From Botryllus schlosseri (taxonomy: Eukaryota): a DNA stretch of 64,000 nucleotides. The DNA is taken from assembly GCA_051294905.1 (NCBI GenBank), contig CM119371.1, positions 22,756,001 to 22,820,000 of the forward strand, in the 5' to 3' direction. Under the pieces are notes generated by a model that made no database searches, was not told the origin of the DNA, and saw only the letters and a program-made list of their open reading frames with translations. Every line of letters starts with the position of its first letter. Within the stretch, counting starts at the first letter, position 1. Shown here in pieces: positions 1 through 64,000 of the stretch. The position numbers were made by a program, and so were the translations under genes.

Positions 1-494
1 TGGGCAACTGGAATGTTGATAACCTATTTTTAGTCGTCCGATTGGAACGAAGCGAATTAGGTAACATTACAAACAAGACTTATATTACTATGCTCCAAAA
101 TTGATAACCGAATTATGTCATGAAACTGTGCAGTGTGCAGTCATGCCCTGGTCGCGCCAAGCGCGAAATTTTTTCATAGGTTATGACTGAATTTTATCAA
201 TAAGTATATTACTAACATATATTGGGGGTGCATCTGTATACCACTGGTCTCATTTGGCAAGGACAGGATTATTCGACGTTTAAATATAGCAATATCGACG
301 GTTTCGGTGAACATGCCTCTATCATTTTGTGCAAATGTTTCGTCGTCGAAGATCTCGCTGCGAGTGCACAAGCGAAGCCGCATGTTAGGCGACACGTTAT
401 CTCGTGATTGCGAATATAGTTCGACTCAATTCTATAAATAACATGTATTTATAATTTTCAGAAAGGGGCCCCAATACTGAATGCAAAAAATCTA

Positions 495-705
495 TGCAGG
501 TACAATTTGACGTCAGCTAATCGGTGTGCAAGCTCCGTCTTGACTTCTCACGGGTTTGCAGTATTCACCAACTTTTCGGTGGTAAGAAGTACTTTCTTTA
601 TGCTGAAGGTCCCGCATTTCAGTATTTCGCAAAGAACGAACTGAAAACAAAACGATGCTGTAGTAAGTTTAAAAGGTTCACAAATGTTCGTTTGAATCAC
701 CTTTA
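495..705 (-). pseudogene. Decayed partial duplicate of the sulfotransferase terminal exon
   Basis: Minus strand reads FVLCEILKCGTFSIKKVLLTTEKLVNTANP*EVKTELAHRLAD versus FILCEIPKCASSSMKKVLLTTEMLVNTTNPREVKSELAHRLAD in the 4247-4915 exon. Same acceptor context (tcgttttgttttcag), an in-frame TGA at 548-550, and similarity stops near 495. Confidence 0.8.
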
Positions 706-3385
706 AAGGTTTAAAAATCTTCTTCTGTCTCGTAATAAATGAATTACATGCCTCCATCATTCTTTCACCTTGATTACTCGTCTTGTGTTAAAACGAACAA
801 GTAATGTTGATTGTGTCATAGCCTAACGAGTAGAATTGTGAACCGAATTAGGCGGATAATTGTCCTAATTAACCTGCGTTGTTTAGCCCACGTGCAAATT
901 TTACTTTTGTTCCGTTCCTGAGAATTTTCGCGTATTAAAGTGATTGTCCGGGTTATCCGAATTTATCAGAATTTACTGTGTTCTATATCTATGTATTGAG
1001 TCTAGCAGAAATTTCCATTCACATATAGTTTTGGGCGTTTGGCTCATTATATATCTGAATACAGTACATTCTGACATGGATGCATGAGAAAGTTACGAGA
1101 GAGACAGTAAAAAAATTAGACGCTTGTTCGACGCCAAATAAGCTTGAGTGACTGCGGTCTTGAAGACTACCATCATATCGGGTCTCCCAGTCTTTACCAT
1201 GCCGATGCAATGTATGTTAGGCAAAAATCATTCCATTTTCGCACTCGAACGCTAGTGACTATTACCTACTGTATTTCACGGTGGGTAAATAAAAGAAATC
1301 TCTCTCTCTCTTTCTCTATTGTGCGTTTCAGATACACTTTACCAAATATTCGATAGTGAGCGCCCAAGAGCATCCTGAAAACAATCTTAAATAAACATGC
1401 TGAGTGACTCATCGTTGTCACCCAAGTCTTATCTCAGATAATTGACATGATCGTCGTGATGGATGGCACAGTGAATCGGCACCGGCACTTATCTGAGCTG
1501 TATTTTGATTACGGCATAGAGATTTTTGACAAAGCGACGAAAGGTATTTTTAGGGAATTATTATAGCGTTAGATTATCCCAGTTGATACAATTGGTGACG
1601 TTTAAAGAGCCACCATGGACTTCAGCAGTTCAGCATTGTGGCTTGAGTCGCCGGAAGTGCAGTTAGAATTAGCAATATGACGTCACAGGATTTTGATCAC
1701 GCTCTCGTTCACATTATAATTTTTATTACTATTGCCGTAACACAATGGCGCATATCGCCTTTTTCAGGCTACGTGCGTCATAGAAACGATTTTTTTTTGT
1801 AATCCCATATTATCTTTGACTTTCGTAATCTTTTAGGAATGATTTCATTTTTTCTCTCAAGTAATCGTCAGTCTTTCTCGCACCAATGCGCCGCATCTAC
1901 GTCTCTGCTGCCTACTCGTGGCACGGTTCACTTTCAGTCTGGGCAATGCACTACCTCAGTAATGAGACCAGCGATGAAGAGCCCAGAGAAACCTTCGTCA
2001 CGTAGCATATGGTCGAAACCGTTATTCGAACCCACTTCTATTCTGTCGTGAGTATAGTGTTAAACCAACTGTGCGACTCGCTTTGCGTTCACATAGAGCA
2101 CTTCAAAAAGGTTTTCGTTCACACGAACCAAAACCTTCAGGGGTTCGCACGATCCTATAGTGTACATCATCATTGTCCTCGATTGTGCCTATACTATGCG
2201 GGTTACGTACAAGTAAAAAAAAAACATTTTCCCACATTGAAATGGATTATTGGAAAATTGTAAGGTGGCATGAAAAACGCAACACACATGATCCGAGTAA
2301 ATTCCAACCATCAGAAGCCGAGCTATGACAATTTGACATTTCGATCACTAATAGTATACAAACAGTAGAAAACTTCGTCACTTTGAAATGACAAAACATC
2401 GTGGTCCAAGCATGCCTGAAGTGGATGCTGATTTTTTTATATTTTTTTTCATTTTTTTTTTTTTTTTTTTTTGGGGGGGGGGGTTCCAGGACCACGAGAA
2501 GAATATTTTCGAAATCAGTACTGCGGTAGCTTTCTATTGATACCAATTTCAGCAATATTCGCGCTTGCCTTTGGCCAAACGGAAAGTGTGACGTAAACCA
2601 ATCGCAGTGAGCCGTGAGATTTGATTGTGTCCGCACCATATAGGACACTGTGAACAAAGCCATCCGAAACGTTAAGAGTCAACTAGAGTGGAGCGTTTTT
2701 GAATCTTTCGTAACCCTCTGCTGTGAGCTTGGCCCGAAATCACAAAACATCAAGATCGGAATAGACTAAATCTTGGTATACAGTGGATTAAGCTTATTCG
2801 ACCAATCAACTAGAATTGACATAAAGAATACATCGTTGTGTTACGTAAAAATCTAGCAGACGTAGGGGATCCATCTTGATTTGATAAGTGTTGGCTACTG
2901 TATAACTGGTTCATGGGGTAATATCGGTAGCAAATGTAGAAATCCGTTTAACTCTCTTCTCAATGCCAATGTAAGAATAGTCAGAGGAAGAATAGATTGT
3001 CTCGTCTAGCCTGGACCGTCAAATCGTGGGTTTTTATTCCCTTGCAAGTTCTCATTGAAATTGCAGGTAAAGCGATGGAACAAATTGACTTTTTGGGATA
3101 TTGATAGCATTTGATTGTTCCAGTTGATACATTTGGTGATATTCAAAAAGTCACCATGTACTTCGGTATTGTGGCATAATGTGACCTGAGTCGTCGCTAA
3201 AGGGTATCGTGTACAATGTACATGATAATATTTCTCTGAAATATAGGGTTGGAATTAGCAATATCACGCCACATGACGTCATAGGTTCTTGTTCACGTTC
3301 TCGTTGACATAAAAGCTTTCGAACAGGTTCGCGTTCACACGAACATGAACACTTCATGGGTTCGTACTATCCCTATACTATATAT

Positions 3386-3990
3386 CAGTGGTCGGGAACC
3401 TATGGCTCGCGAGTCATATTTGGCTCTTTTGCTGATAACATATGGCTCTTCGATGAATTTCTAATTGTAATTACTAACATTACTCGGCCAATATTTAACA
3501 ATACTGCCGCAGGTTTTTGATCATGGGGAGGACCGGAAGTCGCGCAAGCTCATAAACTGAAGATTTTGAAATTTATGGCAGATATTGGCTGCTGATAATA
3601 CTCAATATTATCAGGCCAATATTATTGATTTTCCGATCGAAAGTCATGAAATCTTGGATTGTATAATGTGTTGATTATTCAGAGAGAAAAGCAGACATGG
3701 CGACGCCTAAGTTAAATAGTACAGTGCTCAACCGACGCTTATTATTATGTTGCACGGTCAAACGCCGGAAAACCGGTGGATTAGTGCGGGCGTTATAACA
3801 TCACAACAGTGTATACAACACGAAAATACGATGCACTCTGCGATTCACATGAGTTAACATCGATTTCGTGACACGATGACGTCACATATTTTCAATGGTA
3901 ATGTAGTAGTAAATTGAATTCATTGTGTGGCTCTTTCAGAAATACATTTGAATAAATAAAGTCGAAAACGAAAACGGTTTCCGACCCCAG
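3386..3990. mobile_element. hAT-type non-autonomous element (MITE)
   Basis: Ends CAGTGGTCGGGAACC ... GGTTTCCGACCCCAG form imperfect TIRs; 8-bp flanks CTATATAT / CTATTTAT (7/8). A related left end occurs at 46310. Confidence 0.7.
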
Positions 3991-4246
3991 CTATTTATGG
4001 CACGGCGCTCTCGTAAATTGCTGCATATTGGACGTCACATCTATAGCAGCTCTATTAGAATGCTAGTGTGCAACAATGTACATGGCACCTCTATTAATTT
4101 AACAACAGCAGAATCACTGAAAATATTGGGGATAATAGAGTTTTGGGCTTTGCAGTGTACTATTATCATGTGCCAGAACCAGGTTTGCATACTAACCACT
4201 CAAACCAGCTTCAAAATAAATATATGCAATCCCATGTTCGAAATAT

Positions 4247-4915
4247 TTATGGTCTGCTGAAACCGAACATATCAAAATCCGTCTGGTAACTGTTGTATAT
4301 GTCTTCGATGGTTCCAACAGGAACTGAAGCTATATATTTTTCTAATTTCTCTTTGTCTGTTTGCTCTGACGCAGCGTAATTGCTAGGAAATATTATGTTC
4401 TTCATTCTCACAATCTTCATGAACTCACTCATGTCGTTGGTAATAGTTTCGACATGCGCGATGAAGTCGTACCGTATCGTGCACGGTAGACATAAGTCGT
4501 AATATAACTTCCAATGTCGATCTCTGTCCGTATCCGTGGCCGCATATTTAAGAAATTCAGCGAATGTTGCCAACTTCGTACCCCGGCCTTCTGCCGATAT
4601 ATTTGAGTGAATCTTTCGTGACATATCCGCGAAGTCCTTGCTCCAAGGATACTCTTTGTCGAGTTTATTTCGATACGCCGACAAGAGTCTGTAAACCGGA
4701 TCGCGTACTATGATCAGTCTCTTGTAATTTCGTAACCGTTCCGCGATTCCTGTCGCGTTCCGCAAGTGCCTCAGATCTAATTGGGCGTCGGCCAATCGGT
4801 GCGCAAGTTCCGACTTGACTTCTCTCGGGTTTGTAGTGTTAACCAACATTTCCGTGGTTAGAAGTACTTTCTTCATGCTGGAGCTCGCGCATTTCGGTAT
4901 CTCGCAGAGAATGAA
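4247..4915 (-). CDS. Carbohydrate sulfotransferase (Sulfotransfer_2, CHST8-14/HNK-1ST-like), terminal coding exon
   Basis: Acceptor ttttcag at 4916-4917, then FILCEIPKCASSSMKK (5'-PAPS-binding loop), IIVRDPVYRLLSAY (3'-PAPS site), DRHW, LCLPCTIRYDFIAHVET and YQTDFDMFGF to TAA. Phase 0 matches the exon at 6869-7060. Confidence 0.92.
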   Translation of the reverse strand, partial: FILCEIPKCASSSMKKVLLTTEMLVNTTNPREVKSELAHRLADAQLDLRHLRNATGIAERLRNYKRLIIVRDPVYRLLSAYRNKLDKEYPWSKDFADMSRKIHSNISAEGRGTKLATFAEFLKYAATDTDRDRHWKLYYDLCLPCTIRYDFIAHVETITNDMSEFMKIVRMKNIIFPSNYAASEQTDKEKLEKYIASVPVGTIEDIYNSYQTDFDMFGFSRP

Positions 4916-6868
4916 CTGAAAACAAAACGATGCAGTATTACGTTTCGGTTCAAAAATATCCTATGACTGAGACGTAACACTATGCCGGCTCTTGTAAATC
5001 ACCTCTAATGAGAATGATAATGTGCTCCTTTCTGACGATTCTTTCTGGGCCCTGCTGCAAACTAATCTAACGAGGAAGGACCGATGTCGACAACCATAAT
5101 TCATCCGATATGCCATATATATATTTCAAATGCTCATTCCAAACCAATGATGATTAACAGAGATAGCTTTCACTAGGAATGTATATACGCAAAATTTGCA
5201 TCGAGAGTTGCAACGTATTACCAGCCCATTCAATTAGAGATTGGAGAATACGTTACAATTTTGCTGGACTAACGCAGAGGGCAAATTAATTAAATCGTGT
5301 CAAGAGCCGTCGCGGTCCAGATTGACGCAAGTTGCGTTGTCAGCAACATATCATCAACAGAGGTGGTCAGGGTAGTCTGGACTGGTACTCAAGTATGAGG
5401 GTAAGCAGCACAGTAAATTTCGAATCAATTACAACTATAGGAGGAGTGGTATAATAGAATATGTCGCAACTAATGCAAGTAGAAGAAGGTTAGAGGTCTC
5501 ATATGCACTAAACGAGTAGTTCAAAAAGGAGGTTTGGTCCAAGGAGTAGTTTCCAGTAGTCAACCGACGTTGGCTACTTGAAATCGATGGATGCATCTTC
5601 GCAACTTACACAAAACAACTATATTGGCAATTACAGTGCCATTGGTCGTTGTTGCAATCGGTTCAAGATTTGACAATATAATCAATTCATATCACACAGG
5701 GGTCCTTTCACTCGAATGCCATGATAATTTTACCCGTAAATGTGATGCTAACATGTCGTAAAACTACTGTCTTTAATAAAAAGCTAACATGTCGTGAAAC
5801 TACTGTCTTTAATAAAAAATAGTGGTTGCTGTTGCTTACTAAACATACGATTCAGCGCATATCACCTGAGAGCCTTTTATTGCACGAGCGGTGAAATTTA
5901 TCATATAAACCTGGGTTCTGAAAGTATGGGTCGCCAGTGGTATAATTTTGGGTCGCTACGCCACCAGAGCGATTCTTTAATACAAATGCAACTAGTGTGG
6001 AATTTCTTGGAACAAGAGCATTTATTCGCACTTCGTGCGATTTCCTGTGATAAGTTTGTACATATCCCGGGTTACTGTTTTGGGTACTATAGCCAATAAG
6101 CATGACACGTAGAAACGTTGTTACTACAATATGTCTTGATCATAAAAATGTGCCGACGTATGTATCATCAAATTGGTTTGGATTCATGACTATCCGACAT
6201 CGGTAAAACATCGTCGCCGACCGTTGAGATGCGTCAGTATAGGGATGTGCAACGACCGGGTGTTGGACTACAAGACACAGATATTTCGAGGCCAACCCCT
6301 CCGACGTCGGGACTGATGACGACATGGTGTTCAGGCATACATACGGTTGGGCACAATGCGGTGCAAAAAAGATCAATGATGATGAAACCTTGGCCAACAA
6401 TGACCGTCGGTCGTTGGCTGGAACATTCGATATTGATATGTACGGTCGTCGAAACGATCGGGGACCGAATAGTCCACTCCTTGTAATCTCAGTAAGTGTA
6501 ATAACCACTGATATAAACGATGCAAATCCAAAGCGTAAAAAAGAGAGGGGTCTTGCTTCATCAGCAACTATTCATTGGAGGTCGGAAATAACCAAAAAGC
6601 ATCCATGGGTCAGCAGAGGTGGTCAGTAAGGAAGTACTTCGACTTCTCGAGATGCTGCAAATAGATGCGTTACGTTCTCATGTAGTAATAATTTAAACCT
6701 ACCTCTACTTCTACTTCGCAGCTTTGGCTTTATTAGGCAAAACTAGGCCTAGAATACTTAGCACATGCGATCATTATCTTACCTTCCAGTTACGAAAAAA
6801 AGTAATTTGGGTAGAATCAGGTCCGCGTTAAAAACTAGCAACAAGCGATTCCAATCTTTTGGACTCAC

Positions 6869-7060
6869 CCGATGTTTGTCAGAGTACAGCAGTTTGACTT
6901 TCGGATCTAATTTCATGACGTCAAAATCGTCGTCAATATTCCCTAAATTATGTCGCTGACATTCTTCATGAAGTAGTGATTGGCGCTGTCTTTGTAACTC
7001 CATAAACCCGACTTTGTAATCAATCCGGCGGCCCTCGACGTGTTTGCTGCTCCACGCGCT
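6869..7060 (-). CDS. Carbohydrate sulfotransferase, internal (stem-region) exon
   Basis: ttgctagcag acceptor, 64 open codons ending KVKLLYSDKHR, then gtgagt donor. Splices in phase 0 to FILCEIPK, giving the family-typical LxxxDKHxxxxCxxPK. Donor is better supported than acceptor; the upstream signal-anchor exon was not identified. Confidence 0.75.
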
Positions 7061-7842
7061 CTGCTAGCAATTCATGTAGATTCATAAAGTGATACCGTAC
7101 CCATTTTCCAAATATATTATGGGATTTAGCAGTGTTGAGGTTCCATAAATCCATCAATCCTAATACGTAAATTCCATGGGTAATGCATGAATGATTCCGA
7201 CCAATCCTGGTGTTTAATCCGAGTTTCAACAACTCGTCAAGTTCGGTTATTGAAAATATTGCTTTAATTACACTTACACTGTTCTTCAAAAAATCAGTAT
7301 TCAAGCTGACATGACGAATAATATTGCAGTTTCATTTGCAGCAAATGTTGTTACCGTGTCTGCGTATATTGAGAAATCGTTAATTGGTCGGACCATGGCC
7401 TGTACTACTTCAACTGTATGCAATGACGGAAATCCGTGAATATGTGAGCATGCAACACTTCAGCGAGTGTCCAACCTGTAGGCCACGGTCCCCCGGAGGG
7501 CCATGACAAAATATTATACAATATATCATCCGAAGTCTACTTCCTTGTAACAAACGAAATAAATTGAAATTTAAGCTGCAAGAACAGACTGCAACCCAGC
7601 AGGTTATGATCAGATCAACAATCGAAATATGTTGGGAAAAGGGTAAGAGTGCACTTTCTTCCCGCGTACGATTAGATCAATGGACAATTTCTAGGCTGAT
7701 AAGGACCGAGTCTCTTTACCTCTAATTATTGCTCTAAAGGAAACTGCATAAACGGCGTACGGAGCAGAAATTCAACACGATGCATGTTCGCAATTGACCT
7801 GGCTAACAATCTGCAGACTATATCTTGAGATATTGTGTATAG

Positions 7843-8990
7843 CAGAGGTCTCAAACTCAAATGTGGTCGCGGGTCAATTTTCTAGTTTTTGATGACGCCG
7901 CGGGCCGCAGCTTCAATAATAATAGGAACATTTCATGAATAATTTCCAAGTAGGACTTATTTCACGGGGGCTTGCAGAATGGCATTCCTCAAACATTGTG
8001 AAAATGTAATTTACTATTGTACTATTCACGCTTGACACGGAAAAAATCACATTTTCAAATATTTGAATAAAATTGTTTTTACGCCGGGAAAAATGTTAAA
8101 ATATTGGGATAAGGACATCATGCGAGAGGATGCATCAAGACATCGTCAAACTGTCGGGTAATGATATTGCCAATATTAAAGGACCTTTGACGTGCCACAA
8201 TTTTATGTAAAATATTTTAAAATCTACTGATGAATGATCTGATATCAAAGCATTTGAGCGGTGTAGCCCTATCCAGGTTTTGATATAGTCGTGATAAGTA
8301 GGCTATTGTTACCGTCATTGCCAAAGCCAAATTAAATCAGCGTTAGATTTATCATTGGAGCATATCAAAAGCTACTTAAATATAATCATTATTGAGCCAT
8401 AGTAATAGGATTGTTTCTTAGCCTTCGCGATCGTAACCCCTGTGCTTCCGATAACATTTCTGGTAGGCTCTGTTCATTTGCAACACAAATAATGGTTTCC
8501 TATAATAAAATCAGAAAGCCCATTCACACGAAGTCGCGCGTAGCACGGAGACCATTTTCCAGTTGAATAAATTGGCCAAAAAAATATTCTTCCTCGGCAT
8601 ATAGGCCTAAATTCACAATTCATCTCGTACCCCCTGATGTGGTGCTTCACACCCCGAAGAGGTCTACGGACCCTGGTTGAGAACGCCTGGAATAGAAATG
8701 TCCATTGTCCAATCACCGATGAATTCATTGATGTTACAGTACAGATGTGGAGCGTACCTTACGCACCGCCGATAATAACATGGATAAGTAGAACAAAGAA
8801 CGCCCAGCATGTAACGAACTATACGTCACATGGATCACAATAATGCCGATTGCTGCCATACTAGCCTGATTAGATAGCTATATACCCTACGCAACGCAAG
8901 ATACACTACCTTTTGATATAATACTATTCCCCGTGACAGTTTCATAGATTTACAATATCCATACTCGGTGGATGTTTCCGAGCAAGTGAG
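7843..8990 (+). mobile_element. Partial hAT-type element, same family as 29117-30189
   Basis: Starts CAGAGGTCTCAAACTCAAATGTG like 29117; 8800-8990 resembles 29620-29820. No right TIR found, so the right boundary is approximate. Confidence 0.55.
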
Positions 8991-9102
8991 CAACTGATAC
9001 CGATTCAACTCCTTCTTTTTTCCATGCAGTGACGTAATCCTTTCGTGCGGGAATATAATCTCAAACTTTGCAATATACACGCATCGGGAGCGTTGCTCAC
9101 TT

Positions 9103-12071
9103 GGGCAATTCCCTGCACAGACAACCGATGTTCCCACCACTACCTCTTCAAATCTTTTGAAATTTGGTACGGGCACAGATGACCTAATTCCAAACAAGAT
9201 GAACTTTATTTCATGAAAATTGGACTTTGGGGTCAAAAGTTAGGTCACTTTGAAAATTGACAATTTTCTGCTCATTTCGGGTCTGCACTTTCAGGTTTTA
9301 TCAATGCAATATTCAAGAAGGTGTAGCTAGATGTTAGACGACAGTTGAGATACGGCATTTGGATTTATTTGAAGCTTGTCTGATCGTCTATATTTTCAAG
9401 TGAAATTTAATGCCCTGTAGGTTAGGGTCAAAGGTTAAATTGAGGGGGAATTTGGTCAATGGTCTAAAATCAGTCAGGCGTTACACGATTTAGACTGCGG
9501 ATTGCTCAAAAACATATTAAAATATTTTGGAAAATAGGATCTTAAATGAAAGTTTGCTTCAAGGAGACTTCGTTCATAGCTGTTTGATTTTGTTTTTTTT
9601 GACCGTAAAGTGATGAAATTGCAGTTTCAAGAGCACACTTCATTTGCACATGGAAATGCAGTAGTAGTAGGGTGTGTTCGGACATCTATTCTGGGGTGCG
9701 TGTGGACATCATGTCTCGGGTGTGTTCCGACATCATGTCTTGGGTCTGTTAGCACTGTGTTGCCATTCGAACATCGTGTCTGGGGTGAGTTCGGACTGTT
9801 TTGTCCCTCGGACATCGTGTATGAGGGGGGTGTTCAGACACCATGCCTGGCGTGTGTTAGGACTGTGCTGTCACTCTGACATAGTATCTGGGATATGTTT
9901 GTGTTGCGCCAGACATGACTCAGACCTGATATCTGCGCACTAATTTTATCCGGACATGCTCCGGAGCTGATACCTGCCCACTAAATACCCCCAGGCATGG
10001 TCCGAACCGGATATATGCGCGCTTAATGGACACAGATATGCGTCAGACGTGATACCCACGTCCTAAACGACGCGTTTTTGCTGATATCTGCGATAGCTGG
10101 CTATATCCACAGTAGTGGTAGCTGAGTATATCCACATTCACAGTAGAGATAGCTGAGTACATCCTAAGCTATCACTACTGTGGTTATACTCAGCTATCAC
10201 TGCTGTAGATATACCCAGCTAACGCAGATATCAGCAAAAACCGCAAATATAGAGGTCATATATAGGCCAAATGTCGTTTAGGACGTGGGTATCACGTCTG
10301 ACGCATGTATGTGTCCACTAAGCCCGCAGATATCAGGTCCGGACTATGCCTGGGTGTATTTGGTGCGCAGGTATCAGCTACGACACATGTCCAGATTAAA
10401 ATAGTGGGCAGATATCAGGTCTGGGCATGTTTGGCGTATCACAAACATATCCCAGACACGATGTCCGAGTAGCAAACAAAGTCCGGACACACCCCAGGCA
10501 TGATGTCCAAACACCTTCCAGACACGATGTCCGAATGACAACACAGTCCGAGCTCACCCCAGATACGATGTCCGCGTTGCAAAACAGTCAGAACAGACCC
10601 GAGACATAATATCTGGGGTGAGCTCGGACTGTGTTGTCATTCGGACATCATGTCTGGGAGGTGTTCGGACATCATGCCTGGGGTGTGTCCGGACTGTGTT
10701 TGCTACTCGGACATCGTGTCTGGGATATGTTTGTGATACGCCAAACATGCCCAGACCTGATATCTGCCCACTATTTTAATCTGGACATGTGTCGTAGCTG
10801 ATACCTGCGCACCAAATACACCCAGGCATAGTCCGGACCTGATATCTGCGGGCTTAGTGGACACATACATGCGTCAGACGTGATACCCACGTCCTAAACG
10901 ACATTTGGCCTATATATGACCTCTATATTTGCGGTTTTTGCTGATATCTGCGTTAGCTGGGTATATCTACAGCAGTGATAGCTGAGTATAACCACAGTAG
11001 TGATAGCTTAGGATGTACTCAGCTATCTCTACTGTGAATGTGGATATACTCAGCTACCACTACTGTGGATATAGCCAGCTATCGCAGATATCAGCAAAAA
11101 CGCGTCGTTTAGGACGTGGGTATCACGTCTGACGCATATCTGTGTTCATTAAGCGCGCATATATCCGGTTCGGACCATGCCTGGGGGTATTTAGTGGGCA
11201 GGTATCAGCTCCGGAGCATGTCCGGATAAAATTAGTGCGCAGATATCAGGTCTGAGTCATGTCTGGCGCAACACAAACATATCCCAGATACTATGTCAGA
11301 GTGACAGCACAGTCCTAACACACGCCAGGCATGGTGTCTGAACACCCCCCTCATACACGATGTCCGAGGGACAAAACAGTCCGAACTCACCCCAGACACG
11401 ATGTTCGAATGGCAACACAGTGCTAACAGACCCAAGACATGATGTCGGAACACACCCGAGACATGATGTCCACACGCACCCCAGAATAGATGTCCGAACA
11501 CACCCTACTACTACTGCATTTCCATGTGCAAATGAAGTGTGCTCTTGAAACTGCAATTTCATCACTTTACGGTCTAAAAACCAAAATCAAACAGCTATGA
11601 ACGAAGTCTCCTTGAAGCAAACTTTCATTTAAGATCCTATTTTCCAAAATATTTTAATATGTTTTTGAGCAATCCGCAGTCTAAATCGTGTAACGCCTGA
11701 CTGATTTTAGACCATTGACCAAATTCCCCCTCAATTTAACCTTTGACCCTAACCTACAGGGCATTAAATTTCACTTGAAAATATAGACGATCAGACAAGC
11801 TTCAAATAAATCCAAATGCCGTATCTCAACTGTCCTCTAACATCTAGCTACACCTTCTTGAATACTGCATTGATAAAACCTGAAAGTGCAGACCCGAAAT
11901 GAGCAGAAAATTGTCAATTTTCAAAGTGACGTAACTTTTGATCCCAAAGTCCAATTTTCATGAAATAAAGTTCATCCTGTTTGGAATCAGCTCATCTGTG
12001 CGTGTACCAAATTTCAGGAGATTTGAAGAGGTAGTGGTGGGAACATCGGTTGTCTGTGCAGGGAATTGCCC
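9103..12071. mobile_element. Non-coding foldback (palindromic) DNA transposon, possibly Sola2-like
   Basis: Arms 9103-10565 and 10610-12071 are reverse complements around a 44-bp spacer; ends GGGCAATTCCC...GGGAATTGCCC; flanked by direct repeat ACTT (or CACTTG if the ends are read one base inward). Confidence 0.9.
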
Positions 12072-12574
12072 ACTTGTGAACTAGAAAAGCCTAGCTACCA
12101 ACAAGTTTTTAGAATTGCTTCCAAACGACAAAATTTACGGGCTCACTGTACTCAATATCGTGTTTATTTGAATTATTCCACGTTGGAAAAAGTGAGAAAC
12201 TTGGACAATTTTCATTCGCACTCATCCGGATTTTTCATTCGCACCATTCGCACAACGCTTGCCGTTCGCACTCATCCGGATTTTTCATTCTAACCAATCG
12301 CACCACGCTCGTCATTCGCACTGAATTTTTTGTCATTCGCACTCGTGCGAACCATCACACAGGTTGAAAAGCACTGCATTAGTATATTCGCAGCACAGTA
12401 AAACGGGCTATCGATTTCGGAATCTGATAGTGCTGTATGAATCGTGGCGTTGCGATTGCGACGGCCAATTCGTAATACGGAGGAAATACATTCCCTTAGT
12501 GAAGCAGCTGTAATGTATTATCCATATATAACAACGTTAAATTGTGTTATGTAATACCTACTGACATAGCCTGC

Positions 12575-12830
12575 GTTGTTGATGTTGTTTGTGGCATTTA
12601 TGATGGTTTTCGACTTCAATAGTCATTTACACGATGCCGATATGCTACATTTTGATTCTATATCTGCCGACGTGTAGCACGGCCAACTTCCAGGCTTTTG
12701 TAAGACACCGCTTACGTGGAACAGATGGCGAGGAGCAGCCTATAGATAGCCTTCGTGTGAGGATGGCTAATGTGATAAGAACCAGGTCAGTACCCCATAC
12801 CAACCATGAACCTCACTGCACGTCACTGCT
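12575..12830 (-). mobile_element. Diverged copy of the tRNA-derived SINE
   Basis: Reverse-complement similarity to 31702-31988 (ctgccgac..tagcacggcc..ggcttttgtaagacaccgc). Boundaries approximate. Confidence 0.65.
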
Positions 12831-13219
12831 AAGAAGCATACGAGTACGTGGTTTACAGCACTTCCAATGCATAGCAACCGCGCAGCCAACTCTACACACC
12901 GCATTAGAGTTGAGCCGAACGGATATTAGAATTTATCCACACTGCGTAATCGCGATATCTATCCTGACTAACTTTTCGATCATATAGGCGGCTTCATCCC
13001 TATAACGGCGTGGGTTTTATAAATAGGTTTAATATTATTATCTTTGGCTTGCTAAGTATGAGTAGTGTTTGTCACCGTGGACTATTTTTATTCATCATTG
13101 AATATATCGATGCGTTAAATATCCATTAAGGTTTATAATCTGCGAATAAGCGGTGTTATGTTTGAAATAGAAATGGAGTTAAGACACGGCTGGCTAAAAC
13201 AATGCCATCGTCATAAACG

Positions 13220-13900
13220 GAGGGGTCACCGAAACGCGGGTTGCGATTTTATGTTTTGCGGCCCACGATCTGATTTTGGATTTCGCAATAAGGCTTAGTA
13301 AAGCATTTTGAAATGTCGAAATATATTTCAGTTGCAAAACATTGTTGCTGTTGTTCGAAGTTGGCTATTCTTCTACGCCCAACATCACTGTTCCTGTGGT
13401 TTTGGCGATGGCAGCAATATTCCGTCAGGGGGAATCAGCTAATATGAATGGCCATTGTGCATATTGCCTTGACATGCAATGGCCTACTAGACACTTCCAA
13501 GACCGAGACGTTTAGAAAACGGCTTAGGCTTAGGGCTTCCCTACAAGATCAAGCCTTACGAGGCGATAGTCTTCCAGATAGTGATGTGTCACGCTAGCCC
13601 CAATATGGATTCCGCAGTCGCTGAAAAGCGATGTCTGGTATCGTGCGAAGCTCATGTAGTTCAAAATAAAATGAAAGTCATGTTCAATATAATTTTGTTG
13701 TAGTTATATTTCTTACATAAAATATGACTTTATTGTGGTCGCCCATATTAGCGAGCATGGAATTGTACTAACGTGAAGTTTGAAGAACGTGGCTGCTCAA
13801 CTATGAGCCCTTTTTGTCTCGACATTACACTCTTGCTTTCCGCGGCCTCTACAAAATTTGAAAAGTGACCAACGACCAGTTTTGAGTTGGCGAACCCCGG
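13220..13900 (+). mobile_element. hAT-type element, uninterrupted relative of 34007-35437
   Basis: Colinear similarity with 34007-34424 plus 35137-35437; ends gagttggcgaaccccgg versus gagttggcgacccctg. Confidence 0.7.
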
Positions 13901-14413
13901 TTTAAAACATATTATTTTAATGTTTTTGATGTAAACGAAAAATGAGCGGGAGTATCTCAGAGGTAAATTCCACCACTTTGATACAAACCGGTTCAGGTCC
14001 CGAGTCCGACCGAAGTGGTTGACTTGATTGTACTTTTATGTTGGATGTTTATCTAGGATTCGCATCGCCATCGTATCCGCATAAGCGATGTCTGACAAAA
14101 TCCAGGACCGAAGGTTGGTCGTGAACTCGTCGGCAGCTCAGAGTATTACAGGAGTATTACCTGGACCGCACAAATAATCCAACGACTCGACCATTGTTAC
14201 GTCATGTGTACATTGTGTCAAAATGAATCCGTTACACTGCATCATTGTTGAAATACTTTTTCCCACGTGATCCAACCCAACACTGGTTTCATTTAAACAT
14301 GTCAGAGCTCCCGCAACTAGGCTAGTACGTGACCTGCGTAGAAAACAGGCTAAAGGAAGACGTCGATAGCTCCTTATCACACACGACAGCTTCACATAGG
14401 ACCTACTAAGTAC

Positions 14414-14840
14414 CAGAGATGAGCGGATTTGGAATTTCTATGTCCTAATCCAATCCAAATCCGAACCTTCAAATCCAAATCCAAATCCTAATCCAAAACA
14501 TTTCCATATTCAAGTCCATGTCCAATCCTAATCCGATTCCAACTGGAAATTCAGAAAAAATACTAATTTATGCAATGGAAGGATTTGAAAATTTTCTTTC
14601 ACAACCAACGATTCACTTGATTCAAGATAACTTAGTAACCATAAGTACAATAATAACTGATCTGAATAAAGTTTGTCGCCATTCGCCACACGACATTTCG
14701 ATCCCCCAGAAAATAGGTTAATCCAATCCAAATCCTAATCCGTTCTGAAAAAAATGTCTAATCCAAATCCAATCCAAATCCGAAAAAATTTCGCAAATCC
14801 TGTTTTTTCAAAACCTAATCCTAATCCATGCTCATCTCTG
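14414..14840 (+). mobile_element. hAT MITE with AATCC-rich subterminal repeats
   Basis: Perfect 11-bp TIR CAGAGATGAGC and perfect 8-bp TSD CTAAGTAC (14406-14413, 14841-14848). Confidence 0.92.
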
Positions 14841-15029
14841 CTAAGTACTTACCCACCGAGAGAACTCTATCATAATCCGTCTTCAGTCAGATCAGTACAA
14901 ACTAAATACACACCTGTATCGAATTCGGAAAGATCGTAGAGATGTTTGTGGCCAGTGTGAAGCGTCCGAAACATGGCAGCACTCCACTAGACACACACAC
15001 ATCGCTCTGTAATTGACTATACGGCCTAT

Positions 15030-15600
15030 GATAGCAGCGTAGCCGGCATTTCGGTCGAATACAACCCTTCGGTTGCAACCAAGAATAAGCCAACACTTCG
15101 CCAAGAAAATTAGAAAACCAGACTCAACTGGTATTTCTGATACTAAATCACTGACTGTAACAATCCTCGCTTGCCTGACTATGACCAGACCATGTCGCAT
15201 CTAACTCTGCAATGCGTAAGGACATTTTTACGCATACTTGGTGTGCAAAAAAACCTTCATGGTAAACAATTATTATCAAATCTTGTCATTTAATTTAAAG
15301 CTTTTCAAATAGTCTATCATAAAATCGTTGAAGAAAGAACCGGCTCTATTCTCTCTGTGTATTTCATTATTGTTTTGTGTTATTATATATAGCCAATATG
15401 TATTTGTATTATTGCTTACGCGATAAACACTCACGTTTGGTACATCTCTAATTGTTGTTTATTACACTCCTCTTACATCCCACTATCTATTTCATAATTA
15501 AATTTAGAATTGCAATCACCATGTCTACTCACGCTCCTGATGAAAGTTAGTTGAAAAGCTCAGAGCTGGGATTCTTGAACTGGGGTCGACGCTATTGATA
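15030..15600 (+). mobile_element. Penelope-like retroelement remnant (GIY-YIG region and 3' end)
   Basis: Frameshifted GR/TTLRLQPRISQHFAKKIRK resembles the YxGxTxRxLxxRxxQH segment of GIY-YIG nucleases; 15330-15380 is similar to 41778-41830; hammerhead-like motif at 15533-15566. May extend upstream past the 14414 MITE. Confidence 0.55.
15533..15566 (+). ncRNA. Degenerate minimal type I hammerhead ribozyme motif
   Basis: GCTC-CTGATGA-AAGTTAGTT-GAAA-AGCT-CA-GAGC: stem I GCTC/GAGC, both conserved boxes and a palindromic AGCT, but C in place of the conserved U16.1. Confidence 0.5.
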
Positions 15601-16994
15601 TTGTGATCTATATTACAGTTTTTGCGGAAATGATTCATAAATCTGGAAGACAGTATGTATTTCTTCGCCAATTACAGGATGTGTTCTAGTCTTGAAACAT
15701 TAGTACAGGGGTGGTCAACCTTTTTGCTATTCAAGGTGTTATCGATGCGATCCGCAAAGTTTATGTCCGTCTATCCTAGGGTACCATATATTCGTGGCCT
15801 AAATTCCCTACAAACTTTAGCGCCTCCTAGCGGGTTTCAAACCACTGGCAATGCTGTGAATATTGATTATTATATACCAAAGTGTAACTTTGTATTATAT
15901 CCCATGATTTAGCTAGACTATTCGGCCCTCACGAATTTGAGATCCTGTGGTTGCTAGGGACGGTATTTTCATTTGGTACGCAATAGACTTCTTTACGGGC
16001 CGGAGAAAATCGTTTGGCCCGCCAACTTGTCTCACTTTTAAGCCAACTCCCTCCCCTCTAAAAAATGAAACTGATCTGGGGCCCACCACAAGGTGATCGA
16101 TGGGACCTTCTTGTGTGCTTACTATATGAATCTGGTTTCTATGTGCACCTGGTTCTTAAATTTCGTGAATAAGCTCATTTTTCATTTTTCTTCTTCTTTT
16201 TCTTGATACGGCCGGAGACGGACCAGAAAATTTGTCGATCAGCTCCGCATTAATGGCGACCCTACTCTATATATATGAATCACTTAAATTCGTGGATTAT
16301 ATACAGATGTCGGATTCCTGTATGCGCATAACAGCTCATCCATCACTTGATGTACTCGTACATACCCTAATAGAGTTGAAAGAAATGAATATTGTATTAG
16401 ATTAACTTGAATTATATACACACAACATGTCGCGACATCGAAAGGTAACACCCCTGACTGACGTTTGCATATGAGCAGAAATGTGGATAAATAGCAGGAA
16501 TGAGAACCTCTGACGTCACGTGATGTCAATAAGTTGCTAGTTCCGAACACTCAGTGCCTGCAAACAATAATCGAGAGACCAAGTGGATATCTGTAATCAA
16601 AAACGTCATGGTGCCGTGGTTAACTCTTTCAAAATATAGATTTGGATTGCAATGAAAAGCGTCTTTTCCATTCGGATCACGTCCCTGTTATGTACTGGGT
16701 TTTGGTGGAGCATAGTATTCATTAGTCAGGGAATCCTTGGCGCAATTCGTAAGGTGTCACTCACAAGTCACAACTTTGTGTATATGCTATATTACAGGAT
16801 TTTATAGTAATTCGTTGAAGAGTTGGATCAATTACAATAATTCAGTTCAATTACAATTCCAATGACAATTATAAGTACTACCTTGGATTTAGATGTTGCA
16901 TGCTCGGCCTACGAGTGTTTTTCTTCACAAACTGGTTACTGATGAGGACGATCCACTTCTATATTATATCCATGATTCTTCGGTCACTATATGA

Positions 16995-17302
16995 CAGTGG
17001 TTCTCAAACTGGGGGTCGTGGAAGCATCTGAATGGAGGCGCGAAGCCGCAGTAAACTGATTTTTTTTTTCGCGCTGGGCGCGATTTGCCTCCAGTTCATG
17101 GTTATTGTTCTGTCTATTGTCCATATTTAATATTTGATCATTTTCTTATCTACAAACTTAACCTTCAATGCCATCAAAGTATCCGTTGGGACTGCTAGCA
17201 TTCTAATATATCTTGAATATTTTTTTGATATCATGATAAAGAGGGCGCGAAGTTCTTCAATATCATAAAGGGGGCGTGTTCAATAGAGTTTGACAACCAC
17301 TG
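16995..17302. mobile_element. hAT MITE
   Basis: TIRs CAGTGGTTCTCAAACT / AGTTTGACAACCACTG; perfect 8-bp TSD CTATATGA. Confidence 0.88.
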
Positions 17303-18907
17303 CTATATGATTAACTAACAATATTGCCTTTTGGATAGTAATCTCAGATTATAAAAGTGCGGCCCGCGAATGGATTTAAATGTTGTATGCGGCTCGCGAA
17401 CCCAAAAGTTTGCCCACTCCTAGCAAACCTAGAGAGGCTTGGGGTGCGCTATTCTACTTGTTTTAGGGTAGGCTGCGCTGCGCTATCACTTGACTGTTTG
17501 ACTTTATTTCCGCATTACATTGTTTTCTAGCTGCGTACCGACAAAATGCAATTTTCAGCGGCCTCGCCATGCCGGCCGTTCATGAAATTAGAAATTACCA
17601 AATTAGACAGCTCTACAGGAGATGACAACGAAATGCTGTCTTATCGGTTTCAAACCTAAAGAACATAGAACATGTATGCACGATCGGTTGAATAGCAAAA
17701 AATAAACGGAACATGAAGATATTCTGCAATATTAAACTGTGTGATTAACTGGTTATACATCGGAACCTCGGTAATACATTGGAACCGTAGAATCTCACAC
17801 CCTAGTAATTTTAAAAAAATCGTGCATATAAATGAAACTTTTTACAGCAACTTCTGGTAAAATTGAGTGTAAATTTCCCACGATTTTAGCGCAACAAAAT
17901 TTGCCGCACTGACACTGAACGTTAATATAGGACCAGTACAAGCACTTAAAAGTGATGGAAACAGTCTTTTTATTATTAACAACAGCAGTAACCTGATAGG
18001 TGAACCAAATTCTCCACAATCCCTATAATTATGACATTACAAGACTCCACCATGTTTTGTATTGAATTTTCTTTGCTTGCTGCCACCGAGATGCAGCAAA
18101 TCATAGCAAATTGGAATCCTGAAAAGTTCTGCGGTTACCAAAAATTGTTGTCGGAGTAGAACATACTAAGATTCGCTTGCGAACGCGTAACTCCGTATTA
18201 TTCACACACAGAACACGTGTACAGAGCAAACGTTCGGACTATCCCAGGTAGACGTGGAGGCAACATATGTCCCATGTCCTATTTCCGGTAAGGCAGGTTG
18301 TTTGCGATGGTACGACGAAGCATTACAAGCGACTGATATTACGTGAACGGGATTGCAAGCGACCATTATACAAAGCATGTAGGCTACATTGTACACTTTT
18401 ACAATTTTTATTGAGCAGGCAACTGCATCAAAAGTAAAAAGTAACGCATAATTCAGCCTTAGGATGAATCTCGTCATCTTATCATATGTTCATAATAAGT
18501 AGCAATTTCATAGCGTCATAAAATAAAAGTTAAAGCTTATCCCGATTCCACATTTGATGCCCGCATTAGATTTGGAAGTGCTTGTGAAGGCTTCTAATGA
18601 ACGTTTCAATTTTTTTTCAAATTCACGTCCAATAGGACATATCATACACTTGGTAATCCAGCATATGTTGTTGCTATTGCTGCAGTTCGATATGAATTGT
18701 ATTTTTACTGCAGTGGTCATATACATTGAGACAATATTCCATCGTTATTATTTTTCATCTGCCGATTTGTAGCAAGGCCAACCTATGTTCTAGTTTTCTT
18801 TCTGAGCGTCTGTGTAACCACCAATCATATTTGGACAATGTCCAATTTAGTTTTATCCTTATGGACCAATTTCTTGTAGCGTTCGCCTCGGAATATCCGA
18901 AGGAAGG

Positions 18908-19146
18908 TCAAGCAACACGCGATTTCTTAAAAAACGATTTCGGCGGAATGTCTGGCAATTTGCCTTTATTTCCGATGCCTCGTTTCGTTTGCGGGACGGT
19001 TGCTCTTTCGTCGATCATCTTACGCAAACAGGTTGGGCCTGTGCTGTCCAAAGTCATATCAAATTTATTAATGAACAAATCTCTTGCTTTTATCACTCGG
19101 TGAACATCTGTAGCTCCGAGAACACATATGCCATGCCTCCATTCCC
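18908..19146 (-). CDS. Core-2/I-branching beta-1,6-N-acetylglucosaminyltransferase (GT14, GCNT family) gene A, coding exon 5 (last)
   Basis: ttttcag acceptor, phase 1; GEWRHGICVLGATDV...LFINKFDMTLDSTGPTCL matches the GCNT C-terminal CxGxxxxxICxxG...LFxNKFD pattern; ends in TGA. Confidence 0.9.
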
Positions 19147-20262
19147 CTGAAAAAATGCAAGAAACGGTATGTCAGAATATACTGGATTTAATGTACGTTC
19201 TAACTATTCCCGAGTCTGCGCGGGCTCACCAGCTCACTGCACGGTCTCTTGAAAAACAGTGTCACGACTAAACAAAATAAAGGTCATCACTTCGGCTTTT
19301 TGTGCGCGGGTTATAATGACTCAATTTTTGTATCGACTCGACTTGTACTCGAGTCATTTTGCATGACTCGAACCATGTCATATGACTCGGGAAAAGGACG
19401 GCCAAGAAAGACATGTGATTGTAACTTCGAAGAATAGTAAAGTTACCACATTATTGGTATTTCATCTATCAGTCCTGCTACTTGAAAAAATGGCGAGAAA
19501 CTGTTAAAACTGAGAAAAATTGCAACAATTTTTGAAAGCGAGCCATTTTATATCACTCGAGCAGAGTTGAAAAAAGTGGTTTGAAGCGGATTGAACTGAA
19601 ACTGAACAGTGAACATGATGACTTGAACTCTAACTCGAGTCAAAACACTATGACTTGAAGTCGTCTCTCCACTAGATGACTTGGACTCGGTGGTGAATTT
19701 AAAATGACTCGTCTTGACTCGAGGCAATTTATTATAAATTGTCGCTTTCCTGAGGAAATATACACCAACACGGCATTACACCGTGATGAATTGTGGATTT
19801 AGCGCAGCAAATTAATCTTTGGAGTCAGTCATAAAACGTCCGCCTTTGAAGCCATTGTACATAATGTAAGAGTAACATGAATTGGTTGTATTGGATTTAA
19901 TGTTCTAACATCGCAACTTATGAACAATACATCTAGCATATTAAAAAATTCATGCTCCACTTTTCTGTAGTATTCCATTCACCAATGAATTGTTTGAAGC
20001 GGGCCCATAATGGTTATATCATTCCCCACCATAGTGGAACTAAAACCCCAATCACACAGTGAATGCGAGGATTGGATCATTGGGCTTCGTGATTTGAGTG
20101 GATCAGGAAAAGTACACAAGAGTGTTTGGGCCGCTTGTTTGAGACCCCTGCTCATAGGATAACAGGTGGGCCATAGAACATTTTTCAATCCGGTAATGGG
20201 CCACGGTGAAAAGAAGGCTGCGAACCTCTGTATTAGGACGTGGACACTTTAAGTATAGTTGA

Positions 20263-20415
20263 GGTTTTGTTTGTTTTGTGGTATTCATGGTGTTCGTCGA
20301 CTACTATGGTCATGTACAACAGGCCGATATTCTTCATTATTTTCCGTAACTGCCGACTTATAGCACGGCCCACCTCTAGGCTTTTTGTAAGACACCACTT
20401 TTGCGGATGAGGTGG
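20263..20415 (-). mobile_element. 3' half of the tRNA-derived SINE, intronic
   Basis: Close reverse complement of about 31827-31985, including the AAAC-type tail. Confidence 0.8.
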
Positions 20416-20597
20416 AACACATCCTCATATTTTGATTTTAGAATGCCATTTGCATCCTCGTCTGCAGATTGCGAGATCGGCAGGCCTACTCCCATCACTA
20501 TAGGCTACAGATCGGAATGGAATCTAATGTTGGAAGGATCAACAAAACAGGAAGAGTAATATCTAATAGTTAGCTCTCAGCCTTGCATCCAACTCAC

Positions 20598-20926
20598 CAT
20601 TACACGTTGCATTTTTCCTGCCAAATCCCCACAATATTGTCCTAGCTATTTGGTATCCTGACGCCAACTGTGATCCCCCAGGCGCCCCCGGATATCTGTG
20701 CAACATCAACCAATAGTGTTCGTCAGGACTGTACGTGTCACTGCTCCACTCCAACAACGCTGACCCGACTTTACCACCCAAAAGCGCCCACTGCAGGAAT
20801 TCTCTTGTGTACAGATTATACGCGAGGCATTTGACAACAGTCATATTATATGGCGGAGCGGAATGAAGTTGATTTGTACAAACGAGACGTTCTTCCATTA
20901 CACCATCTTTGGTTATATTTGATAAT
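20598..20926 (-). CDS. GCNT-family gene A, coding exon 4
   Basis: ttgcag acceptor (phase 2) and gtgagt donor (phase 1); contains LLEWSSDTYSPDEHYW (SPDE catalytic-glutamate motif) and PGAPGG. Confidence 0.92.
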
Positions 20927-21109
20927 CTGCAATGTATATAGACGGTTGACTCCTGCCTCAAAATGTTTGTGTATATAGTGCGTTATCCATGTGATCACAA
21001 TATATGCCACGACTTTGATACACCGAATTTACAGTTGCTTTACCTCTGGAAGAAATTTGATTTGATTGTAAATTCACTTGTTACCACACGAATGAAATTG
21101 ACTCATGCG

Positions 21110-21502
21110 AGAGGTAATGCATGCCGGACCTGATGTGTGGAACAGTATCCCGCCGGCCATCCGACAGTCGACGAGCATGTCCACATTCAAGTCGAAATAC
21201 AAGCAATTACTACTAAATAAATACAGTCCATCCTCAAGATTACCGGACCACGACTGACCTATCGATCTCGCTTCCCATGACATGCCGCCCTATTTATTGT
21301 CGCTTTCTTTTTCTATACTATCTTCTTTACTTTCATTCAGTGTGCATGCCTCCTCTTTACATCGCCTAGGCCAAGGTGGGTGTCAGATTCCATAGACTGC
21401 TCCTTGTCGCTTCGACACCTTCCTGTCTTTTCATTGTATCGCATTTTTTGTGGTGTATTGAACTGATAAAATTGCTAATAAACCAATGATGATGATGATG
21501 AA
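21110..21502 (+). mobile_element. 5'-truncated CR1/L2-group LINE 3' end, intronic
   Basis: Reads HAGPDVWNSIPPAIRQSTSMSTFKSKYKQLLL, like the GPxxWNxLP...FKxxLK ORF2 C-terminus, followed by a 3' UTR, AATAAA and an (ATG)n tail at about 21487-21502. Confidence 0.75.
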
Positions 21503-21929
21503 TGTATGGTGTAGAAATATTCTTATAAACAAGTCGCCCTTTACCACTGTATCAGTGTTGGTATTACTCGCGTCATGACATGACTCGATTCAGGATTTTC
21601 GAATAACTTGACTTGACTTAACTCGACTAATGAGAAATGTACTATACGTACTCAAATTACAACCTTTTACATTACTGTACTTCCACCCTGAATTCTTTTT
21701 ATACTCGTATAATTGGTGAGATAATAAATTAATAGTAAAATTATATATTCCTTCAAACTACCCACTTGGGTACTATTCGGACATTTCGTTTCCCGCTTCA
21801 AGCCGTATTGCATCATATGGAAAATCAGTTATTCTACTTGCGAATGAGTAGGGATTCTTGGTTGGTGCTTCCAATTGAGAACCAAGAATTACTTATTTAA
21901 CCATATCAATAAAATACTAAATATCTTAC

Positions 21930-22054
21930 TTCCAAACATATTGTGTTCGTTTCCGTATTTCGTCGTTGATATCCGAATATCCACCAATGCTGTTAAACCC
22001 TTGAAGTTCTTTTAGCTGGCGAACTATTTCCAAATTCGTTCTCGAAGGAAAGTC
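21930..22054 (-). CDS. GCNT-family gene A, coding exon 3 (absent from ORF track)
   Basis: cgtcag acceptor and gtaaga donor; DFPSRTNLEIVRQLKELQGFN completes the INLCxQ/DFP motif; phases 0 and 2 fit the neighbouring exons. Confidence 0.9.
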
Positions 22055-22361
22055 CTGACGAAATTAACACGCAATTGGCATACTCTGGACCCTAACACTA
22101 AGATATGCCCATGTATATAGTAGTCCATTCCTATCTCTAGGCCTAAACTCATATGATTACTGTAGTTATATATGCATTGGTGTACTTGGGATGCATTATT
22201 AATCGTCCGAATGTTTCAAAAATCCTTCCAAGGCTGGGTCGAGTTCATACCAATCCACCTTTCTTGCGGTATAGTCACGTTCAAGCTATAAGAATTATCA
22301 CTGATGATTCTCGGAGATTGTATACTCTAACCTTCAACAATGTGTATACAAGTCGGTTCAC

Positions 22362-22719
22362 CTGGGAACAGAGGTTGATGAGGTACTTCCAAGAATATGT
22401 GTGTTTAGGGATTCGAAGTAAATCTCTCATGCAAGCGATATCGGCCAGCAATCTTGACACATCCGCATATCGTACGTTCTCACGTGTCATAGACACAAAG
22501 ACGTTGGGAAAACACTTTGCTGCTTGTAGCGCGGCCGTGTGTGCCGCAACAGATGACTTCTTATCGATGTGAATGCAGTGTATGTTGTGGTCCCGATAGA
22601 TGGCGCTGAGTAGGATTAAAAGTTGATTGACGTTTTCGTGAGCAAGGATGGAATAGGCGACGGGAAAATCCAGCTCTTCGATTGTCACGTCTGGCTTGAA
22701 GTACGGCGGGAATCTGTAT
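22362..22719 (-). CDS. GCNT-family gene A, coding exon 2
   Basis: tttcag acceptor (phase 2); EELDFPVAYSILAH...AIYRDHNIHCIHIDKKS...CFPNVFV...WKYLINLCSQ is the start of the Branch (GT14) domain; donor gtgaac. Confidence 0.93.
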
Positions 22720-24439
22720 CTGAAACAACATTTTTATTTGCAATTATCGATAAGTTTAGAAATTTATAAAATGATGAGTACTGCGTAAATCTTTGGATGG
22801 GCATAGGCGTTCAGAGTAACCAACTAACCATCCTTAGTAGGCCTACGCAAGTACAAGTGTCGTATACCTTCAGCATAATCGTATAGGTGGCTACTTTTAA
22901 AAACTCAGGGTGCATCTTAGCGACTGATGTAAAATGATGAGTGACTCTGCGAATTTTCGAAATTCATTTATCAAAATGCAGGGCTATTTTGCCCTCCTTG
23001 TATGGCAAATCCCCACATTAGATGGGCGCAAACACACCTCATAATCACTTACTACTTTACAAATATATATAAATATAGTTTTGCGCTGACATATTTTGCG
23101 TAGATTGAAATATTGATAAACATAATCACCTGAGTAAGTGGTGAATATTGACAAAATCCTGGGTTTGTAACCAAGTCAAAATTCAATCTCACTTTTATAC
23201 TTTTGGGTCGAGTCAAGTCGAGTCAATTTCTATTCACCGCCGAATCAAGTCCGAGTCCGGGTCAATGAGTATATGGTCGAGTCTGAGTTATAGTGTTGTG
23301 ATTCGAGTAAGAGTCCAAGTAATTGTGTTTACTGATCAGTTTTGACTTCCATCCTGTTCAAACCATTGTTTTCAACTTTGCTCGAGTGATATTAGAATGG
23401 CTAGCCTTCATAATATCGTGATTTTTCTCAGTCCTAACAGTTCTTCGCCCTATTTTCCAAGTATCAGGACCGATAGACGAAATACAAATAGTGTTATAAC
23501 TTTACTATTCTTCGAAGTTACGATGAAATGTCTGTCTTGGCCGTCCTACTCTCGAGTCATTTGGCTCTTTTCAAGTCATGCACAATGACTCGAGTACAGG
23601 TCGAGTCAATAAACAAATTGAAACGAGTCGAGTCATTTTACACATTTGTTAAAATGGGTAGAGTCAAGGCGAGCCACCAGTAATTGGTGACCCGAGTCAT
23701 TACAAACCTAGCAAAACCTACTTTTGAACTCCGGAAAAGTATAAGTACCTTGTTTATCAACAAACCTAAGAAAGAATTTGGTTACCAATAGCAGCCATCT
23801 GATTATTTATTTATAAGCTTGAATTCTCAGCTCAGCATCAGAAAAGCTCCGGAGACTGAACAGGAAGATGTGTATTGTGTATGTCACTGTTTCTAACTTA
23901 TAATAGCGAATACAGTACATTCTCGTATTTTTCCTTAACTAGCCGCGTCTCCAAACTAAGAAAGTGAGAGCGTTGTGGCACCACTGTGTAATAATATCGT
24001 TATTGAGAGTTTACGAAAGTATGAACGCGGGCCCCACAATAATTTATATCCCGCTTAAGATACCATATCGCTTGTCTGAATACAGCTAACGATTTCGTTT
24101 AATTTCTAATCACGGCTGCCGTATCCATTCTGAATCCAGGAAATTCAAATCCACGACACATTACACCGACCAACAATCGATGCCAACTTGAATCTTACTC
24201 CTGGCTCTCATCAATCCAAAATCTGGATTTGTACGCTGTATTCGTATCAATTTTAAAGACTTTTACTACAATTCCAAAACTACCTACTTTGATACTCCAA
24301 GTAAGTAGAGGTATTTTATTAATGTGCACGTCTACTTATGCATGAAGTGGATGTCAAGATATTCTCAGTGTTTATAATGAAGATATCCGGTGGATAATAA
24401 TCACTACATGTACACATGACAAAACAATGTGCCACTTAC

Positions 24440-24798
24440 CTACGCTTCAACAGATCACAGTTTTTTGCCAATCTTGATACCTCCGCGTCATCGTCGATTT
24501 CGCGCCACGGGATGACTCCATTTTTCCTCAGGCCATTTATATGAGTGATATTCCCGTTAATGACATATTGGCATTGGTCCCTCACCGATATACTTTCCAA
24601 ACTACGTCTACCCCGTGCTGATATATCCTTCGATAGGTACGAAATCCTAGTGCTTACGCGATCGTATTGTGAAGAAGATGCTGTTGACTTGATCATCGGT
24701 AAAACGACACGGGCTTCGTAAAAAACCATTAGGCCAGTCGTTAGGAGTAAAATAAATAACGCTGCTTTGAAACTAGTTTTCAACGTACACGCTGTCAT
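24440..24798 (-). CDS. GCNT-family gene A, coding exon 1 (type II signal anchor and stem)
   Basis: ATG, hydrophobic AALFILLLTTGLMVFY, two stem cysteines, gtaagt donor (phase 2). The five exons total 1410 nt = 469 aa plus stop with no frame break. An acceptor-like taacag at 24821 suggests an upstream UTR exon. Confidence 0.88.
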
Positions 24799-27700
24799 AA
24801 TCTCTCATTATGTGCCATTCCTGTTACGAGATGAAAATGATTAGTAATTTGGTTATGTGACTGATGTTGATTAATCATTGTATACTCTCATGAAGTAACG
24901 GATCCGTTATATCAGGGGTGGGCTTGCTTCATGGGCTAGCCATGTATCGAAAATCTTAGTTTTAAAAGACCAACAACCAATGAAATTTAAGCTATCGAAT
25001 AAAGTTCATTATTGGACGAAGACACCCGGCTGCCAGGTGATGGACATCAGGCTCATATGTGGTACAAGCAGTGCGGAGCAGTTCCTTCAAGTGCCGCTGA
25101 CCATTTAAGGAATATTTCAGCTCAGTAATGTTATTACTCCGTAAATCCGTCATTCATGGGTAACTCGTAGCACAGTTTCGGTGTTTGGCTTCGTAATGAT
25201 GCTTCAAGTTACTAGCTTTGTAATTTTTGAGGGAAAATTCACAGATTAGGCACAGTGGCTCACTTGCCTTATTATCACTGAATGCAAGCTCTTCCTCCCA
25301 ATCTGATTTAAATGATCTATTTTCCTGTTGACACTTTGTTTTCCTGCATTATCACTCAACGACAATTTCTTGGCCAACCGGTGCAGTTATTGCTAGCATC
25401 TACAATACAAAAGGAAGAGCTATTTTCATTTTTGTTTATTTATCATTGATTGGCGACCTTGACCATGCACCATTGTAGTAGGTGAAATGTTTATGTGAGC
25501 TCGATTTGAGAGTTTAATTGCAAAGTTCTTACGCTTTGTAGTAGTAGTAGCCTAGTACTTACCATCCCCTAAATTTTATAAGTGGTACGTAAAAACAGTA
25601 CGCGTATTATCAGTGCGTGATAGAATGAATCAATTTACAACGATGCTAAAAATGAACGATAGTATTGGTATCTAGAATCTGTCCTCCAAGTCTGAAATAT
25701 CGGCATTGTTCAGAACAATCGGGTAACTGCAAAACAATGGCCATAACAATGACCCGTTGCGACTCTCCGATTGTTCGAACAATGCCGATATTTCAGACCT
25801 GGAGGACGGATTCTAGGTGGATCAGTGCCTGTGATCATTATTTTAATTTATATTTTCGGAATCGGCGCAACAGTAGCTTTCGATCAAGACCAGATTCAAT
25901 AATTGCTGCGCTCGGGAGAATAGCCTTTGGATTGCCAGAAATCCTACAGTCGCTTACGCGAAACAATTCTCCACTCCAGCGTCGGCGAAGCGGAACGAAG
26001 ATGTAAAATCGGTCGTTGCCGCTCCATGTTTAATTTATATAGTCAGAGAGTCAAAAATGATGCCTCAGTGCGTAGCCACCGTTGCCTGATTTCAAACTAG
26101 CCGTCAACCATGACCGTAAACCGCGCGGCTCGCCAGATATCGAAAAATCAAAAATACATGAAAAATTTACATACGGGCGAGGTCAGTGAGTGGTCATGAT
26201 GGTCAAGTTCAAGATCAATACCGAATCGGACCCCTACAGCCCAGTTAATGGCATGAAACAACGTGGTATACTTTCTCTTGTCATATCCCACCATTTGCAG
26301 GCATAGTAAACAAGTTTATGACTCATATTCCGTCACGAACTTGGACTTGACCTTGACTATGTTCTTGAAAATCACCGAAGCGTGACCACAATTAACAAAC
26401 CCCTCAGAAAAATCCCCAGAACAAGGTTTGATGTTCGAAAAGGTGATAAATTACACAGCATACCGTACAAGTCGACTTCCGATGTTCTGGCAGAATTTCT
26501 GACTATATTTCCCATTCGGAATATATCTGGAGATTTTAAGCATGGGAATTTTCAGCCGAACTCTTCATGTAAGATCGTCGGTATTCCAAAATTGTCATGC
26601 CCTGTACCTTCAAATTAGGTATCATATAAATCTGAAGACAGTAGGATTTCCATAGAAACCAAAACCAGTCCGCTACGAAATTGAGAGACGAACTTGAACT
26701 TGGGTCACCAGTACCCCCCCCCCCCAATAAAAGGGTTAATAAAGAGCCACAATAAGGGACTTGTCTTGGGGTGATACACGGAAGCACAACCGGCGTCACC
26801 TCCGGGTTATAGCTCGATACGAATCGATGTAGTTGATTATGGATTTAATCCATTGGTCGAATTTTCTTGCCGAAGACCATGTGTTGTTGGATTTCAGGGC
26901 ACACATACGGGATATTCAATTTTTTTCACCAATAAGTGCGAAATTGATAGTGAAAGCACAGGTTGGTTACTACTTGCTTATAGAGCGAAATGCTAAGCCG
27001 TCATGGCGGGGGTATCTACCTTCGTATCCGTTGTTAATCGCACACCCGAATAGTATGGTCCACCGCTGTGTTCGCGGTGGTACGACGTCAGATACATATA
27101 GTGATGACTCGAAGAACGACTAAACTTCAACTGCTGCTGGCAAACTGCAGTACTGGTTTTTGATTACGAATAAACGAAAGTAACGATTATGAAATTATAG
27201 ATTAAAACAGCTAATATGTTCTACTGCAACTGTATGAAAACTCGGACTTCAAAAACGCTTGAGAATTCAATATCATCAAAAGGAGGTTGCGCTTTCCGAA
27301 TCATCTAATTTATCATTTTAGATCAAATGAAAAGCTGTCGGACTCACCTAATACCTTGCGCTGACTCATTTACATCGACTGACACAAGTTGAGAACCACT
27401 TAGCTATCTGATTTATAAGCTGCTACGCACATCAACACTCCGCCTCTTGTAAATTAATGGTTTCTGTGGCCTGTTATGTAAACATACTTACGCCCTTTAA
27501 AACGAGTGATATATGTTCGCGAGACATCAATTCGACTCGCCGCGGCAACGTTTCCTGGTGAAATTCACTTTGCGAAGTACTGATAGGGTGGTGAAACATG
27601 TGCTATTGAAATGATGACATCACTTTCATGTGAGCTGCTAATTTCATTTTGCTGTTTATTCGTGCGTTACGCTGGAACAGATGAGTTTCTGAATGTTCTT

Positions 27701-28234
27701 TTCTACCATACGTCAGGGCACACAGGGATAAATGGCTGATGACATGCTCTCAAATTTATGCCATTGCTTCAAAAGGAACATGGTGACTATGAAACGTTCG
27801 AGTAATTTCTAAAAACCCACCGTCACCTACCTTATGCGTTCCTATTAAGTGATAATCATAACGTCTTAAATGCACTGCACGTGCACATATTAGATTCCAT
27901 TTCATGAGCTCCAAATATTTTATTCATTTGCAGGATATTTATTCAACTGTCCGTGTTCATAGATGATTTACATTTACTCATGTATACACATTGAAGCCAA
28001 CACAAGCGCTAGGAATCGATTCCATGCTGTCTCTTATATGCCATTGCTTCGGTAAAATAGGTAGCGAAGCACCATTACCTTAATAATCGTTGGGTTATAT
28101 TTTTCATCTCAACAAATCACACATAATGTACAATGCGAGAAGACACAATGCGATGTCATGAACAGATAGGAGGATGTCGAGCGACACGCATCAGTAGCGA
28201 TTTTTTACTCTAACATTCACCTCGGCCTAGAGTG

Positions 28235-28650
28235 CAGAGATGAGCATGGATTAGGATTAGGTTTTGAAAAAACAGGATTTTTGAAATTTTGTCGGATTTG
28301 GATTATCCATTTTTTTCAGAACGGATTAGGATTTGGATTGGATTTAACTATTTTCTGGGAGATTTAAATGTCGTGTGGCGAATGGCGACAAACTTTATTC
28401 AGATCAGGTATTAATGTACTTATGGTTACCAAGTTATCTTGAATCAAGTGAATCGTTGGTTGTGAAAGAAAATTTTCGAATCCCTCCATTGCATAAATTA
28501 GTATTTTTTCTGAATTTCCAGTTGGAATCGGATTAGGATTGGACATGGACTTAAATATGAAAAAATTATGGAATAGGATTTGGATTTGGATTTGAAGTTT
28601 CAGATTTGGATTGGATTAGGACATAGAAATTTCAAATCCGCTCATCTCTG
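28235..28650 (-). mobile_element. hAT MITE, inverted copy of 14414-14840
   Basis: Same TIR CAGAGATGAGC; its own perfect 8-bp TSD CTAGAGTG; body is a near reverse complement of 14414-14840. Confidence 0.92.
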
Positions 28651-29116
28651 CTAGAGTGCCCGATGTCACAGTTATTTTCGATATTGTTCTTTTTTTGAAG
28701 CCGCGGCTTTTTGTACTAGTTCTTTCCATTCCTTGTGAGTGCTTTCATTCGTCGGGTCTTCTTCGTGGCTTTTTTGTCGCCGTAGGAACGGCAACCTTAG
28801 TCCTCGCTCATTCGATTATTTTTTTTACGATTTTAATAGATTCCTTTACTAAACCTTGCTTGTTATCGCCCAAGCATCATAAATTCTCTGTAAGAACTGC
28901 TACTTGATGTGACCTGTTTTTAGGTCCGTATCCTCTTACTCGGTTTTTGTACAATGAGATTCCAATCTGGTCTATTCCACGAAAGTAACGTTAGGTATCC
29001 TGAATCCATTCAATAGATTGGGATTGGAAATTAAATCGAGTGCCTTACTGATTCGAGTCCGAATGCAGTATTATGTTTAGAGTCGATTAGAGTATCACCG
29101 TAATGACATCTTATAA

Positions 29117-30189
29117 CAGAGGTCTCAAACTCAAATGTGCTCGCGGGCCAATTTCCTAGTTTTTGATGTTATACCGCGGGTCGCAGCATCAATGATAGAG
29201 CTATTAAATGTATTTTCAAATATGCCCTATCTGACGGGATCTTGTAGACTGCTGACATTCCACACAATTCGTGAAAATGTGAGGTAGGCCTACTATCGTA
29301 ATATTCACGCCTGACACGAAAAAAATCACTTTTTTTAAATAATTGAATAAAATTGTTGATGTAATTGGCATAACTTATCAAGATATTGAGATACAGACAC
29401 AATGCAAGGGGACAAATGCATCATGACAACGTGAATGCTTTGGCATTACAATTTTGAAACTAGCGGATAGCTGATAAATTACAACATAAATTTATTGTGT
29501 CATGGTAAAGAACTGTCCAATCGCCTAACAATCCATTGGTGTCACAGGTGTCGAACGTACTACTTTGTTATTCGCCACGTTTAATTGGATAATAATTCGA
29601 TAATAACATGGATAGATATGCAAGATGTAGCCAAGATGTAACTAACTATATATTAAGGCGACAACATAACGCCATGGTTGCCATACCGGCTTGCTTATAG
29701 ATAACGAAATCCGCTACGATACGCAACGCCGGCTACGACCTTCTTATATATTAGTATTCATCATGACAGTTTGATAGTTCGTTGCGTCCATAGCCTTACC
29801 AACCCGAGGCGTTTCCAAGTCACAAGTCATTCTCTGTAACGTCTTTGTACCGACTCAACTAAAGTCATTTTCATCATTTATACCCCGTCGCTATCAGTCC
29901 GAGTGCAAGTGATTCTACGGAAGATCGCGGATACGCTTAAATCACAACTTTCAGTCACAAATCATCATAATAGCTGGTCTGCCACTGCACGGTAGCCTTT
30001 GAGAGTGTTGCAATATTGAAGTTTGACGACTAGTTTAGGGTTTTCGGGCAGTTTAGGAGTGAATTTCAAGCTCTCAAATCCAAAAAGTATATGTGGCGGT
30101 TAAGTAATGCCGCATACTTGAAAATAAATCCAAAATGCCGACGCGGGCCGCACAAAATGGACTCGCGGGCCGCGTGTTTGAGACCTCTG
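29117..30189 (+). mobile_element. hAT-type non-autonomous element
   Basis: TIRs CAGAGGTCTCAAAC / GTTTGAGACCTCTG; 8-bp flanks TCTTATAA / TCTTATAC (7/8). Confidence 0.85.
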
Positions 30190-30459
30190 TCTTATACACT
30201 ACAGAAGACGCGGAAAGTTTACCTTTGATTCCACCAAAAACAAAACATTACCAGCAGTTGCACATACTAAAAACTGAATGTGCTCGGTATAACTGTGCCA
30301 TGTCATAGCACATTATCATTACGCCTCATAACTTTTCAAAAAATTATGTCCCTCGAACACCGAATAATGGTCGAATCTTGGTCTCAAGAATAGCACGGCG
30401 AGAAAAAAGATTCGACACGATCATTTTCAATGTTAAGATTCTTGATAGTCGCTCCAAGG

Positions 30460-31410
30460 CAGTGGTTCCTACGTTATTTTGTGGCATCTCGCGATCCTAG
30501 CCTCGCATATCAAAATGAATGCATTCTTAATGTCAGTAACCTACATATTAACGCGAATGTATGATATAGGTGCACACTGCACACAGTCAGTTGTACGCAA
30601 TGAAGTTCCATGAAACATATGTGGCGCACGTAATTTGAAATCTGAGTGCAGCAGTATTTTCGTATGGGACGCATTTATACTATGCTCAGATTTCAAGGAC
30701 GAAACTATTCAGTGCCGACCATTTCAAAGACTGGACATATCAACATCGAAGGTTTTGGTCAACCAGCTACGATCATGTTGGGTCAAGGTCTTTCCGCTGC
30801 CGATCTTTTTGGCACCTTACTTAGTCCAGCCGCTTGTTGGCCAAACTTGCATATCTTCGTGTGTCCCGGCGTGGATAGAGTCGGCCGCGAAATACTTGTG
30901 TCTGATAGTCCCCACTCGACCTACTATCACCAAAGTATCCCAACGATATCAGGTGGCGTCAACCGATACTAGGAATATGCAGTTATTTCGCGATTGGGAG
31001 TACAGTTCGATTCATTTCTGTAAATTATTGTGCTTATTAAAAAAAACGGGGTGCGTCAGTTACGGCTCCGCTCTTTCCCTCTATCCCGCCGGACCATTAC
31101 CAGCACAAGTTAGAGCTTTCCGCAGAAACCAATGTCAGATAAATCTCTCTTGACATCAAACCAATCTTTGTAATACAAAGGTCGGCACATATGGCGATCA
31201 AGCCGTGTTGTCGTAATCACAGTTCTGCGTGTCTCGCTTACTGGCTATATGGCTCGTGTAACACATGATACGTACGAACTAGCCATAAGAAATTGTGCGA
31301 ATCGCGAAGAAACATCGCTTTGCAAGTAATTCAGCAAAAGTGACATATGTATAAAAATATTGCTCTGTTGCGGTCGCGATCCAAATTTATACCCTTCGCG
31401 ATCCATACAT
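30460..31410. mobile_element. Old hAT-type element, inverted relative of the outer layer of 33228-36616
   Basis: Begins CAGTGGTTC; 30570-31400 is a diverged reverse complement of 33250-33374 joined to 35835-36520. Right boundary approximate. Confidence 0.6.
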
Positions 31411-31701
31411 GCGATAAGGGGAGTGTGATTCCCGTACAATAACATATATACTTCCAAGACCGAACTGAAATGATTAAATTCAAATCTCGATGCGTATTAG
31501 AATACCATAATTGCTGTGCTCAGCCCTATATAGAATACCGAAGATACGACAACAGTACGTTGTACCCTTTTCAAATAATGACTTAGTTGAAACGACTCCG
31601 GCTCTACACTTGACCAAATGCTGAGCTATTTAAGATTACTTTAATCATCTAATTATCGCCGAATTGACCTTCCTGGCATTAGAGACTATACCATACTGTT
31701 A

Positions 31702-31988
31702 GTGGCGAGATAGCGCAGTGGTATAATGCGCGGCTGCAACACCAATGGGTGCGGGTTCGAGTCCGACCGAGGTCGGCTTCCTAATTCCGATACCTAAGTG
31801 TTGGAGGTTTACCTAGGCTCCTCCTCGCCACCTCATCCGCGTCAGCGGTGTCTTACAAAAGCCTAGAGGTGGGCCGTGCTATAAGTCGGCAGTTACGGAA
31901 AATAAGAAGAATATCGGCCTGGTGTAAATGACCATAGTAGTCGACATACACCACGAGTACCCCAAAACAAACAAACAAACAAAACCAA
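31702..31988 (+). mobile_element. Full-length tRNA-derived SINE
   Basis: Pol III A box TAGCGCAGTGG and B box GGTTCGAGTCC, a tRNA-unrelated body, (AAAC)n tail, and flanking direct repeat ACTGTTA. Other copies at 20263, 12575 and about 13990. Confidence 0.88.
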
Positions 31989-34006
31989 ACTGTTAAAAAG
32001 ACTCTCTTGTGTGTACTAATGACGAATGAAAGGCATAAACGCTGTGCCATTGAATGATGTAAACAACCACAAGAGGGTGTAACCGTGTACATGTGTAATT
32101 GAATCTTTTGTCCATTCCAAATATTTGATCTCTAATACTTTTGAATCATACAATAGTTAACTTCGCCGTACATACGTAATTGACGTGATTTTTGTAATAA
32201 TACCAGTTAGCACACTTTTAATCCGGCCGATGGCTGTTCGCTCACATAGATATAATTCACGAAAAACATTAGACATGAACGTATTAAATAGTCCAGGTCA
32301 AGGTTAGAGGTCCGGTAAGCCTTCATGTTCCGCATCCTTCTGTACTTAGGAGCTACATGATAGCTAATGAACCTCGTCGGCTGCATTACCGCGTCAAGCA
32401 TGTCGAAATGTGTGGCGCAGTGTGTAAAGCACTGAGCACTATTTTTGCCGCAGTCCTGACTGAGCTCTTCGTTCATTCAATATTTTGGCTGCAAGGTCTC
32501 TTTACCAAGCCTTGCTTATTGTCACCATCACGTCATAAAATGACAAGCTCATTTTTCGCCGGTAATGCATCATGTAATCGAAATTTCGATCGATTAGGTG
32601 TGAATGGACTTTTATATAGTGAACTCCCAGAAATGTGTACTTTTCTTCGAATGGCCTAGACGTCACTTTTAATTTACGAGCTATTGTTGATAAACATGTC
32701 TGCGTTTCGTCGCCCATTCCAAACAGGCTCTTACTTTTGCAGCTTTTAATTCCAGCCAAACCAAAAACCATGTCCATGTATAACGGCGAAGATGGAAAAT
32801 AATTACAATGTTATGTTATAATTGCAAGGTGCTGACATATTTCGTTATATGTATGAACGAATACGTAAATATTATCGATTATAAAACGTATTAAAGACAT
32901 TGATCACACAAATGTTCAATTTTCTGATAGATAGTTACTGGCCACAGCATATCAACAAAACATTTAGTGAATGACTATATTTTGGGAGTTCAAATCAGTC
33001 GTCATTCAACATTACATATGTTATTTATCAGCTATAGAAACAGTTAGGGCGAGTACCGGTCGTATATGCGCAATAGCGCATGTCTCAATTAATATATTTA
33101 TACAGTTATTTACAAAATCACAAAGAGATCAACGGCACTCCTGAGAATCTGTGGCGGCATACAATTTTGGAATCATGCCATGAAACCCCGGGATATATCT
33201 TCATAATGGTGCCTCGGCTCATTCAAACAGGGGTTCTTAAAGTATGGATAGCGACTCAAACATGCGTCGAGAAGAGTATAAATTTGGGCCGTGTCTACCC
33301 CAAAGCGATTACTAAACTTCTTGCAACAACAAATTTCTTTGCGCCTTGCGCGATATCCTGCGCATGGTTCGTACGAGTGTTGGGATCAAGTCACTACCTT
33401 CAAGTCACGAGTCATTTCGAGTCATTGCACATTTTGACTCGAGTCAAGTCAAGTCAATCGATTTTCGAAGGTGACTCGAGTCAAGTCAAGCCACTCGATT
33501 TTTGGAGGTGACTCGAGTCAAGTCGAGTCAATTCAAGTAAAGTCACGAGTCAAGTCACAATTCAAGTCAAGTTGCCTTTTCGAAGTATGAGGCATGGTTA
33601 CGTCATTGCATTTTGCTAGTTGTCTGAAATAAAGATTGAGTGGTCATTGATTCTGAACCAAGGACCGAATATACAGTTAAATATACACGCAAGAAAGCGC
33701 TGTATCGCTCTCATATAGCCTACGTACCACTGCTAAACTACCTACGTAATTGCATAGCCTCAGTTTATATTTACCAACCAAAATAGAGAATAGCTGCAAT
33801 ACATTACCCATTTACAAATTGATATGATAGAATTCGAGGTTGCGCCAATGGTTGATGACTGAATAACTATATTCGAATTCAATTTCAATAAAACAAGAGG
33901 TTTGGTTAAGGTCAGAACAGAATACAATAAGATGCAATACATTACCCATTTGCAAATTGATATGATACAATTCGAGCTTGCGCCAATAGTTGATGACTAT
34001 ATAAAC

Positions 34007-35437
34007 CAGGGGTCTCCAACACGCGGCCCGCGGGCCGCATGCGGCCCGCGAGGTCATATTTTGCGGCCCGCGACCTGATTTGTGGAAATTTCGGAATAAC
34101 GCTTACTGAAGCATTTTGAAATGCTGAAATGGATTCAGTTTAAACATATTGTTGTTGGTGTTCAAAGTAAGCCATTGTACTGTGCCCAATATCACTATTC
34201 CTCGCTATCTGAATCGGCTTCGGCATGGAAATATCATTCCATGGAGGACGAATTTGCCGATATTAGTGGGCATATTGCCTTGACGTGAAATGGCTCACCA
34301 TTGCCAAGACTGAGACGTTTGAAAAACGACTTTGGGCTCTCCAAAAGACCATGCTTTACGATGAGATAGATTTCCAGCTAGTAGGCCACCGTGTCTAGCT
34401 AACCCCAATATCGATTCTTCAATCCAGGGGTGCCCAATCTGCTGCAGTAGAAGGAAATCATGCGACCGTTGACACTTAATTCATTTAGGATGTGGGCGGC
34501 CGTCAATATGCAAATTGAATGTGCGAATTGACTCCCTAATTAATGAGAGGTTTGAATTATTCTTGAATTTTTTTTCGCGCTACGCTCGGTTCAATGCCAG
34601 TAGATTTTCGATTTTAATATAGTAGTGTCCTTTTTAATCTGAGTGCCACAGTACAGATGCAAACAGTAGATGAAAATGATACATGCGCCCCATAAAGAAA
34701 TACAATTTTTAATCGTATTTTCCTCACCACGAATGAAATTTTTTTCTGGTAGGCCTTCATTTGGGCGAATCAAATATATTTCACTATACCGACAAATCTG
34801 ATCGGAGGTCAAGAAATAACTGCATGCGACAAAGGAGAATAATAGGAATTGGCACACCCAAAGATGCAGCACAGCATTAATATTAATTTTCTCAACTTTT
34901 CGAATTAACCCTGTGCATCAAATCTACCGGTAAATCTCATCACATGGGCCGAGAAATGATAAATATTTGATAGAAATATGTGAAACTATATACTAATAAT
35001 CAATGGCGAAATTCACTCATATAAATGAAAAAATTTGCGCGCTTAGCGCGACTACTGAACTGCACCCGTTTGCGGCCGCAGGCTACATGAGTAATTGAAA
35101 TGCGCCCGTGAATAACAAAAAGGCTGACCACCCCTGTTTTAATTGCTACAGAGTGTTGTCAGGTATCGTGCGCAGCTCATAGTTCAAAATAGAATGAAAT
35201 TGATGATCATGATATTTTTTCTTGTATTTGTGTTTTTTCAATAGAATATTATTTCTTTTGTGGTGACTATGCCCGTCGCCCATGTTAGAGAGCACAGATT
35301 TGTAATAACGTATAGTTATGAAACGTGGTTGTTAAATTACGTTGCCTCTTTTATTCTCGATATTGAAGTCGTGCGGCCCGCGGCCTCTAAAAATTTTCAA
35401 AAGTGGCCCGCGACCCATTTTGAGTTGGCGACCCCTG
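34007..35437. mobile_element. hAT-type element (nest layer 3)
   Basis: TIRs CAGGGGTCTCCAAC / GTTGGCGACCCCTG; perfect 8-bp TSD ATATAAAC. Confidence 0.88.
34425..35136. mobile_element. hAT-type element (nest layer 4, innermost)
   Basis: Ends CAGGGGTG...CACCCCTG; flanks CTTCAATC / TTTTAATT (5/8, all differences C/T). The segment is absent at the matching position of the 13220-13900 relative. Confidence 0.7.
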
Positions 35438-37707
35438 ATATAAACTATATTGGAAATTACTTTACAATACTAGTTTACGACCTCGTAAGCTATAAGCTTC
35501 GATCACTTAGTTTGCGGTCAATGTATTTGTGAACGAACAATGGAGGCACATTGAAACGCACGATTATTGAATGATTAGTCGCTCTCACGGGTTACACGAG
35601 CGTTTCGCGAACAATCCGAACATATGCAAGATACAATGATTTTTATCGAAACCGCGATTACTTGATAACTTGAAATTGACTCGTGAATTTTGCTCCGAGT
35701 CACGAGTCAATCCACAGTTTTGATACGCCGAGTCAAGTCGAGTCAAGTGATTTTAGCAAAGTGACTCGAATCAAGTCAAGTCATACGAAAAAAGTGACTC
35801 TAGTCAAGTCATGACTCAAGTATTCCCAACACTGGTTCGTACGTGTACAAGGTCCCTGTGTTGAGTGCTATAGCTAATAAGCGAGACACGCAGATAAGTC
35901 GTTACGACAATGGCATGATCATGTACCGACCTTTGCATTACACAAAATGATTTGAGGTAATGATAAGATTTGTCCGACATAGGTTATTCCAGAATGGCCT
36001 TACTTGGGGGGGGGGTAATACTCGGGCAGGGTAGAGGGAGGAAAACAGCGCGGTTATAACTGCCGCACTCGATATTTTTAATACGCATCAGTATTCATAG
36101 AAATGAATCAACTTTATTCCTAATTGTGAAAGAGCAGTATATTCCTAGCATCGCTTAACGCTGCCAGAGACCGCTGTGGTGCTTTAATCCAGGTGTGCGC
36201 AACGGCATTTGGAGGCTCCCTTCCCGCCCGCGCCGGGACACACGAACACACAAAGTTTTGGCCTACATGCGGCTGGTCAAAATACGGTGTAAAAACGCCG
36301 GATAAATGCGATAAAATCTTGGCCGAAAATTACTATTGCTGGTTGCTCAAAACATTCAATATTGATTAGTCGGATCGTTGAAGTGGTGGGCACCGATTAG
36401 TCTCGTCCTTGTATTCTGAGCCCCGCAGTACAATTGTGGCCCGCAGAAGAAAATTATACACCCCAATATGACATCGCATATACATCACACATATTTCATA
36501 GAACTGCATTGCGTACAACTGGTTCTCCGCGTCTTCTCTATTTCATGATGCCCGTCGCGAGATCAAGTAGAACTCAGATTCGGGTCGCGGCCTCAAATGA
36601 AGTTTAAGAACCACTGCATTAAACTACGTGGAGCTGGTGTGAAGGTCAAAATGCACATAAGAAAGGACAACCGGAATAACTTGGACCCCACGACACCGTG
36701 TAAATCTGTTAAACACACCTATTTCCTACCTCTTTGCTTACGAGGTGTGACCAGAAAAGTGCGGGACTGTTATAAATCTATTTAATAATCATCTAAATTG
36801 AGTCTAACAGCCCGTGTCGTTTTAATAGACGCCTAAGCAGCGTGTGTAAGAAGAAAGACAGAGCAACCTGAATTCAATATCCCCTTTCCGTGAATTCCCG
36901 AACATGCCCACCCGACAGAAGAACAACAACGGTTTACGGCGCGTTTTAACACGACACGGGTAATTGACCTAGAATAGGAAGTTGACATTTCCTTAAATAT
37001 TAATACGTGTCATGGCACCATGACTGAGCACTTAAATTTCGTCATGAGCTACCTACCAGGTGATAACGGGTACTCGATTGAGTGCATACTTTTTGCGTCA
37101 TATCCGAGTATAACCAGCAGCGATTCGTTGAGCAGCGATTTATATCGTAATACAAGAACTGGCTACTGCTTAAGGCACTAGAGAATCGCTCAAAAGACAT
37201 ATTCAGACACTAAAATTAATTTAATAATACCTGTATGGACATAACGTATCCAAAGCGAATTCATTAAATTAAAATCTTCTGCAAACCACACTTTATTTAC
37301 AGGGTAAACGTGGTGCACGAAAACACATCCAGCCTCATAATTCAAATATACTCGTTCTCAGGATGTCGATCGAATATTTCAGAGGATGCGTTTGTGACTG
37401 AACATCATTTTCTGATTTTCGTGTTTCAATTTATTTATTGGACGGTTTTGGGTCAATCATCATTACCAATCGCTATTTTTCTTGTACCAGATACATTAAG
37501 TCGCTATATAGCTGGATTCATTGGGTTACTTTGCGGAAAATACGGTTCTGCTTGATTCGTGGTGTGTTTAGACCTTAGATTAAAACTTTGTCGAGAAATT
37601 TATATCTGAGAATCGACACCGAATTGGCAGCGCTGTGAAGTACATTGCACATACACACTGTCTGTACAGTGTACATATGCAGAACATGCCTGTATTGCGT
37701 ACATTAC

Positions 37708-37790
37708 ATTCTCGGTGATGTCCATTCTCGTTGGTTTCCATTCTCGGTAACGTCCATTCTCGGTGGTTTCCATTCTCGGTAATGGTTTTC
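37708..37790. repeat. 16-bp minisatellite (CCATTCTCGGT core, about 5 copies)
   Basis: Directly visible tandem units such as ccattctcggtaacgt and ccattctcggtggttt. Confidence 0.8.
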
Positions 37791-38928
37791 TTGGTATTGA
37801 CCGGACACCCCCTATTTACGGATCCGAAAAAGAGGACTTACAATCAGACATTTATTCAGCTAAATCGCTTAGAATTTACTAAAAGAGTTTATTTTTCCGA
37901 GTATTTTTCCTGGTTTCCGTATCTCCTTTTTTCTACTTGAGTTGACCCTTTTGCGCGTCATATGCAGAATATGCCGACCGTGTTAATTAAACATATCTCA
38001 CTGGATATTCAAGTATTTCGCCCCCATCTCCCCTCAGTTGCCTCTTGGATATTTTCGCTCCTTATTTCGCAAATACGCCCACAATGGACGATGCCGTTCA
38101 CGTTGGGAATCACTGATCTAGAGTAAACATCAGGGGTGCCCCTTCATCGTGATATTATTAAATATTAAAAAGAGCAACTACAATGTTTGCAATCCCAACT
38201 CAGAATTTGATGTCATGGAAAGTTGTCACTTCTGAGAGACCTCTCACATATAAAATATAGACAATACACGAAGCAATAATTACGAGCCGCGAGCAAATCG
38301 CGCCGAGCGCGGAAAAATTTTCAATCCAATACATTGTCAAAATAATCACGTGGAATGGTGGAACGCAGAATATACATGTTTTAGCGACTTTATTGTGTAT
38401 AATCGCTTCTATTTTCCGACTTGGGCTTTGCTCGAACGTATACCTGATCACGAACTAAATTTAAAGGTAGAGGCGCGGACCGCACAACATCAATTTTGGC
38501 ACTTCTTTACTCGACGAACAATTTTTGTCTTCATGTCGCAGGTGTTCCGCATAAGAAAGCCATTTGAATACTTTTGGGTTACTATAAAATGTGCTTCTTA
38601 TGAGTGGCATTCTACAAAATATGCCGTAATTGAGTATTATACTCGGAGTGGCTATACTTGAACGCTCTAAGCATCTTTGATTCAAACCCTTGCCTCTTAG
38701 GTTTAGAAGGCATATTGTCCACGACATATATGACATGAACTTATAAGCAAACATCTTATTTCTCTGTGTCCATCTACGCACTCTGCACAGATGTTTGACA
38801 GACAGGCTGCCATCAAATCATCATCTAACTCCTACTACATCCTTACACGCATTCACCAGCTAATATAATTCAGAGCCATCTTCTAATCGGTGCAAGAACC
38901 GGTATCAGTCACAATCTAGCATGTAGAG

Positions 38929-40544
38929 CAGTGGTTCCCAAACTTTTTCAGTGTGAGGGCCAAATTTAGAAATTCAGAGTACGGTCGGGACCGCACGAAT
39001 ACTACGACTATGAAACGGACCCAAAGAGTCATCATAGATATTTCGGAGTAGTTTTATTGCCCTGGCGAGATTTCAAAACTGTAGACAATTTACCGCTACT
39101 TATCTGCTGCATTTGGTGTCCGTTGACTGAGTCAGCTTTTATCGCCTAAACGCGCAAAGCGCGAGAAATTTATTCAGTTTCATCACTGAATCGGTCAATA
39201 TGATCGGGAATTGCATGTATTGCTATCAATTTTAATCCTGTCTCTGTTCACGTAATCTGATTTACCGGTAGAGCTGAGTGAGGTGTGTTTGAAAAGTTAT
39301 AGGCCCCATCAATAGTAATTAAACATCTCCGGGGGTATACTCGTTAACAGGAGCGTAACAGCACTTCGTCAGGACCCCGGGCTCCCATCGGGTGATTAAC
39401 TGACCCCGCATCACGTTGTTTTTGCCACACAATTAAAGTTGTACCGTTTAGTGAGACAGTGCAATGCGCGAATATTTCGATAATTCATGATAAAATCGGT
39501 GAATAAGATCGGGAATTGCATGGTTGTCCTCTCTGCTCACGTAATCAGATTTACCGGTAGAGCTGAGTGAGAGGTGTCTTTGAAACTGCAGACCCCGTAA
39601 AATTAAACATCTTCGGGCGGGCGGACCCCTAGGTATGACTTCTTTACATTATGTTATTTCGTGACCTCCTGTCTGCTATATCAAAAAATGTAGAATTGCC
39701 TAAACCTACTAAACTGAAAGATCACACGATTTAAGATTGGTATTTCTTCACTGGCACATAATTTTATTTCCTGCGGGATGGTATTTGTCTTGTGAGGTTC
39801 AGATTGCCAAGACAAGAACATTCGGCGCCAGTCATTTAGGTGCCTATATAGACAATTAAACCTATATGTATTGTATCTATAACGAAGTTTTTGGTATTTC
39901 GAACATTTTGGTCAGCATAAAAGCAGTCCTTTACGGACAAGGCTTTCTCGCTGCCGATCGTTCTGACACACTTCTTGGAGTCACATGTTACATGGTCTAA
40001 AACTTTATATGTCTTGGTGCGTTGTGGTGCGGTCATGGCCAATGCTGATATGCCCATTTCTATAAATCTTGCGTATTTTTTTGGGGGGAAGAGCACCCAA
40101 TAATCAAGATATGTGACTATTTCGGGAGCTGGACCGGAAAGTTGACCCTTTTTTCAGTCAACCACATGTTAATGTGAAAGAAAAACTGTATTTTTCGGTA
40201 GTTGAGCCTCTTTTTCTTTTTTAGTCAAGCGAGCACGAAGTGGGAAAATCTTACCATTTTTCAGGATTTTCTTCCGGTTTTGAGAGTTATCAATACCTAT
40301 TTATATCTATAGCTACTGCTCGTTCAACTGGAAAGTTAGGGCACATTGCATTGAAACAGCAGTGACGTAACGTCAGCACTCTATACTCACAACTTTCCAG
40401 CAATTTTATAATTAAAAACTACAGAGGCCAAGCCAAGCATGAGTATTTTATAAATATAAATTTTATTTTTTGTCAAAATCGATTTCTTAATATATTTTTG
40501 GGGCCGCAAGAAGGCTATCTGAGGGCCGCGCTTGGGAATCACTG
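38929..40544. mobile_element. hAT-type non-autonomous element, 1.6 kb
   Basis: TIRs CAGTGGTTCCCAA / TTGGGAATCACTG; perfect 8-bp TSD ATGTAGAG; internal diverged direct repeat (about 39190-39330 vs 39490-39615). Confidence 0.85.
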
Positions 40545-41619
40545 ATGTAGAGATATGCATACATAGTGCTTGGTGTTTGGATAATACGACGCTACTATGA
40601 TATTCAAAACCGCAATATAATTAGCATGATTACCGTTGTTGAAACATGTAAGTTCAAGCACGAAGCAAACTCATTTCGATTACATAAATTTCATTTCTGT
40701 CGGGCGACTTCGCGCCCGCTTCAGATGCTTCAGATGCTTTCTCGCGCCCCCCGAGTCTGGCATTCGATGACCGCATATTAGGGCGCCATAAATTCAAATA
40801 ATGACCTGGAATACCGGTTTGGATCCTAGATATGCGGTACGAGAAACTTTTCATGGCTGACCAAGGGGTGCGAGCGCTGAAAAGTGTAACACTGACCTAT
40901 AAAGTTGAAAAATATGACTTTTTATGGATGAAAGGAAAACAATTCCTGTTCACGTCATCGGAAATAATTTCGTGGTACCTGGCAATGAATATTCCACAGC
41001 ACTGTAACCATGCTGCAGTTTGAATGTTTATTCCAATACCACGCTCATCATTATAGGCTTCAATTTTTTAGACACGACCAAACGCGGTTTGAATGCTCCC
41101 ATGGTGAGAGGAAATTGTCAGAACTGTATATCATGTTATTAAAGTAACTCTTAGGGTAAAACGCGCTCATTGTCGTTATATGAAAAATAAAACTTTAACA
41201 CTACAATCGGATTTAAGTACTCGAATCATTGTACCCTGCCTTACCTTAACCATAAAAGCTACCGTTATTTCGAAACACGTATGTAGGCATGAGCAAGCTT
41301 GTACACATAATCGGCTGTTTACTTTGTAATGATATTATCGTTTCCATATGGTTCTATGCTTCGAGGCTATCTACCACGTAACGACTCAAGAAACAGACGA
41401 GGTCACGCCATGCACTTCTGAAAGCGTTTTGCATTTCAATTATATTTATCGTCAATATTTTTATCATTTCAATACACCACAAGACAAACAGTACGGTTTC
41501 AATAGTTCGGCTAGTACTGCATAATATTCATAATGCTGAAAGAACATCGTGAAATTGCTGCAACTGTGGTCATCGATACGTATGACGGTATACCCTTGCA
41601 ACATCAGACAATCGCGCCT

Positions 41620-41990
41620 TTACTGCAATTTGGACAGCATCTCTTATCCCATCCTGAATGTGCAAATTATTACAATGATAGTCAATTTTCTATAGTTGCT
41701 CGTGACCGTTCCCTTTTTCATCTGAAGGACCTAGAATTTACGATCATAAAGCTGCGAAAGCCTATTTTATGTCGCCAGAAGGAACGCCTCTACACTCTTT
41801 GAATATTTCATTAATGTTCTGTGTTGTTGTTTCCGGTTATTTTTGACCGCATACGTATTAGCTAACGTTTGTTTTGTCTCGTTACTACCGTATCTTGCCT
41901 GTCTACTACATTTCGAATTCGATTCACCCTCTCACTGACGTTCCTTACAGAAGAGAGTCAGTCGAAAAGGTTTTAGCGAATAAATTAACA
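41620..41990 (+). mobile_element. Penelope-like retroelement 3' remnant (GIY-YIG C-terminus)
   Basis: GQHLLSHPECANYYNDSQFSIVARDRSLFHLKDLEFTIIKLRKPILCRQKE resembles the C-terminal part of PLE GIY-YIG endonucleases (AIxxH...FxIL...LExxxI...PxL); hammerhead-like motif at 41944-41977. Confidence 0.7.
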
Positions 41991-44900
41991 GTATGAAGTT
42001 ATTGTTTCGCGTTATTCTGAATTTCTGTACCCCTAATGGCTTGTTCAAGTTACTTTATAACCATCCAACAGTAGTGTTATGACTTCACTGCAATGGCCAT
42101 CAGCAACAAATCTCCGCCATTGACTTTTAATTCCGAGAAGAAAAATGTACACACTGAGCTCAGAGTTATTCTCAAAAGTGAAAACCCAAATTAGAAACCT
42201 GTATATGCAATGCATGCTATATGGAGAACATAACTGTTACACAAAATATAATTAAGATATCTGTGGTGGCACTTCATTTTCGCTTATGACTTCCAGTTCC
42301 TCGACTCCCAGAAAAAACGAATCGCCATATAACAATAATGAACCGAATTTCAACGCATGTGTTTCATTCAGTTAGATCTCGTGTATTCCTCATAACGCAT
42401 ATACACCGGACTATCGTCGTTAAATTCACTGTTTCAGCAATTTATATAAGTGTATTCAACCGAGCAATCATCGTCACTTTCTCATTTCCATTGTTTGCGA
42501 ATAAAGGTGTTGATAAATGGAGCCCTATGATCCATAGGATGTATAATTGAGTATTCCAGTGGACAGCACATGCGTGGATTTTGTGGTAACATTTTGGAAT
42601 AATGTGACGACTCGCGACGAAACTTGAGTTTGATACCCCTGTGTCTAAATTGAGTGTTATAGGACGTGCCGTTTAGCAGCTTTCGTTTACTTTGTAAGTA
42701 TATTCTCATGGTCATATGCTACTTGGCTACTATGCTACGAGGCTATCTATCACCCGATAGTTGGTTACTCAGAGAACAGACGAAGCCACGCCATTCACTT
42801 TTAAACTCGTACTCGAGCATTGCTACTGTGTAAATAAGGTTCAAAATAAACCTCGAAACAAATCTGTACAAAATAGCGAAAAATAAATTACTGTAACATA
42901 CATAAACTTGTCACAAAAGTTGCTGCAGTACAAACGAGCTACAAATTACAGCAATTTGATTTACGTTGCATACTAAGAACGACGGAAAAACAAATTGAAA
43001 TTGCTGTAGCTGTGTCCGGCGATGCGTACGGTGTTCCACACAGCATCATCAGGGATTTGATATAATCGGGTTTACCCTTGCAACCTCTATTTCAGTGGTT
43101 CTCAACCTTTTTGTCCTCGCGGACCCCTTTCGACCGTCAGGGAGCGCCGTGGACCCCCTCAAGTTTTCGTTTAAATTTAGCTCAATTATCGCGCAACCGT
43201 GATATGACGTCTGCAAAATTCAACTGTGGGATAGTGATAAACAGCAACAAAATGGCCTATCTTATAGATATTATCATACATTATGTAGAAATTGCTATAT
43301 TATTTCTGAAACTAGGAATCCGTCGCCACTTGCATAAGCGCCTATGCTTTCCCTCGTTGAAAACAGGGCATATAGGCTACGGCGGTTTCTTTCACAATAA
43401 AGCAGTCATGCTTTAGACGTTTTTGTGAAGCAGCTGTTACTTGTTCATCATGTATTTCGTACCTCAACATACCCTTAATCAATCCTAAATCATTATTTGT
43501 CAACCTATATACAATGCGCTTTCAGAATCGCCGCCAGTAGCAGACTCCTTGTTCACCTAATCAGCAGGCTGCTGCTGACGTGGTCATTGAAGCATAGCCG
43601 ATTATCCAATCAAGAGCCGTGGTTTCTTGATTACTAGTCTTCTCGCCGTTCTATGGTCGGTGGCACGCCCATTCTTCGGCAGCTACTTTCAAACGCTTTG
43701 CACGAAATCTTAACGGCCTTTCTGTGAGCTTCTTTCAGGCTCAGTGTCGTTTTTTATCAATAATCTATCGAATAAGACCTTACAACCGAAGATTTGTAAG
43801 ATTTTCCAAATTATGGACAACCCTAATCGACATACTATTGGAATTATATCGCGACAACGTATTGAGTGTTTCAAAGCAACTATCGCGAGTATTGCCGTTA
43901 TGTGATTGAATTTTACCGAGTGATATTTGTCGATATTATACACGTAGAAAGTCAGCAGACAAACTTTAATATTTTATATCGTAAATTATTTATTCGGCTT
44001 GGCTACGGGTTAACACGATTCCACAATACAGTGGAACCTGTTATTCGTTGTAAATTCATCTGCATTCGTGAGACGCATGTCAATTGTTATGGGAACTTTT
44101 TGAGGGCCTCGCAATTCCACTCGGTGAACATGTCGTATATTCCTGTCTCTGATTTCACAGAGTCTAATGCAGTGGTTCCCAACCTTTTTATCCCAATTCC
44201 CCACTTCCGATTTATTCCGAGCCTTCATTCCCCACGTAAAATCTCTTTATCCATATGTACCCTTTAAAGTGCTACCTCCAATAAAATTTTGCAAGACTTG
44301 GCTTAGTGAATAGTACGTGATATTGGCGATTGGTAAGATCCCCGGAATTGATCAACACACAATAAAATTAACGCATCGGCGAACTGGTAACCGTAAACGC
44401 ACCTCCGTAAATATATGTATCTACTGCGGAAATATAGGAAGAGTTTGACAATTTTCCAAATGTTGCGGGGTAGCATCAATTTACATACTTAAATGCCGAA
44501 TAATACACGGGTCAGATAAACTTCCTAATGTTGACGAACTCATGCGTGCGATATATATATAAGCCGCCGTAACCTACACTTTCGCACAATACTAAAAGAA
44601 CTTGAAATAACATAAATATGCATATATTATTTGTATGTGCTATCAATTAGCGAGTCCACGATCTCCCCTGAATACATGTTCTGCAATATGAGCTCTTATT
44701 ACATCGAATCAGAATTTTTCTATCACTGCGTTTCGTGACCGATCATGGTGTACAAATGAACAAAAACATTTCTGGAGATAACGTGTCGCTATTCAGGCGA
44801 TTCTTGCAAATTGGAGGCACTGATAATATGAATCGCAGAATTGAAAATGAGCTACGAAATAGTCGGCCGGCATTTCAAAACGACATTCAATGAAGGAGAA

Positions 44901-45070
44901 TATTCCTGTAAAGATTTCCCCACCAGAAATCCCGAAATTACCCACCAGTGGGGAATTCCCTACCGTTTGGGAACCCCTGCTCCAAAGTCTAACTAAGTCT
45001 TGTAGCATCCAGCCTTCTGTGTCCGTCGTTAGATCAACCTTCACATCTGCTTCTGTCATGAAATATTCCG

Positions 45071-45267
45071 TCAGATCTTCATGGGCTGCTTATGCGGGTT
45101 TCTGTCGCTGACCAATCCTTTCGTTCGGTCGTCGATCATCAGACGCAGACATCGCGTTGGTATTGAATCATATTTGATATCAAACTTGTTGACGAATAGT
45201 TCTTGCCTTTCAGATATCCACCACAAACCACCGGCACCGAACACACATGAGTTATGTTGCCAGTATC
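45071..45267 (-). CDS. GCNT-family gene B (paralog), last coding exon; remaining exons presumably beyond the window
   Basis: ttacag acceptor in the same phase and position as gene A exon 5; GYWQHNSCVFGAGGL...LFVNKFDIKYDSIPTRCLRLMIDDR aligns with GEWRHGICVLGATDV...LFINKFDMTLDSTGPTCLRKMIDER. Confidence 0.85.
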
Positions 45268-45592
45268 CTGTAAGATAAGAAAAACATATACGATGGTTAA
45301 TCACGAACGCGAGAGTAATATCGCCATGACTGTACCACTTCCATGAGGACATCGCACAGGTTTCGATAGTAGCTATTGACTCGAAGCTGCTTAGATGAAT
45401 TTGGTAGCTTGATAGGCCAGAAAATAATTGCACTGTTAATGCTTGGGTAGAAGATAGTACGGATGGTGCGAAACCCTAAAAGGCTCAGATTCGTGCGAAT
45501 GCGAACCTTTACGAAATGTGTGTATGTCCATATCAGGAATCTCTGGTATCGAACTTTGCTTTCAACATTAGACTAGTATTGCCTAGTTGACG

Positions 45593-46180
45593 CTGTTGCT
45601 TTCGCATGCATACTTCCATATAGTACAGTCAAAGGTGATCAGTAACGAATCGAATCTACTCTTTCGGAGTGATCAAGTATATTTTCGCTTCAGACACTAC
45701 ACTTACACAACTGGTTATGGTTCTTGACTACTTCTACTTCATAGTTCTTAGTTTGTAGACAAAACCAGGCCATAGTGCTTCTCTGTTCTCTCGCTGTTGC
45801 TTTCACATGCACACTTCCATATAGTACAGTCAAAGGTGGTCAGTAACGAAGCAAATCTACTCTTTCGGAGTGATCAAGTATATTTTCGCTTCAGACACTA
45901 CACTTACACAACTGGTTATGGTTCTTGACTACTTCTACTTCATAGTTCTTAGTTTGTAGACAAAACCAGGCCATAGTGCTTCTCTGTTCTCTCGCTGTTG
46001 CTTTCACATGCACACTTCCATATAGTACAGTCAAAGGTGGTCAGTAACGAAGCAAATCTACTCTTTCGGAGTGATCAAGTATATTTTCGCTTCAGACACT
46101 ACACTTACACAACTGGTTCTTGACTACTTCTACTTCATAGTTCTTAGTTTGTAGACAAAACCAGGCCATAGTGCTCCTCT
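45593..46180. repeat. Tandem repeat, about 200-bp unit, three copies
   Basis: Near-identical units start gctgttgctttc at about 45593, 45793 and 45994. Confidence 0.92.
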
Positions 46181-46309
46181 TTCTCGGAAATCGCTCCTTA
46201 TACCTGTACTTAAGCAGCGATTTACGGCGTAACCTCTGTGTCTACTTGAGCCACAACAATGACCACTTTTTCCACCCGTGACTACGCGCTATATTTATTA
46301 AGGCCTATA

Positions 46310-46718
46310 TCAGTGGTCCAGAACCTTTGGCTCGCGAGCCATATATGGCTCCTTTGGGTGTAAGATATGACTCTTTGCCAAATATTTATTTTTGTACTGA
46401 ATTGATCAATATTGCAGCGATCTGTTAGTAAATTTTCATCACGGCCAGAATAATTATTCTCGTGGCTGTAAAACATCTCTTTGAGAGGTGAAGACAATGC
46501 CTTCTTCCAGTTTAGGGGCTCGGATCCTCTCTCTTCAAAATCCTCAAATTTAAGTTATTGTCGCGCCGGTGACCAATAGCGCTCGCGAATTCTAAGTACC
46601 CGACTCGAAATCTTGGATTTTGCGATACGTTGATTAATCGAAAAGCATAGCAGACATGGCGACTCCCATATCACAACGCATTTTTCAAATACACCTTGTT
46701 TTCCTAATCTACGGCGCG
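46310..46718 (+). mobile_element. Left part of a hAT-type MITE (3386 family), apparently interrupted by the large element
   Basis: CAGTGGTCCAGAACCTTTGGCTCGCGAGCC resembles the start of 3386 and shares agcagacatggcgac; no right TIR before 46719. Confidence 0.6.
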
Positions 46719-49700
46719 AGTAGTGTAGTAGATCGGTCGCGAACTAACGTTTTTTGCATGGGGTAGTATAGGGCCCGCTCACACGGTGCCGCGAAACTCG
46801 TGTTGGCACGGTGACCCCCCCTTCCGCTCGCACGGTGCCATTGTGTCTTATGGGCCCTCTCACACGGTAACCCTTTTCGGTATAGGGATCGCTCACACGG
46901 TGCCGTGAAAACTGGTGGTGACATGGTTACCTTTTCAGGTATAGCCATCTCTCACACGGTGACTCTTCTAGGTATAGCCATATCTCTCACGGTGCCTCGA
47001 AAACTCGTGTTGGTGAGTCGTACTTTCAGGTATAGGCATCTCTCACACGGTGACCCTTCCAGGTATAGGCATCTCTCACACGGTGCCTCGAAAACTCGTG
47101 TTGGCAAGTCGTACTTGTGGGTATAGGCATCTCTCGCACGGTTTTGAATATGTATCAAGTATATTGATCACGTGATTGGTTCTTAGTTAATGTGTATATC
47201 CCAAATTATTATATATGAGCAATTTGAAGTAATCCCAACGTTTGCGGTGAGTGCGACAATGATATATCGTTATTCTTATGAGTGCGGCGATGATTCGTAC
47301 TTTCGTTTATAGACTGTGGGCTGCATGTCGTAATTTCAGTAAAAAGGTGTGAAATAGTTGGATAAATCTAGGAATCAGCCGCATGATAATGTTTTGGTAA
47401 TTAGTTTGCCATAGAACCGGCGTAGACGGAGATTCGAATACCAACAATATCCGCGTTCACAAACTGACGACGATTCGAATACCAACAATAACCGCGTTCA
47501 CAAACTAACACTCCAAAAAGGTGCGAAATATTGGTAAAATCCCGCGATCGCTCACAAGATAATACCTAAGGCATAACCAGCGCTCACGACTCGCTGTTAC
47601 ATACATGCCGATCGTTGACAATGTAATATTTCGGTAATCAGTATGTCACAGAACTTGATTTCACTCGTAAGATTTAATAAGTAACGAATAACAGAACCAC
47701 AGTGTCGGTAACTTGAATAGCGACAAATTGTCACTTATTTCTGCTCTAACCCTAATCCTTTGTGAAGTGAACGCTTATTCAAAAAGGTGTGAAATAATTT
47801 TAAAATCCTACGACCGCTCACAGGGTAATGCTCCAGACATAGCGATCGCTCATGATTTGGTGTTACAGACATACCGATCGCTCACAAGGTAATATTTCCG
47901 TAATTAGTTTGTCACAGAGTCGTCGCAGACGGTGATTCGTAAACCATCAATTTGACACTTTCTGATGGTCGCTATATGTTTTGACACTTCGGACCGTGGT
48001 TGACTTTAGTTGTATGATAAGAATCATGCGAATATACAAGTGATGTGTCAATTTGTTAACTTGAAATGAAACTTACTACACAGCTCAAGTTGATTCGTAT
48101 CTGAATGTGTTAATTCGATACAATTCTAATTATTTTGAGAAATCTTTTTAACGTGATCTTTCGATTCGACCGTAACCTGAATATTACTGACGCCGACTTT
48201 CAGCCACGTCGAATTATTCGCACATTCCGCGCCGCTGTTTTCACACCTATAGAATCAATACCAACTATAACTCTACAAGAATCAAGAATCACAAGTATGT
48301 ACATTATACAGTTATTGTCTTTATCAACATGAAATCAAACTCTTAACAAAAACACGCAACTAATCATTTGACAACTCTATCATTACCAAAAAATTCAGGT
48401 ATTGTTGATTGAAAATCCTTGAGTCCTTATTATCAAAAATGTTATAGTGCCGCATCCGAATCCATTTGCAGGATGTACTAAAAGTAAATTCAGATAATCC
48501 CAAATGAAATATTAGGACTTTGGCATAGTCTGAATTGAAATATATTGACAAACATGACTACCAACTTTGATCCAGTCACATTTCAAGATCGTACTTTGAA
48601 ACAATCCTTGAAACTTACAACTCTATTCACGACTGAGTTTTCCGTTTATCAAATAGGGTTTCAGTGAATACTATCGCGATATTTTACTGTGTTACTACAC
48701 ACAATAGAATCAATCAATGAAATAGCACCTGTTGTAAATATTTCTAACTTGACAACCACTTGTGCATACCGCGATCGACTTGTGACGCGATGAGTTAAAT
48801 CGGAATATTTCAATCTATTTGTCGAAGCCTTGAACAAACTATCAGGTTATTTTTTGTTGCAATCGAGTGAACGGAAATAGTATTACGGCTCGACATCTTA
48901 CCATCTTACCATATTCAAAGAGTCAACCACAAAAACATTGTCAAGTAAATCCGTTTGTAACTTACCCGACCAACTCAAACAGTATCAGTATGAAAAACAG
49001 CCAAGCATACACGAGTCCATACCATCACTAAAACCTAAAATCCATAACAAGTTCGGTTGTATTCATATCCCTACACATCTTTTTATTCAACTGTAGGATG
49101 AAGTAATTACTACTTGGTGCGCGACTTTAGATTAACATATGTTTTGAATATACGACATTTGAAAGGTCGAGCAACGTAGTTAAGAATTCATTTCTTATAC
49201 GATCAAACGCCGGTGTTACATTGAAAGTTATCATGCTGTAAACATACGGATTGACACATTGATGTACCATATGTAATAGTTGATAATGACTTGATCATTA
49301 AATTATTCGTGTTAATTAGACCCGGTGTTGTGGTAAAGGTTATTATGACAACAACAATCTTTTCAGTACCGTTGTTATTAACGTATCGAGCTGTAAAACT
49401 ATGCGTGTCTGAAATGTTCATGATTGAAGAAATTATTCCACCTCGGTACATATCACTCTGCGTATCGCGGATATCAGAAAATATTTTACAAATGTAATTG
49501 TTTCCAGTAACAAAACTAAAGATGAAACAACAATTTCGTTTGCTGATTAACAACCGGTGCAATACTTTATTGTCGGAATCTGCGACATCGAATTGAAACA
49601 TACGCACATCACACAGTACGAAAATATCACTTTGGGCTCCGGGGCGGTGTCATTTAATCTGTGGTAAACTCTGTTCACACTCTCTGTCGAAAATGCGTGA

Positions 49701-51017
49701 AATGTAAAAACATTACGAGGTCACACTCTAAGACTTTGATCATCAAAAAAGTAAATAGAGGTATCTTTACTGGATCGATTCTATTCAACTGGTCTTGGTT
49801 AATACAAAAACCCATAACAATAATATCGAAGTATGTGCTACACTGAAATCTACAAAAATTTGTTTGTATTGCTGTTCATAGTAGCGATATCGATTTGAAC
49901 CTCCAGAATAATTGTCATCATGTAACCAAACTAAGGAAAGTCGTTGTCAATTTGTATGATGTTCACTGATTGCATACTAGAACTATTTGTGCAACGCACA
50001 CGATCAGAGAAATTTTCTTATTGTCATTCGTCGCAATATTCGGTCACTAAAATACGTTACTTGGATGTGATTGAATCGCCGGTAGTTAACTCGATAAATC
50101 AAACCCCTAAGAAATTTCACTCACTCATTAGATATTAAACAGTGTCGCCTAATCGGCGTGGGTCGCTTTTTATAAATACAAATCATACCTGGCCATCGCT
50201 GATAATTAACTCGGTAAATCAGAACCCTAAGAAATTTCACTCACTCGCTGGATATTAAACAGTGTCACCTAATCGGCGTAGATCGTTTTTCTAAATGTAA
50301 ATCATATAGGCCCAGCAGAAAAAATGTTCACCCACTCGGAAATGAAACCAATGTGTTGGTCTCCATTCGATATTTTGTTTCGGTCAAATACTTTGCAATG
50401 AACACATTTGAGTGGTTGAGCTTTACATCATCAAGCTGTCGTTTGTAAATCAAGATTTCGGTAAACCTGTGAATGTATCGTTTAACTAACCGACATTTAG
50501 TGATTGGTGAACATACCAAACGATACACATCCACCTCGAAATACTCCGTTGATCGTAATTTCCATCATCGTAATAATCGAAGTACATTTGTGTCGAATTC
50601 GTAACAACCGACTTTTCTATGGCATGATAAATTTTTGACAAGTTATACTTAGAAGGTTGGTACATATCCCAAAAAATAATATACCATTCATATTGATACT
50701 GTTAACCGGTATTTTCACGCGAGTCGATTTTCAAACGAGTAAAATTTATTACATGAGTTTTTCCGCTTACTATATTTAAATGTAAACTCACCCATCTTTC
50801 AACAACAAACAACGATAAAAAAGTATGCAATCAAACACAACAAGTTTTACTTTTGTACGACACTAATTATTATTCCACACATGTCATTTCATACTAAGTG
50901 TATACGAAAGATATTCATGACACATGAAAATATTCGCTCATGCTACGAACATACGCAATGATTGGTGACGCTTTCAAACTGTTTCGATATCACAAGAACT
51001 TTATTGTCTGAATGGGT
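46719..51017. repeat. Left inverted arm (4299 bp)
   Basis: Reverse complement of 59536-63844; mirrored ORFs have a constant coordinate sum of 110553, with one 10-bp indel near the tip. Contains a terminal CTCACACGGTG array (about 46775-47140) and short internal duplications (about 47430-47510, 50085-50310). Confidence 0.95.
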
Positions 51018-52079
51018 GTTCATGTATCTTAATAATCAAATAGTTCAACACAGAACTAGGACTAACAGAAACATCAGAGTTGTTTACACAAAAGTCTGTA
51101 TGTGTACAGTATGCGAATACCATGTGTAAGTCCAGCACAATTGCGGTATCCATCCGAGTTTAGTTAACACAAATTTATTACAACGGAGCCACGTAAACTT
51201 TCGTGAAAGAAAAGCATACTCACTTCCAGAGGGTTATGTCAACGCCATAGCAGTAAATCAGCTACTCCAACAACAAAGTACATATGTTTTCTAGTCACGG
51301 TCCTTACATCTTTCACATAGATCAATCTACTTTGCTAACGAAAAGTGATGAGTCATCACATGATTGCCCTCACAACAAAACAGCTAGAAGATATTATCAT
51401 ACAAAAATATTCCTAACACTTCGCACACCAGTGACAAATCATACAACAAACATTTTTTGTGAGTCGAATTGTTGTTCAGTGTCAAGTCTACCTGTTGAAG
51501 CATACATTAAAACAACACAGTCACAATTCAATTAAAACCACGAATCTATTTTCATTCCGTCACAAACTGTCACATACAGAAAAATAAATTTTATTTTCCC
51601 AACACATACTTGTAACCAATCGCTTTCATTAAACACACAACTCCATAAAAGTATTTCCTTCCTACAACATAGACATTCCGATGTAGTCAAGAAATATTTT
51701 TAATAATCAAAATCATCGACTTCTGTTTACGGCGTTAGTGTGTGCATGTCATACATTAAGGTCCGTATTAAAATGCAAACGACACGACTGAATGTCAGGA
51801 GATAGAAGTCTATCGCATAGATTTACATGTGGTCTTCGCTACGGTTTCAAAAAACGAATCATCTCTTTTGCATTGATCGAGACCGAGCAAGTTAGTTAAT
51901 GGCAATGATTGTGTTTGTCATATGTGAATAATAGGGTTACTGTCAAATCTACATACAACAACCTTCTGGCACTCATAATAGCAATTTCATTTTCTCCCTT
52001 CGTAATTGTATACTCACGACAAGTATATTGTACAACTCGACAGCTACGTTTAACAAGACCAACGACACTGAGCCCACGA

Positions 52080-52700
52080 CGTTTACCTGTGTAAAATTAC
52101 CACTTTCACTTGACAGTCCATCGTTTACCTGACTAAACATATCACTTTCCTTTGGAAATCTGACGTTTACCCAGAGTAAGAAACCATTTTCACTTGGAAA
52201 TATATTTTTTCCCCGGGTAACAAACCTTTTTTCACTTGGAAATATATTTTTTCCCCGGGTAACAAACCTTTTTTCACTTGGAAATATATTTTTTCCCCGG
52301 GTAACAAACCTTTTTTCACTTGGAAATATATTTTTTCCCCGGGTAACAAACCTTTTTTCACTTGGAAATATATTTTTTCCCCGGGTAACAAACCTTTTTC
52401 GCTTGGAAATATATTTTTTCCCTGGGTTACAAACCTTTTTCACTTGGAAATATATTTTTTCTCTGATCAACAAACCATTTTCACTCGGTAGTCCGTCGTT
52501 TACCTGAGTAAAAATATCATTTTCACTTGGAAAAATACTTTTACCTAGAGTAACTAATCATTTTATTTTAGAAATATATTTTCTCCCTGGGTAACAAACT
52601 CTTTTCGTTTGGAAAACTATCATTTACCTGAGTACCAATACAGTTCTCACCTGGAAATCTATCTTTTACCTGGGTAACAATACCATTTTCATTTTGAAAT
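52080..52700. repeat. 45-bp minisatellite (about six near-perfect copies at 52186-52460, degenerate flanking copies)
   Basis: Unit ttttcacttggaaatatattttttccccgggtaacaaacct repeated in tandem; it produces the repetitive ORFs 51973-52473 and 52167-52391. Confidence 0.93.
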
Positions 52701-54274
52701 CTGACAAACACACCTGACAATTTGATATTTTTGTATATTGTTACAACGGATAGCGACAAAATATACACCAACAACAACTCCAATACATTTGTGTAATCGC
52801 ATATTCACTTGTGCTGATGCAACCCATCAAAATCATCGGTTACCCACATGCAATGTGCTGTTGTACATCGACGTTTATGTTTTTGGAAAATTGGACAATA
52901 CGCTTCGATAGTTCTGTGATGGCCGGGCTCGTGCTTTGGATTTTCCAGAGTCAAAATGTCTGAATAAAACACCTCCTTGACGATGGTTGGTATGTGGATA
53001 ACGGTGTTCGGAAAACGGTTGGATTTATGTCCCCCATCGCGATAACAATTCCAGGTCGAGTTTTCCCCCGCGTGTTTACTATATTGTGTCTTTATTGGTC
53101 ATGTATGTCTCGACATTCAGTTTGAAATCGGAAACCCTGATAAAGTATGTAACCGGATCCGGATATCAACTCTGAATTGATAAACCAATGAACAATATTC
53201 AAAGTAAACATGTTACACCCTGTGTTTCGACGAAAAAATACCATCCAGACATACGTCGCGCTTGTTTGCCCACATCAGTATACGCGTAAATGGAGGTGTG
53301 TGACATTGCATGCAATGTGTTGGTATACAAACATCGATCCACAGACATTATCATAGCCGGTAGTTTTGATGTAGATCGAATGTCATCACACCCGATAACA
53401 ATGTCATACCAATAAGCCACATTGCAATGACTCTGAGTCCACGCTATTACATCGATATTTCGGCCCCGTTCATTGATTTACTCGATGGTGTTATCGTGTT
53501 GTAACATTACAAGATAGTCATGGCCCTATCTCTGGACAGACCACCCAGACCAATTGGATACATCGGTCAATATCCATCGTGTTGTCGACACCGAAGTTCT
53601 CTGCTGCAGCGTTTGACCAAGGTGAACTATCAAATCACGGGTGCTCGAAATGATTGCGATCTGTTATTCACACGATACATGGATGTCACTACTCCCACAT
53701 AACGACTCCAGATAAATATCGTGAACAGTGATTCTGCAAATCTTGGACTGATACTGTGATCCAATAAGGTGTGTTTCTGTGGAATGAAGACTGCAATCGT
53801 ACACCACAATAGAACACTACCTCGCGATTTCACACGCGATCATAAAACACATCATCGTAAGGGTCCAGTTCATCCGGTGACATTTCGAAACGGTCGTCGC
53901 CACAAGAGATCGGTATCATTTTGAAACGACATCGTCACAAGTCTATTGACGTCGATTCTGTTGGTCATGTCAATCCGTTTCAGAATCAACCGTTTTTCAA
54001 CTCCCCACACCATAGTGTTACGACACAGACAAGAAGCGTCGGTGGAAATAATAAAACACGGAAAGCACACTTTGGTGTTATTTGACATGGATTTTACACC
54101 CGACGAACCTTACATTCGAACGATGCATTGGAATGACGCTTGTATTATTGACGTAGAAGGAACAGAAATGTATCGATTTATTGGTTTCGTACATATCCAA
54201 CAATAACCAGGGTATGTGATTGTGTGTGGTTCGCATATTTGACTGTGAACGCTTTATTGATATATGTTGTACAG

Positions 54275-54500
54275 CAGTGCTCTTCAACCGGGGTTGTCGT
54301 ACACCCTAGGGTGTACCAGAATTTGCAAAGGGTGTACCACTCGGATGGGGTGTACAGGGGTGTACCAGATCCGAATTACAATGAGCCGATGGCTAGCTAT
54401 CACAAAGGCAGGTTTATGGGCCAGTACAGGTTGACGCACAGGTTAATGAGCAGTATGGTACGATGTTATCTCAATTGTAATACTGTTCACCGCTTGATTG
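54275..54500 (+). mobile_element. Left end of a hAT-type MITE with no matching right end
   Basis: CAGTGCTCTTCAACC followed by GGGTGTACC subterminal repeats; no GGTTGAAGAGCACTG seen downstream in the window. Confidence 0.5.
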
Positions 54501-54519
54501 TGATGTCATAAGCAAAAAC

Positions 54520-55743
54520 TTGATACGTGTTATCGGAGGTCGATATCGCGATATTCGTGTCCTGCCATCTGGGGACTTGTGCGTTGAATGTTCTAACAAT
54601 AGTCAATTATCCAAATTATTGGCATGTGATAATCTGGGCGAGCCAGACAAACCGATAGAAATACGCGCAGAGATTTTCAAAGCCAGAACTCCAGAAGTGC
54701 GTGGAGTGATTAGCAATGTCCCACTCGACATGTCCGATGCCGAGATAAAAGATGCCCTAAGTAGTCAGCAGGTTACCTTCGTGAAACGTCTGAGCTATCG
54801 CGCTAAGGAAGGAATAGTACCTAGTCGGTCGGTCTTGCTGTGTTTCTCCTCGACCATCTTACCTGCAGTTGTTAACATCGGGTTTTTGCGTTTTCGAACG
54901 AGGGTTTACAATCCACCTCCGACCCGCTGTTTTAATTGCAACCGCTACGGGCACAGGTCTAAGCACTGTCGAAGTCGTCAGCGATGCTCGAAATGCGGCA
55001 TGAATCACAGTAACAAAGAGTGCAAAAACCTTCCATATTGCGTGAACTGTGGCGCTGCGCATTCAGCCGCTTATGCAGGTTGTACTCGATTCCGACAAGA
55101 GGCGAAGATAAATTCTATAATGGTGAATGAGAGCGTTAACTATTGGGAAGCAAGACAGCTTCATCTTAAAAGACAAGCTCCACCTAATTGGCAGTCTGAA
55201 ATCGTTTTTCCTTCACTAACATCTAGTCATGGAAACGCCACAAGATATTCATCAAACCCTCCAACAGTGCCTCGCAACCAGAGTTCGACACCGGCAGCAA
55301 GCATCCCTCCTAATTCCCCATTCCAAGATCGACCTAATACAGTGGATCCGCAAGAATTTGTTACAATCCCAACCATGACATTATTCACCTTCATAGCTGA
55401 AGTCATGAAAAATACACTTTTAGCTTTCTCGGAGGGAAAGCAACCACAAATTGAGGAAATCATTGCGAAGTCAGCCGGCGACCAACTGGGAATCCACATT
55501 CCGGTCATTGAAAATATCAAAAACTTTAGTAAGCCATGTGGGGACGAAGGAACATCCTCAGATTCCTCACGCATGAACGAGAAGACTCCAACCAGTGCTG
55601 CAAGTGCCACGCCCAGTGCGAGTTCCGATACACCAGAGTACCAGCCGTTCATTCCAACGCCCATGAGAGGTGTCGATCTAACAACTCCTCATACTACTTT
55701 GAAGCAGCATAGTACGCCATATCAGCCGAACCCTTCACCCTGA
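54520..55743 (+). CDS. LINE ORF1 (gag-like nucleic-acid-binding protein), probably lacking its true N-terminus
   Basis: SGDLCVEC, VRGVISNVP, and knuckles CFNCNRYGHRSKHC, CSKCGMNHSNKEC, CVNCGAAHSAAYAGC. The track start is TTG, with an in-frame stop at 54478 and no ATG between. Confidence 0.88.
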   Translation: MIRVIGGRYRDIRVLPSGDLCVECSNNSQLSKLLACDNLGEPDKPIEIRAEIFKARTPEVRGVISNVPLDMSDAEIKDALSSQQVTFVKRLSYRAKEGIVPSRSVLLCFSSTILPAVVNIGFLRFRTRVYNPPPTRCFNCNRYGHRSKHCRSRQRCSKCGMNHSNKECKNLPYCVNCGAAHSAAYAGCTRFRQEAKINSIMVNESVNYWEARQLHLKRQAPPNWQSEIVFPSLTSSHGNATRYSSNPPTVPRNQSSTPAASIPPNSPFQDRPNTVDPQEFVTIPTMTLFTFIAEVMKNTLLAFSEGKQPQIEEIIAKSAGDQLGIHIPVIENIKNFSKPCGDEGTSSDSSRMNEKTPTSAASATPSASSDTPEYQPFIPTPMRGVDLTTPHTTLKQHSTPYQPNPSP

Positions 55744-58700
55744 TGCAATGGAATTGTCGAGGAATCTACCGCAAAATTCATGAGTTGAAACATTTTCTGG
55801 AGAGTACCTACCCTAACCCTGATGTCATTGCCCTCCAAGAAACCCACCTCGTCGCCAAATATACACCCAAGATACCGAATTATGTACTAGTTAGGAATGA
55901 TCGTGACATACACGGCGGCGGTGTGTGCCTATTCATTAAAGCGGGGATATCTTTCAAAGAGACAATAATTGCGGATATCGAACCGATCGAACTCCAAATA
56001 GTCCACCTTGGAGGTATTACAATCGTCAACGCATATGTCCCTCCGAACAAGTCCATACCCAGATCGGTTTTTCGCAAGTCGTTCGCGAAATTCGACTCTC
56101 ATGTGCTTATCGTTGGCGACCTCAACGCGCACCATCCGATGTGGGGAAGCAATCATCCGAACGTTTATGGTAGGCACATTTTATCTGTGATGGAGGACCT
56201 GGAACTAGTGATTATCAACACTGTCATCCCCACTCGTATCAGCTTATCGTCAACCAGTCTCGGCGCAACATCGCTACTTGATCTTACAATTGCGTCAAAA
56301 GATATTGCGCACAGAGTGCGAACAACAATCACGGACGAACTGTTTGGCAGTGATCACTATGTCATATTGAGCAGCCTCGACCTAGAAGTCAATATCCAAG
56401 ATCAACATCATCCATCGTGGTCACTCCGTCGGGCCAAGTGGCCAGATTTCAAAAACATTTGCCATCAGCAATTCTCCGATCTTAGTAACGACGCCGGCCA
56501 ATTGACGATCGAAGATATAACTAACGTCATATTCCAAGCCGCTAAGCACACCATTCCGCTTACGAAGGAATTCAGGAAAAGTAGTGTGCCTTGGTGGAAT
56601 TATGGCTGTACGCGAGCTGTCCGGTTAAAACGGGCCTCTTATCAAAAAATGAAGCGATCCTTTAGCGTTGATGATGTTATCAAGTTCAAGCAACAACGAG
56701 CGCGTACGAGAAAAACGCTACTCGATGCAAAACGATCATATTGGGAGTCCTTTTGCAACAGCCTAAATCGCAATTCCAAATTGACGAAAGTCTGGCGCGT
56801 AATTCGTTCGATGTCTGGCTCGCGCTCGTGGAATCAAATAAACCAATTGGTCTCGAACGGCGCGCTTATCACAGACAATGCCAACATGGCAAACGCACTG
56901 GCTCGGCATTTCACGTCATCCAGTAGTGATGAAAATATAGACGTATTACACCGCCAACGTCGCTCCGATTTCTGCAGCGACACCATTCCCGCAGTCTTAT
57001 CCGAAATTCCGAGCGATGACATAATGAACCTACCTTTCACCCGCTCAGAATTGTCTGATGTTTTGCGACTTAGGAAAAATACTGCGCCGGGCATTGATGG
57101 AATCTGCTCCGCAATGCTTCTAAACCTCAGTGACTATTGCGTCCAAAAACTTTTGGATACTATAAATAATTTGTGGGTTACGGGCCAGTGCCCAGCATCT
57201 TGGCGGCATTCAATTATTGTGCCTATTCTAAAATGTAGCAAACCCGCAAATAATCCCTCTTCTTATAGACCAATTTCTCTGACGAGCAACATCTGTAAGA
57301 CAATGGAAAGGTTAATCAATAACAGACTAACTTGGTGGCTTGAACGGAATAGAATACTGCACCCACGCCAATGCGGCTTTCGACGCAAACGGTCTACTCG
57401 AGATTGCATAATGTCACTACACGACGATATCTATAAATCATTATTCAATGAAAGATTCGTTTTAGCGGTGTTCTTGGACTTTGAAAAGGCCTACGACATG
57501 GTTTGGCGAGACGGACTCGTACTTAAACTGCGGAAAATTGGCCTCACAGGAAACATACTGCGGTGGGTGCATTCATTCATTAATAACAGAACTTTTCAGG
57601 TTCGTCTCGGTAACACCTTATCAGACACGTTTGCGCTCGATAATGGTATTCCACAAGGAAGCGTGTTGTCTCCGACTTTGTTTGCAATCATGATTAATGA
57701 CCTCCCTCACGACCTAACGACTAACATCAATGTATTTGCAGATGACGTATGCATTTGGGATATCGGACTAAACGCTTGTGATATAGCCTCAAACGTGCAA
57801 GCCTCGCTCAACTCCATTCAGGAGTGGTGCCACCATTGGGGTTTCAAAATTAACGCTCAAAAGTCGGCCGGTGTGTTGTTCACGAGAAAGCGCAAGTACC
57901 CTAACATCAATTTATTCATCGGACAGGTCCAATTGCGCTTAGAACGAGAGTTTAAATATTTAGGGATGACATTTGATGCAAAACTCAACTACGGTCCGCA
58001 TTCGCGTATGGTAGTCGCAAAGTGCTCAAGACGGCTCAATGTATTAAGGGCATTGGCTGGTACTACCTGGGGTGCGTCTAAGTCTTGCCTTATGATCGTA
58101 TACAAAACTTTGATAAGATCAGTGATGGAGTATGGTATTGAGGCGTATTTATTCTCACCAAAATACGTATTGAAAGCGCTACAGTTGCTTCAGAACAAAG
58201 CGCTGCGAATATGCAGTGGTGAAATGTCGAGTACGCCATCGTATGCATTACAGCACTAGTGTCATGAACTGCCTATGCGCTTGCGACATCTGCAAGCCTG
58301 CCTCGCCTATCGCTGCCACATTATGGCAATCGAAAACCACCCATGTACACCGCTAACAGAGCAGAGTTGGCATGAAATCTTTCCAGATTCGTTTCGATTC
58401 GAAACTTTTAATATGCTCACAAGGTTGAATGAGGGCATAAAAGACTTGAAAATAGCAGAATATAATCATTATCCCGACGCTCCATGGAATGAACAACCAT
58501 GTTACACCGTCGATACGCACTTGCAATCGATCATATCCAACATACAGCACCCTGATATAATCGAATTTGAATCCAACCACTATATTCTGTCTACATACGG
58601 TTCTTATATACAAATATTTACGGATGGATCGAAAACGAAATTTAGATGTGGGGCAGGTTTCCACGTAAAAGGACTCGGAGTCGATTCCCGCATTGCCTTG

Positions 58701-59450
58701 GATGGGAATCTATCAGTTTTTTCAACAGAACTTATTGCGATCCTTAATAGCCTAAATTGGGCGCGTAGCGAGTGCCGAGACCAGTCAAACATAGCTATAC
58801 TATCGGATAGTTTAAGTGCCATTATCGCTCTGCAATCTCGACAACGTGATAATCAGATTGTTTCCGATATAATTATGCTTTGCAGGAGCCTTTCTGGCCG
58901 TTCAATACGGGTCACCTTTATCTGGATTCCAGGACACAGGGGCGTTGGTCGAAACGAAGAGGCAGATCGGCTAGCAAAATCCGCAGCATCAGACGAAAGT
59001 CCTGACATCGCTCAGACCCACAGTCTAACTCCAAAAGAATGCAAACCCATCGTTATTGACTATTGCTGGAATAAGTGGAAGTCTGAACTAGTCAACGAAG
59101 ACTCGCAATACCAAGATCTCATACGCAGTAATGCTGAATTTCGTGGAATTTCTTGTCTCTCACGTCGTGAGTCGTCGATCTTGATCCGACTCCAAACTGG
59201 TCATTGCGGGTTGAACGAACATCTACATAGGATCGGATGCCATGAAAATGGATTATGTGAACTGTGCGCACAGCCTGAATCAGTGGAACATTTCCTGCTA
59301 AAATGTCCGAGATACTCAACTAATAGACAATATATCATCGAAGCTGCAAGGAACCATGGCGTTAACATCGTATTATCAGAAATTCTTACCAGCCCTTTCA
59401 CTGCAACGCCTATTATAGAATTTGCACTCCTTTCGAAACGAATAATTTAG
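55743..59450 (+). pseudogene. LINE ORF2 (AP endonuclease, reverse transcriptase, RNase H, CCHC) with one in-frame TAG at 58257-58259
   Basis: APE: QWNCRG, LQETHL, GDLNAHH, SDH. RT: APGIDG, YRPISLTS, QCGFR, LDFEKAYD, GIPQGSVLSP, FADD. RNase H: FTDGSK, TELIAI, SDSLSA, WIPGH, NEEADRLAK. CxxC...HFLLKC. ORFs 55743-58259 and 58275-59450 are in the same frame. Confidence 0.93.
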
Positions 59451-59535
59451 AAGTCTTGTTCTAATCAAACTTTCGGCCTGGTGCACAAGGCCTCAGTAGC
59501 CGGGCACCAATAAAAAAACCCATACCAACCAACCA

Positions 59536-62500
59536 ACCCATTCAGACAATAAAGTTCTTGTGATATCGAAACAGTTTGAAAGCGTCACCAATCATTGCGT
59601 ATGTTCGTAGCATGAGCGAATATTTTCATGTGTCATGAATATCTTTCGTATACACTTAGTATGAAATGACATGTGTGGAATAATAATTAGTGTCGTACAA
59701 AAGTAAAACTTGTTGTGTTTGATTGCATACTTTTTTATCGTTGTTTGTTGTTGAAAGATGGGTGAGTTTACATTTAAATATAGTAAGCGGAAAAACTCAT
59801 GTAATAAATTTTACTCGTTTGAAAATCGACTCGCGTGAAAATACCGGTTAACAGTATCAATATGAATGGTATATTATTTTTTGGGATATGTACCAACCTT
59901 CTAAGTATAACTTGTCAAAAATTTATCATGCCATAGAAAAGTCGGTTGTTACGAATTCGACACAAATGTACTTCGATTATTACGATGATGGAAATTACGA
60001 TCAACGGAGTATTTCGAGGTGGATGTGTATCGTTTGGTATGTTCACCAATCACTAAATGTCGGTTAGTTAAACGATACATTCACAAGTTTACCGAAATCT
60101 TGATTTACAAACGACAGCTTGATGATGTAAAGCTCAACCACTCAAATGTGTTCATTGCAAAGTATTTGACCGAAACAAAATATCGAATGGAGACCAACAC
60201 ATTGGTTTCATTTCCGAGTGGGTGAACATTTTTTCTGCTGGACCTATATGATTTACATTTAGAAAAACGATCTACGCCGATTAGGTGACACTGTTTAATA
60301 TCCAGCGAGTGAGTGAAATTTCTTAGGGTTCTGATTTACCGAGTTAATTATCAGCGATGGCCAGGTATGATTTGTATTTATAAAAAGCGACCCACGCCGA
60401 TTAGGCGACACTGTTTAATATCTAATGAGTGAGTGAAATTTCTTAGGGGTTTGATTTATCGAGTTAACTACCGGCGATTCAATCACATCCAAGTAACGTA
60501 TTTTAGTGACCGAATATTGCGACGAATGACAATAAGAAAATTTCTCTGATCGTGTGCGTTGCACAAATAGTTCTAGTATGCAATCAGTGAACATCATACA
60601 AATTGACAACGACTTTCCTTAGTTTGGTTACATGATGACAATTATTCTGGAGGTTCAAATCGATATCGCTACTATGAACAGCAATACAAACACATTTTTG
60701 TAGATTTCAGTGTAGCACATACTTCGATATTATTGTTATGGGATTTTGTATTAACCAAGACCAGTTGAATAGAATCGATCCAGTAAAGATACCTCTATTT
60801 ACTTTTTTGATGATCAAAGTCTTAGAGTGTGACCTCGTAATGTTTTTACATTTCACGCATTTTCGACAGAGAGTGTGAACAGAGTTTACCACAGATTAAA
60901 TGACACCGCCCCGGAGCCCAAAGTGATATTTTCGTACTGTGTGATGTGCGTATGTTTCAATTCGATGTCGCAGATTCCGACAATAAAGTATTGCACCGGT
61001 TGTTAATCAGCAAACGAAATTGTTGTTTCATCTTTAGTTTTGTTACTGGAAACAATTACATTTGTAAAATATTTTCTGATATCCGCGATACGCAGAGTGA
61101 TATGTACCGAGGTGGAATAATTTCTTCAATCATGAACATTTCAGACACGCATAGTTTTACAACTCGATACGTTAATAACAACGGTACTGAAAAGATTGTT
61201 GTTGTCATAATAACCTTTACCACAACACCGGGTCTAATTAACACGAATAATTTAATGATCAAGTCATTATCAACTATTACATATGGTACATCAATGTGTC
61301 AATCCGTATGTTTACAGCATGATAACTTTCAATGTAACACCGGCGTTTGATCGTATAAGAAATGAATTCTTAACTACGTTGCTCGACCTTTCAAATGTCG
61401 TATATTCAAAACATATGTTAATCTAAAGTCGCGCACCAAGTAGTAATTACTTCATCCTACAGTTGAATAAAAAGATGTGTAGGGATATGAATACAACCGA
61501 ACTTGTTATGGATTTTAGGTTTTAGTGATGGTATGGACTGGTGTATGCTTGGCTGTTTTTCATACTGATACTGTTTGAGTTGGTCGGGTAAGTTACAAAC
61601 GGATTTACTTGACAATGTTTTTGTGGTTGACTCTTTGAATATGGTAAGATGGTAAGATGTCGAGCCGTAATACTATTTCCGTTCACTCGATTGCAACAAA
61701 AAATAACCTGATAGTTTGTTCAAGGCTTCGACAAATAGATTGAAATATTCCGATTTAACTCATCGCGTCACAAGTCGATCGCGGTATGCACAAGTGGTTG
61801 TCAAGTTAGAAATATTTACAACAGGTGCTATTTCATTGATTGATTCTATTGTGTGTAGTAACACAGTAAAATATCGCGATAGTATTCACTGAAACCCTAT
61901 TTGATAAACGGAAAACTCAGTCGTGAATAGAGTTGTAAGTTTCAAGGATTGTTTCAAAGTACGATCTTGAAATGTGACTGGATCAAAGTTGGTAGTCATG
62001 TTTGTCAATATATTTCAATTCAGACTATGCCAAAGTCCTAATATTTCATTTGGGATTATCTGAATTTACTTTTAGTACATCCTGCAAATGGATTCGGATG
62101 CGGCACTATAACATTTTTGATAATAAGGACTCAAGGATTTTCAATCAACAATACCTGAATTTTTTGGTAATGATAGAGTTGTCAAATGATTAGTTGCGTG
62201 TTTTTGTTAAGAGTTTGATTTCATGTTGATAAAGACAATAACTGTATAATGTACATACTTGTGATTCTTGATTCTTGTAGAGTTATAGTTGGTATTGATT
62301 CTATAGGTGTGAAAACAGCGGCGCGGAATGTGCGAATAATTCGACGTGGCTGAAAGTCGGCGTCAGTAATATTCAGGTTACGGTCGAATCGAAAGATCAC
62401 GTTAAAAAGATTTCTCAAAATAATTAGAATTGTATCGAATTAACACATTCAGATACGAATCAACTTGAGCTGTGTAGTAAGTTTCATTTCAAGTTAACAA

Positions 62501-63844
62501 ATTGACACATCACTTGTATATTCGCATGATTCTTATCATACAACTAAAGTCAACCACGGTCCGAAGTGTCAAAACATATAGCGACCATCAGAAAGTGTCA
62601 AATTGATGGTTTACGAATCACCGTCTGCGACGACTCTGTGACAAACTAATTACGGAAATATTACCTTGTGAGCGATCGGTATGTCTGTAACACCAAATCA
62701 TGAGCGATCGCTATGTCTGGAGCATTACCCTGTGAGCGGTCGTAGGATTTTAAAATTATTTCACACCTTTTTGAATAAGCGTTCACTTCACAAAGGATTA
62801 GGGTTAGAGCAGAAATAAGTGACAATTTGTCGCTATTCAAGTTACCGACACTGTGGTTCTGTTATTCGCTACTTATTAAATCTTACGAGTGAAATCAAGT
62901 TCTGTGACATACTGATTACCGAAATATTACATTGTCAACGATCGGCATGTATGTAACAGCGAGTCGTGAGCGCTGGTTATGCCTTAGGTATTATCTTGTG
63001 AGCGATCGCGGGATTTTACCAATATTTCGCACCTTTTTGGAGTGTTAGTTTGTGAACGCGGTTATTGTTGGTATTCGAATCGTCGTCAGTTTGTGAACGC
63101 GGATATTGTTGGTATTCGAATCTCCGTCTACGCCGGTTCTATGGCAAACTAATTACCAAAACATTATCATGCGGCTGATTCCTAGATTTATCCAACTATT
63201 TCACACCTTTTTACTGAAATTACGACAAGCAGCCCGCAGTCTATAAACGAAAGTACGAATCATCGCCGCACTCATAAGAATAACGATATATCATTGTCGC
63301 ACTCACCGCAAACGTTGGGATTACTTCAAATTGGTCATATATAATAATTTGGGATATACACATTAACTAAGAACCAATCACGTGATCAATATACTTGATA
63401 CATATTCAAAACCGTGCGAGAGATGCCTATACCCACAAGTACGACTTGCCAACACGAGTTTTCGAGGCACCGTGTGAGAGATGCCTATACCTGGAAGGGT
63501 CACCGTGTGAGAGATGCCTATACCTGAAAGTACGACTCACCAACACGAGTTTTCGAGGCACCGTGAGAGAGATGGCTATACCTAGAAGAGTCACCGTGTG
63601 AGAGATGGCTATACCTGAAAAGGTAACCATGTCACCACCAGTTTTCACGGCACCGTGTGAGCGATCCCTATACCGAAAAGGGTTACCGTGTGAGAGGGCC
63701 CATAAGACACAATGGCACCGTGCGAGCGGAAGGGGGGGGTCAAAAGGGTCACCGTGCCAACACGAGTTTCGCGGCACCGTGTGAGCGGGCCCTATACTAC
63801 CCCATGCAAAAAACGTTAGTTCGCGACCGATCTACTACACTACT
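59536..63844. repeat. Right inverted arm (4309 bp)
   Basis: Reverse complement of 46719-51017; begins acccattcagac, directly at the end of the LINE tail. Confidence 0.95.
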
Positions 63845-64000
63845 GGCGCGAAATGAACTGCCGCGGATGTGACATTCACAATTACTCGAATTACAAACAA
63901 GGTCATAGCTATCCACCTTCTTTATTGTGGTACCGGCAATAAATGTATGCGCGTGGCACAACGTCATGTTACCGCCGAATACTTTGAGAATTAAGAAGTC

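Follow-up and report, generated by a model that had tools for sequence, protein, structure and literature searches.

What is the 17,126-bp element found at 46719-63844 of the window, by which we mean the whole 64,000-nucleotide stretch of Botryllus schlosseri DNA analysed here, and did it bring a LINE retrotransposon to this site? A preliminary description took it for a gene-less Maverick/Polinton shell with 4.3-kb inverted arms, which could have carried the LINE along. Our analysis indicates that it is very probably a damaged member of an abundant family of palindromes, which derive from Mavericks/Polintons active in the same genome and are themselves non-autonomous. The boundaries are as first described: AGTAGT...ACTACT tips and a perfect GGCGCG duplication flank the whole 17.1 kb, with GGCGCG followed by AGTAGTGTAGTAGATCGG at the left junction (46713-46736) and CCGATCTACTACACTACT followed by GGCGCG at the right one (63827-63850). 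An empty-site allele with a single GGCGCG had been proposed as a check; a single GGCGCG is present in a paralogue of the host repeat (L057, on the minus strand of C12:7005380-7005940). This paralogue is uninterrupted, and when the left and right flanks of the element are aligned to it they overlap by exactly the 6 bp of GGCGCG, so that the duplication is not due to chance. We found this site by extending one left-flank match, the lists of the 40 best matches of the two flanks having no locus in common.

The inverted arms consist of a main block (46815-51017 and 59536-63738; 4,203 nt with 100% complementarity) and of a tip block (46714-46817 and 63746-63849; 99%), the main and the tip block being kept apart in the right arm by a short insertion. 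The 4.3-kb symmetry that was initially noticed is thus real, but comparison with relatives indicates that it is the remnant of arms of ~6.7 kb. The left arm, which opens with the (AGT)2 tip AGTAGTGTAGTAGATCGGTCG, extends beyond the symmetric part (Table 1); it is collinear with the arms of nine other copies, at 79-86% identity, and its inner end is equivalent to the position where the arms of a relative, L056, meet their loop. The region of the 42-bp array is lost from the right arm. Thirty of the 51 left-arm frames of 55 aa or more were checked against Pfam, the sole match being spurious (a tandem repeat), and an Rfam search of 46500-64000 gave no family. RNA reads on the stretch are few, almost all of them lie only partly on it (221/232 in X18, 242/252 in X22), and they give no reliable picture of expression. 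In the subterminal region, nine CACGGTRMC motifs point in the same direction (46782-47087), and there is also a 91-bp tandem repeat (46857-47142). The motif occurs 20 times in the window (1.14 expected), 18 of these being in the two termini. Such motifs and repeats are candidate binding sites for the proteins of a helper.

Table 1. Features of the element and of its target site, in positions of the window.
Feature	Position	Strand	Basis or remark
Target-site duplication GGCGCG, left copy	46713..46718		Sequence; single GGCGCG at the paralogous empty site
Complete left arm, 6,721 bp	46719..53439	+	Inner end set by the relative L056
Subterminal region common with the gene-bearing Maverick C14a	46771..47290	+	Identity 85-88%
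42-bp tandem-repeat array	52104..52728		Inside the left arm; the arms of C3a have a homologous array
Central loop, last ~75 bp missing	53440..54274	+	Other copies have homologous loops of 915-941 bp
Loop frame, copy of the family's conserved 93-codon ORF	53967..54245	+	In-frame stops at codons 80 and 92
Nested LINE	54275..59535	+	Homology to palindromic relatives ends at 54274 and restarts at 59536
Right arm, truncated	59536..63844	-	Mirrors 46719-51017 only; inner 2,422 bp missing
Target-site duplication GGCGCG, right copy	63845..63850		Sequence; paralogous empty site

To which class does such an element belong? Mavericks/Polintons are said to have been described by Kapitonov and Jurka in 2006 and by Pritham and colleagues in 2007. 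Their end motif is 5'-(AGT)2...(ACT)2-3' or (AG)3, their length ranges from 12.7 to 24.6 kb, and their inverted ends measure 46-1,447 bp (accessible text of Barreat and Katzourakis 2021, PMC8097293); every Polinton by definition codes for a protein-primed polymerase of family B as well as a retrovirus-like integrase (PMC5499653, in the part available). The window element has the (AGT)2...(ACT)2 ends, the inverted ends and the perfect 6-bp duplication, and the unit length of its family falls inside the published range. In contrast to Mavericks, neither this element nor most of the relatives sampled carry any of the defining genes: its long frames (420, 848, and 396 aa) are those of the LINE only, the arm and loop frames checked have no domains, and the morphogenesis genes (double-jelly-roll capsid, packaging ATPase, and adenain-like protease) are absent from it.

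Genes of this kind are found elsewhere in the genome. The preliminary description had suggested a search for autonomous Polintons with the same tips, and we identified one, C14a, of 14,076 bp, with 770-bp inverted ends, the same tip, and a 6-bp duplication. Its tips align with those of the palindromes, with which it has in common about 500-770 bp of terminal sequence and not the tip alone, and its segments 505-1001 and 13998-14494 match the ends of the window element at 85-88% and those of other palindromes at 82-95%. The gene repertoire of C14a includes a 1,135-aa frame with PF03175 in its distant homologues (2 of 11 matches), an integrase (rve and chromodomain, 2.8e-16), an A32-like ATPase (a weak match), and a capsid protein, which language-model features describe as double-jelly-roll-like (score 0.98). 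No protease or minor capsid gene was recognised in it, solved structures yielded no genuine match to its polymerase or capsid frame in a sequence search, and its frames retrieved only the weak ATPase from PHROGs; a search of the genome with the Pfam profile PF03175 had 0 matches, but it had none in the 14 control genomes either. Genome-wide, the capsid gene has 97 matches among those scored of 305 candidates, 83 of these 97 without stop, and the polymerase has 41 among those scored of 428 candidates. Past the shared inverted ends, the palindrome arms match the right end of C14a only, and tblastx between C14a and the palindromes retrieved only short segments with inflated summed E-values. In tblastn, the frames of C14a had no match in palindrome arms except in C13b, whose arms carry residues 45-188 of the last frame of the helper (99-100% identity), apparently the product of recombination with it. 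Hence, the identity of the ends, the genes of C14a, and the 6-bp duplication support the early classification of 46719-63844 as a non-autonomous Maverick/Polinton derivative, with ends in common with a co-resident gene-bearing Maverick and relatives at many sites, each with its own duplication.

We then come to the family itself. The 12 relatives sampled, which were picked from the best inverted-pair matches to the window's own tip and are not a random sample, include 10 clean palindromes of 11.2-15.5 kb and one degraded palindrome. Clean palindromes have arms of 5.6-6.9 kb, i.e., inverted ends that make up almost the whole element, unlike those of published Mavericks, and a loop of ~0.24-0.97 kb. 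Arms are 99.0-100% identical within a copy and only 74-92% between copies; the comparison of the window copy with its nearest relatives covered a 2.7-kb piece. Twelve further copies, on eight contigs, have 12 different duplications; with the window copy, this makes 13 of 13 copies that have the same tip and a perfect duplication of 6 bp. Across the genome, the tip pattern occurs 1,005 times in forward and 1,002 times in reverse orientation (control: 12 and 18), i.e., about 1,000 tip pairs; genome-wide counts are lower bounds, as the best candidates were scored. The near-complete palindrome is the family's defining architecture. An intact member has Maverick ends, made of the (AGT)2 tip and of ~0.5-0.8 kb of subterminal repeats common to gene-bearing copies, no polymerase, integrase, or capsid gene, and a total length near that of the gene-bearing element. 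A literature search, whose coverage excluded subscription journals and Repbase Reports, found no palindromic or gene-free Maverick derivative.

The loops are homologous across palindromes, therefore the axis of the palindrome was inherited. The loop of the window copy is 96.5% identical to that of L056 and 84-90% to six others. In its full-length form, the loop holds one conserved frame of 93 codons, the sole conserved frame of the palindromes, which is missing from the gene-bearing copy examined. The interior is thus not quite gene-free: only the LINE has long frames, as had been stated, but a copy of this short one had been missed. The frame is without stop in 115 of 150 scored loci (the best 150 of 1,192 candidates), its dN/dS is 0.24-0.50 in eight of ten pairs (0.91 in one, undefined in one), and it is retained in two divergent loops with 58-63% amino-acid identity. 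It matches no Pfam family, and the Atlas neighbour search gave nothing convincing (best score 0.88). It has one public homologue, at 97%, and a profile search of 1.84 billion representatives returned two proteins, a 91-aa near-copy and a WD40-repeat protein (E 7.4e-4), to which profile comparison assigned a probability of just 33%; the likeness to a WD40 blade should be taken as a lead only. Structure prediction with AlphaFold gave a model of mean pLDDT 49.3.

How could such elements spread? Integration would be catalysed in trans by the Maverick integrase. By analogy with adenoviruses, copying may be ensured in trans by the protein-primed polymerase, starting from the AGTAGT tips, and helper capsids probably package the copies, an arrangement that would keep their length near 14 kb. 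We propose that the arms stay identical because the displaced strand snaps back into a full hairpin, where mismatch correction or turn-around synthesis would keep them so while lineages diverge. Adenovirus symmetric recombinants (SYREC), the structural details of which were reportedly given by Deuring, Klotz, and Doerfler in 1981, are said to have a unit length like that of their helper. Just like the palindromes, they and other snap-back genomes derive from a protein-primed genome and consist of a very large inverted duplication of non-viral or non-coding DNA, flanked on either side by the same viral terminus. SYREC depends on a functional helper (accessible portion of PMC2396429). Yet, those molecules are short-lived virion DNAs observed in the laboratory, whereas the palindromes are an old lineage with about a thousand germ-line integrations, diverged subfamilies, and a conserved loop with its own frame. 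Taken to its end, the argument would turn the palindromes into genuine satellites of an animal's endogenous virus: snap-back defective Maverick genomes that became self-perpetuating, are copied by the helper's polymerase, packaged at the helper's length, and re-homogenised in their arms at each cycle, with the 93-residue loop protein acting on helper or host in favour of the satellite. We put this forward tentatively, with more doubt than belief. If true, the palindromes would outnumber the helper by ~4:1 (1,192 loop-frame and 305 capsid loci, in first-look candidate counts).

Part of this could be explained with no viral phase at all: shared descent, instead of a capsid limit, could account for a length that hardly varies, and chromosomal gene conversion could maintain arm identity. 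Accordingly, one may think of giant MITE-like elements mobilised by the integrase only, without protein-primed replication or packaging. We consider this unlikely, even if the palindromes have only their ends in common with the helper, one 11.2-kb palindrome exists without loop, and five of the 39 tip pairs of contig C1 are shorter than 12 kb (3.3, 6.6, 9.6, 9.8, and 11.0 kb). Arm-to-arm gene conversion is also well established in large chromosomal palindromes, such as those of sex chromosomes. Three arguments go in the opposite direction. First, 23 of the 39 pairs, whose median is 14,228 bp, are within 12.8-15.8 kb, even though arm alignments between copies cover only 50-96% of the arm length, which points to a constraint on total length. 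Second, the arms of the degraded copy, C7b, are 95% identical, therefore chromosomal homogenisation is not unfailing. Third, the (AGT)2 reiteration at the tip, of the kind used in protein-primed jump-back initiation, was kept in ~1,000 copies.

The 17.1-kb unit, LINE included, might also be the mobile form that brought the LINE to the site, since intact tips and a perfect duplication bound the whole length and, with gene-bearing relatives of up to 18.3 kb, size would not be prohibitive. The LINE is of the APE type: an ORF1-like frame (54481-55743) is followed by an ORF2 (55713-59450) with apurinic-like endonuclease (PF03372 and PF14529), reverse transcriptase (PF00078, 6e-38), RNase H (PF00075), and zf-RVT, interrupted by one in-frame stop (58257-58259), and the LINE terminates 3' in a run of (CCAA)n. 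It has many other genomic copies, at 95-98% identity. Mapped against L056, it took the place of ~75 bp of loop and, in the inner part of the right arm, of 2,422 bp; this loss of ~2.5 kb of palindrome, whose place the LINE occupies, is what one expects of a nested insertion that occurred locally and with a deletion. Furthermore, each junction is spanned by the window locus alone among the 40 scored matches per junction query, and so the co-mobilisation envisaged in the preliminary description is not supported, with the proviso that searches scored the best candidates only and a second copy could in principle lie among the unscored ones. Polinton-related variants of butterflies, described in a preprint (available text of bioRxiv 10.1101/2025.02.07.637071), also contain a LINE and lack polB, and the same preprint describes polintons with unusually long inverted ends. 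However, the LINE-bearing forms are recurrent structural variants there, which is evidence of mobility, and the long inverted ends, of ~2 kb, carry hexon and adenain genes, whereas the palindrome arms are non-coding. Overall, a LINE-carrying mobile unit is very unlikely. The helper-like length that had been noted does apply to the family, when compared with the 14,076 bp of C14a, but the 17.1 kb of this copy is an accident, because it results from an original ~14.35 kb minus 2.5 kb plus the 5.26 kb of the LINE. The element thus integrated at ~14.35 kb into a host repeat, duplicating GGCGCG; a LINE later landed in its centre, with loss of the loop end and of 2.4 kb from the inner part of the right arm.

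Two other explanations can hardly be right. P and MULE elements have target duplications of 7-9 bp and ends recognised by their own transposase. An unrelated foldback transposon (FB/MULE-like or Galileo/P-like) with Maverick-like ends by chance would account for the long, internally repetitive inverted arms with few or no genes, which as in Drosophila FB and Galileo (PMC3573991, in its accessible part) form most of an element whose copies mostly lack transposase; this is contradicted by a duplication of 6 bp in all 13 copies examined, by termini homologous to those of a copy bearing polymerase, integrase, and capsid, and by the helper-gene piece in the arms of one copy, and the palindrome arms, unlike foldback ones, are mostly unique sequence and not short-repeat arrays, in elements constrained near 14 kb. 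A false inverted duplication assembled from chimeric long reads, which 4.2 kb at 100% identity could evoke and which the listed pieces of public sequencing contigs (X2, X5; mostly 95-440 letters on the stretch) leave without a bridge over 46719, 54275, or 59535, is at odds with the same architecture and different perfect duplications at 10-11 other loci on eight contigs, with a locus inside a 41.8-Mb contig, and with an empty site that fits the element to the base.

A palindromic Maverick derivative, damaged at this locus by a LINE that is a local nested insertion which destroyed the symmetry and not a cargo, has implications beyond the window. Arguments over whether Mavericks/Polintons really live as viruses in animals still rest mainly on gene content, and this family of gene-poor derivatives provides a testable, if indirect, signature of a replicative phase with a size limit: only the ends are kept, the helper length is held, one end is copied back, and the arms evolve in lock-step, as in adenovirus defective genomes. 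The family is also a natural system for the concerted evolution of giant palindromes and offers a small lineage-specific protein of unassigned role, encoded by the loop frame. Finally, about 1,000 near-perfect palindromes of 14 kb would amount to ~14 Mb, or ~3% of the genome, if all are of unit length, and such a load should matter for genome stability and assembly.

The element at 46719-63844, 17,126 bp long, is a Maverick-ended insertion of the integrase type. Its left end reads AGTAGTGTAGTAGATCGG... directly after GGCGCG and its right end ...CCGATCTACTACACTACT directly before a second GGCGCG; PMC8097293 gives as the Maverick signature an (AGT)2...(ACT)2 motif with a 6-bp duplication, for elements of 12.7-24.6 kb with inverted ends of 46-1,447 bp. 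Because the element lies inside a high-copy host repeat, present on either side of it (46171-46718 and 63845-64000; first-look candidates numbered 2,667 and 1,734), a paralogous empty site could be obtained, by fetching the continuation of one left-flank paralogue. In this uninterrupted copy of the repeat (L057), the sequences to either side of the element align as one continuous stretch with an overlap of just 6 bp, a single GGCGCG, which means that the insertion boundaries and the duplication are real. The tips, the 6-bp duplication, and the near-identical inverted arms of the preliminary description are thus borne out by the end sequences, the repeat finder, and the empty site. A small insertion in the right arm, also located by the repeat finder, parts the tip block from the main arm. 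Each terminus carries nine CACGGTRMC motifs, all in a single direction and within ~310 bp, situated in a 91-bp tandem repeat. Of the 20 matches to this motif in the window, where 1.14 would be expected, 18 are in the two termini. Judged from sequence, they are candidate protein-binding sites. Immediately upstream of the insertion, a 201-bp tandem repeat is present in three copies (45591-46193; 98% and 74% identity to the reference copy). Elsewhere in the window, repeat families in both direct and inverted orientation, spaced 831-860 bp apart (9900-11260), suggest another repeat-structured element.

Positions of the main features of the window copy and of the gene-bearing Maverick (window positions unless a contig is named)
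Feature	Position	Description
Tip blocks	46714-46817 and 63746-63849	99% identity (repeat finder)
Inverted arms	46815-51017 and 59536-63738	4,203 nt, 100% identity (repeat finder)
Loop frame of the window copy	53967-54245	stops at codons 80 and 92
LINE	54275-59535	terminates in a (CCAA)n run
C14a, gene-bearing Maverick	C14:12144761-12158836	14,076 bp; inverted ends of 770 bp at 97.4% identity

A helper with the same ends is present in the same genome. One of the relatives sharing these tips is C14a, a gene-bearing Maverick whose ends are 85-88% identical to those of the window copy over ~500 bp, and 82-95% identical to those of other palindromes. Its frames include 1) a 1,135-aa frame with 11 database homologues, two of which have PF03175, the family of protein-primed polymerases; 2) an integrase with an rve domain (2.8e-16) and a chromodomain; 3) a small P-loop ATPase that matches A32-like proteins weakly; and 4) a 432-aa protein, closest among language-model clusters (score 0.98) to those of the F54H12.2/DJR-like capsid family. 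A protease was not recognised among the frames of C14a. Across the genome, the capsid frame has at least 97 matches scored of 305 candidates (83 of the 97 without a stop) and the polymerase frame at least 41 of 428, at 74-100% identity, so gene-bearing Mavericks with such ends are numerous. Given the matching ends of C14a and the 6-bp duplication, the classification of the window copy as a non-autonomous Maverick derivative, proposed at first reading, is well supported. C14a is itself inserted in the terminal region of another family member (flanks C14:12144300-12144654 and ~12158887-12159090), and its left flank matches palindrome arm interiors at up to 96%. Capsid frames 100% identical to that of C14a adjoin polymerase frames only 74-75% identical to its own, e.g., at C2:31243464-31253874 and C12:605049-616132. 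From such sequence comparisons, the Mavericks of this genome seem to be modular or recombinant, one capsid being common to several polymerase lineages.

The ends of the window copy recur throughout the 495.5-Mb assembly, in which the window is C1:22756001-22820000. With the terminal 400 bp as query, the best 40 of 1,512 first-look candidates yielded 49 matches, mostly in inverted pairs 11-15.5 kb apart. The tip pattern AGTAGT-N6-GATC-N2-TCG occurs 1,005 times in forward and 1,002 times in reverse orientation, whereas its reversed control occurs 12 and 18 times. Pairing the first 100 tips listed, all on contig C1, gave 39 pairs with a median length of 14,228 bp, 23 of them within 12.8-15.8 kb, and left 15 minus-strand and seven plus-strand tips unpaired. 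The family has a length mode at the length of the helper. Several of the long pairs on C1 are one element nested inside another. Outside the window, C1:16768420-16810257 holds three nested tip pairs, of 14.7, 28.7, and 41.8 kb from the innermost outwards. Every layer contributes ~13-14 kb, which indicates that members of the family insert into each other repeatedly.

Twelve relatives were taken from the inverted pairs seen in the terminal-400-bp search, leaving out a C9 pair 32 kb apart, a C2 pair at 75-76% identity, and the unpaired matches; being chosen from matches to the window tips, this sample is biased towards elements resembling the window copy. An AGTAGT-type tip and a perfect 6-bp duplication, different in each case, are found in all 12 as well as in the window copy. 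Eleven are palindromic, the remaining one being C14a with its genes. Arms of 6.1-6.9 kb at 99.0-100% identity around a loop of 240-974 bp are found in nine relatives, four of which have an extra insertion in one arm; C14b aligns to its own reverse complement across all 11,211 bp (99.1%), and C7b, a palindrome too, is degraded and rearranged, its arms being 95% identical. No frame longer than 269 aa was found in any of the 11 palindromes. Arms of different copies share only 74-92% identity, over 50-96% of their length, and the loops are homologous (84-93% among the seven long ones, the shorter being deletion forms). This homology implies that the axis of the palindrome was inherited, not newly made, and that the arms of each lineage evolved in concert. 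Outside the shared inverted ends, the arms match C14a at the right end only (13605-13845). In C13b (C13:12449742-12464346), the match extends to 1.2 kb and takes in part of the last helper frame (residues 45-188, at 99-100%), located ~775-1205 from the tip; this similarity suggests that helper and satellite exchanged terminal sequence recently. The other helper frames left no trace in the palindromes, bar one marginal match (E 0.003).

The long frames of the window copy are confined to 54481-59450 and have endonuclease, reverse transcriptase, and RNase H domains, and therefore belong to a LINE. Its ORF2 is one frame except for a single in-frame stop (58257-58259) between the reverse-transcriptase and RNase H parts. 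The close relative L056, 97% identical, has an arm ending at the equivalent of window position 53439, then a 915-bp loop, then the mirror arm. Homology between the two runs from the tip through 54274 and ends there, and the mirror arm restarts at 59536, the counterpart of 51017; hence the LINE replaced ~75 bp of loop and 2,422 bp of the inner right arm. Reconstructed from L056, the original element measured ~6,721 + 910 + 6,721 = 14.35 kb, and the significance once attached to the 17.1-kb length is not supported, this being the length after LINE insertion and deletion. Nor is the idea of the LINE as co-mobilised cargo: junction-spanning queries matched many loci with their LINE portion or with their arm or loop portion, and no second locus spanning either junction was found among the best 40 of 1,871 and 40 of 2,691 candidates, the window alone doing so. 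This is how a local nested insertion that also deleted sequence would look, and break repair at the palindrome centre is a plausible cause.

The palindromes have one conserved frame, in the loop. It is open at the same position in all six full-length loops aligned (that of L056 and those of C7a, C2a, C1b, C6a, and C13b) and counts 93 codons from the methionine (P0014). In five copies compared over 90 codons, eight of ten pairs have a dN/dS of 0.24-0.50, with small counts and pairs that are not independent; it is 0.91 in one close pair and undefined in one without synonymous change. At least 150 loci were scored of 1,192 candidates, 115 of the 150 without a stop. The three fetched copies with an inspectable stop have it at codon 92, so that the product would be 91 residues long. 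Around 30 loci at 89-90% identity, with near-identical scores and one common TGA, form a recently amplified subfamily. The frame persists in two divergent loops, open in one and with one stop in the other, at amino-acid identities of 58% and 63%; it is absent from C14a and from four copies with short or no loops. No Pfam family was found for it, its one public homologue is 97% identical, the sole remote lead is a weak WD40-blade resemblance, and the predicted structure is all-beta at low confidence. It is a small frame under selection. Because relatives have it open, the preliminary label of a gene-less element holds in effect for the window copy, where the frame has stops, but not for the family.

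How might such palindromes be maintained? The helper's integrase would carry out integration, and its polymerase would replicate the element from both ends. The displaced strand would then be a full hairpin, in which mismatch correction or turn-around synthesis could make the arms equal, and packaging would cause the length mode. The tip itself repeats AGT, and terminal repeats of this kind serve in adenovirus for jump-back after protein-primed initiation. The main rival explanation keeps integration in trans, drops replication and packaging, and attributes arm identity to chromosomal gene conversion. The closest worked example is the symmetric recombinant of adenovirus, reportedly described by Deuring et al. 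in 1981 as palindromic and of unit length. PMC2396429 presents this recombinant as helper-dependent and replicating along with the virus. Among Polintons, a 2026 preprint (bioRxiv 10.1101/2025.02.07.637071) reports butterfly variants that lack polB and carry a LINE, as well as inverted ends of 2 kb that bear genes. The literature searched yielded no account of gene-poor Maverick derivatives built as palindromes. The family is unusual and apparently an undescribed variant, and its behaviour would, by analogy, be satellite-like.
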